From Pristiophorus japonicus (lineage: Eukaryota), in contig NC_091984.1 in the NCBI RefSeq assembly GCF_044704955.1, positions 78,430,001 to 78,494,000 on the forward strand: 64,000 bases of DNA, given 5' to 3'. Every line of letters begins with the position of its first letter. Position 1 is the stretch's first letter. Below, piece after piece: positions 1 through 64,000 of the stretch. A model generated the notes under the pieces. It saw nothing but the letters and a program-made list of their open reading frames with translations. It searched no databases and was not told the origin of the DNA. Both the position numbers and the translations under genes were made by a program.

Positions 1-949
1 CAATGTGCACAGCCCTTCACCTCTCTACTGTAGCCCCAGCACTAGCAAGTTGTTGCCATTTAAAGAATATATAGAATTAATATACTAACTGAAGAATACA
101 TAGAGTTAGTATCTTAGAATGTGGAACATAGAACTGATATACTAATAAGGTAAAGAATCAATACTGGAAATATGGGAACTGCAGGTTCTCAAGATGGAAT
201 GTGAGATTATGTACACAAAGGTTACAGGATGAGACAGGCTGGTATTGGAGGCTGGAAATCCAGAAGTTTCCAAGGATGGACAGTACCCAAATGTCTAAAG
301 AATGTGCTGAGTGATAAGGTATTTGGTACTAGTACTGAAAATGGGAGTCATCCCAATCAGTTAAGCTATCAGCTAAATGTATGTCTACTTATTAGTTCTA
401 CATTATTAATTCTTCCTATTTGGTGCAATCATGGATATATGTGGAAATGGTCATGTGCACCCAGGATCTGAAGGGTTTAAAAGGAAATAATTTTAGCAAC
501 TCCTGTGAGCAAAGCCTGGGAGCTGGCAAGCAAAACAGAATAGAATTAGGTTTGGTTAGGCAGACCTCCATGTCATCCAAGTCAGTAATGTATCACATGT
601 TCTTTTTGTTTATTGAAGCTTATTTTTAGGACTTTAAGTCTGTTTCATTGTTGGACCTGTGACTTACAGCAGAACGTATTTTAAAAAAAGGATTACTTTG
701 TGGAATGTTTTTGGTGAAGGTTCCGAACCAAATTATAAGCATCAAATGAATGAGTTTAACATACCCCAGCTTTCCATCTCTGCTCTCCAATCACAGCAAC
801 ACACTTCAATGTACCTCATTCTGCTTCCACTTCCACACTCTGTACCTGCTAATTCCCTCACAATTACTGGCCCCTCTTCCCCACATTTTCTCTCATCATG
901 CAAACTATGCTAGACTGCCATAGACATCTTTACATCCTGCACAATAATA

Positions 950-2000
950 CGTCCTCACTCTTCTTGCAGAACAAGCTGGAGCACAAGATGGAGTTCTCCA
1001 AACCAGAGGAAGGCCATCTTCTATCACGAAGCTCATGCCAATGGGGAAGATGGCAATTCATGTCATAGGCACAGGAAGAACTCAAAGTGTGGCAGATGGC
1101 ATAGCTGAAGGATGTGTCTGTCAGGATACTTGGCCATCTTCCTCCCCTTTTCTCTTGAGACTCAACTGTTTCCCATCACACACTCTGAATGACAACCTGA
1201 TGGTCCGTGGAGCAGCTACTCGACTGCTGCTGCTTTCCTTTGCCACAAAGTGCTAACTCTTCATTGTCTTTCCTTTTCCAGGTCATTTGCTAGCCCCGGA
1301 ACCATCTGCAGAAGAAAAAGTGAAGAGCAGCCCCTCCTGAAGAAGCACCATCACTCACATTGACCCCTGCAAGCACCAGCTCAGAAATCAGCACTCCACG
1401 TACTTTAGCCAATGAGTTTCAGGGATCTGAACTGGGTGATTCACCATCCACAGGTGCGCAGGACTAAGAGCAGTGGAAATGGATAGCACAGGACACACCT
1501 CTTCGGAGGGTGAGCTCACATCTGCTATAGAGAGCATAGGTAAGGACTTCCAGGGCCCAGCCTTTACAATGATAGATGTGCACCAGCAATTGCTCGGTGC
1601 ATTGGATAGCCTGCCAGGGAGCCTCCACACCAATGTCGGACAGTGTGGAGTAGATGCGTCCAACTTGTGTGGCGTCTTTGTGCAAGACATTGAGGCAATG
1701 CAGTCAACCATGGAGCACGTGGTCATCTCTCTGAACTTTGCAGTGGGGATCTCAGTAACAGAGCCTGTGGTGACAGCTCTGACAGCTTTGGTGGAAGCTC
1801 AGACTGCTGCCATTCAGGCCCTCCTATCTCCACCGACTTCCTAAGTTTGTGTGAAAGTATTGGATGGGGCCTCAGTGCTGTCACAGTCCACCTGTCATCT
1901 GCTCTCCCGCAGATCAGTACGAGTGCTGAGGCGCAGCCGCATTCAAGTGGCAGTGGCTCATGGTAGATTGTTGCAGCAGACACTGACAGATAACATCTTC
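950..2000 (+). mobile_element. Degraded Harbinger Myb/SANT-gene-like relic
   Basis: Acceptor-like sites followed by decayed KLEH..(TGG)-like and low-complexity C-terminal-like coding (ORF 1473-1844); layout resembles the other Harbinger Myb genes in this window. Confidence 0.35.
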
Positions 2001-3289
2001 CAGTAATTGCCAGACCAGGCTCTTGAACAAGTGATTGGACCAATTAATCACGACACATTCCTATTTACTGTACTTAACTGCCATTGTGACATCAGTTGTA
2101 ACCTTAAAATGGCCCTTCCCACAAAAATTCTTTGGACCAAGAGAAATAAAGTGCTCAAAATCTATTAGGTGATATTTTCATTAACAAGTGCTTCTTTTGC
2201 TTACCAATGTGCTTCCCCTTGGTGACCCTATAAGATATTCTTCTCCGAATCGAACGTGACTTTAAAATGCTCCCTTGGAGAGAGGAGCAATTGCAGGGAC
2301 AGGCTACTGCTGTAAAATGCAGAGCTCAAAGGATGGTAGCAGTGTTGTACCCCTGCGTGCAGGGCCAGGAGATGACTCAGTTGCAGCTGGAACAAGGCAT
2401 GAGTTATCACCATCTGCTTGCTAGCTGGCACTTCTTCACACCTTTGAGGGGAACAGATGTGTGGGCACCCTGAGAGGAAGCTGCCTCACCCGTCCTATCT
2501 TCTGCTGCATCCCAGCTGTTGGGCCCTCTAGCAGGAAGGTGAGCAATGTGCATGTGAGCAGATTGTAGAGCACCACTGAGGAGCGTAAATTCTGCCTTCA
2601 AGGTTCTGTCAAACTGATTTCCCAGCCTGTCAAATTCAGCCCCAATAGACTCCTGCAAGTCGGAGCCCAAAGTATGCATAGTCCCAGTCACAATATTTTT
2701 GAATTAATTTTTTTCTGGGCCTGCTCCCTCTATCCTCAGGGCCCTCTGTGAAGTTGCTATAAATTCCGGGATGTGTTGCTGCTGACATGTCAGGGGTGCA
2801 TTCAATTCAGAAACGGAGCTATGAACTATTCTTCGGATTTGTTTCAGGGAATGATATACAATATGTTATTCTTTTTTAATTTAAATGAAAATTTGTTTTT
2901 CTGGTGGGAGCTGGATAGCACGCGAGTTTGTACATTGACCCTTTCACCTTTAGGACTTGGATTCAAAGCAGTCTGGGCTGGTGATACAAAATGATTTACT
3001 GTCTGCTGGCTGGAGGTATACTACATGTGGCACTTTTGGACAGTCTGTAATTAACTGCCTAGTAGATATGATTTACAGTACAAAAGTTTCCCTAGATCTA
3101 TTTCAGAAAGCTACAAAGATGGCCAGTGAGTGGAAACAGATGCATTTTTGAGCCAAGACAGTGATATCAGCAGACTACTTGACAATCAGTAGAGATGTAT
3201 AATGGGCGTCTGATCCGATATAACATTATCATCCAAAATCAAAATCGCCCCCTTTAACTCAAGACCTTTATTTGTCTGGATTTTTAAAA

Positions 3290-3633
3290 ATTCATTCATA
3301 GGATGTGGAGATCACTGGCAATGCCAGCCCATCCCTAATCATCCTTGAGGAGGTAGCAGTGAGCAGCCTTCTTGAACTGCAGAGGGCAGTTAAGAGTCAA
3401 CCACATTGCCATGGGTCTGGAGTCACATGTAGGCTAGACCAGGTAAGGACAGCAGATTTCCTTCCCTAAAGAACAGTAGTGAACCAGATGGGTTTTTACA
3501 ACAATCTGGTAGTTTCATGGTCACCATTTCTGATTTATTTAATTAACTGAATTTATATTCCTCAACTGCTGTGGTGGGATTTGAACTCACATTGCCAGAT
3601 TATGAGTCCAGTAACATAACCACTATGCTACCA
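3290..3633 (-). mobile_element. tRNA-derived SINE (SacSINE1/Deu-domain-like)
   Basis: Minus-strand head GGTAGCATAGTGGTTA...GAGTTCAAATCCCACC (A/B-box-like); 3' end shared with the LINE fragment at 41056. Confidence 0.7.
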
Positions 3634-3901
3634 TATCAAATTTTAAAATGAACACTGCAGAAATAAAGTAAAGGCTTTACAATTCTGTAATAACTGAATA
3701 TATGTTGCTACCAACTCAGCAGTGATCTAATGACAGGATATTGAACTACTAGTCAGACAGCATCATGTAACATCCAGGTTATAGGCTGGCCCATGAAATA
3801 GCATATGACCATTATACTAGAATGTAAGCATAGAAGACAAAGAGCTGAACTAAAGAATTAAACCCAACGGAATCTAAGCTGGAATCATTAACATGACTTA
3901 C

Positions 3902-4055
3902 CCAATCATAGTTGCTTGTATACCTGGGATTGAAAACAAGTCACTGCAGAAAGTTCTTATCGCATATGGATCATCAGACTCACAGATGTCCTCATCTGCA
4001 GCATCCTCACAGTCTCTCTCACCATTACATAGTAAGCGTCTTTTAATGCACCGAC
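3902..4055 (-). CDS. C8A: Complement C8 alpha-like, coding exon 4 (LDL-A domain, lead-in to MACPF)
   Basis: Acceptor ttttAG, then (G)[50 protein letters not shown] plus GG, then donor GTAAGT; 154 nt, phase 1 to 2; the IPG motif favours C8A over C9/C8B. Confidence 0.9.
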
Positions 4056-4949
4056 CTAAAATATATTAATTAGTGATTTTAAACATGAATTTCTCACATT
4101 GATGATTATATTTTAAGTGTTTTCATTGGTATCACCTAATCATCACCTTTTGAGTTATATCATCTTTCCTCCTACTCTCTTCAAGGTTAGTGCTATCCTG
4201 CATGATAAGCTCTCATCTAGGTTTCCCCACAATAGAAAGAACATTTATTTTCTTTAACTTTTACTTTAGAGACAGCTTAGTTTCATTTTAATGAATTAAA
4301 TCCCTATTATGAAAAGTAACTTAATGTGAAGAAAATAATTATTGTCAATGGAGAACTAACACTTTTATCATTAAAAACTCAAAAAATTAGTTGACCAATG
4401 TATTATTTGTCACACATATGGCAGATTATGAGCAGTACACCCTAAGAATACTGACGTGTTTGAACACACTTACTTGGCAGCAGTGTGGTAAAGCAATTAC
4501 ATCACAATTTAATTCTATAGATGTGATATGTCTGCAAGAGATAGTAACTAAAGCTAGTGAGTGAAATAACAGATTTAGAAAGCACTTGGAAGTTGGGGTG
4601 GCAGGATGCCCCCTGGTAAATGCAGAATCTGATGTGGTACTGAGTTATATAGATGATGAAAATTGCCATTTTGTCAAAATATCAGACAACTGCTGGTGCC
4701 ACATTCAGGATAGGAGGAGAGAAATGTGGAAAATAAACACTGGTAGTGTTTTCAAAAGCAGCTTATGTCCACACTTCCACCACAATGTGTTCATTCCACC
4801 ACATGTCCTTTTTGATGATGACCTTCTCTGAAAAGAGATTGATGGTCTAAGAATTGGGATCATTGGTCAACTGAGTATAATGAAAATATGGCAAAATTCT
4901 AAATATATTTGAATCTTGATCATCAATTATTATTCAGAGAGTTACTTAC

Positions 4950-5091
4950 CTGAGTTGCATTGAAACTGGTCACCACAGGTATTTACTGACACACATTGTT
5001 CAGATGTTTGACAGGTAACTTCCTCCCAGAGAGATCCAATACACCTGCTACCACCAAATATGGCTGGCCTCAGCAGGTTCCTAAATCTGGA
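4950..5091 (-). CDS. C8A: Complement C8 alpha-like, coding exon 3 (end of TSP1, start of LDL-A)
   Basis: SRFRNLLRPAIFGGSRCIGSLWEEVTCQTSEQCVSVNTCGDQFQCNS plus G, then donor GTAAGT; 142 nt, phase 0 to 1; FGG..C.G..W pattern as in C8A. Confidence 0.9.
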
Positions 5092-5299
5092 CTTTACCAT
5101 AAAACAAATACATTAGAAAACAATCCTGTTTATACATAGAGGATATACCGTAGTTAACCAGTAAACATAGACAATAACATTAACGAGCTTTCAAATTGAG
5201 CATTATTTTGCACGTCTCAAATCACTTGATGCTTGACTCACCACAGAAGTATGGGAACATGAGGAGTATAACAACCATTTTATGTATGTTTAGATCAAT

Positions 5300-5797
5300 A
5301 TGCATGTATGTTCATCCATACATCCTCCTCCTCGTGTGCCTGCTTCTCAGCTTCTCGACTGATATGTGGTGGCAAGGGCTGTTCCCTCAAGATGGCAAGA
5401 TTGTGCAGCATGCAGCATACCACTACAAATCTTGAGACACGCTCAGCTGAGTACTGCATAATCCAGGCAGCACACCGAGAGTCTGCTCTATCATATTGAT
5501 GATCCCTTTAAATAGCGCTCGTGGAGGGGTCCTTTATAATTCTTAATGGTGTTCAGGTGTATGAGGTTAAGAGAGGGCATTAGCTGGAGCATGGAACTCC
5601 AAAATGGCAGCGCTGGCATCAAATCAACGTGCATGTCATGATCTGCCGGTTCTGCATATTTCCAGCAGACGTTAAGTACGCATGCGCTAACCCCGATACG
5701 GCAGAAGTGTGCGCGTGCACCTTGGACACCATTTTGGAACCCTAGTGGCACTCGTAACTTCCAAAAAATGGGTGCTTCTGTGCCCAATTCCACCCCC
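5300..5797 (-). mobile_element. Harbinger relic with a HARBI1 C-terminal fragment
   Basis: Minus strand QYSAERVSRFVVVCCMLHNLAILREQPL (HARBI1-like CCxLHN motif); TIR-like GGGGTGGAATTGGG at the right end. Confidence 0.7.
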
Positions 5798-6973
5798 ATT
5801 TAGTAGTATAAAGCAATTTTTTCTCCCAATTTCAATTGCAAATAGCTATTCTCATCCATTTCTTTCTGATTTCTAGATATGTGTGTTCTGTTTGCTTGGT
5901 ATTTTATATTTACTGGTATCATTTTTCTTCTGTCATCGTGAAAATAAGTCAAGTTATCCTAACCTGAAGGAATATTTGGAATCAGTCAAGCACATCTCCC
6001 ACTGCCTGCTGATGTTGAGGAAGTTCTCCAAACAACATGGCTTCCTTCTGATTAACCTCTGTCTTAAACTCATTTAAGTTCAGTAAGTCTATAGATCCTG
6101 TACAGCTTACCTCTCCGGTACCCTGCTCCTTTGTCAGAATGCTAATCAGCAAGGAGGCAGATTCCGACTGCTACACCTTACAGTCAAATCTCTAATTGGC
6201 ACATGGAACATCATGTGCACACCTCACACAAAAAGTGTTTTGTTCTTTTTCAGAAATCTCAGTTGCTTCATTTAGAAATGTATAAACTTGGTATTGTTGT
6301 AATGGTTAGACTACAAGTTTTGTTAAAAACTTCAGCCCCTCTTTCCATAATAATTTGACAGACGTCAACTTTATCCGCAACCTGTGGTGTATGAAATGAT
6401 ACAATGAACTCCGTACTGTGAGCCAGTGACTAGGTGTAACCTGGTCAGTCTTTAATGGTTTCCAGAAGTGAAGATACAAAGGTGAAGTTCAGGTTATACA
6501 CCGGGCCCAGCACGAGTGTACCTGTGACCCTAGGACCTCCGACGGTAGTTCCCCTTGTTGGTGGGCAGACCTTTTGTACATACATTACATCATCCCCCCC
6601 CTCTCACCCCCAGTTCTTGGCACAAGTCCATATTACAAGTTCAGATGGTCCGGAGTCCTTCGCTCCCTGGTTGACCATCTCAGTACAATCCCAGTGCTTT
6701 CCAAGCCTCTCACGACTTGGGACTGGGCATTGACCACAATGGGTTCTTCTGATGGCTGGACGTGAGTTAGTTGGTCGTCCAAGCTCGCAGTGTCTTCTTC
6801 CAACTGTTCCGGTTCGTCAGTGTGTCTTAGCTTGATTTGATCAATGTGTTTCTTGCGCATCTGCCCATTCTTGAGCTCAACCATATACACCTGTTTACCC
6901 TCCTTATCCATAACATTGCCCGGGAGCCACTTGGGCCCTTGACCATGGTTAAGTACATACACTGGGTCATTTA

Positions 6974-9964
6974 TGTAGTGTATGTAGGCAACTTTAGTAA
7001 TGACTCCACGAGGCAGGGTATGGTACTTAAACTGTGCAGACCTGCAGTCTTTTATTAGCAGCTCCTGTGCAGGCAACCCCTGGGTCTCCAGCAACAGCAC
7101 CCTCTAGTGTACCGGTAAGGTGTGTACAGTACAAGTGTATATTCAATATTGCATACAGTGTTATAGACATCACACAGTGAACAGGCATGCCTACACAACA
7201 ATACTCCCCCCTAAGCATTTTTCATATCCTTGTTGTCATGACCAGGGGAGGTGATCAGTGGTGGGCTATGGGAGGTTGTGCTGAGGGTTGTGTGGTTGGC
7301 AGGTGTGACCCCTGTGCTTGAGGCTGGCCTCGTACTTTTTCCCTCCCTCACATGCAAACCAAGTGGGTGTCACTGTTGTGGGATCCCTCGGGGAGGTAGC
7401 CACGGCAGCAGTGGGTGGGGTGTATACACTGTGATGTGGGTAGTTGTGGGGTGGTGGGCAGGGCCACAAAACTGGGTGGGCTCATTGTCCACCAATGGAG
7501 ATGAGGGTCAGGTCATCCCAGGGTTTGCCAGGGAAGCTGGAGGGTATTGGCCTCATGCTTCTGGTGTTGGCCCTGGTGGCCAGGGGCTGTAGGGTTGGTC
7601 TGGTGCAGGTTGCCATTGGTGGTGGCTGGGCTGCCCATTGACCACTGTCTCTGTAGTGGGTCTGCTCCCACTGCCTGTGTGTGTATCCTGCAAGGGGCAT
7701 CACATTCATTCCAAAGGTCCAGGCTACATGGTCAGATAGCCTGCTGGACCTGGGGGTCTCCCACAGGGGGATTCCATAGGCATTAGCATGGTCCCTGTAG
7801 GACCCAATGTCCTTTGGCAGTGTCCTACCGGTATACATGACACCTTGGCTCTGATCATACATAGTCGAGCCTGCATTATACATTCTAGCACTTGCATCAC
7901 TTTTGGCTGTCCTGGTTTCAACAGACATGGTTACATTAGGCATTTCACAATTTCTATCTTTATTGTTAAGCATAATAAACTTGTTCTTAACTTACTGACA
8001 CCTACATTCATCTCATTAATCACATTAGTTAAACCAGCATCACAATTCATGGTTACATTGCATACATTTTCATACTTGCACTCTTTAATTGCATTTTTAG
8101 CTTTAAAGTCCGTGTACTCAAATAGTTGGAACTTCCCCTTTAAATTTTTTTGGTTACCGGTCTCCTTTAAGGGAGCCTTCAAATCCGATTGGCCACTCGA
8201 TGTCACATGATGCTCCTCCATGTTGACTCATGGCATAGAGGAGGCCATTTTAAATGCAGGTCTGCTGCTTGTGGTGCTGCAGCCATTTTGTGATGCTCTT
8301 TTCTTCCACATGCTTGTGGTGCTGCAGCCATTTTGTGGTCTTGTTGCAGGCAGGCTGTGGTGTTCTTTTCTTCCACATGCTTGTGGTGCTGCAACCATTT
8401 TGTGGTCTTACTGCAGGCAGGCTGTGGTGCTCTTTTCTTCTACAGCACCACTTCGCCAGATGTGGACCCAGTTCATCCAATTCCTGCTCAGCAGCGTGGG
8501 ACCATCGCCGGCTACAATCCACAGGGGGAATTTGTTTAACACGCCGCCCTGGGAGACCTGGACGTCTACACTGCCAACAATTTGGATTTTACCTTTGGTA
8601 TAGGTGAGCAGCTTTGCCTGGACAGGAGACAGTTTTGGTCGAGTGACAAGATTCCTCCAAATTTTTTCAAAGGTCTTTTGGCTCATCACAGACTGGCTCA
8701 CCCCTGTGTCGATCTCCATGGAGACTGGTACCCCGTCGATGTCCACTTCCATCATCCACGGAGAACTTTCGGTGGAACAGGTAAAGATTCCATACTCTTC
8801 TCCCAGGGTTAGAGCAGCTTTATCTTCATCTGTGTCGGAGCCCCGGTGATTAGCTAACTCATCAGAGACACAGTGAGTACAGCCTTTTCTGCACATTCTT
8901 TAAAGGTGCCCTTTTTCTTTGCAACCTTTGCATGCATAGTCTTTGCAGCGGCACTGGTGGGCCCTGTGGTTTCCTCCACAGCGCCATCACGGGGCCATCC
9001 GGTTTGCCCCATGTGGCGGACTCAGGGTTGCAGGACTCGGGGCAGCATTTCTGCCTTTAGAAGTGTCCATACGGTGCATTGTGCTCACCGGTTTAGAGTC
9101 CTGGGTCAGTATTCGCCTGGAGTCGCTGGCCGAAACCATGTAGGCCTGGCTCATTTGAATTGCTTTCTGCAGGGTGACCGTGATGTCAGCCGAGAGCAAT
9201 TTGTGTAGGAGACCTTTGTGGCCGATTCCGATGACAAATATGTCCCTTAGTGCTTCATTAAGGTGGTTGCCAAACTCACACAGTGCAGCTAGTCTTCTTA
9301 AGTGTGCAGCATACTTGGCAATTTCTTGGCCCTCTGGTCGCCGGTAAGTGTAGAACCGGTGCCTAGCTGTGAGGATGCTTTCTTTCGGTTTTAGTTGTTC
9401 CTGTATGATTGTTACAAGTTCCTCATAGCTCTTGGTGGTTGTCTTCTCCGGGGCTAGTAAGTCCCTGATGAGACCCTAGATGGTGGGCCCACAACTGCTA
9501 AGCAGGATGGGGCCCTGCGTTTGTTCGGTAGTGTGGCCGGTGTGTCCCCGTCCAGGTCGTTGGCTATAAAGAAGTGTTCCAATCTTTCCACAAAAGCATC
9601 CCAATCTTCCCCCTCTGTAAAATGCTGAAAGTTGCTGAGATTAGACATGTTGAGCGTGTAGTTCGTGATCCCGTATTCCCGTCGCCAGTTGTAGTGTATG
9701 TAGGCACCTTTAGTAATGACTCCATGAGGCAGGGTATGGTACTTAAACTGTGCAGACCTGCAGTCCTTTATTAGCAGCTCCTGAGTGACGACAACAAGCT
9801 GTGTGTTCCTTTTTATACTGGGTTACCTGCCGTGTGCAGGCAACCCCTGGGTCTCCAGCAACAGCACCCTCTAGTGTACCAGTAAGGTGTGTACGGTACA
9901 AGGGTACATTCAATGTTGCATGCAGTGTTACAGACATCACACAGTGAACAGGCATGTCTACACA
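6974..9964 (-). mobile_element. Non-autonomous LTR element B (gag-protease-unknown ORF; no RT/RH/IN), nested in the integrase of A
   Basis: LTRs 6974-7200 and 9690-~9964; PBS TGGCGACGGG; PPT; gag MSNLSNFQHFTEGEDW, two CCHC-like knuckles, protease EIDTG, then unknown ORF ~7266-8221. Confidence 0.9.
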
Positions 9965-12500
9965 TATGTCGCCTGACACTGCGGCACAGTCGTGATACGA
10001 CTGCTGGCGTTGACGTCGGGTTTCGACATGATCGTTAAGGTCAGGATGGACTAGAGAGAGCCTGGTTTTTATGCCTCTCTTCATCAATAGTTCCGCAGGC
10101 AGGACCCCGGTGAGCGTGTGTGGCCTTGTCCTGTAACTGAGCAGTATGCGTGACAGGCGTGTCTGCAAGGAACCGTGAGTTATGCATTTCTGGCTCTGCT
10201 TGATGGTTTGAACTGCCCGCTCTGCTTGACCATTGGACGCGGGCTTGAATGGGGCTGACCTCACATTCTATCCATTTGAAGTATGCATCCACCACCACAA
10301 AAAACATTTTACTGAGGAAGGGGCCCGCAAAGTCCATGTGGATTCTAGACCACGGTTTGGATGGTCGTGACCACAGACTAAGCGGAGCTTCCTTAGGGGC
10401 GTTGCTTAACTACATGCAAGTGCTGCACTGATGCACGCGTGACTAAGTCCGAGACAATGCCAGGCCACCAAACATGGGACCTGGCGATGGCCTTCATTAT
10501 GACAACACTGGGATGCGTACTTTGTAACTCTCGTATGAATCTCACCCTGCCTTTCTTAGGCATTACAACACGATTACCCCACAGTAAACAGTCGGACTGG
10601 ATGGAAAGCTCATCTTTGCGACGGCTGTACGGTTTGGTTTCATCACCCATTTCCTTGGGGATGGTCGACCAGTCCCCATTAAGAACAGAATGTTTTACAA
10701 CCGATAGGGTCGGATCCTGGCTGGTCCAGGTCTTAACGTTTTGAGCAGTGACAAGCGACCCTTCACTCTCAAAGGAATCCATGATCATGAGTAGCTCTGC
10801 GGGCATTGGCGTTTCCACCTCCGGTGTGGGCAACGGTAACCAGCATCAGCGCAGTTGTCGGTGCCTAGTCTATGGCGAATGACTTAAGCATAGGCAGATA
10901 ATGTCAGTGCCCATCTCTCGATGCGGGACAACATGTTGGTATTGATATCTTTTTGTTCCGAGAACAACGATATGAGCGGCTTGTGATCGGTTTCTAGCTC
11001 GAAGTGAAGCCCAAACAGGTACTGGTGCATTATTTTACCACATGCTAAAGCCTCTTTCTCTACCATGCCGTAGGCTCTTTCCGCCTTGGACAGGCTTCGA
11101 GATGCGTATGCAACTGGTTGTAGTTTGCCTGACTCATTAGCTTGCTGCAGTATTACAGCCAACCCCATAGGACAACGCATCACAGGTCAAAACTAGATGC
11201 TTGCATGGGTTGTACAGTACCAGTAGCTTGTGGCAACACAACAGATTTCTAGCCTTCTCAAAGGCTCTGTCTTGAAATTCATCCCATACCCAGTCATCTC
11301 CTTTCCTGAGCAACTTGTGCAAAGGCTCTAATATTGTGCTCAATTTGGGTAAGAAGTTACCAAAGTAATTGAGAAGACCCAGGAATGCACGCAGCTCTGT
11401 CACATTCTGGGGCCTGGGCACATTTTTGATGGCCTCTGTTATTGCGTTTGTAGGCCTGATTCTGTCTGCAGCAATCTGGCGCCATGAAAACGCACTTCGA
11501 ACGTTTCAGCCTGAGTCCCACTTTGTCCAGATGACACAGAACCTCTTCCAGATTGTGCAGGTGCTCGACGGTGTCACAACCTGTGACTAGTATGTCATCC
11601 TGGAATACCACGGTCCTGGGGACAGATTTCAATAGGCTCTCCATGTTTCTCTGAAATATGGCTGCCGCCGAGCGAATGCCAAAAGGACACCTGTTGTAAA
11701 TAAACAGTCCTTTGTGCGTGTTGATGCACGTAAGTTTCTTTGATGATTGAACCAGTTCCTGTGTCATGTAGGCCGATGTTAAATCCAATTTGGTGAACGA
11801 TTTTTCCCCGGCTAGTGTTGCAAAGAGGTCATCAGCTTTCGGTAGCGGGTACTGATCTTGTTTCGAAACTCAGTTGATTGTGACCTTGTAGCCTCCACAA
11901 ATCCTGACCATGCCATCGCTTTTTAACACCAGAACAATGGGGCTGGCCCATTCATTAAATTCGACCGGTGAGATGACCCCCTTGCATTGTAGCCTGTCCA
12001 ATTTGAGCTCGACCTTTTCTCTCATCATGTGCAGGACCGCCCTGGCTTTGTGATGGATGGGCCTTACATCTGGGCCTAGGTGAATCTGCACCTTGGCTCC
12101 CTTGAAGATGCCAATTCCCGGTTCAAACAGTGAGGGAAATTTGCTCAGCACTTGAGCACACAAATCATCATCCGCTGATGACAAAGCTTTGATATCGTAC
12201 CATTTCCATTTTATTTTCTCAAGCCAACTCCTGCCGAATAACGATGGGCTATTGCCCGGGATAATCCATAACGGTAGATCATGAACCACTCCCTCGTACG
12301 ACACTCTTACTGCTGCACTACCAATCACTGGGTATGAGCTCTTTGGTGTAGGTACACAACTTCGCATTTATCGGACTCAGCATGGATCTTTCTGCTTGCT
12401 CTCCCACAGCTTTTCAAAAGTCCTCTGGCTCATTACCGATTGACTAATTCCATGGATACCGGCACGCCGTTTAATTTTACCTCCATCATTATCGGTTGGC
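9965..12500 (-). pseudogene. pol (PR-RT-RH-IN) of Gypsy A, fragmented; integrase tail resumes at 6633-6973
   Basis: WASPIV, ICGGYK, LDLTSAY, FQDD, TDHKPL and NGQAER motifs in shifting frames. Confidence 0.9.
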
Positions 12501-12874
12501 TCTTTGTTAGGAACACACATACACTATACACTTCCTCCTAAGAACTCTCAAATGCCTCGGGCTGCATCGTCAGATCCATACGGAATTGATCATCATCCAT
12601 GTGGTGTGTAGCAGCTCACTTGCTCTGCTGTGGACCTGTCCACTGAAGATGCCCCGTCTTCACACACTCTCTTGCATACATACTGCCTGAAGCGGCACTG
12701 ATGGGGTCAGTGATTGCCCCCGCAACACCAACACGGTGAGCTCGGATTTGCGCCCGATGGCGGGCTTTGAGCGGCTTCCATTCTCGCATACGCAGTCGAG
12801 TAGGCTCTCGATGGCGAACTTTGAGCGGCTCCCATTCTCGTATACATGGTCGAGTAGGCCTTCGATGGCGAACT

Positions 12875-13534
12875 TTAAGCAGCTCCCGGTCTTGCAGACG
12901 CAGTCGAGTAAGTCCTGCCATGTGCAGCTCTGCCGGCCATCGATACAATTTTGTACACAGTACTTGCCATGGAGTTCCTGTTTTGTCGCCATATCTGCTT
13001 TGTGCTTTTCTGCTTGGACATGCAAGCCTGGGCAATGGTGATGACCTTGCTGAAGTCCGGCATCTCCGCAGCCAGCAACTTACATAAGCTCGCCTCGTGG
13101 TTGACCCCGATCACGAAAAAGTCACGCAGCATGTCTTCCAACACAGGCCCAAATTTGCAAGGCCCTGCAAGATGTCCCAGGTCGGCAACAAATGCCGCTA
13201 CGTCCTGGCCTTCTGGACAAACGTGCGTATAGAAGCGATATCTGGATATGAGGATTCCTTCCGTGGGTTTAAGGTGTTCCCGAACTAGAGTACACAGTTC
13301 TTTGTAATCCTTTTCTGTAGGAAGAGTGGGTGAGAGCATATTCTTGATGAGTGCATAGATCGTGAGGCCACAGACAGTGAGAAGAACTGCCCTGCGCTTC
13401 TCTGCATCCTCGTCTTTGTTTAGGTCGTTTGCCATGAAATACAGATCAAGACGATCCATGAAATCTCCCCAATCCTCTCCCTCATTGAATCTCTCAAGAA
13501 TTCCAACAGTACTCGATTGTGCTGTGCTTGCCAT
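12875..13534 (-). pseudogene. gag of Gypsy A
   Basis: MASTAQSSTVGILERFNEGEDW...LRDFFVIGVNH; typical Gypsy gag, downstream part frameshifted. Confidence 0.85.
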
Positions 13535-14025
13535 ACTTTTCCGTGGATTCGTATTTGCCTCGTCGCCAGTTGTGGTTTATGAAATGATACAATGAACTCC
13601 GTACTGTGAGCCAGTGACTAGGTGTAACCTGGTCAGTCTTTAATGGCTTCCAGAAGTGAAGATACAAAGGTGAAGTTCAGGTTATATACCGGGCCCAGCA
13701 CGAGTGTACCTGTGACCCTAGGACCTCCGACGGTAGTGCCCCCTGTTGATGGGCAGACCTTATGTACATTACACAACCTACAAAATCCCATAAGTAAATA
13801 ATAGATTTCACTTAATAGTTTATCTATCCAAGTGAAAACATTCACACAAATATTTTCCTTCCAACAGATAACATTTGTAACAGATTAACTGAATAAATAC
13901 ATGTCTTGGCAGATGTGAGTTATTTTGAAATCATGTTTGTTTAAGGTTAGCTGAGCTTTATGAAACAAATCTAGAAATAATGATTTTGGCCTCGAAATTC
14001 CTGGGCCCCTCTGTTGCAATGAAGA

Positions 14026-14190
14026 GTCATAAGATATAGGAGCAGAAGTAGGCCATTCGGCCTCTCGAGCCTGCTCCGCCATTCAGTAAGATCATGTTTG
14101 ATCTTCTACCTCAACTCCACTTTCCTGCACTGTCCCATATCCCTTGATTCCCTTACTATTCAAAAATCTATCAGTCTCTGTCTTGATTAT
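14026..14190 (-). mobile_element. CR1 LINE 3' fragment
   Basis: ATAGGAGCAGAAGTAGGCCATTCGGCC..., the same 3' end as the CR1 copies at 33822 and 49535. Confidence 0.75.
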
Positions 14191-15761
14191 TGTATTGTAT
14201 CTCACTTTAAGTCATTCTTTCCCAGGTCAGTCAAGATGGAATTTTGTACCTCTTCAATCTTCCCTTCTCCTACATTCTATAGACATTTAAAATCCATTCG
14301 GTGTCAACTAAACACTACGTCCTGATTAACTTGTGTTCTCTCCTATTCTTTGTAATATTGGTTTTACCCTGCTCTATGGGTCTTGATCTTCTATCTAAGT
14401 TTCTTAATATGCAGCTCCAGCCATAGATAACAGCCATCTTTTCCTACCACCCATAATGATAATAGAAATCTAATGATCTTCATAACTGGGTATTTTGTTG
14501 CTCTGTTCATTCTCGAAAGGAATAGTGACTATATCCAGAATTAGAAAAATTGTCAGTATTCACGAATTGACCTGAAATGAACGTGTTCTGGTCATGTCTG
14601 GGTACAACTTTGGTTTGCTTATCATCTTTAATACTTATATGCACATTCTGATTTATACAATAACCTTCTAAAATAACCAGGGAGCTTTTAGTTGTAATTA
14701 AACAGGGTACTTCAATGTACATTACATCCACATAAAATAAATCTGGAATTATTTGGAACACATTCACTTGTTTTGGACTTAACATCAAAGTGTAGGCAAA
14801 TGTATTTACGTTTTTATAAAATTTCTGGCACAAATATTTGTGCATCTATGGCAGGTAAGTGGAGTCAAAAATGGCACTTGGAAAAATAAATTACGTTTGT
14901 TTATTATAAAAATAAAATACAGTTGATCAGCATCTGAAAAAGAAAGATTAACTCCGTTTCTCTCACCACTGATGCTGCCTGACCTGCTGCGTATTTCCAG
15001 CATTTTCTGTTTTTATTAACATTTTGGGTTTAGAAACTAACATTTGACGATGGGTTGCATCTGCCAAATTGAGTGATCTCTCTCTTTGGGAAATAGGTAG
15101 TGCAGTGGGTTAGATATTAGAACCTGAGTTCAAATACATAGTGCTGGGATGAAAGTCTTCTCTGCTGGATATGCAGAATGAGCTTGTGCAATCTCAATTA
15201 GTTCCTCACAACAACAGCAACAACTTGCATTTATATAGCGCCTTTAATGTAGTAAAACATCATGAGGCACTTCACAGGAACATAATCAAACAAACTTTGA
15301 CATCAAGCCACATAAGGAGACAATAGGACAGGTGTCCAAAAGCTTGGTCAAAGAGATAGGGCTAGACTTTCCACTTGGTGGCTAAGGCCCCAAAAAATTG
15401 ACCTTGTTGCAGCGATCTAGAACGCATCGCCTGTGCTGATCGCCAGCACAAGGTCCATTTTCTTTTTTAGCGATTTTCCACTCGGCCTTACCCCGGCGAT
15501 GTCAAATGGGTGATGTGATTTCTCGGCGATCTCATGATCGCCCAAAGAAAACAGAAGTGAATGAAAAAAAAAGCTTCCCTAGCAACGCTATACTGCGCAT
15601 GTGTAGCTTGATTTTTTTTTTCAGTTTGATGCTCCTTCCCTTGTTTTGGGAGGTCAGGGGTCATCACGCATGCTCAGAAGCTCTGTGAGGGTCGGGGAGA
15701 GAGAGAGAGAGAGAGAGAGGAGAAAGTATTTTGTGGTCTGATTTATCTGATATTAATCGAC

Positions 15762-17567
15762 ATGGAGGGATCAGTTGAGAGGCGTAGGGCCAAGCTCTTC
15801 AACGAGGAGGCCAATGAGGCCCTCGTGAATGCTGTCAGCACCAGGTGGGAGGATCTGACACAGGGTGGGCATGGGAAACCTCTTCCCCGTGCATATCGGA
15901 GGATTTGGTCTGACATTGCCGATGTGGTCACGTCAGCCTCTAATGAAACGCGCATACCAGACCAGTGCCGCAAAAGGTGGAACAGCCTACTGGCAGCTGC
16001 GAGAGTAAGTTAAAATTTATATTTATGTATTATTTAATGATCTAAATAGTAACTAGAATCTGCAGTGTTATTTGGTTACATTTAAACATAACTAAATTAT
16101 GAATACATTTATGCAACCCAGCATAAATTTAAATGTTGTAGTGTGAAATATGCAATGTAATGCTAATTTGTAATAGAACATTTAAATCTGTCAGTCTTAA
16201 ATGTCTTCAATGTCTTAAATTGCCTGATCCACTTGCTTATGCAGTTCAATGTTATCATATCATTTTCAGAAGAAGATCTTGATCAATAATCGTGAGCAAC
16301 GCAGGACGAGTGGGGGTTCTGCCATGATGCACAATTTAAGTGCTTACGAGGAGCTCGCTGTGTCCTTGGTGGGGCCAGAAAGCCGTTCGGTCACATCCCG
16401 TGCTGTGGCCGAACCCACCCTTGAGACATGTGAATAATGAGAAATGTGCATTGTGCAATGTGTGAATCATTAGTAAATACTGAAAATATCGTAGTTACGC
16501 ATGTAATGTTATGCAATTAAAATGTAATTTGATGTTATGCAATGTTATGCAATCACAATGTAATGTTATGCAATTATAATATAATCTGATATATAATTGT
16601 GATGTACTATAGATGTTCGAATGAGGTCATGTTAGGCCATGTTAAACCTTGTGATCACTTGTGCATATGGTGTAATGGAAAGCATTGCAATGTTTTGAGT
16701 TTGAGAAAAATTGTAATGCAATGATTTGAATAGTTAATCATTGTTTATCAAATTAAAGGTCAAGTGGTCGTCGAGTCAGTGCAGTCCACTACCACTGAAC
16801 CGTCTCCAACATCGCAAGAAAATGAAGAAGAAGAGGAGTCACTGCAGACTCCTGCTGCTGTGCTTCAGCAGGAGGAGGAGGAGGAGGAGACGGAAGGAGA
16901 AGAGATTTTTTTTCCGGGGGGGGGAACAACCTGCGGCCATCTCGGTTGAGATGGAAGAAGCACCGGGACCAAGAGGTGTGCAGGTGGCACGCCAAGGCGC
17001 GTCATATTGCAAACGCCGACCCCACGGAGGTCTGGTCAGCGTGGCGAGCAATCGCCTGCCTTGGAGGGCCAGACAGAGAGCTTGATTTCCTTGTGCAGGG
17101 AGACGGTCGTGATTGGTCGCGACCTTATCCAGGGGTTCGCAGGATTCTCTGCGAACTGGAGCCAGTTTCCAGCATCCTGGAGCGAGTTCTGCCAGAACTT
17201 CTCCAACTGGTCTTCTGAGCAGTCACTGACTGCAAGGGAGACCTTGGAGGCTATTCGGCAGCAGACAGCCGCAACCAATGCCCTATGGCATGCGTTGCTG
17301 GCTGGACACGGCACTACACCCCAAGGTGTCGAGTCTGCTCGCAGCGACACCCCGAGCACGCAAGCGAGTACAGAGGACACAGTTCCTCCGCACTCGGAAG
17401 TAGAGCCTCAGGCTTCCACTTCCTCTCCGTCACCTCCACCACGGCAGGAAGTCTCGACATCCCACTCTGCACAATGTCTTGGTGTCGCTCTGCGTAGACC
17501 AAAACGGGCGGGTGGGGTGCGAACACGGGATGGGACAGGATCTGGAGGGAAACGTGGCCGCAGGTAG
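15762..17567 (+). pseudogene. Harbinger Myb/SANT-like (trihelix) DNA-binding gene; exons 15762-16004, 16270-16429, 16759-17567
   Basis: F.EE..EALV..V..RW...IW..IA..V...R..DQCRKRWNSL, then GTAAGT; exon 2 NREQRRTSGG; splice phases compatible; exon 3 frameshifted. Confidence 0.8.
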
Positions 17568-17724
17568 GGAGGGGGGAGTCCTTCTCTATAGTTCACTTGT
17601 TTTAAAATGTTCACTTGTTATTATCACTTTATTATTCTCTTGTTATTGTTACTAAATTGGCCACTTGTATTCAATAATTAAATGTTCACTTGTTATCATT
17701 ACTTAACTGTACACTTTCCATTCT

Positions 17725-17945
17725 TTCTGAAATGGTCACTTGTTATCGTTACTGAAATGGTCACTTGTTGTCGTAACTGAAATGGTCACTTGTTATCATC
17801 ACTGAAATGGTCACTTGTTGTCATAACTGAAATGGTCACTTGTTATCATCACTGAAATGGTCACTTGTTAGCATGACTGAAATGGTCACTTGTTATCATC
17901 ACTGAAATGGTCACTTGTTATCATTACTTAAATGGCCATTTGTTC
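17725..17945. repeat. 25-bp minisatellite (ACTGAAATGGTCACTTGTTATCATC), ~8 copies
   Basis: Directly visible tandem array inside the Harbinger element. Confidence 0.9.
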
Positions 17946-19725
17946 TTTAAAATGTTCACTTTCTTCTTCTAACATTTTGGGGATTTTGAGGGAAGGGTGG
18001 GTTGGTGCGGGGGGTGGGGGGTTGGAGGGAGGGTGTTGTTCATTAGTTGTTAAAAATTTTTTATTTCTTAATAAAAAAAAATGTTTTCTACAACTTTTGT
18101 ACCTTCTCTCTTACTTACATAAGTTTTACAATGTACAGTTCTTCATGCAGATTTGTTTGTTTATTCTGTTTCACTACGTAAAAGCTATTTACTAAATAAT
18201 TCCAATATATGAGATCTATTTAGCATAAATAAGGTGATAATATCTATTTATATTCTCTGCCCCAAATTTCTGAGTACAATTTGCTTCAATTTTACTCTCT
18301 AAATAACTCAGAACAATTCTCCACCCTTCCTCAGAAGCTAAAAATGGTGTCCGTAGTGCCCATTTCCCTCTCTAAAGCCCTGAAAAAGCAACTATTTTTG
18401 AGCACTCTTTTGGACCTTGCATCGGCCCAGCGAAGTGCATGTTAGGTGCCGAAAGTTGGGATGGGCCTTTTGTGGCCGATCATTTGGGCGATCATCTCGG
18501 CGATGAAAGTGGAAACTTGGGGGCTTATTTTTCCGGCGATGTTTCGAGCCTAGTTTCCTCAAAATGGGCAATAGAGGTCCATTTTGGGCAATAGATGGGC
18601 CTTAAATGGGTGATATGAAGTGGAAAGCCTAGCCCATAGGTTTTAAGGAGCATCTTAAAGGGGGAGAGGTAAGAGGCGGAGAGGTTTAGGGAGGGAATTC
18701 CAGAGCTTAGAGCTTTGGCAGCTAAAGGCATGACCGCCAATGGTGGAGCGAAGAAAACTGGGGATGTGCAAGAGGCCAGAATTGGAGGAATGCACAGACC
18801 TCAGAGGGTTGTACAGTTGGAGGACATTACAGAGATAGGGAGGGTAAGACCATAAAGAGATTGAAAACAAGGATGAGAATTTTAAAATCAAGGCGTTGCT
18901 TAACCGGGAGCCAATGTAAGTCAGCAAGCACAGGGGTGATGTGTGAACAGGACTTGATGTGAGTTAGGATATGGGCAGCAGAGTTTTGGATGAACTCAAG
19001 TTTACGGAGGGTGGAAGATCAGAGGCCATCCAGGAGAGCATTGGAATAGTCGAGCCTAGAGGCAACAAAGGCCTGGATGAAGGTTTCAGCAGCAGATGAG
19101 CTGAGGCAGGGGTGGGGACGGGCGATGTTACGGAGGTGGAAGTAGATGATCTTGGAGATGGAAACGATATGGGGTTGGAAGCTTAACTCAGGGTCAAATA
19201 GGACACCAAGGTTGCAAAGGGTCTGATTCAGCCACAGTGGTCAAGGAGCAGTTGGCGTCGGTGGCTAGGGAACGGAGATATGAACCGGCATAAAATTACG
19301 CATAATTTGATATTTATTGCTATTAAACTAGCAATCTCATTTAAAAGACCACAGGATGCTTCGTGTGGAAATGGGAAAATGTTACACTGGCGCAGCAGCA
19401 GTCGTTCTGCTGAAGTAGGGTCACGGGCACATTGATACAGCAGGGGCGGCAGCTTTACTGGAATTTCAATTCTACTATACCTGACCTGGGAGACCTTGGC
19501 AGTGGCAGTGGGACCCTGGAAAATGTTAATATCTCTTGGCTTTATGGGCAATAAATTGACAAAAAGCTGTGTTTCATATTTCTCTTTCAGATACAGTTTG
19601 ACCTGCTGTTTATTTCCAGCATTTTCTCTTTTGTTTCGGTCTTTGCACATTACCTTTTTATGTCAACTTTAGCCAACTATTTCTGTAAACCAAGAATGAA
19701 TTTGCCTTAGTCTGTGAAATCATAC

Positions 19726-19843
19726 CTTTTTTGTTTCACAAGGAGAACAGATTATCCACGGTGCCCACTGGCCAAGTTGACAGTCAAGTGGGACTGAGCT
19801 TCGGATTTTTCGGCTAGAATGATGTGTGCAGCAATATTCTGAA
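19726..19843 (-). CDS. C8A: Complement C8 alpha-like, coding exon 2 (propeptide, furin site, start of TSP1)
   Basis: (SEYCCTHHS)SRKIRSSVPLDCQLGQWAPWIICSPCETKK, then donor GTATGA; acceptor tctttatttcaacatAG before 19843, with an alternative in-frame acceptor before 19813; resembles human C8A [31 protein letters not shown]. Confidence 0.88.
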
Positions 19844-20715
19844 CTATGTTGAAATAAAGAAATTTGTTCAATATGGCAAAGTATTCTTTCTGCCTAAAAC
19901 AAGTTGTCTATCTATTGTTGAGGATAGAGTTAGGAATGCTAGGAATATCGGTGCGCTCCTGGCGTCGAGAGTTACGGTGGCAGACGAAGGGGATTTAAAA
20001 TTTCAGTCCTTCCTTCAAAGGAGCAAAATCAATGGCAATATATTCCTTCTGCTCGGCATTTCGGAAATTCAAGAAATTTCTGCTGCTATGAAAAGGCAGC
20101 TGACTATGCCGAACTGCTACAGGCACCAGAGAACTGTAGCAGTGATCTCCCACCTCCCACAATGCAGACTGAAGATGCAGCAGTTGTGAAGGAAAATCCT
20201 ACTGTACATGAATCCCAGTGAATCGTAGATCGACATGTATAAACTTCTGACTGGTTGCATTCTATTGGCACATTGATAGAATAATAGAGTAAATCTTGCC
20301 CTGCGGTTCTCTTGTCACGCATGTGTCCAACCATTGTGGGAGTGCGAGAAGGTCAGCAAATTCTAGCAGGAGATCTTGGATCTATTTAGTGCCAAGATTT
20401 TGGAGGCCAGCTTATTATTATTGGGCTGCACAGCTGCCTATGGAGGCTCATGCTGCCAGCAAAAGCTCATTAGAGACCACAGCGTTTTGATGATGAGGGT
20501 GGGACTTCCTGCCATATATTTTGCATGCTTTATCCCAGATATGACATCACTCTAGGCAATTAAAACACAATCGCATTTTGAAACTCAATTTCTGGCCCTT
20601 GAGAGTAAGTTTCTTAAAGATGTGTTGGCTTGTTTTGGAAGTGACTGAGGGATTATGGAGCAGATCTTCCTGACTTCTCCAAGGGTAATGCCCAATTCCC
20701 TACAAGGGTTAGGAA

Positions 20716-23545
20716 AAACAACAACAACTTGCACTTTTACATAGCACCTTTATGTAGTAAAACAACCCAATGCATTTCACAGGTGCATGATGAAACAAAA
20801 AGCAGCATTCAGCCAAAAAAGGAGATATTAGGATGGGCGACTTAAAGCTTAGTCAAAGAGATAGAGAGAGTTGGAGGTGGAGAGGTTTAGGGAGAGAATT
20901 AAAGAGCTTAGGGCCTAGACGGCTGAAAGCACAGCTGCCAATGGTGGGGTGAAGGAAGTAGGAATGCACAAGGGGCCACAGTTGGAGGAACACAGCCTTC
21001 CTGGAGAGTTGCCATGGAGGGATTAAAACATGAGTATGAAAATTTCAAAATTGTGGCTTTGGTGGACCAGGGAGCACATGTAGTTCCGCGAGCACAAAGG
21101 GGTGATAGGTGAACGGGACTTGGGGTGGGTTAGGATATGAAAAGCAGAGTTTTGGATGAGCTCTAGTTTATGTAGGGTGCAAGATGACAAGCCGACCAGG
21201 AGGACGTTGGACTAGTCGAGTCTGGAGGTAACAAAAATATGGATGAAGGTTTCAGCAGCAGGCACACTAATGCAGAGGTGGAGATGGCTGATGTTACGGA
21301 GGTAGAAGTAGGCAGTCTTTGTGATGGAGAGGATATGGAATCAAGAGCTCAGCTCAGGATCAATTAGGAAGCCCAGGTTTCAAACCGTCTGGTTTAGCCT
21401 GAGATAGTAGACAGAGAGAGTGGTGGAATCGTTTGCGAGGGAACGGAGCTTGTGGTGGGGGCCAAAGACAATGGCTTTGGTCTTTTCAATTTTAAATAGA
21501 GGAAATGGCGGCTCATCCAGGACTAGATGCCGGATAAGCAGTCTGGCAACACAGGCATTGGTGTTGAGGTAGAGCTGCGTGTCATCACCGTAAATGTCGA
21601 ACCTGACGTCATGTCCTTGGATGAAGTCACCAAAGGAATGGCGTTGGAGGAGTTGGTGCAGTTAACTGTGTTAAAGACTACAGACAGGTCGAGAAGAATG
21701 GGGAGGGATGGTGCACCATGGTCGTAGTCACAGAGAATTGTGACTTTGTGACTTTGATTAGGGCTGTTTCAATACTGGGGCAGGGACGGAAACCTGATTG
21801 GAGAGGTTCAAACCTAGAGTTGCAGGAAAGTCAGGCACGGATTTGGAAGGTGACAATCCATTCAAGGACATTGAAGAGGAAAGAAAGGTTGAAGATGGGG
21901 CAGTAGTTTTCAAGGATAGAGGGGTCAAATGTGGGTTATTGAAGAGGTGGTGATAACAGCAGATTTGAATGGGAGAGAGACAGTACCTAAGGAGAGGGAA
22001 CCATTTACAATATCAGCTAGCATGGGGGCCGGGAGGAAAGTTGGGTGGTCAGCAGTTTAGGGGGAATAGGGTCGAGAGAGCAGGAGGTGGGTCTCACGGA
22101 CAAAATGAGCTTGGGGAGACAGGAGAGAAACTAGAGGAAGGTAACAGTTCAGTGTGGAAGCTTAGTGGAGGTTTGGCTTAGTGGGCAAGGGGAAGGAAGG
22201 GATGCAGCAGAAGCAGCTGAACAGATGGTCTCCAGCTTAGTGACAAGGACGTCCACGAGCTCTTGTTGGAAATGAGGGTGGAGGTGGTAGGGGAGCGAGG
22301 TTTAAGAATGAGCTCCTCACACTTGTTGGAAATGAGGGTGGAGGTGGTAGGGGAGCGAGGTTTAAGAATGAGCTCCTCACACTTGTTGGAGATGAGGCTG
22401 GAGGTAGTAGGGGAGCGAGGTTTAAGAATGAGCTCCTCACACTTGTTGGAGATGAGGGTGGAGGTAGTAGGGGAGCGAGGTTTAAGAATGAGCTCCTCAC
22501 ACTTGTTGGAGATGAGGCTGGAGGTAGTAGGGGAGCGAGGTTTAAGAATGAGCTCCTCACACTTGTTGGAGATGAGGGTAGAGGTGGTAGGGGAGCGAGG
22601 TTTAAGAATGAGCTCCTCACACTTGTTGGAGATGAGGGTGGAGGTAGTAGGGGAGCGAGGTTTAAGAATGAGCTCCTCACACTTGTTGGAGATGAGGGTG
22701 GAGGTAGTAGGGGAGCGAGGTTTAAGAATGAGCTCCTCACACTTGTTGGAGATGAGGGTGGAGGTAGTAGGGGAGCGAGGTTTAAGAATGAGCTCCTCAC
22801 ACTTGTTGGAGATGAGGGTAGAGGTAGTAGGGGAGCGAGGTTTAGGAATGAGCTCCTCACACTTGTTGGAGATGAGGGTGGAGGTAGTAGGGGAGCGAGG
22901 TTTAAGAATGAGCTCCTCACACTTGTTGGAAATGAGGGTAGAGGTAGTAGGGGAGCGAGGTTTAAGAATGAGCTCCTCACACTTGTTGGAGATGAGGGTG
23001 GAGGTAGTAGGGGAGCGAGGTTTAGGAATGAGCTCCTCACACTTGTTGGAGATGAGGCTGGAGGTAGTAGGGGAGCGAGGTTTAAGAATGAGCTCCTCAC
23101 ACTTGTTGGAGATGAGGGTGGAGGTTGTAGGGGAGCGAGGTTTAAGAATGAGCTCCTCACACTTGTTGGAGATGAGGGTGGAGGTAGTAGGGGAGCGAGG
23201 TTTAAGAATGAGCTCCTCACACTTGTTGGAGATGAGGGTGGAGGTAGTAGGGGAGCGAGGTTTAAGAATGAGCTCCTCACACTTGTTGGAGATGAGGGTG
23301 GAGGTAGTAGGGGAGCGAGGTTTAAGAATGAGCTCCTCACACTTGTTGGAGATGAGGGTGGAGGTTGTAGGGGAGCGAGGTTTAAGAAGATGGTTGGTAG
23401 TGGAGAAAAGAAGCTGGGAGTTACCTTTGCCTTTCAGGATGACCATGGAGTAGTGAGCTGTTTGGGCAGAGGACAGCAGGGCCCGATGGTGATGGATGAG
23501 GTACAGCCAGATCTTCCAAAAGAAGGGAGTTGCTCTGGGATTTGG
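20716..23545 (-). mobile_element. L2-clade LINE, degenerate, in C8A intron 1
   Basis: (CAA)n CTTGCAC tail at ~20717; body similar to 18636-19290; ORF2-linker-like HHRALLSSAQTAHYS...LLFSTTNHLLKP. Confidence 0.8.
22255..23388. repeat. 60-bp minisatellite, ~19 near-identical copies, expanded from L2 sequence
   Basis: Unit ACTTGTTGGAGATGAGGGTGGAGGTAGTAGGGGAGCGAGGTTTAAGAATGAGCTCCTCAC repeats line after line. Confidence 0.97.
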
Positions 23546-23919
23546 GGGGTGCCTGGGGAGATGGGAGGAAGAGCTGTCTTGCTCCTGCAGTGGTTGCAGG
23601 CTCACTGCTCACATGAAAATGGCGTGGCCCTCTTACCTCAATGTCCTGCTCTGTAGCTATGAGAAATCCAGATACAGTAACAACAGAAGAAAAGTCCATT
23701 ACACCTTTTACTATTCTAATTCACCTGTTTAATTATACTGTAGCCACATTTTCATTAAACTTTCCCAAAACCTCAGATTTATATTGAAAACATCAAATTT
23801 AGGATGCGTTGTGCACCAATCCCCTTTACATTTCACATTTTAAAATGTATGAATCCCACCACAAATACCACAACCAATACATCAAGCCATCCCGTTTTTC
23901 TGAAGTGTTAAACACTAAC

Positions 23920-24005
23920 CTGTTGCTGATCTGATTCGAATTGGCAAAATGAGTAAAAAGCAACAGGCATGCTAAAGATGAGAAGCAACTCATAAGCAAA
24001 TTCAT
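23920..24005 (-). CDS. C8A: Complement C8 alpha-like, coding exon 1 (signal peptide)
   Basis: Minus strand reads MNLLMSCFSSLACLLLFTHFANSNQISN plus AG, then donor GTTAGT; hydrophobic signal peptide; 86 nt, phase 2, matching exon 2. Confidence 0.8.
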
Positions 24006-24320
24006 TCTTCGTGCTGCAAAAAGTAACTTTCATAAAATAAGAAAATGTACAGTTTGTACCAAACAACCAGTTACTTGGACTATAAATGTTAAATGCTGCA
24101 ATTCCCAATCAGAATGTACGGGGGATAACACACTGAAAGGGTAAACTAAACAGCTGCACTTAATAAATGATTAATAGCAATGTCAATGCAGAAAGAAAAA
24201 GCTGAGTCAACTCTCCATTCAAACCTTGGTATTAAACTATTTTGGATCTAACACAGATTCTTGATTTGTATTAATCTTTATAAAAATTAATAAAGTTAAT
24301 ATTTAGGTTAGAATATTTAA
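24006..24320 (-). promoter_or_regulatory. Putative proximal promoter/5'UTR of the C8A-like gene
   Basis: Unique AT-rich DNA directly upstream of the ATG; HNF1-like ATAAATGATTAAT (~24163) and GTTAATATTTAG (~24295); AP-1 TGAGTCA (24203). Motif matches only. Confidence 0.35.
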
Positions 24321-24536
24321 AATTGCTGATCCACTTACAATCAACTTCTAAGTGATAGTATACTTTGATACAAGCATGTGTATTTTCCAGACAAAAAGAA
24401 TAGATAATGCTTATCTCATTAGTATACTTCATCATCTTTTTATTAAAGTATCTCATAAAGCTTTGCATTGCAATTTGTCTGCTACTTATATTAAGGATTT
24501 GATGCAGGCTGGTACCTGCCTGTCAGGTGCTCCTAA

Positions 24537-27500
24537 TGATCGGTCCTTACTATACAGTATAAATGCACACGAGGCCCATGCTTGAGAGAAGGTCAGTCTG
24601 TGACCTGTCCTTTATTCCTTAGCACTCCAAGTGATGAAGGTGGGTGGAGCTTCCCCTTTCGTACCTGAAGGCCCAGGTTAGGATTGTCTTCCACCTAGTG
24701 GTCATTGTTCTCACAGTGTACAACTTAGGTCAGATTATACATGGGTTACAATGCTGGTTGAATAAATGACATCACCTCCCCCCCAAAGTCTTATTGGGAT
24801 CACAGGTTGAGTCTCTCTGGTGGTTTAGAGCGCCTGAGTTGGGGCTCCGGTTGTTGGGCGCTGGCCTGAGTGTCTGCTGTTTGCGGTGCCTCAGGCCTAT
24901 CCAGACTGCCCACAGTGATTGGGCTCTCCTCCACTTGGTTCCGGTGTTCGTTCACCTGTGGTGGAGTGAACTCTATATCGTGTTCTTCCTCTGCTTCTTC
25001 TATGAAGTTGCTGAACCTCCTTTTTGTTTGATCCACGTGTTTGCGGCAGATTTGTCCATTGGTAAGTTTAACTACCGGAATCCTATTTCCCTCTTTGGCA
25101 ACCACAGTGCCTGCAAGCCATTTGGGCCCAGCAGCGTAATTAAGGACAAAAACAGGATCATTTACATCAATACATTGCGCCCTCGCATTCCTGTCATGGT
25201 AGTCATATTGTGGCTGGCGCCTGCTCTCGACAATTTCTTTCATGGTGGGGTGTATAAGGGATAACCGGGTTTTGAGCGTCCTTTTCATTAGCAGCTCTGC
25301 GGGTGGAACCCCTGTGAGCGAGTATGGTCGGGATCTGTAGGCCAACAGTTGGCGTGATCGGTGTCTTTGTAGGGAACCCCCTTGGATTCTGAGCATCCCC
25401 TGTTTGATTATCTGCACTGCTCGTTCTGCCTGGCCGTTTGAGGCCGGCTTGAACGGTGCCGTTCTGACATGGTTAATTCCATTGCCTGCCATGAAGTCCT
25501 GGAATTCAGTGCTTGTGAAGCACGGGCCATTGTCTCTGACCAAGATATCCGATCGACCGTGGGCGGCGAACATTGCCCGTAGACTTTCTACCGTGGCAGA
25601 GGATGTGCTTGAATTTAAAATGTCACACTCGATCCATTTGGAGTAGGCGTCTACTACAACCAAAAACATTTTTCCCATGAAAGGATCTGCGTAGTCCACA
25701 TGGATGTGTGACCAAGGCTTGGCGGGCCATGGCCAGTGGCTAAGGAGGGGTTCCCTGGGCGCATTGTCCAGCTGGGCACACGTGTTGCACCTGCGAACAC
25801 AAAGTTCCAGATCTGCGTCTATCCCTGGCCACCAAACGTGTGACCTCGCAATTGCCTTCATCATGACAATGCCCGGGTGCTCATTGTGGAGTTCTCTGAT
25901 AAACATCTCTCTGCCCATGACTACGCGGTTTCCCCACAGTAAGTAATCGGCCTGAATCGAGAGTTCATCCCTGTGCCTGTGAAATGGTTTAAATTCCTCA
26001 GGGACTGCCCTGTACGTGGCTGCCCAGTCCCCATTCAGGACACATTTCTTGACTAGAGACAATAGCGGGTCTCTATTTGTCCAGACTTTAATCTGACAGG
26101 CTGTCACGGGTGAGCCTTCACTTCCGAAAGCTTCAACAGCCATGACCATCTCAGCAGCATGCTCGGTAGCCACTTCAATGGTGGCTAGTGGGAGCCTGCT
26201 GAGTGCATCGGCACAATTTTCGGTGCCCGATCTGTGCCGAATTGTATAGTCATAGGCGGCTAACGTGAGTGCCCACCTCTGTAGGCGGGCCGATGCGTTT
26301 GCATTTATGGCCTTGTTGTCAGCCAAAAGGGACGTTAGGGGTTTGTGATCTGTCTCCAGCTCAAATTTCCTGCCAAACAGGTACTGGTGCATTTTCTTTA
26401 CAGCATATACACATGCGAGCACCTCCTTTTCTACCATCCCGTAATCCCTTTCTGCCTGGGACAGACTCCTGGAGGCATAAGCTATCGGCTGTAACTGACC
26501 CTTGACATTGACATGCTGCAACACACACCTGACATTATAGGATGACGCATCGCACGTTAACACAAGTTTCTTACATGGGTCGTATAGTGTTAACAGATTG
26601 TTGGAACATAACAAATTGCATGCTTTATTAAAAGCCCTTTCCTGGCTGTCCCCCCAGACCCATTCTCGACCTTTGCGTAGGAGCACGTGTAGCGGCTCAA
26701 GCAGCGTGCTCAATTTGGGAAGAAAGTTACCAAAATAGTTCAGGATCCCCAGGAACGAACGCAGCTCCATCGTGTTACGGGATCTGGGTGCTCTCTGGAT
26801 CGCTTCCGTCTTGGACGCAGTAGGGCTGATCCCGTCTGCTGTTACCCTCATCCCCAGGAATTCTACCTCTGGAGCTAGGAAGACGCACTTTGCCTTTTTC
26901 AGTCGCAGCCCTACCCGGTCCAGTCTGCGTAGCACCTCCTCCAGGTTGTGGAGGTGTTCTTCAGTATCGTATCCCGTGATAAGAATGGCGTCCTGAAAAA
27001 CCACCGTCCCTGGAATCGACTTGAGGAGGCTTTCCATATTTCGTTGGAAGATCGCGGCGGCCGAGCGAATCCCGAAAGGGCATCTGTTGTACTCAAACAA
27101 CCCCTTGTGTGTCATGATGGTGGTCAGCTTCTTCGACTCATTCGCCAGCTCCTGGGTCATGTAAGCTGAGGTCAGGTCCAATTTTGAAAAAAGTTTGCCA
27201 CCGGATAGCGTCGCAAAGAGGTCCTCCGCTCTCGGTAGCGGGTACTGGTCTTGGAGTGACACCCGATTGATGGTGGCCTTGTAATCACCACATATCCTGA
27301 CCGACCCATCCGCCTTGAGCACCAGCACAATCAGGCTCGCTGAGTCACTGAATTCGACTGGCGAGATGATGCCTTCCCTCAGCAGGCGGTCCAATTCGCC
27401 TTCTATCTTTTCCCGCATCATGTACGGCACCGCTCTGGCCTTGTGGTGTACTGGCCTGGCGTCCGGGTTTATGTGAATCACTACCTTGGCCACCATAAAA

Positions 27501-28638
27501 GTGCCGATGCCGGGTTGAAATAGTGAGTTAAATTTGTCCAGGATCTGTGAGCATGATACTCGCTCCACAGAGGAAATTGCATTGACATCACCCCATTTCC
27601 AGTTCATGACAGCAAGCCAACTCCTCCCCAGTAGTGCGGGACCATCCCCTGGGACAATCCAGAGTGGCAACCTGTTCTCCGAATCTTTGTGGGTCACGAC
27701 TACCGTGGCGCTGCCTAGCACCGGAATGATCTGCTTTGTGTAAGTCCGTAGCTGTGCGTCAATCGGCAATAATTTTGGCCTCCTGGCCTTGGGCACCCAC
27801 AACTTTTCGAACTGTTTGATACCCATCAGAGACTGGCTGGCCCCCGTGTCTCGCTCCATTGATACTGGGATGCCACTGAGGAGCACTTTCATCATTATCG
27901 GTGGCGTCCTGGGGTATGAACTATATACGTGCTCCACATGAACTCGCTGAACTTCAGCTTCCAGCGATTTCCCCCAGCGTTCATTTCTGCAATTTCTGCA
28001 GGTATTTTGCTCATCTCTGCAAACTGCGGCTGAGTGTGTGCCTCCACGCCTCCAACATAAGCTGTTGTTGGAAACAAAAGGTCCCTTGCCAGTCGATCGT
28101 CCCTGACTGCCCCTGTTATTGTCCTTGAGTGCGCCATTAACAGGTGTTGATGGCCCCATTACTGGCCGCATTGTCCCTTGCAATGGCGTGAATCACCGTT
28201 CAGCTTGCCATTGTCTCTGTCGAACTCCCCCTCTGGGTTCGACTACATGTTGGGGCATGCCCGACTGTCCTTGTCTGCCTGGAGAACTGTGTGCTGCTTT
28301 AACAATGTTGAATCTCTGTCCCAACCATTCCTTAACACGGTACCTCTCATCTGTTCTGCTCATGGCCATGCTCGCGTGGTTTAAATCCCAGTTTCTCGTC
28401 GCCATTGATAGGTCCTTACTCTACAGTATAAATGCACACGAGGCCCATGCTTGAGAGAAGGTCAGTCTGTGACCTGTCCTTTATTCCTTAGCACTCCAAG
28501 TGATGAAGGTGGGTGGAGCTTCCCCTTTTGTACCTGAAGGCCCAGGTTAGGAGTGTCTCCTACCTAGTGGTCATTGTTCTCAGTGTACAACTTAGGTCAG
28601 ATTATACATGGGTTACAATGCTGGTTGAATACATGACA
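24537..28638 (-). mobile_element. Ty3/Gypsy LTR retrotransposon C (gag-deleted, pol open)
   Basis: LTRs 24537-24771 and 28406-28638; TSD CCTAA; PBS TGGCGACGAG; PPT next to 24772. Confidence 0.96.
24800..28183 (-). CDS. Gypsy pol polyprotein (protease, RT, RNase H, integrase), 1127 aa
   Basis: DTG protease; ICGDYK, LDLTSAY, FQDA (catalytic DD mutated); CDAS, TDHKPL; HHCC, HVDY, DNG, NGQAER. Confidence 0.92.
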   Translation of the reverse strand: MQGTMRPVMGPSTPVNGALKDNNRGSQGRSTGKGPFVSNNSLCWRRGGTHSAAVCRDEQNTCRNCRNERWGKSLEAEVQRVHVEHVYSSYPRTPPIMMKVLLSGIPVSMERDTGASQSLMGIKQFEKLWVPKARRPKLLPIDAQLRTYTKQIIPVLGSATVVVTHKDSENRLPLWIVPGDGPALLGRSWLAVMNWKWGDVNAISSVERVSCSQILDKFNSLFQPGIGTFMVAKVVIHINPDARPVHHKARAVPYMMREKIEGELDRLLREGIISPVEFSDSASLIVLVLKADGSVRICGDYKATINRVSLQDQYPLPRAEDLFATLSGGKLFSKLDLTSAYMTQELANESKKLTTIMTHKGLFEYNRCPFGIRSAAAIFQRNMESLLKSIPGTVVFQDAILITGYDTEEHLHNLEEVLRRLDRVGLRLKKAKCVFLAPEVEFLGMRVTADGISPTASKTEAIQRAPRSRNTMELRSFLGILNYFGNFLPKLSTLLEPLHVLLRKGREWVWGDSQERAFNKACNLLCSNNLLTLYDPCKKLVLTCDASSYNVRCVLQHVNVKGQLQPIAYASRSLSQAERDYGMVEKEVLACVYAVKKMHQYLFGRKFELETDHKPLTSLLADNKAINANASARLQRWALTLAAYDYTIRHRSGTENCADALSRLPLATIEVATEHAAEMVMAVEAFGSEGSPVTACQIKVWTNRDPLLSLVKKCVLNGDWAATYRAVPEEFKPFHRHRDELSIQADYLLWGNRVVMGREMFIRELHNEHPGIVMMKAIARSHVWWPGIDADLELCVRRCNTCAQLDNAPREPLLSHWPWPAKPWSHIHVDYADPFMGKMFLVVVDAYSKWIECDILNSSTSSATVESLRAMFAAHGRSDILVRDNGPCFTSTEFQDFMAGNGINHVRTAPFKPASNGQAERAVQIIKQGMLRIQGGSLQRHRSRQLLAYRSRPYSLTGVPPAELLMKRTLKTRLSLIHPTMKEIVESRRQPQYDYHDRNARAQCIDVNDPVFVLNYAAGPKWLAGTVVAKEGNRIPVVKLTNGQICRKHVDQTKRRFSNFIEEAEEEHDIEFTPPQVNEHRNQVEESPITVGSLDRPEAPQTADTQASAQQPEPQLRRSKPPERLNL

Positions 28639-29128
28639 CCTAAGATCCCTCCAGTTGTAGGGACTGGTAGAGGGGTAATGGAGGAAATTGAGCAGACTGT
28701 TGGCAGGAAGGAGCTAGGACCTTCTGGGGGTAATTTTCACCTTCACCAATTGTTTGATGAACTTACAGAGTGGATTAATTCCAATGGAAATGAAAATGGG
28801 GAGGTTTCTATTGCAGGCTGGTGAACCTTCCCCTAGCACCAGGCACTGCCTATATATCACTTTCTATGATTAGCAAATATTCCAAATTTTCAACTTCACT
28901 GCCCGGACAGTAATGTGTCAGAGCGGATCGCTCGCTTGTTATACAACTTTTCGATTTTCATCCCATTGATCCGCTCTGTCACATTAGCACACAGACTTGT
29001 TGCAAGTTGACAATTGCTCCCACTTTGTTCACGTATCTTTTCTGTACATTAAAAATACTACAGCAAAGTCTAAATCCTCTTAATTATGTTCAAACCTCCA
29101 TCACGTGTTCCGTGTGCTAAAGACACAT

Positions 29129-29638
29129 GGGTGCGATTTTCAACTTTCACCCAAAACAGCTGCGAGAGGCCCCAGCCATTGTCGTGGTGAGGCTTCAATC
29201 CAATGACAGGCCACTGAGTGACCGACAGTGGACCTAAATTCTTTTTTGGAGGCCAGGAAGAGTATTTATGCCCCTCATGGCCCTAGAAACATCTTAAAAT
29301 AACACTTACCTTTTCAGGAGTGGCCTCAAACAAATCCTTTAAGGACTGTTGGATAGGCCGCTCACACCTGGCATTAATGGTCAGAGCTTGTGCAGCACAC
29401 ACTCCACCCATTGGTACTGAGAATTGTAAACGGGGTCCTACAACTGTGTAAGACCTGGCTTTGCAGGTAAATAGTCTCCTGTTTATTTTGGGTGGGCGCT
29501 CTGGCCGCCCATTTGCAGATTCGCCTGAATATCGCATCAGTTAGGCATCGGGAAGCAGGTGATTTTTTTCCAAATTTTCAACTGCCAGCCACCATTCTTT
29601 CCAGTGTAAATAGGGGAGGCAGCAATTGAAAATTTCCC
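29129..29638. mobile_element. Harbinger-type MITE
   Basis: Imperfect TIRs GGGTGCGATTTTCAA and TTGAAAATTTCCC; 3-bp flanking repeat CAT. Confidence 0.65.
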
Positions 29639-30477
29639 CATGGACTCAGATGTATAGCCAAAGGTACAATGCATATGGTTCTAGTACAGAACCACTACCG
29701 GTGATCATCAAAATACAGTACAGTAATGGCCGATCATGTTTCATTTACCAAGTTGTGTTTTTTTATCCTTGCTGAATTTGAATGGAAAGCAAGTAGATGA
29801 GAATAGCATTACTAAAGGCAAAACATATTTATAACAGATAACTGTCGTGATTGGTGCTCAATTGGAAGTTGAGGACCAAGCAATGTGAGGTTCTTCCATG
29901 ATCTGCCATGGTCCCAAAACAATGTAAAGTGCTGCCATCTACTAAAGTCCTATTTCTTATTCTACTTTCTCTTTTATTTTTTAAGTATATTTTTGGTTTG
30001 CAAAAATATAAGCGCATAGAATTGTGGTATACCACATACTGTGTACGTAACATGTGTACATATTAAGAACACATTATACTTTGCACTGTTCAGCGTGCGG
30101 TTAATGTTTATGGATGGTGTATAAGCAACCCATGCAGTATGCATTAGTGTTTCCTATGTTTACCTGGAAGGAGGAGAGAAATGGTATGTATCTGTTCCCC
30201 TTCTGGACCTTGCAGACTTCCTTTAGTTATGAGAGTTAACAATGCAAAAGCAGATGAAACCATCAGCAACATTCCCCACACAATAACAACAACAAAAAAA
30301 CAGCATTGGAATCCTTTTTTTTTCCAAAATTATTATTCTACATGGAATATAAAATTTTTGTGTCAAACATTTTTTTGTATATAAAGCCGATTATTGTGTA
30401 TAGAGCCTGCTTACACTCATTGAGTGCAACCTTTGGAAATGAAAATACTCTGAAAACGTGGGTACATTAAACACCTT

Positions 30478-33209
30478 GGGGCCGGAGTTGGTGGACATAC
30501 CGTCACATACCGCCCGCGGATCGTCAACATACCACCCGAAATCACGAAATTGATCAAAAAATACCTACATACCACCCACATACTGCCCGGTGGGAAATTC
30601 ATCAGTGACATACCGCCAAGCGGTATGCATACCGTCTGCCCACATGGAGCACCCCACAGACCGCCCAAAAGTCCGACATTGGTAGCATACCAACGACATA
30701 CCACCGGAGCTGCACACCTTCTGAGAAAAGCAGGTTTTATGCCAATGGTATGTCGGCGGTAGGTAAACGACAATGTTCCTCCTCCCCTCAGGTGATCTAT
30801 TTCTCCCCCCATGCAATCTATTTCTCTCCCCCCCCTTCTCCCCCCCCCAGCGATCTCGTCCTCCCCTCAGAAATCTAATCCCCTCCAGAGAGATCTAATC
30901 CTCCCCCAGAGATCTAATCCCCCCAGAGAGATCTAATCCCCCCAGAGATCTAACCCCCCCCGCAAAGATTTAATTCCCTCCCCAGAGAGATCTATTCCCC
31001 CCCAGAGATCTAATGCCCCCCAGAAGAGATCTAATGCCCCCAGCGATCTAGTCCTCGCCCCCCCAGAGATCTAATCCCCCCAGAGAGATCTAATCCCCCC
31101 AGAGATCTAACCACTCCCGCAAAGATTTAATGCCCTCCCCAGAGAGATCTAATCCCCCCAGAGAGACCTAAACCCCCCCAGAGATCTTTCCCCCCACCCC
31201 AGAAAAATGTGAAAATAAATAAATAAATAAATAAATAAATAACTAAATAACAATCTAAGTATTATAAATAAATCAAAAACACTGCACAAAACAATTAAAA
31301 ATCTAAACTTACCTGGAGACACATACCTGCAATCAGATGGCGGCAGTCTCTGGCCTCCGGACTGCTCTTCTCATGGGGGGGTGGGGGGTGGAGGTGACGG
31401 AGGTCGATGGAAGAGTGCGCGTGCAGAACACGGGACCCAAAGAGTCCCGTGTCCCAGACAACTTACCCTGCACCGCCGGAGCAGACCATCCGTCGCACTC
31501 CGTTGACGCACCGTTCTTGACCACCTGGACCAATGTTGTCAGTATTCTGCCCGATTAACATTTGCGCTGTGTGGAACAACCTTTTGTCATTTGGCCCTTG
31601 CACAAAGGGAGGCATTGTACGACTTTTACGGCACAAAAATGCGAACCTTGCGGGGCCGGGAGCGCTCCGAGAGAGGGCTTGGGAGGGGGAAAAAATTCAC
31701 AAAAACATTCAAAAAACATTGCCAACACCCTTACCACACAAAAATATAAAAGAATAAAAACTGGAACTTACTTTTTTTGCAGTGTATCCAGCTCACCGCC
31801 ACCGGCAGGTGTTTTCCCTCGCGGTCATCACAGAGCGTGTTTCGGGGCACACAGGTCGGGTGTTTGTCGGAACTTCTGCCGCTGTTGCAACGGGAGCCGT
31901 TACACACCTGGCACAGCTCTCCCTGGCAGTGCCGCCACAAAACCGGACCGGAGGATCACGCCCGGACGCAAAAGTGCTCACTGCCCCATTTTTTGCCACG
32001 GAGGGTCAAACTCAGTGAAAACCTGGTGGCAAACGACCCAAAAATCCGGCCCATTATCTTGGAATACTCCTCATAAGAGCTTAGGGGCCCAACTTTGGTG
32101 GACCGCCCAATTCTCGGCGGTCTCGCGGTGGTCGGTCAATCTTCATCACCGGGTACCGCTGGGGCAGAGTGCTGGCAACATTGGTCCAGGCGGTCCTGAG
32201 CGGTGCGTCAGCAGAGTGCGACGAATGGTCTGCTCCAGCGGTGCAGGGTACGTTGTCTGGGACGCGGGACTCTTTGGGTCCCGAGTTCTGCACACGGGCG
32301 CTCATCCATCGACCTCCATCCCCCACACCCCCCCCCCCGCCTCCCCCGAGAAGAGCCGTCTGGAGGCCAGAGACTCCCAACGTCGGATCGCAGGTCAGTG
32401 TCTCTAGGTAAGTTTAGATTTTTAATTGTTTTGTGCAGTGTTTTTGATTTATTTATAAAATACTTATATTTTTATTTATTTAGTTAGTTATTTTCACATT
32501 TTTCTGGGGGGGACTGAATAGATCTCTGGGGGAGGGGGCTTAGATCTCTGGGGGGATTAGATCTCTGGGGTGATTAGATCTTGGGGGATTAGATCTCTGG
32601 AGGGAAGGACTAGATCCATGGGGGGATTAGATCTCTCTGGGGGATTAGATCTCCGGGGGGGGGGGGGATTAGATTTCTGTGGGGCGAATAGATCTCCCTG
32701 GGGGATTAGATCTCTCTGAGTGGGAATTAGATCTCTCTGGGGGGATTAGATCTCTCTGGGGGGGGGTTAGATCTCCAGGGGAGGATTAGATCTACGTGGA
32801 GGATTAGATCTACAGGGGAGGATTAGATCTACGGGGAGGACTAGATCACTGGGGGATTAGATCTCTCTGGGGAGATTAGATTTCTGGGCAGGGGCAGAAC
32901 TAGATTGCTGGAGGGGGAGGAACATTGTAGTTTACCTACCGCTGACATACCATCGGCATAAAACTACCTTTTTTCAGACGGTGTGCAACTCCAATGGTAT
33001 ATCGGTGGTATGCTACCAATGTTGGACTTTTGGGTGGTCTGTAGATTGCTCCATGTGGGCGGACGGAATGCATACCACCCGGCGGTATATCGCTGATTAA
33101 TTTCCCGCTGGGCGGTATGTAAATATTTTTTGATCAATTTCGTGATTTTGGGCGGTATGTCGGTGGTCCACGAGCGGTATGCAGCGGTATGTCCACCAAC
33201 TCCGGCCCT
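30478..33209. mobile_element. Foldback-like element with ~1.07 kb inverted arms (Harbinger-like termini)
   Basis: 30478-~31553 is the reverse complement of ~32161-33209; termini GGGCCGGAGTTGGTGGACATACC; 3-bp flank CTT; mirrored internal AGATCTAAT-C(n) arrays. Confidence 0.9.
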
Positions 33210-33821
33210 CTTGAAATATCAAATCAACCTTCGATTTGTGTTTCCATGAATAGCAAATCTTTGAATGGTGGTGACAGCTAGATTGCTACATATTAGCTCA
33301 GGGATGAGCTGTTGCTGCTGCATGGTAACAATAAAGAAGCTGCTGATAGTGCTTCAGTGCCCTCTCTTGGCTGAATGAAGAAAATAAAACACTAGGATGT
33401 AGAAATAGACAGAAGTTACAACATGAACACAGGCAATTCGACCCAACCAGGCCATGTCACCATTTACCCGCCATACAAGTGAATAGTCTGAATCAGATCA
33501 ACCCACATTGTTCATCCACCTATCCAATCTAGCTTTTAAAAACCAGCTGTTAGTCTCCCCTTCTACTCTCTCCGTCTTGATACATTTCCTTACGTTAAAG
33601 GCATTAAATAAATGCAAGTTGTTGTTGTTGACCTAATTGAGGAAACTAGCCAAGAGACATTATGAACAAAAAATTATATTGTAGAATTTAAAACTTTTTT
33701 TTCTGACCATCCATTTCCTTATAGAAATGATGACAGTAAATAAGGAAGCCAATGTAGCTCAGGTGACTGTACTGGGTTTCCTTCATTCAAGAAAAAGAGC
33801 CCCTGTTATGTTAATGAGTTA

Positions 33822-35700
33822 AGAACATAAGCAATAGGAGCAGGAATAGGCCATACCGCCCCTCGAGCCTGCTCCGCCATTTAATACGACGATAGCTGAT
33901 CATGAACTCAGCTCCACTTCCTTGCCCGCTCCCCATAACCCCTTATTCCCTTATTGTTGAAGAAACTGTCTATTACTGTCGTAAATTTATTCAATGACCC
34001 AGCTTCTACAGCTCTCTGAGGCAGCAAATTCCACAGATTTACAACCCTCTGAGAAGAAATTCCTCCTCGTCTCAGTTTTAAATGGACGGCACCTTATTCT
34101 AAGATTATGCCCTCTAGTTCTAGTCTCCCCCATCAATGGAAACATCCTCCCTGCATCCACCTTGTCAAGCCCCCTCATAATCTTATACGTTTCGATAAGA
34201 TCACCTCTCATTCTTCTGAATTCCAATGAGTAGAGGCCCAACCTTCTCAACCTTTCCTCATAAGTCAACCCCGTCATCTCCAGAATCAACCTAGTGAACC
34301 TTCTCTGAACTGACTCCAAAGCAAGTATATCCTTTCGTAAATATGGAAACCAAAACTGCACGCAGTATTCCAGGTGTGTATAACTGTAGCAAGACTTCCT
34401 TGCTTTTATACTCCATCTCCTTTGCAATAAAGGCCAAGATTCCATTGGCCTTCCTGATCACGTGCTGTACCTGCATATTATCCTTTTGTATTTCATGCAC
34501 AAGGACCCCCAGGTCCTGCTGTACTGCGGCACTTTGCAATTTTTCTCCATTTAAATAATAACTTGCTCTTTAATTTTTTTCTGCCAAAGTGCATAACCTC
34601 ACACGTTCCAACATTATACTCCATCTGCCAAATTTTTGCCCACTCACTTAGCCTGTCTATGTCCTTTTGCAGATTTTTTGTGCTGTCCTCACTCATTGCT
34701 TTTCCTCCCATCTTTGTATCGTCAGAAAACTTGGCTACGTTTCACTCAGTCCCTTTTTCCAAGTCATTAATCTAGATTGGAAATAGCTGGGTTCTCAGCA
34801 CTGATCCCTGCGGCACACCACTAGTTACTGATTTCCAACCCGAGAATGAACCATTTATCCCGACTCTCTGTTTTCTGTTAGTTAGCCAATCCTCTATCCA
34901 TGCTAATATATTACCCCCAACCCTGTGAACTTTTATCTTGTTCAGTAACCTTTTATGTGGCACCTTGTCAAATGCCTTCTGGAAGTCCAAATACACCACA
35001 TCCACTGGTTCCCATTTATCCACCCTGTTTCTTACATCCTCAAAGAATTCCAGCAAATTTGTCAAACATGACTTCCCCTTCATAAATCCATGCTGACTCT
35101 GCCTGACTGAATTTTGCTTTTCCAAATCTCCTGCTACTGCTTCTTTAATAATTGACTCCAACATTTTCCCAACCACAGATGTTAGGCTAACTGGTCTATA
35201 GTTTCCTGATTTTGTCTGTCTTCTTTTTTAAATAGGGGTGTTACATCTGCAGTTTTCCAATCTGCTGGGACCTCCCCAGAATCCAAGGAATGTTGGTAAA
35301 TTACAACCAATGCATCCACTATCCCTGCTGCTACTTCTCTTAAGACCCTAGGATGCAAGCCATCAGGTCCAGGGATTTATCCGCCTTTAGTCCCATTATC
35401 TTACTGAGTACCACCTCCTTCGTGATTGTGATTGTGTTAAGTTCCTCCCCCCCTATAGCCCCTTGACTATCCACTGTTGGGATATTTTTAGTGTCCTCTA
35501 CTGCAAAGACTGATACAAAATATTTGTTCAGAGTTTTTGCCAACTCCATGTTCCCCATTACTAATTCCCCGGTCTCGTCCTCTTAGGGAGCAACATTTAC
35601 TTTAGCCACTCTTTTCCTTTTTATATACCTGTAGAAACTCTTGCTATCTGTTTTTATATTTCGTGCTAGTTTACTTTCATAGTCTATCTTCCCTTTCTTT
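33822..35700 (-). mobile_element. CR1 LINE, 5'-truncated
   Basis: RT motifs QHGFMKGKSCLTNL, YLDFQKAFDKVPH, SGVPQGSVL, LEYCVQFW; 3' tail at ~33822. Confidence 0.93.
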
Positions 35701-36799
35701 AGTTCCTGGTGCTGCAATTACCTAAGTGCACAGTTGCTAGGTGCAGCACTCTAAAGCAAGTGAAGAGTTGTTATTGCCCCTGTCCTGCTGGTGTCAGCAA
35801 AGTCAATGCAGCAACACAAATAGCTGATTGTGTGAGCCTGTACTACTGCTACCAAATGCCATTTCTTCTGGCTTTTGCAGGATGATGCTGTTACCCTTCC
35901 CATACAGACCAGCGGTATAGTTTTCATACTGCTGACCTTTATGAACCTTCATCAAATATTTGGAAGCATCTGGCAGCCACAAAATGACAGTCGTGTTTGC
36001 AACTTTGAAATAGTTAAGCATCGTGATTTGTTTTTGCCACTGCTGCTATGGAACCCACAGCAACCAGAGCATCATAGAATCCTTAATGACTAACCCAGTG
36101 CGATAACTGCACTACTTGTAAGTAATAATATGGGTGTGACCTTCAAACCCAGCAAGAGCACGAAATGTTCCAAAAGGCAATCATTCATGGAAATGCAATG
36201 CTCAATCACATAATATTCCATCAGTGGCCAAGAGTACCAGGTGTTCTTTGACTTGTATAAGTTTATATTCCCAACCTTGTTGCTTATCCATATGCTGGTT
36301 ACGAACTATGGGTTTATTCATTATTAATGAAAGAATTGTTATAATTCATATTGTGGTTATGACTTAGCAGCAACCAGAAGGGCCGGATATTGACGGCCAG
36401 ACCTGCAGCAACACTACTCTATCTGCATCCCCCAACCTGCTCCCAGCTTAAGGCCCAGCCCAGGAGCAGACCTGTACCTGGAGTGCACTGTAACTCATTG
36501 CTGCACTGGCTTCACTAACTCCAGCAGCATAGGGGCAATCCAACCACTTCATTTACTTCACAGCGCAGCCACTAGTGACAGTTCAGTTGGGTTAATGTGC
36601 TGGTGCAGTCCAGGATAGCTGAGTGCTCTCCTGACAGGTGCAGAACAGCCCCTGTTAGGCACCATGCAGGAGGCCTGGGGTTAAGAATTGATCCTCTGAT
36701 GTTGTTTCACTAATAATCAAAATTAATTGAAAACCTTAATAAGTGTAAAACTACAACATTTCGATCAGAAATTAAAAAGAATTATTTCAGGGGAAAATT

Positions 36800-37085
36800 C
36801 TGCCCTCTTGAGCATCCCTGATTATAACTGCTCAACCATTGGTGGCCGTGCTTTCAGCTGTTTGGGCTCTAAGCTCTGGAACTCCCTCCCTAAACCTCTC
36901 TGCCTTTCTACCTCTCTTTCCTCCTTTAAGACGCTCCTTAAAACTTACCTCTTTAACCAAGCTTTTGGTCATCTGCTGTAATTTCTTCCTATGTGGCTCA
37001 GTATCAAATGTATCTATTTTGTCTTGTAACACTGCTGTGAAGCACCTTGGAACATTTTACTAAAAGGTGTTATTGTTGTTGTTGT
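36800..37085 (+). mobile_element. L2-clade LINE 3' end
   Basis: STIGGRAFSCLGSKLWNSLP...FKTLLKTYLF followed by a (TTG)n tail. Confidence 0.85.
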
Positions 37086-38512
37086 ATTTTGAAAGTCACA
37101 GATGCCATTTTTGTCTTGCTACTGCCCCAAAGAGGAACAAAAGTGTCCACTCAGTTATGGCTACGCCCTATTTTGTAGTCAGGCCTGTGACGGGGTCTGA
37201 AGCACCTCCTGGAAACAGACAGGAGTTTCATTAAGGTATTCAAAAGGGGCATGGGAATAAGAATAGACAGGAAGGAATTTAAAAGGCCCATTCACTTTTG
37301 ATGTAAGTGCATTAAGCCCTTTAAAGGCAGTACTTGACGTTTTTTCTTGTTCCTAGCTGGCTTTCATCACAAAATTACAGTGGCCTGCTGCCAGCCTGTT
37401 CTTGACGCCCCCCGAGATTGGCTCCTCCCTAAACTGGCCTGAAATGCCGGTGGCTCCACACAGAAGCTGGACAGTTTTCAGGGTTCCAAAACCAGCGAGT
37501 GGCAGCAGAGTGTTTGGCACCTGTAATTTGCCGGTTAAATTCAAATGTGACTCGAACCTGGAAATGGTTCAGGCCTCCCGACAGTGGCTTTGGGCAAGCA
37601 CTGTGGATACACCACCAGCTTCACGCTTACTTGGAGCCAAAGTTAACAATGATGCCAATGATCACTGTGGTATTAGCATGAAGTTCTTGAACGTGTACAC
37701 GTAGATCTTTCTGAATTGAAACAGAACTCAACTGACTGCTTCAAAGGCGGGTCGGCCTTACAGCAGTTAAGTGCAGAATAGTGAGAGCAGGAAATTCTTG
37801 GCAGTATCTTTTGTATGGAAAAAGTAATAATCTGAAATAGACCTGCAGGGGTCATCAAGCAAAAGATTTTATTTTGTTATTAAGTGAAGAAATCAAGCAT
37901 TGTTTATTTCTCATTATATGAATTAGGCCAGTGTTAGATTAGAACATTAATAGAACATTATTAGAACACATAAGTAGTTGATTTGGTCCACGAGGAACAC
38001 TGAAGTTGCTTGAGATGAAGATGTTTTAAAATTGATTTTACGCAATCAAATTCAATTTTTAAAATGTTGAGGAGGCCAATGAAAGAAGATATAACTCTCT
38101 TGCCTATTTTAGACTGAAGGAGAAGTCAACTTTTTACTCAAGGTACTCTCTCTCCATTTGTGGAGAAACATTAGCCGAGAAATTTGATTAGGCTGGAAAG
38201 TTGCCAGTGTCACCGTGGGCTGAAATTAACGGCCGCTCGCATAAAGAATGCAGTTAGCATCGGTATTTTGGTGCTGCCTGCTGATTTACATTAGCACAGT
38301 GCCAAATCTGCAGTGTCACAAACTGTTTCAGGCGGTAGTCTCAGCAGGAGGCCCAATATAGCGTGGCCATAGCATCACTGGAGTGAGGCAGCGTTCCCTT
38401 AAAGCGAACCTTACATTTGAGAAAGCAGTGTCGATCTCTTAAAGGGGAACTGCCTTGTAAAATGAAAAGAATAAACATTTTTAAAATAGGCTGTCTTTAG
38501 CCCTTTGGCGGC

Positions 38513-39945
38513 TTTAAAAAAAAGGAGGGAGAGAGAAAACGGGCAATTATAGATCGGTTAGCCTGACATCAGTAGTGGGGAAAATGTTGGAATCAATCAT
38601 TAAGGATGAAATAACAGCGCATTTGGAAAGTAGTGACAGGATCGGTCCAAGTCAACATGGATTTATGAAAGGGAAATTATGCTTGACAAATCTTCTGGAA
38701 TTTTTTGAAGATGTAACTAGTAGAGTGGATAAGAGAGAACCAGTGGATGTGGTGTATTTGGACTTTCAAAAGGCTTTTGCCAAGGTCCCACACAAGAGAT
38801 TGGTGTGCAAAATCAAAGCACATGGTATTGGGGGTAATGTACTGACGTGGATAGAGGACTCGTTGGCAGACAGGAAGCAGAGAGTCGGGATAAACGGGTC
38901 CTTTTCAGAATGGCAGGCAGTGACTAGTGGGGTGCCGCAGGGCTCAGTGCTGGGACCACATTACAATATACATTAATGATTTAGATGAAGGAATTGAGTG
39001 TAATATCTCAAAGTTTGCAGATGACACTAAACTGGGTAGTGGTGTGAGCTGTGAGGAGGATGCAAAGAGGCTGCAGACTTGGACAGGTTAGGTGAGTGGG
39101 CAAATGCATGGCAGATGCAGTATAATGTGGATAAATGTGAGGTTATCCACTTTGGGGGCAAAAACACAAAGGCAAAATATTATCTGAATGGCGACAGATT
39201 AGGAAAAGGAGAGGTGCAATGAGACCTGGCTGCCATGGTACATCAGTCATTGAAAGTTGGCATGCAGGTACAGCAGGCGGTAAAGAAGGCAAATGGTATG
39301 TTGGCCTTCATAGCTAGGGGTTTTGAGTATAGGAGCAGGGAGGTCTTACTGCAGTTGTACAGGCCCTTGATGAGGCCTCACCTGGAATATTGTGTTCAGT
39401 TTTGGTCTCCTAATCTGAGGAAGGACGTTCTTGCTATTGCGGGAGTGCAGTGCAGGTTCACCAGACTGATTCCCGGGATGGCTGGACTGACATATGAGGA
39501 GAGACTGGATCGACTGGGCCTTTATTCACTGGAGTTTAGAAGGATGAGAGGGGATCTCATAGAAACATATAAAATTCTGACGGGACTGGACAGGTTAGAT
39601 GCAGGAAGAATGTTCCCGATGTTGGGGAAGTCCAGAACCAGGGGACACAGTCTAAGGATAAGAGGTAAGCCATTTAGGACTGAGGTGAGGAGAAACTTCT
39701 TCACTCAGAGAGTTGTTAACCTGTGGAATTCCCTACCACAGAGAGTTGTTGATGCCAGTTCATTGGATATATTCAAGAGGGAGTTAGATGTGGCCTTAAG
39801 GCTAAAGGGATCGAGGGGTATGGAGTGAAAGCAGGAAAGGGGTATTGAGGTGAATGATCAGCCATTATCTTATTGAATGGTGGTGCAGGTTCGAAGGGCC
39901 GAATGGCCTACTCCTGCACCTATTTTCTATGTTTCTATGTTTCTT
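38513..39945 (+). mobile_element. CR1 LINE, 5'-truncated
   Basis: ORFs 38575-38976 and 39235-39828; KFADDTKL; tail (TTTCTATG)n. Confidence 0.93.
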
Positions 39946-40189
39946 TGTTAGCTCAACTGCCACCTGAAAAAAAAACATTAAAAATAATTCCGATATGGCA
40001 GACCTCAGCTCTTAAAGCTGAACGGCCTTCTGCATGTAAAAGAAATGGTAAATATGCATCAACACCAACAAAAATGGCTCAACATACCAGGTAAGGGGTA
40101 CCCAGGGTCTCACACGCAGCACTCCAGCTTTGTGCAGGGGGCCAACACTGCAAGAGAGCTCCTCTGCCCACAGGCGCCCTCCAGAAAGA

Positions 40190-40545
40190 GCGATGTGGGA
40201 CCAGATGCTGAGAGATTGTTGCCCCTGGCTGGAGTGTCTAGAACTAGGGGGCATTGTCTCAGAATAAGGGGCTAGCCTTTTAAGACTGAGATGAGGAGGA
40301 ATTTCTTCACTCAGAGGGTGATGAATCTTTTGAATTTTCTACCCCAAAGTGCTGTGGCTGCTCAGTTGTTGAGCATATTCAAGGCTGAAATAGATAGATT
40401 TTTGGACTCTAGAGAAATCAAAGAATATGGGAATAGGGTGGGAAAGAGAAGTTGAGGTCAAAGATCAGCCATGATCTTATTGAATGGTGAAGCAGGCTCC
40501 AGGGGCCGAATGGCCAACTCCTGATCCTAATTCTTATGTTCTTAT
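40190..40545 (+). mobile_element. CR1 LINE 3' fragment
   Basis: DAERLLPLAGVSRTRGHCLRIRG and tail TTCTTATGTTCTTA. Confidence 0.85.
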
Positions 40546-41055
40546 ATCACGGAGATCGTCATGACCAGCAATGTCTCCCCCACCACCTGGATCCAAAGAA
40601 GTTTCATGACCTCAGACCACTGGTCAAAGTTAGTGAATGAATCTTCAAAAGCCATCTCCTACCAACTGCACCACTCGCCTCACACACTGCCCATTGCACA
40701 ACCGCACTGCCCCCGCCCCCAATCACTCAACTACCAACAATTTGTACCAAACACAAGGCACACCTCCCATTCCTAGCTTCACCTCACCCCCTTGGAGGAG
40801 ATGGTGCTGGGCATTCTTGACAGGAGCATGGCTGAGCCTTTGGCCAGTGACAAGGCTGAAAGGATACAAGATAGTGCAATCCTCATATGTTATCCTACTT
40901 CTCACTTCCCCCTCATCCCACAATCTCTTCTGATTTACAAGGTGCACATGATGTAAGCTTGCAACTCTTGCTTTTGCCACCCTCCCCTCACCACAACTCT
41001 GCCCTTCTCATTTCACACACCCAAGAAATCCAGCCTGCCCAGCCAGTGTGTTTTT

Positions 41056-41540
41056 ATATTCGTTCTTGGGATGTGGGTATCGCTAGCAAAGCCAGCATTT
41101 ATTGTCCATCCCTAATTGCCCTTGAGAAGGTGGGGGTGAGCCACCTACTTGAACTGCTACAGTCCGTGTGGTGAAGGTACTTCCACAGTGCTGCTAGGGA
41201 GGGAGTTCCAGGATATTGACCCAGCGACTATGAAGGAACGGCAATATATTTCTAAGTCGGATGATGTGTGACTTGGAGGGGAACTTGGAGGTGGTGGTGT
41301 TTCCATACACCTGCTGCCCTTGTTCTTCTAGGTAGAAGAGGTCACGGGTTTGGGAGGTGCTGCCAAAGAAGCTTTGGCGAGTTGCTGCAGAGCATCTTGT
41401 GGATGGTGCACACTGCAGCAACGGTGTACTGGTGGTGGAGGGCATGATGTTTAAGGTGGTAGATGGGGTGCCAATCAAGCGAGCTGCTTTGTCCTGAATG
41501 GTGTCGAGCTTCTTGACTGTTGTTGGAGCTGCATTCATCC
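41056..41540 (-). mobile_element. CR1-group LINE 3' fragment (SINE-partner type)
   Basis: AAPTTVKKLDTIQDKAARLIGTPS RT C-terminus; 3' end similar to that of the SINE at 3290. Confidence 0.75.
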
Positions 41541-42120
41541 TTTGGCTTTTGTTTCAGGATTATGGCCAAGAGGAGGCTGTGATGATCAGTAACCGAGGGA
41601 AGGTAAGGTGTGGGGCAAATGTTGAAAGGGGAATTGGGGTTGTGGTCACTGTTACCGCAGAAGGATGATTCCATCCTGGATATCCCAGTCAGAAAGGGGC
41701 TATCTGGGTTGCATCCTTCCTTCTGTTTACTCCTCTTCTGCGTCTTCCTCTTTTGCATCTTCGTCTTCCCTCTGCGAGCGGAAGCTGTAAATCTGAAATT
41801 ACAGTGTAAAATGCTGGACATACTCAGCTGGCCAGGCAGCATCTTGACTTGAGAAGTGAACTTTGTTTCTCTCTCCACAGATGCTGCCTGTCCTGATGAG
41901 CATTTGCAGCATTTTCTGTCATCTCAGAGGCCTTCCTTTTACCACTCAAAGCCTTGCAAGCATCCAGCAGCACTCACTGCACTACCTGCATACTTTAACA
42001 ACTTTTGACATCTTTTGCACCAAGATACTACTTCAATAAAATATATATATTTAAAAACTTAAAGGCAAATGTGCTTGAAAAATGTGTGCATCCCTTTAAG
42101 AAGCACTGACAGCATCTCTG

Positions 42121-45100
42121 TGTTCTGTCTTGGATAAGGAGTCAGACTAGATACTGCAAGCTCAAAGTAAGTGTGACAGTAGTCCTTTATTACAGATCGC
42201 AGATTGTCTCTCCAGCCTCCGAGGCCTCCTGAAAAACAGGTGCTCCCAAGGGATTGTGGGATCTATTGGGACTCCAGGGGATAAGCCCTCTGGTGGTAAG
42301 ACATGGTAATTACAGGTTTCCATACATAACAACACTCCCCCCCCACCCCCCAAAGTCAATAGTGTAATTATTTACAATGTGAATCGATCTGGGGCCTGGG
42401 TTGATCATCTTGGTGCAAATGCTGGTGTTGGTGAATCGTTTGTTGGGCATTCGCTGGGCTGCTGCGCAGCTGGCCTTGCTGGGCTGCTGGGGGTGGTGAG
42501 TCTTGCTGGACTGCTGGGGGTGGTGAGTCTTGCTGGGCTGCTGGGAGTGGTGAGCCTTGCTGGACTGCTGGGGGTGGTGAGCCTTGCTGGACTGCTGGGG
42601 GTGGTGAGTCTTGCTGGGCTGCTGGGGGTGGTGAGCCTTGATGGGCTGCTGGGGGTGGTGAGTCTTTCTGGACTGCTGGGGGTGGTGAGTCTTGCTGGAC
42701 TGCTGGGGGTGGTGAGCCTTGCTGGACTGCTGGGGGTGGTGAATCTTGCTGGGCTGCTGGGGGTGGTGAGCCTTGCTGGACTGCTGGGGGTGGTGAGTCT
42801 TGCTGGACTGCTGTGGGTGGTGAGCCTTGCTGGGCTGCTGCGGGTGGTGAGCCTTGCTGGGCTGCTGGGGGTGGTGAGTCTTGCTGGGCTGCTGCGGGTG
42901 GTGAGCCTTGCTGGGCTGCTGCGGGTGGTGAGCCTTGCTGGGCTGCTGGGGGTGGTGAGTCTTGCTGGGCTGCTGGGGGTGATGGGTTCTGCTTCATGGT
43001 CAACCGCTGGGTCGGTTGCCACTTGAGTGTGTGTTGGAGGGTCGAAAAAGGTAGAGTCTATTGTGGGTTGTTCTGGATAGTCCGTAAATCTGAGTTTGGT
43101 TTGGTCCAAGTGTTTTCTGCAGGTGTGTCCATTTGCGAGTTTGACAACAAACACCCTACTCCCCTCTTTGGCCAAAACAGTGCCAGCAATCCACTTGGGA
43201 CCTTGTCCATTGTTCAACACAAATACAGGATCATTTATGTCAATTTCGCATGACACATTAGCGTGATCATGATATGTATTCTGTTGAAGCTTCCTGCTCT
43301 CTACCTGTTCATGTAGATCAGGGTGGACTACCGAAAGCCTTGTCTTAAGTGCCTTTTCATGAGCAGTTCAGTGGGAGGGACCCCGGTGAGCGAGTGGGGT
43401 CTTGTGCGGTAACTAAGCAGGGCTCGGGATAAGCAAGTCTGCAGTGAGCCTTCCGTTACCCTTTTCAAGCTCTGCTTGATTGTTTGAACTGCTCGTTCTA
43501 ACTGATCATTGGACGCTGGCTTAAACAGGGCAGACGTGACATGTTTGACCCCATTGCGGGTCATGAATTCCTTGAATTCGGCACTGGTAAAGCACGGACA
43601 ATTGGTACTTACAAGGACATCAGGCAGGCCGTGTGTGGCAAACATGTCCCGTAGGCTTTCAATGGGCAGTAGGCAGCAGACATGCTTGCCTACATTATCA
43701 CACATTCAATCCACTTGGAGTACGCATCTACAACCACTAAAAACATTTTACCCAAGAATGGGCCTGCATAGTCGACATGAACCCAAGGCCACGGTTTGGA
43801 GGGCCAAGACCATAAACTTAGTGGCGCCTCCCTGGGTGCGTTGCTTAACTGGGAACATGTATTACATTTGTGCCAACAGGACTCTAAGTCTGCATCGATA
43901 CTGGGCCACCACACATGGGATCCGGCTATCGCTTTCATCATTACAATGCCTGGGTGGGTACTGTGGAGATCACTAATGAAAGTGTCCCTGACCTTTTTTG
44001 GCACAACTACCTGATTACCCCATAGGAGGCAGTCTGCCTGTATAGACATTTCATCTTTGTGCTGCTGGTACAGCTTTATTTCTTCCTGCATCTCTAACGG
44101 GACACTGGACAACTCCCGTGGAGCACACAGTTTTTTACTAAAGACAGTGAGGGATCCTGGCTTGTCCAGGTTTTAATCTGTCGGGCGGTAACAGGTGATT
44201 GCTCACTCTCGAATGCTTCCATTACCATAACTAAATCTGCAGGCTGTGCCATCTGCACCCCTGTGGTGGCCAACGGTAGCCTGCTGAGAGCAGCGGCACA
44301 GTTTTCTGTGCCTGGTCTGTGGCGGATGGCATAGTTGTATGTGGACAATGTGAGCGCCCATCTCTGGATGCGGGCCGATGCATTCGTATTTATCCCTTTA
44401 TTTTCAGGAAAGAGGGATATAAGCGGCTTATGGTAGGTTTCCAATTCAAATTTGAGCCCGAACAGATATTGATGCATTTTCTTTACCCCGTAAACACACG
44501 CCTACGCTTCTTTTTCGATCATGCTGTAGGCACTCTCGGCCTTAGACAGACTTCTGGATGCATAAGCAACCGGTTGCAATTTCCCAAATTCATTAGCTTG
44601 TTGCAATACACACCTGACCCAGTACAACGACACATCACATGCTAGTACCAAACGTTTACATGGATTATACAACACAAGCAATTTGTTTGAACAGAACAAC
44701 TTCCTAGCTTTCTCAAAGGCATTTTCTTGGCTTTTATCCCATACCCATTCATCTCCTTTACGCAGTAAAGCGTGCAGGGGTTTTAACAATGTGCCAAGAC
44801 CCAGTAAGAAGTTATCAAAATAGTTCAGGAGTCCTAGAAACGACTGCAGCTCCGTCACGTTCTGTGGTCTTGGTGCGTTCTTGATTGCCTCCGTCTTCGA
44901 ATCGGTGGGCCTGATGTCGTCCGCTGTGATTCTTCTCCCCAGGAACTCCACTTCAGGTGCCAAGAAATGCACTTCGAGCATTTTAGCCGGAGCCCCACAC
45001 AATTGAGCCGACTAAGAGCCTCCTCCAGGTTCTGCAGGTGCTCGACGGTGTCCCGTCCTGTAACCAAGATGTCATCCTGGAAGACCACGGTGCACGGGAC

Positions 45101-47136
45101 CGACTTCAGCAAGCTTTCCATGTTCCCCTGGAGTATCGCCGCGGCCGATCAAATCCCAAACAGGCATCTGTTTTAAATGAAAAGACCTTTGTGCATGTTG
45201 ATGCAGCTGAGGCCTTTCGAAGATTCCTCCAGCTCCTGCGTCATGTAGGCCAAGGCCAAGTCCAGCTTCGTGAACGTTTTCCCTCCCGCCAGCGTCGCAA
45301 TTAAGTCGTCTGCCTTTGGTAGCAGGTATTGATCCTGCAGTGAGAAACGATTGATAGTTACTTTGTAATCACCACAGATTCTGATGGTGCCGTCTCCCTT
45401 GAAGACTGGAACAATCGGACTGGCCCACTCATTGAATTCAATTGGCGAAATGATGCCCTCTCGTTGCAGCCTGTCCAGCTCGATCTCCACCCTCTCTCTC
45501 ATCATGTAAGGTTCCGCTGTCGCCTTGTGATGGTTGGGTCACGCCCCCGGAATCAAATGGATCTGCACTTTTGCTCCTTGGAACTTCCAGATGCCTGGTT
45601 CGAACAGCGAGGGGAACTTGCTTAGGGCCTGGGCACATGAGGTGTCGTCAACGGACGAAAGCACTCGGACGTCGTCCCAGTTCCAGCGTATCTTTCCCAG
45701 CCAGCTCCTGCCGAACAACGTGGGGCCATCGCCCGGTACCACCCAGAGTGGTAAATCGTGCACCGCTCCATCGTAGGAAACCTTTACGGTAGCTCTGCCA
45801 ATTACAGGAATCAGTTCCTTTGTATACGTTCTAAGTTTGGTACGAATGGGAGTCAGGACTGGCCTTGAAGCCTTGTTGCAACACAACTTATCAAAAGTTT
45901 TTTTACTCATTATGGACTGGCTTACACCCGTATCCAGCTCTATGGACACCGGGAGTCCATTTAATTCAACCTTCAGCATTATCGGGGGACACTTTGTGGT
46001 AAATGTGTGCACCCCATATACCTCTGCCACCGCGGTCTGAGGCTCTGGTTCATCATGATCTACCATGGATCTGTCCTCCTCTGCAATATGGTGGTTTGCA
46101 GGATTAGCAGGGTTTGCAGCTCGTTTGCACATACATTGGAGGTGTCCCATTGTTCCACAGCTCTTGCAAACGTACCCTTTGAAGCGGCATGAATGGAATT
46201 GATGATCACCCCACAGCGCCAACAAGGTGCTAATTGCCTTGTATTCACCACCCTTGATGGCAGACTCTGAGTCATCTTCGGACATGCAGCTACAGGCGTG
46301 TAAGTCCTGCCATGTACATTTCGATTCAAAAACAATGTTACTTTGTTCACAGTATTTGCAGCAGCACTAATGTGCTGGGAAATTTGTTTGGTATTGTCAC
46401 TGGTGGAGATAAACGTCTGGTCTAGCGCTATGACTTTACTCAAGGTTGGGGTTTCTACAGTCAACAGTTTGCGAAGTATTACTTCATGGCCAATGCCAAT
46501 ACAAAGAAGTCCCTGAGAATGTGCTCCAAGTGTCCTTCAAATTCGCAATGACCTGCAAGGCGCCTTAGCTCGGCAACGTAGTTCGCCACTTCCTGGCCTT
46601 CAGACCTCTTGTACATGTCGAACCGATACCTCGCCATCAGAACGCTTTCCTTCGGGTATAGATGCTCCCGGACCAGTGTGCACAACTCATTGTACAACTT
46701 GTCTGTGGGTTTTGCTGGAGCGAGCAGGTTTTTCATGAGGCCATACGTTGGTGCCCCGCAAACGTTGAGGAGGATCGCCCTTCATTTGGCAGCGTTCCCT
46801 TCTCCTTTCAGCTCATTGGCCACCAAATATTGGTCAAGTCGCTCTCCCTCTGAAAATTTCTCCAGGATGCCCACAGTTATCTGCATTGTTGCATTGGGGT
46901 TCATCATCCGTATCTCGTCGCCAGTTGTTATGTCTTAGATAAGAAGTCAGACTAGATACTGCAAGCTCAAAGTAAGTGTGACCGTAGTCCTTTATTACAG
47001 ATCTCAGAGTGTCTCTCCAGCCTGTGAGGCCTTCTTATATACAGGTGCTCCCAAGGGATTGTGGGATTCCTTGGGACACCAGGGGATAAGCCCTCTGGTG
47101 GTTAGACATGGTAATTATAGATTTACATACATAACA
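42121..47136 (-). mobile_element. Ty3/Gypsy LTR retrotransposon D (complete layout, degenerate)
   Basis: LTRs 42121-42331 and 46926-47136; TSD CTCTG; PBS TGGCGACGAG; gag, DTG, FQDD, RH and IN fragments. Confidence 0.95.
42473..42982. repeat. 27-bp minisatellite, ~19 copies, in the integrase C-terminal tail of D
   Basis: (T/C)CTTGCTGG(A/G)CTGCTGGGGGTGGTGAG; reads SSPARLTTP in the pol frame. Confidence 0.95.
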
Positions 47137-47539
47137 CTCTGCAGGGCTGCTTCACGCACGCTTTTCTGTGCGTGCTTAGGACCCGGTGTAATGATGAGCA
47201 AAATTGTCCAAACTAGCAGCCCTGGTGTCAAGTCGAGTGTTGAACGGCGATTGATGTCACAATCTGCTCATTTACATTTGAGAAGCCAGCGTTATCAACG
47301 GCCCTTACCAAAATGGCGGTCACTGTGTCCTGCACCAAAAGCAGGCGGAAGTGACACAGCTGTCAATTTTTTGAGAAAACCAGCATTAATGTCATTCAAT
47401 TTCTAGGCCATGGTGCTTTATAACTTTTATCTCATTCCTAGATCTCAAAAGATAATCGGCTGAAAATTCGGTATTGCGTCGCAAGCTATATTGGGCTTAC
47501 CACCCCCAACAGGAACTGCTGCATAAAATCAGAGCCTGT

Positions 47540-48780
47540 ATTGTGGTGCCCACATTACCACACCTTACCTTCCCTCTGTTACTGACCATCACAATGTCCT
47601 CTTGGCCAAAATGCTGAAATAAAAGCCACCACAAAGCAAACTTTCCAATTTAACTTTATGCATATATGCATCCAATATGACACCAAGAAATCAACTAATC
47701 ACCCTTGTGCATTCCCTTAGTGACTGTCTTGTGTGTGCCCTTGCCTATCCTACTGATGTCATGCAGTGCAGCATGGCTGGTCTTCTCTCTTCTTGGTCAC
47801 CCACTGGCTGGGTAGGCTGCATTTCCTTGGTGTCTGAAATGAGGAAGGCACAAGAGTATAGTTGTGGTGAGGGGAGGGCGGGAAATCAAGAGTTGCATGC
47901 TTACACCATGTGACCCTTGGAACGAGATTGTGAGATGAGGAGGAAGCGGGATGTGAGAAGGAAAATAACATATGAGAATACCAACATCTTGTATCCTTTC
48001 AGCACTGAAGCTGACCAAGGGCTCAGCCACACCCTTGCCAAGAATAGTCAGCAATGTCTCCTCCAAGGGGGTGAGGTGAAGCTAGGAATGGGAGGTGGAG
48101 GTGTACCTCAAGATTGCTAGAGATTGTTCGTAGGTGAGTTATGGGGAAGGTCGTGCAATGAGCAGTGTGTGACGCTAGTGGTGCTGTTGGTAGGAGACGG
48201 CTTTTGAAGATAGCTTCACTGACCTTGACCACAGGTCTGAGGTCATGAAACTTCTTTGGGCACTGGAGCCAGGTGCTGGGGGTGACACTGCTGGCAGTGA
48301 TAGCTGTGGTGAGCTGGTCTCGCATCCTTCTTTCTGGAGGACCTCCTGGTTTCCTGTGGGAAGAGAACCTCTCTTGCATTGTTGATCTCCCGCACAAAGC
48401 TGGAGTGCTGCGTGCAAGACCCTGGGTGCCCCTTACCTGTCTTGTTGAACTATTTGCGTTAGCGCTGATGCACATTTACCATTTTGTTACATGCAGAAGG
48501 CAGTTCAGCTTTAAGAGCTGAAGACAGCCATTTCGGAATTATTTTTAATGTTTTTTTTTCAGAAATCAGTTGACCTCAAAGCACTAAAGACTGTCTATTT
48601 TCAAATGATTTTCATTTTACAAGGCAGTTCTCCTTTAGGGGATTAACAGTGCTTTCTAAAATGACAAGCTGACTTTGGAGAACGCTGCCTTGCTCCAGGG
48701 ACGCTATGGCCATGCCACATTTAGTCCCCTGCTGAGACTACTGCCAGAAATAATACGTTACACTGCAGGTTTTGCACTGT
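47540..48780 (-). mobile_element. Second copy of the same old Harbinger-like family (Myb relic)
   Basis: TWLQCPKKFHDLRPVVKVSE Myb-like end; reverse-complement similarity to 38297-38510, 39950-40190, 40555-41040 and 41542-41620. Confidence 0.7.
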
Positions 48781-49534
48781 TTCCCTGCATCCTGCCAAGG
48801 GATATGAAAGAAAGTGGAGGCCCTATTCAAGCTGGATTTGGACTTTTTATATAGTGGCTAAGGAAAAAAGAAGCTTTTGATATGAAAGAGGAAACTAAGC
48901 TTCTGCTATACTAGAATAAAATGAGAGTTAAATAAGTTACAGGAAAATTATCACTGCTTCATCAAATATGTTAAATAGACATAAGAATAGATTTTCTTCC
49001 ATCTTCTAATTTTGATGAAAAAGTTAACGCAAGTTATACAGCAGTGTTCCCCTATTTCCTTGTTAAAATTAGTGAGCAGAGGAAAATACATTCTATAGGG
49101 CTCAATTTTCCCCAAGCCCATTTTCTGGCATATTGCCAGAGTTACGCCGAGTTTTCTAGGCCAGAAATGCGCCAGAAATATTTTGCCAAACTTTCCCCGA
49201 TGTATAATTTGAACTTGGCGCCACGCAGCGTGTCCAGTCACCTCGGGGGGTGGAGCCTGCTGTCTGCGCCCAAAAATGAAGCCTCACCTTCTGCGCATGC
49301 GCGGGAAAAAAAGCTACGTTTTTGACGTCGTTGCAATGGACCCGCATGCTCAGTACAGCTCAGATTCGGCAATCGCCCATTTTTAAATAGCCAGTTGTGT
49401 GTGTGAGAAGGAGTGCTGTGTGACAGCATTGGAAAAATCGCAGCTGCAGCAATACAAGATGCAACACAAGTGCAAGGACCAAGAATTTCTTCCAGGAAGA
49501 AGTGGAGGCACTAGTTACTGTGATTGAGAACAGG

Positions 49535-49770
49535 TAAGAACATATGAACACAAGAAATAGGAACAGGAGTAGGCCATACGGCCTCTCGAGCCTGCTTCAC
49601 CATTCAATTAGATCATGGACTCAGCTCCACTTCCCTGCCCGCTCCCCATAACCCCTTATCCCCTTATCGTTTAAGAAACTGTCTATTTCTGTCTTAAATT
49701 TATTCAATGTCCCAGCTTCCACAGCTCTCTGAGGCAGCGAATTCCACAGATTTACAACCCTCTGAGAGAA
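49535..49770 (-). mobile_element. CR1 3' fragment
   Basis: Highly similar to 33822-34055. Confidence 0.85.
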
Positions 49771-49779
49771 GGAGCTGGA

Positions 49780-52700
49780 GTGGAATTAAACTATAGACCC
49801 GGTGGGAACCTGTTCAACCTTCGTCGCCATCAGGCCAGATCCAAGACCGTCCCATCCTCTGTCGTCGAGCTATAGTATGCGGACGACGCTTGCGTCTGCT
49901 CACATTCAGAGGCTGAACTCCAAGACATAGTCAACATCTTCACTGAGGCGTACGAAAGCATGGGCCTTACACTAAACATCCATAAGACAAAGGTCCTCCA
50001 CCAACCTGACCCCGCCACACAGCACTGCCCCCCAGTCATCAAGATCCACGACACAGCCCTGGACAATGTGGACCACTTTCCATACCTCGGGAGCCTATTA
50101 TCAGCAAGGGTTGACATTGACGACGAGGTCCAACACCGCCTCCAGTGCACCAGCGCACCCTTCGGCCACCTGAGGAAGAGAGTGTACGAAGATCAGGCCC
50201 TCAAATCTGGCACCAAGCTTATGGTCTGCAGGGCTGTAGTGATACCCGCCCTCCTGTAAGGCTCAGAGACGTGGACCATATACAGTAGACACCTCAAATC
50301 GCTGGAGAAATACCACCAACATTGTCTCCGCAATATCCTGCAAATCCCCTGGAAGGACAGATGCACCAACATTAGTATTCTCGTTCAGGCCAACATCCCC
50401 AGCATCGAAGCACTGACCACACTTGATCAGCTCCCTTGGGCGGGTCACATTGTTCGCATGCCTGACACAAGACTCCCAAAGCAAGTGCTCTACTCAGAAC
50501 TCCTACAGGGCAAGCGAGCCCCAGGTGGGCAGAGGAAACGTTTCAAGGACACCCTCAAAGCCTCCTTGATAAAATGCAACATCCCCACCGACACCGAGGA
50601 GTCCCTGGCCAAAGACCGCCCAAGGTGGAGGAAGAGCATCTGGGAGGGCGCTGAGCACCTCGAGTCTCATCACCAAGAACATGCAGAAAACAAGCGCAGG
50701 GCAGCGGACAGAGCATGCAGCAAACCAGACTCCCCACCCACCCTTTCCTTCTATTGTGTATGTAGGCACCTTTGGTAATGACTCCACGAGGCAGTGATAT
50801 GGTACCTAAACTGTGAAGACTGTAGTCCTTTATTTGCAGCTCCACGAATGTGGACACCATGCTGTAAGCTTCCTTTTATACCGGGTTACCTGCAGTGTGC
50901 AGATAACCCTTAGATCTCCAGTAGCAGTACCCTCTGGTGTACAGGTAAGGTGTGTACAGTGTAAAGGTACATTCAGTGTTACAGACATCGTACAACAATG
51001 CATACATACATAACACCACTCCCCCCTAAGCATTTTTTAAATCCTTATTGTCATGACCTGGGGAAGTGATCAGAAGTGGGCTATGGGAGGTTGTGGTGAG
51101 GGTTGTGTGGGTGCCAAGTGTGATCCCTGTACTTGAGGCTGGCCTCATGTGTTTCCGCCCCCCCCCTCCTCACACACAGACCATGTGGGTATCACTGTTG
51201 TGGAATCCCTCAGTGAGGTAGCCATAGCAGCAGTGGGTAGGGTGCATACTCTGTGATGTGGGTAGTTGTGTGGTGGTGGGCAGGGCCACAGGACTGGGTG
51301 GGCTCCTTGTCCTCCAATTGGGATGAGAGTCTGGTCATCCCAGGGTTTGCCAGGGAAGCTGGAGGTATTGGCCTCTCGCTTCTGGTGTTGGCCCTGGTGG
51401 CCAGGTGGTGTAGGACTGGTCTGGGACAGGTTGCCAGTGGTGATGGCTGTGCTGCCCATTGACCACTGTCCCTGTAGTGGGTGTGCTCCCACTGGGTGTG
51501 TGTGGGCCCTTCCTGGGGCATCACATTTGTTCCAAAGGTCCAGGCTACAATGTCTGGTAGCCAGCTGGACCTGGAGGTCTCCCACAGGGGGATACCTCTA
51601 TCATTTGCATGGTCCCTGTAGAACCCAGTGTCCTTTAGCAGTGTCCTACCTGTATACATGACACCTTGGCCCTGATCACACATCGTCAATCCTATATTAT
51701 TGACTGCCTTTACATTATAAATTACAGCATTTGCATCACTTTTTGGTGTCATGGTCTCACTAGACATGGTTACATTAGGCATTTCAAACTCTCTGTCATA
51801 ATCATCAAACATAACAAGCTTGTTCTTAAACTTACTTAAACAAGCATTCATTTCATTTGTCACACTAGTTACACCAGCATCACAATTCATGGTTACATTA
51901 TCATACTTGCACCCTTTTGCTGCATCTTTAGCTTTAAAGTCCTTGTCATCATTAAGTTGAAACTGTCCCTTTACATTTTTTTGGTTACCGGTCTCCTTTA
52001 AGGGAGCTTTACAATCCGATTGGCCACTCGGTGCCACGTGCCGCTCCTGCAACGCTGCCCCTCCTGGTCTGGCCACGGCCATTTTGATTGCAGGTTCTTC
52101 TCCTTGTGGTGCAGCCATCATCTTCTGGCTCTCCTCCAAGTAGGCTGTGGTGGTCATTTCTTCCTCAGGTTCGACCATGGGCGTCGGGAATCCACTTCTT
52201 TCGATGATGTTCGCCTCATAGAGTCCTGCCCCGGCCCGGAAGGTGGAGTTTGGGTTTTCGGTTCTCGAGCTTTCACCACGATGTTGTGGAGTCGTCGCCG
52301 CGCAGTCGAGCTGGACGGTGGAATCTCTGGATGCAGCGATGGATCCAGGTTTGATGTAGATTGCTGGATGTTTGCTTGGGCAGGATGCAGATTTGGTCAA
52401 TTGGCGGGATTTATCCAAATTATTTCAAAGGTCATTTGGCTCAACAGAGACTGGCTCGCCCCTGTATCGATCTCCATAGCAACTGGGACCCCGTCGATGT
52501 CTACTTCCATCGTCCACGGGGAACTTTCGGTGGAGCACGTATAAATTCCATACTCTTCTTCCAGGTGTTGAGCAGCTTCACCTTCATCTGTGTCGGACTC
52601 CCGGTGATGAGCCAACTCTTAAGAAACGCGGTCAGTAAAGCTTTTTCTGCACATTCTATGAAGGTGCCCTTTCTCTTTGCAGTCTTTGCATGTATAGTCT

Positions 52701-53784
52701 TTGTAGCGGCACTGGTGGGCACTGTGGTTTCCTCCACAGCGTCAGCATGGGGCCATCCAGTTTGCCCCATGTGACAGACTCAGGGTTGCGGGACTCGGGG
52801 CAGCATTTCTGCCTTTAGAAGTATCCATGCGGTGCACTGCATTCGCCAGTTTAGAGTCTTGGGTCAGTATTCGCCTGGAGTCACCGGCCGAAACCATGTA
52901 AGCCTGGCTCACTTGAATTGCTTTCTGCAGGATGTCTGCAGATAGCAATTAGTGTAGGAGACCTTCGTGGCCGATTCTGATGACAAATATGTCCCTTAGT
53001 GCTTCATTTAGGTGGTCGCCAAAGTCACACGGTGCAGCCAGTCTCCTTATGTGTGCAGCATACTTAGCAATTTCTTGGCCTTCGAGTTGCTGGCTGTGAG
53101 GATGCTTTCTTTTGGTTTTAGTTGCTTCTGTATAAGTGTTACAAGTTCGTCATAGATCTTGGTGGTTGTCTTCTCCGGGGCTAGCAAGTCCCTGACGAGA
53201 CAATGGATGGTGGGCCCACAACTGCTAAGCAGGATGGCCCTGCGCTTGTTCGGTCGTGTAGCCGATGTGCCCCCATCCAGGTCGTTGGCTATGAAGAAAT
53301 GTTCCAATCTTTCTACAAAAGTATCCCAATCTTCCCCATCGGTAAATTGCTGAAAGGTGCTAAGATTCGACATGCTGAGCGTGTAGTTCGTGACCTCGTC
53401 ACCAGTTGTTGTGTATTAGGCATCTTTAGTAATGACTCCATGAGGCAGGGTGTGGTACCTAAACTGTGTAAACTGTAGTACTTTATTTGCAGCTCCACAA
53501 GTAAGGACACTAAGCTGTGAGCTCCCTTTTAACTGGGTTACCTGCAGTGTGCAGGTAACCCTTAGGTCTTCAGCAGCAGCACCCTCTGGTGTACAGGTAA
53601 GGTGTGTACAGTGTAAAGGTACATTCAGTGTTACAGACATCATATAACAATACAAGCAATACATAACACCTTCAACGACTGTCTATCCCACCTGTGACTG
53701 TTTTGGACTGTTCAGTCACCTAAGAACTCACTTTTAGAGTGGAAGCAAGTCCTCCTCGATTTCGAGGGACTGCCTATGATGATG
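49780..53784 (+). mobile_element. RTE-clade LINE 3' part, split by LTR element E
   Basis: YADDAC, GLTLNIHKTKVL, FPYLGS, RMPDTRLPKQVLYSEL; (ATG)n tail at ~53776; AGCTGGA on both flanks. Confidence 0.9.
50752..53668 (-). mobile_element. Non-autonomous LTR element E (gag, partial protease, unknown ORF), relative of B
   Basis: LTRs 50752-51015 and 53407-53668; TSD CCTTC; PBS TGGTGACGAG; PPT; gag MSNLSTFQQFTDGEDW; EIDTG; 402-aa ORF 51210-52418. Confidence 0.93.
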
Positions 53785-55698
53785 CAGCTGGACACCAGCA
53801 GAGGTCATATCAAGGTCCCACCCAAAGAAATGAAGAAACGCTGGAACCAAGTTGCAGAAGATTACTGCGCAGTGGTGACCACCCCGAGGTCTGGAAGCCA
53901 GTGTAAAAAGAAATGGCAGGACCTTGGTCAAGTAGTTAGTGTAAGTAATATTTTCATTGATTCAATGGAATTGCAATTGCAATTGTAAATGTGACCAGCT
54001 ATATATGTCCCACCCAGCAGAAAGACACCCTCTCTAAAAAGTTGCATTTTCATCTTTATAGATGAAGGCGGCACATAATAAAAAGGAAAGAACTCGAACA
54101 GGAGGAGGCCTGGCAAATCTGCACCCACTGACACCCTTGGAAGAGAGGGTCGCTGCTTTGATGGGTCCTGACTGGAAAAAGGCAATCAGTACTGCACAAG
54201 CTAGGCCCACATTCAATGGGGAGGTAAGTTCTGCTAATTCATCGTGGCCCTTCAAATCAACCCGCTGCCTGGCCTGCAATTGTGAGCCTACTCATGCCAC
54301 CCATCCTGCCCCCTTCTCTGCTGTTAACCATTTGACTGTTCTGTTATATTTTGCATAACTTGAGGCCAACCCCGATGATGCAGAAGAAGATTCTGATGTG
54401 GATGAGTCTGAAGAGGAGAACATCTTCCAATCCAACCGTCCAGGCCAAGAACATGGGGGGGAAGGGAAGGGGGAGGAGATGGAGCTGGATGAAGCTCCCA
54501 CTGTTGTACTGACTTTGGAGGAGGTGCCGCTCATGGATGTAACAGCCCCTTCCGTAACTAGTGGTTTGAGTGTCGGCGGGACATTCCATGGTTTCACACC
54601 TTCCGAGGCTACGGGTCCCAGTGGAGTGGTGCAGCGAGGCACACCCAGAGCCCTACCATCCCAGACTGCGGGTCCCAGTGGTGGGCTGTGAGCCAGACCC
54701 ATGGGAAGGAGGGGAAGGAGAGCTCGATCGCGCTCTCCTGAACTGCAGGATCTAACAGATGTGGTTCAGATGATGTCATTGATTGCGCAGAGCATTGACC
54801 TTACCCGATCACTCCTGGATGCCATCAGTGGAGTGAGTGATAAGGTAGTGGGACTGTCGGGAGAAGTAACAGCAATGACATGAGAAATGGGAACGATAAC
54901 CGGGACCATCAGTGAGGGAATAGTGGCCATGAGGGAGGGAATGTCAGAGGTAGTGCAAACCACGTCACTGACCATGAGGGAGGGAATGTTGCAGGTAGTT
55001 CAGACAGTTTTGCTCAACATGAGGGAGGGAATGTTGCAGGTCATTGAGACACTGTCAGGGTGCATGAGGGACGCTATGTTGGAGTTAGCTGCTGCAATAA
55101 GGGAACACGCCCAGACCCTGCGCCCATTGACAGAATCAACTGTCACTCACACTCCAATCCCCACACCAGCCTCTGAAGAGCCAAAGCCGGGCCCTCTAAC
55201 TTGCCACCTGACGCTGACGCCCCCCACCCTCAAGAGGTGCGGAGTACCCGAGATGTTAGAAGGAATAAGTTTGGTACCAAGCCCAAAAACACTGCATCAC
55301 TGCCTGTGGGCAGTGGTGGTGGAGAGTCGAAGACCAAGCGCAGCGGGTGGTCTTAGACTGAGGGGGATGAGAGATGGGTGCAGCTTTCTTTGCTGCTGTT
55401 GTTGTTGTTTTTATTATTGTTACTGTTGTAACTGTTCTCAAATAAAACGTTTTTTGTAAGTTATGTAAATTTACAAGTTTATAAGTGATCTTAAAGTTTT
55501 TACGTGATCTTAAAGAATGATATTACAGTAAAGTTTGATACAAGAATAATTTTATTAAAGTTAAGTTAAGTACATTGTAAACTTTTGAATAAAATATATT
55601 TTACATTAGAACTGAACATGTTCCATTAACACAACACAACATTATGGAACAGCTCCAAACAGTAAACATGTCCATGTGGAATAGTTGTCGCTGAGCCC

Positions 55699-56889
55699 TC
55701 AGGCATCAGTAAAGCGTTCACGGATCAGCTGCTGGCGCAAGGCTCGAGCAATCGTTAAAGGAGCACGATGGCCCGCCCTCCTCCACCGTCGTGCTCCAGC
55801 CTCAGGCACTTGCATGGCTTCCTCATCCTCGTCATCCTCCTCCTCCTGTTCGTCACCCGCATCTTCCACATCATTATCATCAGCCACTCTCACCGCAGGT
55901 GGATCTTCCACTACCAGATGCTGCTGCCTCATGTTATGCAGCACGTAGCACACAACAGCGAACTGACCGACAATCTCAGAGGAGTAGAGCAAGCAGCCTC
56001 CGGAATTGTCCAGGCATCGGAAACGCTGATTCAATATGCTAATGGTCCTCTCAATGATGCTGTGCGACATGTTGTCTTGATGGTCAACTTCCATCCGGGT
56101 TACACGTAGGGGTGTCATGAGCCAGGTGGCAAGGCCGTATCCTTTGTCTCCCAGTAGCCAGCTGTGCCCTTCTGGCTGCTGCTGAAACATGGCAGATATA
56201 ATACTGTCGCGTAAGATGAATGCATCATGGGTGCTGCCAGGGTATCTTGCATCGACTGACATGATATGTTGTATGTCATCACACATGAGCTGCACATTAA
56301 TGGAGTGGAAGCCTTTTCTCTTCCTGTACATCTCGGAATCTTTCAAAGGTGCTCGCAACGCAATGTGGGTACAATCAATGTAGCCGTGTACCTTTGGAAA
56401 GTCAGCAATCCTTGAGAAGCCCACATCTCTGTCATGGATTGCTTGGGCGGTTATGGGGAACTTTATGAAGCCATTCCCACGCGTGTACAATGCAGCCGTG
56501 ACCTGGCGACTGGAGACATGTGTTGCATGTTGAGAGATGGCACATACATCCCCTGTTGTGTCTTGAAATGATGCGGAGGCATAGAATGAAAGTGCAGCTG
56601 TAACTTTCACTTCAACTGACAAAACAGGCTTCTAGGTTGCAGGTCTGCTTTGACCAACTCACAAATCTCACTTACAACTTCTTTGCGGAAACACAGCCTT
56701 CTGACACAGTCTGCATCACTCAGGTGGAGGTACAAACGCCTGTCTTGACGAGGTGGGTAAGACTTCCTGCCCAGCATCCTATGGGCTCTGATGTTCCTGA
56801 TGCAATGAGGTTGAATCAATTGTCTCCTATGTAGCATCATGATGCAGAAGGCTCGCACAAGGTAAGGCATTGTCAGTATTGCCCCCATA
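55699..56889 (-). pseudogene. Harbinger (HARBI1-like) DDE transposase
   Basis: GYIDCTHI, RKGFHSINVQ, ARYPGSTHDAFI, LGDKGY, IIERTI, CYVLHN; frameshift near 56620. Confidence 0.92.
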
Positions 56890-56959
56890 CTTACATTTAA
56901 CCTTTGAAAGAAGCTCAAAATGGCAGGAAAGCAGGCAGCACAAGTTCACATTTGTTTCT

Positions 56960-59777
56960 TGTAAAGTCTTGTCCCCTCAGTACAGATTCACACGAGGCAT
57001 GTAGTGAAGTCAAGGTCACTCTGGACCTGCACCTTTATTTCACAGCTCTGGAATGCTGCACTTGCCTGAGACCTCTCCTTATATACCTGTCTCTTGCAAG
57101 TGCACCCCTGGTGGTAAGGTATGCTGGTGATTACAGGTCATATCTTATTACAGTCATGTATAGTATGTTAGAATACAGTTATATATAATAATGTAAGATA
57201 CATGACATCACCCTCCCCCAAGGTCTTATTGTCTTTATAGGTTCAGTCTCTCAGATGGTCTACGCTCTCGCATGGAGCGTCTGAGTTGTGGTTCAGTTGT
57301 TTGCCTTGGTGTCTGTTTTTCTTTGGGTGTGGTTGCTGGTATCTCGCCTGGACTGTCTGTTTCGATTGGTGTGATTGTTGTTGACTCGCCTGGGCTGTCT
57401 GTTGGGATTGCCCTTTCCTCAGGTTGTTCCCTCTGTCTGTCCATCAGGTGTGGTGCGAGTTCCACATTGTAGTCTGCCTCTGGTTCTGCAGTGTTGTTGG
57501 TAAATCTGCTTTTGACTTCGTCTACATGCCTCCGGCAGGTTTTGCCATTGTCCATTTGTACTACCAGTAGCCTGTTTCCTTCCTTGCCCGTTACTGTCCC
57601 TGCAAGCCATTTGGGACCCCTGGCATAGTTTAGTACAAACACTTTTGTCCCCTATCTCATTCCATCTCCCCCTCGAATTTCTGTCATGGTACTCAGTCAG
57701 CTTATGGCGCTTTGCCTCAATGTTTTCGTGCATGTCTGGGAGGATTAATGAGAGCCTTGTTTTTAAAGTCCTTTTCATCAACAGTTGCGTGGGGGGGTTC
57801 CCAGCCAATGAGTGCGGACGAGATCTGTATGCCAGCAGCAGTCGTGACAGGCGACCCTGCAGCATGGGACCTTGGATTTTAAGCATGCCTTGTTTAATGA
57901 TTTGCACTGCTCTCTCCGCCTGGCCGTTGGAGGCCGGCTTGAACGGTGCCGTCTTGACGTGATTTATGCCGTGGTCAATTATAAAGTCTTAGAATTCTGC
58001 GCTGGTGAAGCACGGACCATTGTCACTGACCAATATGTCAGGGATTCCGTGCGTTGCAAACATGGTTGCGAAGCTCTCCACAGTGGTGGAGGTTGTGCTC
58101 GAGTTTAAAATGGTGCATTCGATCCACTTTGAAAATCCATCTACAACTACAAGGAACATTTTGCCCATGAATGGGCCCGCATAGTCTACGTGCACCCGCG
58201 ACCACGGTTTAGTAGGCCAGGGCCAGGGGCTCAGTGGAGCTTCCCTGGGGGCATTGCTGAGTTGGGCACAAATGGTGCACCTTCAGACGCAGAGCTCCAA
58301 GTCCGCGTCAATACCAGGCCACCAGACGTGGGATCTGGCTATGGCCTTCATGAGAACGATCCCCGGGTGCTCACGGTGGAGCTCCCGGACAAATGCCTCT
58401 CTGCCTCACAGAGGCATGACTACTCGGCTGCCCCACATCAGGCAGTCTGCTTGTAGTGATAGCTCATGCATGCGCCTGTCAAAGGGTTTTAATTCCTCGG
58501 GGCAGGCATCGCGAGCCTCTGCCCAGCCACCGGTTAGGACACATCTTTTTACTAAGGATAACGTGGGGTCGCTGGCCGTCCAGGCTCTGATTTGGCGAGC
58601 CATCATGGGCGAACCTGTGGACTCAAAAGCATTGATTGCCATGACTATCTCACAGTCCTGTTCGTCAGACCCTTCCGTGGTTGCCAGGGGTAGCCTGCTG
58701 AGCACGTCGGCACAGTTGTCTGTGCCTGGTCTGCACCTTATGGTATAGTCGTCAGACGCCAGCATGAGTGCCCACCGTTGAATTCGCGCTGAGGTGTTGG
58801 CGGTTATTGCCTTGCTCTCGAATAGGAGGGACGTGAGGGGCTTGTGGTCGGTTTCTAACGTGAACTTGGCCCCAAAAAGGTATTGGTGCATCTTTTTGAC
58901 ACCGTACACGCACTCGAGCGCCTCCTTCTCTACCATTCCGTACATGCGCTCTGCCCGCGAAAGTGACCTGCATTGTAAATCAACCTCGTTTCTTCTTCCC
59001 CTACCAAGAATGTCTGTGCAACCAGTGCTGCTGCCTCTAAGGTCAGGTTCTTGGTCTCTATGAGCTTTCGGAATATGCCTGCGTGGCCTATTCCTTCAAT
59101 GAAAAAGTCTCTCAGCATTTCTCTCCTCAGTTCATTGGAGAACTCTCATAAACTTGCTAACCTCCGAAGTTCCGCCACGAAGTCGGGTATGCTCTGGCCC
59201 ACACAGCGTCTGTAGTTGTAGAACCAGTGTCTAGCCATATGTAGGCTGCTCGCTGGCTTCAGGTGGTCTCTTACCAGTGTGCTTAATTCTTCAAACGACT
59301 TGCTTGCTGGTTTCTCGAGTGCCAACAGATCCTTCATTAAAGCGTATGTTTTCGAGCCACAGCTGGTCAAGAGATAGGCTCTTCTCTTGTCTGCCTTATC
59401 GTCGCCTAACCAGTCTTTGGTTACAAAGCTTTGCTGGAGCCTTTCTATAAAGTCCTCGCAATTGTCTCCCGCATTGTACTTTTCATCTGATCCGTTGTTC
59501 GCCATTCTGTGGATTCTGTAATCCTGTAACTCGTCGCCACTGTAAAGTCCTGTCCCCTCAGTACAGATTCACATGAGGCATGTAGTGAAGTCAAGGTCTC
59601 TCTGGACCTGCACCTTTATTTCACAGCTCTGGAATGCTGCACTTGCCTGAGACCTCTCCTTATATACCTGTCTCTTGCAAGTGCACCCCTGGTGGTAAGG
59701 TATGCTGGTGGTTACAGGTCATATCTTATTACAGTCATGTATAGCATGTTAGGATACAGTTATATGTAATAATGTAA
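56960..59777 (-). mobile_element. Ty3/Gypsy LTR element F, internally deleted (gag joined to RNaseH/integrase)
   Basis: LTRs 56960-57207 and 59541-~59777 (outer end clipped, no clean TSD); PBS TGGCGACGAG; PPT; no PR/RT. Confidence 0.92.
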
Positions 59778-60973
59778 TATCTCTCCAGGTCTGTATGGAT
59801 GGACCACACTTAAAGGTCTTGTGACTTCTCCTCTCTCTCCGCACCCCCCCCCTCCCCCCCTTGAGTCTTCTCTCCCTCCCTCCCCATCCCCGGGCTCCAA
59901 GCCTTCCGATCGGCACCTCACTCTCTCTCTCTCCTCCCCTCCTCCCCCCCCCCCACAACCATGGCTTGTTTTGTAGCCGAACCCCGAGTCCCTGTGTCCG
60001 GGCTCGAGGCCGATTCTGCCGGCCAAACATACGACTCTCCAGCCCTGCTTCAAGACGTTTGCTGGTGGCGTGTGAGTGAGTAAAAAAAATGAGAAAATTT
60101 CTGAAATCCAACAAATTTACATTCTACGTTGACAGGTTAAAAAAAAGTTGAACTTTATTATTGATTTTGACAGTGTTCTTGACTCCATCCAAAATCTTCG
60201 ATTTAAAAACAATGGCGTCTTTCAGCGCAGATTTGTGAATGTGCGCTGGTTTTCTTAATTCACCAGAAGGTTTTTCGTGAGTGGCTAGATATGCCGACCT
60301 AAGAGAAAAAAATGTTGGCCAAACTGCGAACAATTGAAAAAATCAGCGCAGAAATGAGGGAACGCCCCCCTATGACGTCATAAAAAACTGCCCTTGAAAA
60401 ATTGTAACAAAGTCAATTATGCCGGCGCAGATCGCAGGAGAAACTTGGAAAAAAATTAATACGCCAGAAAAAACGACGCGCGCCAATAAAATGGCGCAAA
60501 TGTCCGGGGAAAATTGAGCCCATAATCTTTAACTGTGCAGAAAAAACTATCTATACAGGATTGATCGTCCAAAGCATTTATTATCATAATATGGGTGTAG
60601 GAGGATTTCAATGGAAATAATGGGAACAGTTGGGGGAGGATATAAATGGGCTTTGTTGAACAATGACAACTTGTTTCACTGGTAGATACATTGAGTTCTT
60701 TAAAGGTTATGACCATCTATGGTTTTAAGCTATCACTGGTAGATAAAATGTAACTCTTTTTCTCCTGGTCTTCATTTCGATTTGAATAAATAATGATACT
60801 TTGGAAATTCATGAAGCTGGTTATCTGAACTATGTGGTTGCATAGGATATTACTTTTGTACTACTGCCATACAAGCTCTATGCTATGTAATTATTTTATC
60901 TACAGTGATGTCGCCATCCTTTAAAGTGACCTTGGTGATTCTTATCTGTTTATGCAGTTTTAGGCCAGTTATA

Positions 60974-61031
60974 CTATGCAGTTTGTGTTGATATAAAGTA
61001 CTTTGGTTTTATATCAACACAAACTGTGTAG
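60974..61031 (+). other. Isolated hairpin: 19-bp perfect stem, 10-nt loop, extendable by G-U pairs
   Basis: CAGTTTGTGTTGATATAAA-gtactttggt-TTTATATCAACACAAACTG. Confidence 0.8.
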
Positions 61032-61992
61032 CAATATTCAGATGCAAAGTCTACTGAATTGAGTTCAGGCCAGCCACCTCTTTGGCTTTGCAACCAATGC
61101 AAATCAAAGTTTAAAATGTTCTTGGTTATTCCACTGGAATCAGTGGGAACTTCTTAATGTTCAATTTTGATTCTTTTTAATGTTAGTAGAGTGCTGACTA
61201 TCCCATTGGCTCTTTGTTAGCACCATAATTTAACCAGAACTTGAATGTCAGTAAACAGAGTACTACACATACAAGTAAACAAAGACTGCACACAACTCCA
61301 TATTCTCTGGCCAGAGAAAGACATGCAGCCAGCAACGTAATTTGGTTCTTCCGACAGTTGCATTGCTTTCGAAAGCGAGTAGTCTCAAACCAGTAATTGG
61401 TGAACCTTCAATTTAAAAGTTAATTAAAAAAAACTGTACACTAGCTGCAGTTAGAGTGGGTAGAATTTTAACTGGCAAGAACGAGTGTGTTGGGGTCAGG
61501 TGCATACTTAAAATCGGAGTCAAATGAAATGCAGCCATAACCCAGTTCCATTGAGCCGACTTCTGAGTTTAACGGAGGCTTGTTTAGATGTATACAAGTA
61601 ACCTGCTCACTGGAGACAGCACGATCATTAGTACAGGTGTTTGGGCATTTAATCATTTAACATGCAATTACATGCAAATGAGGATCTTTTAAAATGAATT
61701 TAACTTTCCTTTGGATTTAATGCCACCAGCATGGGTTTCCTGGGGTTTGGGAAACATGTCAGTGAAAAGGATCCAAGTGTGAGCTGCACTGCATGGGGGT
61801 CTTTAACATTCAGATCTCAATAAAGGCTCAGTTCTTACAGTTGCTTTGCCAGCTCTATCTGGCAAACGTTTAGCAGAGAATTCGTGTCAGCATCGAGGTT
61901 TTGGAGAAGTCTGGAGGCTATCAAACAGATGCCAGCAGGATGGGAGGCGCTCTGGATGTTTTTGACACTACATTAGAAGAGGAATAGAATCA

Positions 61993-64000
61993 CACAGGAG
62001 ACAGGTGCACAGGAGAGAGATGCACGGGAGAGAGGTGCACGGGAGTGAGGGGCACAGGAGAGAGGTGCACGGGAGGGAGAGGCACGGGGAGAGATGCACG
62101 GGAGAGAGGTGCATGGGGAGAGATGCACGGGAGAGAGGTGCTTGGGAGAGAGGGGCATGGGAGAGAGGGGCACGGGAGGGAGAGGCAACGGGAGATGTGC
62201 ATGGGAGAGAGGTGCATGGGAGAGAGGTGCACGGGAGAGAGGTGCACAGGAGAGAGGTGCATGGGAGAGAGGTGCATGAGAGAGAGGGGCAATGGAGAGA
62301 GTGGCATGGAAGAGAGATGCATGGGAGAGAGGGGTACGGGAGAGAGGGGTACGGGAGAGAGGGGCACGGGAGGGAGAGGCAAGGGGAGAGGTGCACGGGA
62401 GAGAGGTGCATGGGAGAGAGGGGTATGGGAGGGAGGAGCACAGGAGAGAGGGGCACGGGAGAGAGGGGCAATGGAGAGAGGGGCATGGGAGGGAGGTGCA
62501 CAGGAGAGAGATGCGCGGGAGGGAGAGGCATGGGGAGAGGTGCACGGTAGGGAGCGGCACAGGAGAGAGGGGCAAGGGAGAGAGGGGCATGGGAGGGAGG
62601 TGCATGGGAGAGAGGGTTACAGGAGAGAGAGGCATGAGAGGGAGGGGCACAGAAGGGAGGTGCACGGGAGCGAGGTGCACAGGGTAGAGGTGCACGGGAG
62701 AGAGGTGCACGGGCGAGAGGGGCACGGGAGGGAGGGGCACGGGAGAGAGGGGCAATGGAGAGAGGGGCATGGGAGGGAGGTGCACAGGAGAAAGGGCACG
62801 GGAGGGAGGAGCACGGCGAGAGATGCACAGAGAGAGGGGTGCATGGGAAAGAGAGGCACGAGAGGGAGGTGCACTGGAGGGAGGGGCACGGGAGGGAGGG
62901 GCATGGGAGAGAGGTGCACGGGAGAGAGGTGCATAGGGAGAGGTGCACGGGAGGGAGGGGCACGGGAGGGAGGGGCACGGGAGGGTGGGGCACAGGGAAA
63001 GGTGCACAGAGAGAGGGGTGCACTGGAGGGAGGGGCACGGGAGGGAGGTGCATTGGAGAGAGGGGCACGGGAGGGAGGGGCACGGGACAGAGGTGCATGG
63101 GAGAGAGGGGCATGGGAGGGAGGGGCACGGGAGAGAGGTGCACGGAAAGGTGGGGCACGGGGAGAGGTGCACGGAAGAAAGGGGCATGGGAGGGAGGGGC
63201 ACGGGGAGACTTGCACGGGAGGGAGGGGCACAGGAGAGAGGAGCATGGGGCGAGGTGCACGGGAGGGAGGGGCACGGGGAGAGGTGCACGGGAGGGAGGG
63301 GCACGGGAGGGAGGGGCACGGGAGGGAGGGGAACGGGGAGAGGTGCACAGGAGAGAGGTGCATGGGAGAGTTGCACGGAAGGGAGGGGCACGGGAGAGAT
63401 GGGCATGAGGAGAGAGTTGCACGGGGAGAGATGCACTGGAGACGTGCACAGGGAGAGGTGCACGGGGGAGGTGCACGGGAGAGAGTTGCACAGGAGGGAG
63501 GTGCACGGGAGGGAGGTGCACGGTGCATGGGAGGGAGGGCCACGGGAAGGAGGTGCACGGAAGGGAGGGGCATGTGGAGAGGTACACGGGGAGAGGTGCA
63601 TGGGATGGAGGGGCATGGGAGGGAGGTGCATGGGAGGGAGTTGCACGGGAGAGAGTGGCACGGGAGGGAGGTGCACGGGAGGGAGGTGCACGGGAGGAAG
63701 GGGCACGGGAGGAAGGGGCACGGGAGGGAGGGGCACGGGAGGGAGGGGCATGGGAGAGAGGTGCACGGAAGGGTGGGGCACGGGGAGAGGTGCACGGGAG
63801 GGAGGGGCACGGGAGGGAGGTGCACAGGGTAGAGGTGCACGGGAGAGAGGTGCACGGGCGAGAGGGGCACGGGAGGGAGGAGCACAGCGAAAGATGCACA
63901 GAGAGAGGGATGCATGGGAAAGAGAGGCACGGGAGGAAGGTGCACTGGAGGGAGGGGCACGGGAGGGAGGGGCATGGGAGAGAGGTGCACGGGAGAGAGG
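61993..64000. repeat. Purine-rich ~15-bp satellite (GGGAG(A/G)GAGG(T/G)GCA(C/T)), runs off the window end
   Basis: Directly visible; accounts for the long low-complexity ORFs at 61968-63990. Confidence 0.97.

Follow-up and report, generated by a model that had tools for sequence, protein, structure and literature searches.

Non-autonomous Gypsy-type LTR retrotransposons of a sawshark carry a likely pol fossil in frame with gag and protease

Results

Two related gag-protease elements in the window

The stretch of DNA analyzed here, referred to as the window, covers 64,000 nucleotides of the sawshark Pristiophorus japonicus and belongs to a 5.9-Gb genome. Element E, a non-autonomous Gypsy-type LTR retrotransposon, lies on its reverse strand at 50752..53668, within LINE-like sequence that matches RT beside the element, at 49876-50256, and an exact 5-bp target duplication flanks both ends. 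All parts of E are read from the reverse strand. The 5′ LTR (53407..53668) is 233/261 identical to the 3′ LTR (50752..51015) and precedes a primer binding site (PBS; 53394..53404), the family form of which is complementary to the tRNA-Ser(GCU) 3′ end. Gag (52560..53373) starts with an ATG at 53373 and carries two Cys/His knuckles at 52649-52747, and the aspartic protease (PR; 52371..52559) has its DTG at 52460-52468. A linker (52029..52370) then leads to a reading frame designated ORFX (51145..52028), running from SGQSD to the family stop at 51147, and a polypurine tract (PPT) lies at 51016..51029. Several lesions are seen in this copy: gag contains stops and a net loss of 31 nt, ORFX has a frameshift near 51365, and approximately 178 nt are missing across the protease end (482 nt versus about 660 nt in most relatives). 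Because of this last loss, a 404-amino-acid ORF at 51210-52424 begins upstream in an unrelated frame.

Element B (6974..9964, reverse strand) represents the sister family of E and sits within the integrase part of a different Gypsy element. Likewise on the reverse strand, its 5′ LTR (9690..9964) precedes a primer site at 9677-9687, gag plus protease (8475..9648), a linker (8198..8474) with a direct repeat of about 67 nt that occurs in differing numbers of copies across the family, ORFX (7266..8197; family stop at 7268), and a 3′ LTR (6974..7197) with an internal loss of 51 nt. The LTR pair is identical at 213/224 positions, the 3′ LTR being 51 nt shorter than the 5′ one, whereas the outer ends and target duplication are non-canonical. 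E and B align at 78-84% at the DNA level. A preliminary description of this DNA had reported two Gypsy-type insertions of about 3 kb with a PBS, a PPT, gag knuckles, and a DTG protease, and these are indeed present in E and B. Pol positions were measured against an intact pol reading frame at 24800..28192 (reverse strand), which belongs to an autonomous-type Gypsy element outside the family.

Copies of both families lack RT and integrase motifs

Searching the genome with ORFX DNA returned 3681 first-look candidates for E and 3108 for B, which are not copy numbers, and 40 each were scored for E and B. Paired LTRs were found in 41/42 copies (40 refetched plus the two window copies), the boundary call having failed for L069. 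The copies with LTR pairs were 2.9-3.2 kb long, and the LTRs of a pair, with TG..CA ends, agreed at 86-98%; 24/42 were flanked by an exact 5-bp target duplication, one of these being doubtful. The complementary tRNA end had 192 matches in the genome, and tRNA-Ser(gct) was called in 2 of the 4 loci scanned. Pfam recognized Asp_protease_2 in the E/B protease (E 7e-6), and the gag-protease region is homologous to that of elements bearing RT, RNase H, and integrase.

As the first copies had been chosen by ORFX, a second sampling was done by protease DNA. Among the 29 other loci picked in this way none continued into RT, and 28 reached ORFX. The RT and integrase motifs searched for were absent from all 100 of 100 copies of E, B, and the related families C and D described below. 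One copy, L113, had lost most of its tail. These data bear out the earlier statement that E and B lack RT, RNase H, and integrase, in that no RT or integrase motifs occur in their copies, and support a lineage that is non-autonomous and encodes a capsid and a protease of its own. Three sequencing runs of unstated kind cover the element, which is not evidence of expression.

Gag, protease, and ORFX share one open frame in family E

Over 810 codons of gag-protease-ORFX, no stop was shared by the majority of 30 family E copies, whereas the other five frames each held 24-52 majority-shared stops over the element in the same number of copies. These counts indicate that the open gag frame did not arise by chance. 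Natural fused frames reached 698 amino acids in the copy L024 and 580 amino acids in the B copy L052. In family B, the linker that joins the protease to ORFX ranged from 177 to 346 nt, and it was out of frame in 35 of 53 measured copies (5 more were skipped), largely through loss of repeat units. The out-of-frame classes formed no clades in trees of B copies, which were star-like and unable to decide on former masters. The sole linker class that formed a clade comprised 4 copies (SH-aLRT 88), of which 2 had lengths that were multiples of 3. The proposed single frame of gag, protease, and ORFX therefore holds for family E; in family B in-frame copies exist, but many are shifted by the linker.

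From SGQSD to the family stop, the homologous ORFX frame spans about 295-310 codons, and the distance from the family stop to the LTR is 132 nt in E and 68 nt in B. The peptides quoted in the preliminary description were found in both copies, although the length of about 350-400 amino acids given there was too large. Its two larger indels between E and B were recovered at the family level as 9 and 18 nt within ORFX, both keeping the frame.

Tails of two sister families derive from pol

A diverged copy inside the locus L171 led to family C, with 5497 candidates, and a database match (P0004) led to family D. Family C is about 3.5 kb long, and in 20 copies a single frame continues for more than 800 codons without any shared stop; family D likewise has one open frame in 20 copies. 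Both frames end roughly 500 nt short of the LTR. For comparison with pol, 14 sequences were fetched from 520 autonomous-type sites showing the pattern of a protease followed by an RT start. The C tail matched autonomous pol both by tblastn (E 1e-5) and by blastn (69/102 nt, E 1e-11), and a DNA profile search gave 46 matches (best E 7e-16) and none on reversed targets. The matches were collinear and in the same frame: nt 1-143 of the C tail corresponded to pol amino acids ~196-262, nt ~142-460 to ~423-532, and nt ~600-1010 to ~545-710. The order in the C tail is thus RT start, RT end, RNase H, and the start of the integrase linker, with the RT catalytic core (pol amino acids ~262-423) missing, and no C tail sequence maps to the integrase core of pol. 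Via family C, the linker of E maps to the stub of the RT start and the RT end of pol.

The D tail gave the same map, with further loss inside RNase H (best DNA E 2e-18). By hhalign, P0004 matched pol at 96.8% (E 2e-10) and C matched pol with E 4.6e-5; in the reverse search, a pol profile matched 20/20 C and 20/20 D copies and no reversed sequence. A protein HMM of pol was uninformative on the tails, its best C scores being 7.0 and 2.5 bits versus 2.9 for shuffles. These alignments show that the C and D tails are pol-derived and have no RT core. In a tree of the protease region with 53 rows, 4 candidates without a match being left out, 25 non-autonomous rows were split from 28 autonomous-type rows by a 100/100 branch; this split is not a rooted clade test and is consistent with a single origin of families E, B, C, and D.

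ORFX of E and B is homologous to the family C tail

ORFX of E and B matched C over tail nt 90-1077 (best DNA E 1e-48, none reversed), and hhalign aligned E/B with C at 97.8% (E 8.6e-13). Over the 445 columns common to E, C, and pol, agreement was 0.69 between E and C, 0.69 between C and pol, and 0.53 between E and pol, versus 0.23-0.30 when shifted; in the natural rows, for example, MCDQSQGV of E stands over DCDQSYSL of C and CDASSYGV of pol. The last ~50 codons of ORFX matched sequence past the stop in C.

Direct comparison of E/B ORFX with pol gave no significant match with DNA profiles in either direction, hhalign returned E 0.26, and a protein HMM performed no better than on shuffles. Six-frame comparison with the window pol and with L161-L175 revealed no similarity past the protease end. 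Sixteen weak matches of B to pol (best E 0.069) were rejected as out of register with the map bridged by C. Among pol letters lost in C, 21/47 were kept in E versus 18 expected; this is not significant, so the value of 0.53 between E and pol adds nothing beyond transitivity. As ORFX is homologous to pol-mapped positions of C, it is likely a pol fossil, the link from E and B to pol being a transitive one through C. In E, ORFX would consist of the eroded RT-connection, RNase H, and integrase-linker part of pol, likely followed by read-through into what is non-coding DNA in C and D.

The preliminary description had proposed an unrecognized cargo domain in place of pol and had named alignment with decayed integrase or RT as evidence against it. 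Such an alignment was obtained through the sister families C and D, and the homology of ORFX to their pol-derived tails contradicts the proposal. The suggestion that the GKPW motif is an integrase relic also failed, since in the alignment GKPW falls on the stretch of C corresponding to the RNase H-integrase linker and is not the PAKPW motif of integrase.

No Pfam family passed its cut-off on the ORFX frames, and the ESM Atlas gave no usable match. A protein search found one 44-residue ORFX match in a LINE-fused gene model, a search of 1.84 billion representatives gave four matches, and one was obtained for family D. All five carry the same sawshark label at their source and are gene models that include pieces of these elements, and so provide no outside homologue. 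AlphaFold models of ORFX (pLDDT 41) and of the C tail (pLDDT 32) were both unconfident, for which the shallow alignments may be the cause. The ORFX pattern RG...TF..NV.PQ presumably resembles that of His-Me endonucleases; a His-Me finger endonuclease was rejected, however, as the motif lacks the His of the catalytic DRGH...N, its letters are not kept in C, and Pfam gave no match.

Frame is kept on deeper branches and residues only in the recent E/B split

Between E and B, dN/dS of ORFX in the gag frame was 0.43 (0.27-0.74) or 0.55 (0.34-0.89), an estimate that is one comparison of two lineages, versus 0.71-1.31 in the other ORFX frames and 0.17-0.21 in gag. Private variants gave 0.93-1.19. At non-CpG positions of ORFX, the ratio of synonymous to nonsynonymous changes was 24:31 for family differences and 156:492 for private ones (Fisher p 0.003). 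By these estimates, the E/B value of 0.43-0.55 is more than avoidance of stops explains. Of the earlier claim that ORFX is a cargo under coding constraint, the constraint between E and B thus stands (0.43-0.55 against about 1 for private variants), whereas the cargo does not.

In deeper comparisons, tail dN/dS was 1.0-1.3 for C versus pol and 0.68-0.92 for C versus E. Between D and C it was 0.88-1.16, compared with 0.26-0.34 for the protease. Of 265 differences in the D-C tail, about 8 would be expected to create stops and none was fixed (P 4e-4), and the indels that separate families D and C add up to -111 nt, a multiple of three, with compensating groups. Near-neutral dN/dS, the absence of fixed stops, and the in-phase indel sum together indicate that selection preserved the frame and not the residues on the deeper branches; amino-acid constraint on the tail appears only in the recent E/B split.

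Discussion

We propose, with a probability of about 0.6, that the elements of the E/B clade code for Gag and protease without a working RT or integrase, that autonomous Gypsy partners likely copy them in trans, and that behind the protease they bear a likely pol fossil whose frame is probably kept open for protection of the RNA and not for a folded domain. In one ancestor, the RT core and the integrase core would have been lost by deletion. The RNA would be translated into Gag-PR-tail and packaged with the Gag-Pol of a partner having the same tRNA-Ser primer site, PPT, and LTR ends, whose enzymes would then copy and insert the element; joint packaging and copying in trans of this type have been put forward for Quinta and Cereba (PMC11302176). 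Mobilization by such a partner is likely, on the circumstantial ground that the PBS and the PPT/LTR junction are shared with integrase-bearing elements; integrase lay upstream of the same PPT-LTR junction in 15 of the first 30 elements taken from 2459 sites.

Lineages acquiring an early stop would be lost, and the frame would thereby stay open. A long untranslated 3′ part exposes an RNA to nonsense-mediated decay, and we propose that early-stop lineages disappear because such a 3′ part makes their RNA unstable. The residual constraint in E/B would reflect weak selection for a tolerable polypeptide. The stops of E and B near the LTR fit this protection of the RNA, whereas those of C and D, about 500 nt away and thus leaving a considerable untranslated 3′ stretch, fit less well. 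The 35/53 B linkers that are out of frame and the L113 copy with its tail mostly gone also count against it.

The main alternative account of the same tail is that the pol fossil of E and B now works as an extension of Gag-PR, in assembly, in cis packaging of RNA, or in competition with the Gag-Pol of the partner. The dN/dS of 0.43-0.55 confined to the gag frame, with the shift in synonymous to nonsynonymous ratio at p 0.003, argues for it, as do the two frame-keeping indels, the rebuilding of the E/B tail by insertions and read-through into former non-coding sequence, and the only clade-forming B linker class, which is mostly in frame, 2 of its 4 lengths being multiples of 3. The tail is, however, under much weaker constraint than gag (0.17-0.21), the deeper comparisons are near neutral, the E/B value is one comparison of two lineages, and no confident fold, no Pfam family past its cut-off, and no Atlas match was obtained. 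We therefore regard a working extension as possible but tentative. More speculative, and rather doubtful in our judgment, is a succession in which dead pol was held in frame for RNA reasons throughout a long-lived parasitic LTR clade, drifted until unrecognizable, and in E/B was re-selected as a new domain fused to Gag, so that the stages represented by pol, D, C, and E/B would coexist in one genome.

It is quite unlikely, and already disfavored, that the open frame was merely inherited from pol with no selection on the tail. The dN/dS of about 1 for pol versus C and for D versus C, together with the many out-of-frame B copies, would suit such inheritance; at a dN of about 0.4, however, numerous stops should have arisen (about 8 for D versus C alone), the indels between D and C total -111 nt and include compensating groups, and E versus B is significantly constrained. 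A captured foreign cargo, such as a nuclease-like domain, is highly improbable for ORFX of E and B: the lack of a direct pol match, the purifying selection, and the resemblance to His-Me endonucleases are outweighed by collinear homology to the C and D tails, by nuclease-like letters that are not kept in C, by the absence of a nuclease Pfam match at E up to 1, and by database matches that are all element-containing gene models; cargo is refuted for the N-terminal two thirds of ORFX, and for its last ~50 codons the homology is to the non-coding 3′ stretch of C.

Under our preferred reading of a pol fossil kept open for the RNA, the graded series of families lets the origin of the extra domain be traced to pol. 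Selection on an open frame can be told apart from that acting on amino acids, thousands of copies providing a neutral control. It can thereby be tested why parasitic retroelements go on translating sequence of no use, and whether new domains arise from such frames. As a caution, a constrained, Pfam-negative ORF of a retroelement need not be cargo. Re-selection in E/B, if true, would mean that a new gene is being born from a pol fossil within a selfish element.

In the literature searched, we found neither the E/B family described nor any pol fossil that drifts neutrally while staying in frame; Repbase and Dfam were outside the scope of this search, and a library entry may exist. Among known systems, the plant TR-GAG elements were chosen for having no resemblance to protease, RT, RNase H, or integrase (PMC4350172). 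Like E and B, they are described in the text available as non-autonomous, shorter than 4 kb, and equipped with TG..CA LTRs, a PBS, a PPT, a 5-bp duplication, and one ORF for Gag with a zinc knuckle; they differ in that the sawshark clade keeps a protease and an in-frame pol remnant and lives in a vertebrate host (PMC4350172). Because of the retained protease and pol remnant, the clade of E, B, C, and D falls outside TR-GAG in the strict sense. Within the same genome, autonomous Gypsy elements (L246-L257, L161-L175, and the window frame at 24800-28192) have Gag-Pol in one layout, a tRNA-Ser-type PBS, and a similar PPT and similar LTR ends, and their gag-protease region is 30-46% identical to that of E/B in the main matches; they differ in keeping RT, RNase H, and integrase and in LTR bodies unlike those of E/B.

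In wheat, RLG_Quinta encodes Gag and a domain named DUF1 in one ORF, is long-lived, and is mobilized by RLG_Cereba, with a contribution of its Gag being proposed (PMC11302176). The likeness lies in the union of Gag and an unexplained domain in one ORF and in a partner with the same PBS and LTR termini; the account available lists no protease for Quinta, and its authors suggest that DUF1 was acquired later, whereas the extra domain of E/B is traced here to pol (PMC11302176). The route considered above for gene birth, if true, could also explain cases such as the Quinta DUF1. Eight sugar beet families resemble the sawshark clade in having GAG/PROT remnants and decayed pieces of RT, RH, or INT, but these are patchy, and the available text reports no open-frame remnant fused to Gag and beyond Pfam recognition (PMC13570524). 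Zebrafish BHIKHARI-1/-2 are likewise a vertebrate non-autonomous LTR family with Gag and without Pol; as described in the text available, they are of lokiretrovirus origin, carry gag only, and have a shown host role (PMC12067270). Non-autonomous LTR elements bearing Gag, some with an unexplained extra domain, are thus already known, and what the sawshark families would add is a pol fossil preserved in frame, together with its intermediate families, in one genome.

Relatives of E and B and their possible autonomous partners

At the junction of polypurine tract (PPT) and LTR, the E and B families share a 20- to 34-nt match with the L101/L161 autonomous Gypsy group (genomic loci L101-L130 and L161-L175). 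In contrast, the tail, as well as the LTRs of the sister family C, was nearer to the autonomous L246-L257 group. Judged from these sequence affinities, a switch of autonomous partner is possible. Two additional loci, L113 and L118, were related to E and B and had a longer 3′ non-coding part; L113, which has lost most of its tail, branched just outside E/B.

The B linker, between protease and ORFX (window 8198-8474, and in B-family loci), contained an approximately 67-nt direct repeat. Loss of one repeat unit recurred in two sub-types and shifted the reading frame. The repeat, which carries the YY1-like word A[AG]ATGG[CT][TG]GC, occurred zero to three times in the linker.

Public gene models P0001, P0003 and P0005 start with a fragment of an E/B-type element that runs into LINE, Ig-domain gene or tetraspanin sequence; either annotation artefact or exonisation could account for these fusions.

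Other elements in the window

Four mutually related autonomous-type Gypsy pol regions lay on the same strand (10260-13580, 24800-28192, 43070-46930 and 57400-59540), one of them retaining an intact 1130-aa frame. Long inverted repeats were found at 30479-33208, 33824-39933 and 40043-48576, with arms of hundreds of bases up to more than 1 kb and partial nesting. Tandem arrays of 60-, 27- and 15-nt units occupied 22142-23521, 42367-43128 and 61949-64000, and a DDE_Tnp_4 transposase frame was detected on the minus strand at 55699-56631 (E = 3e-29).

Ends of the family C frames

Family C frames terminated in a PPxY word, namely PPSY, PPGY or PPDY (L214:1937-3190, L208 and L225). The word resembles a retroviral late domain, and its presence may be a chance occurrence.
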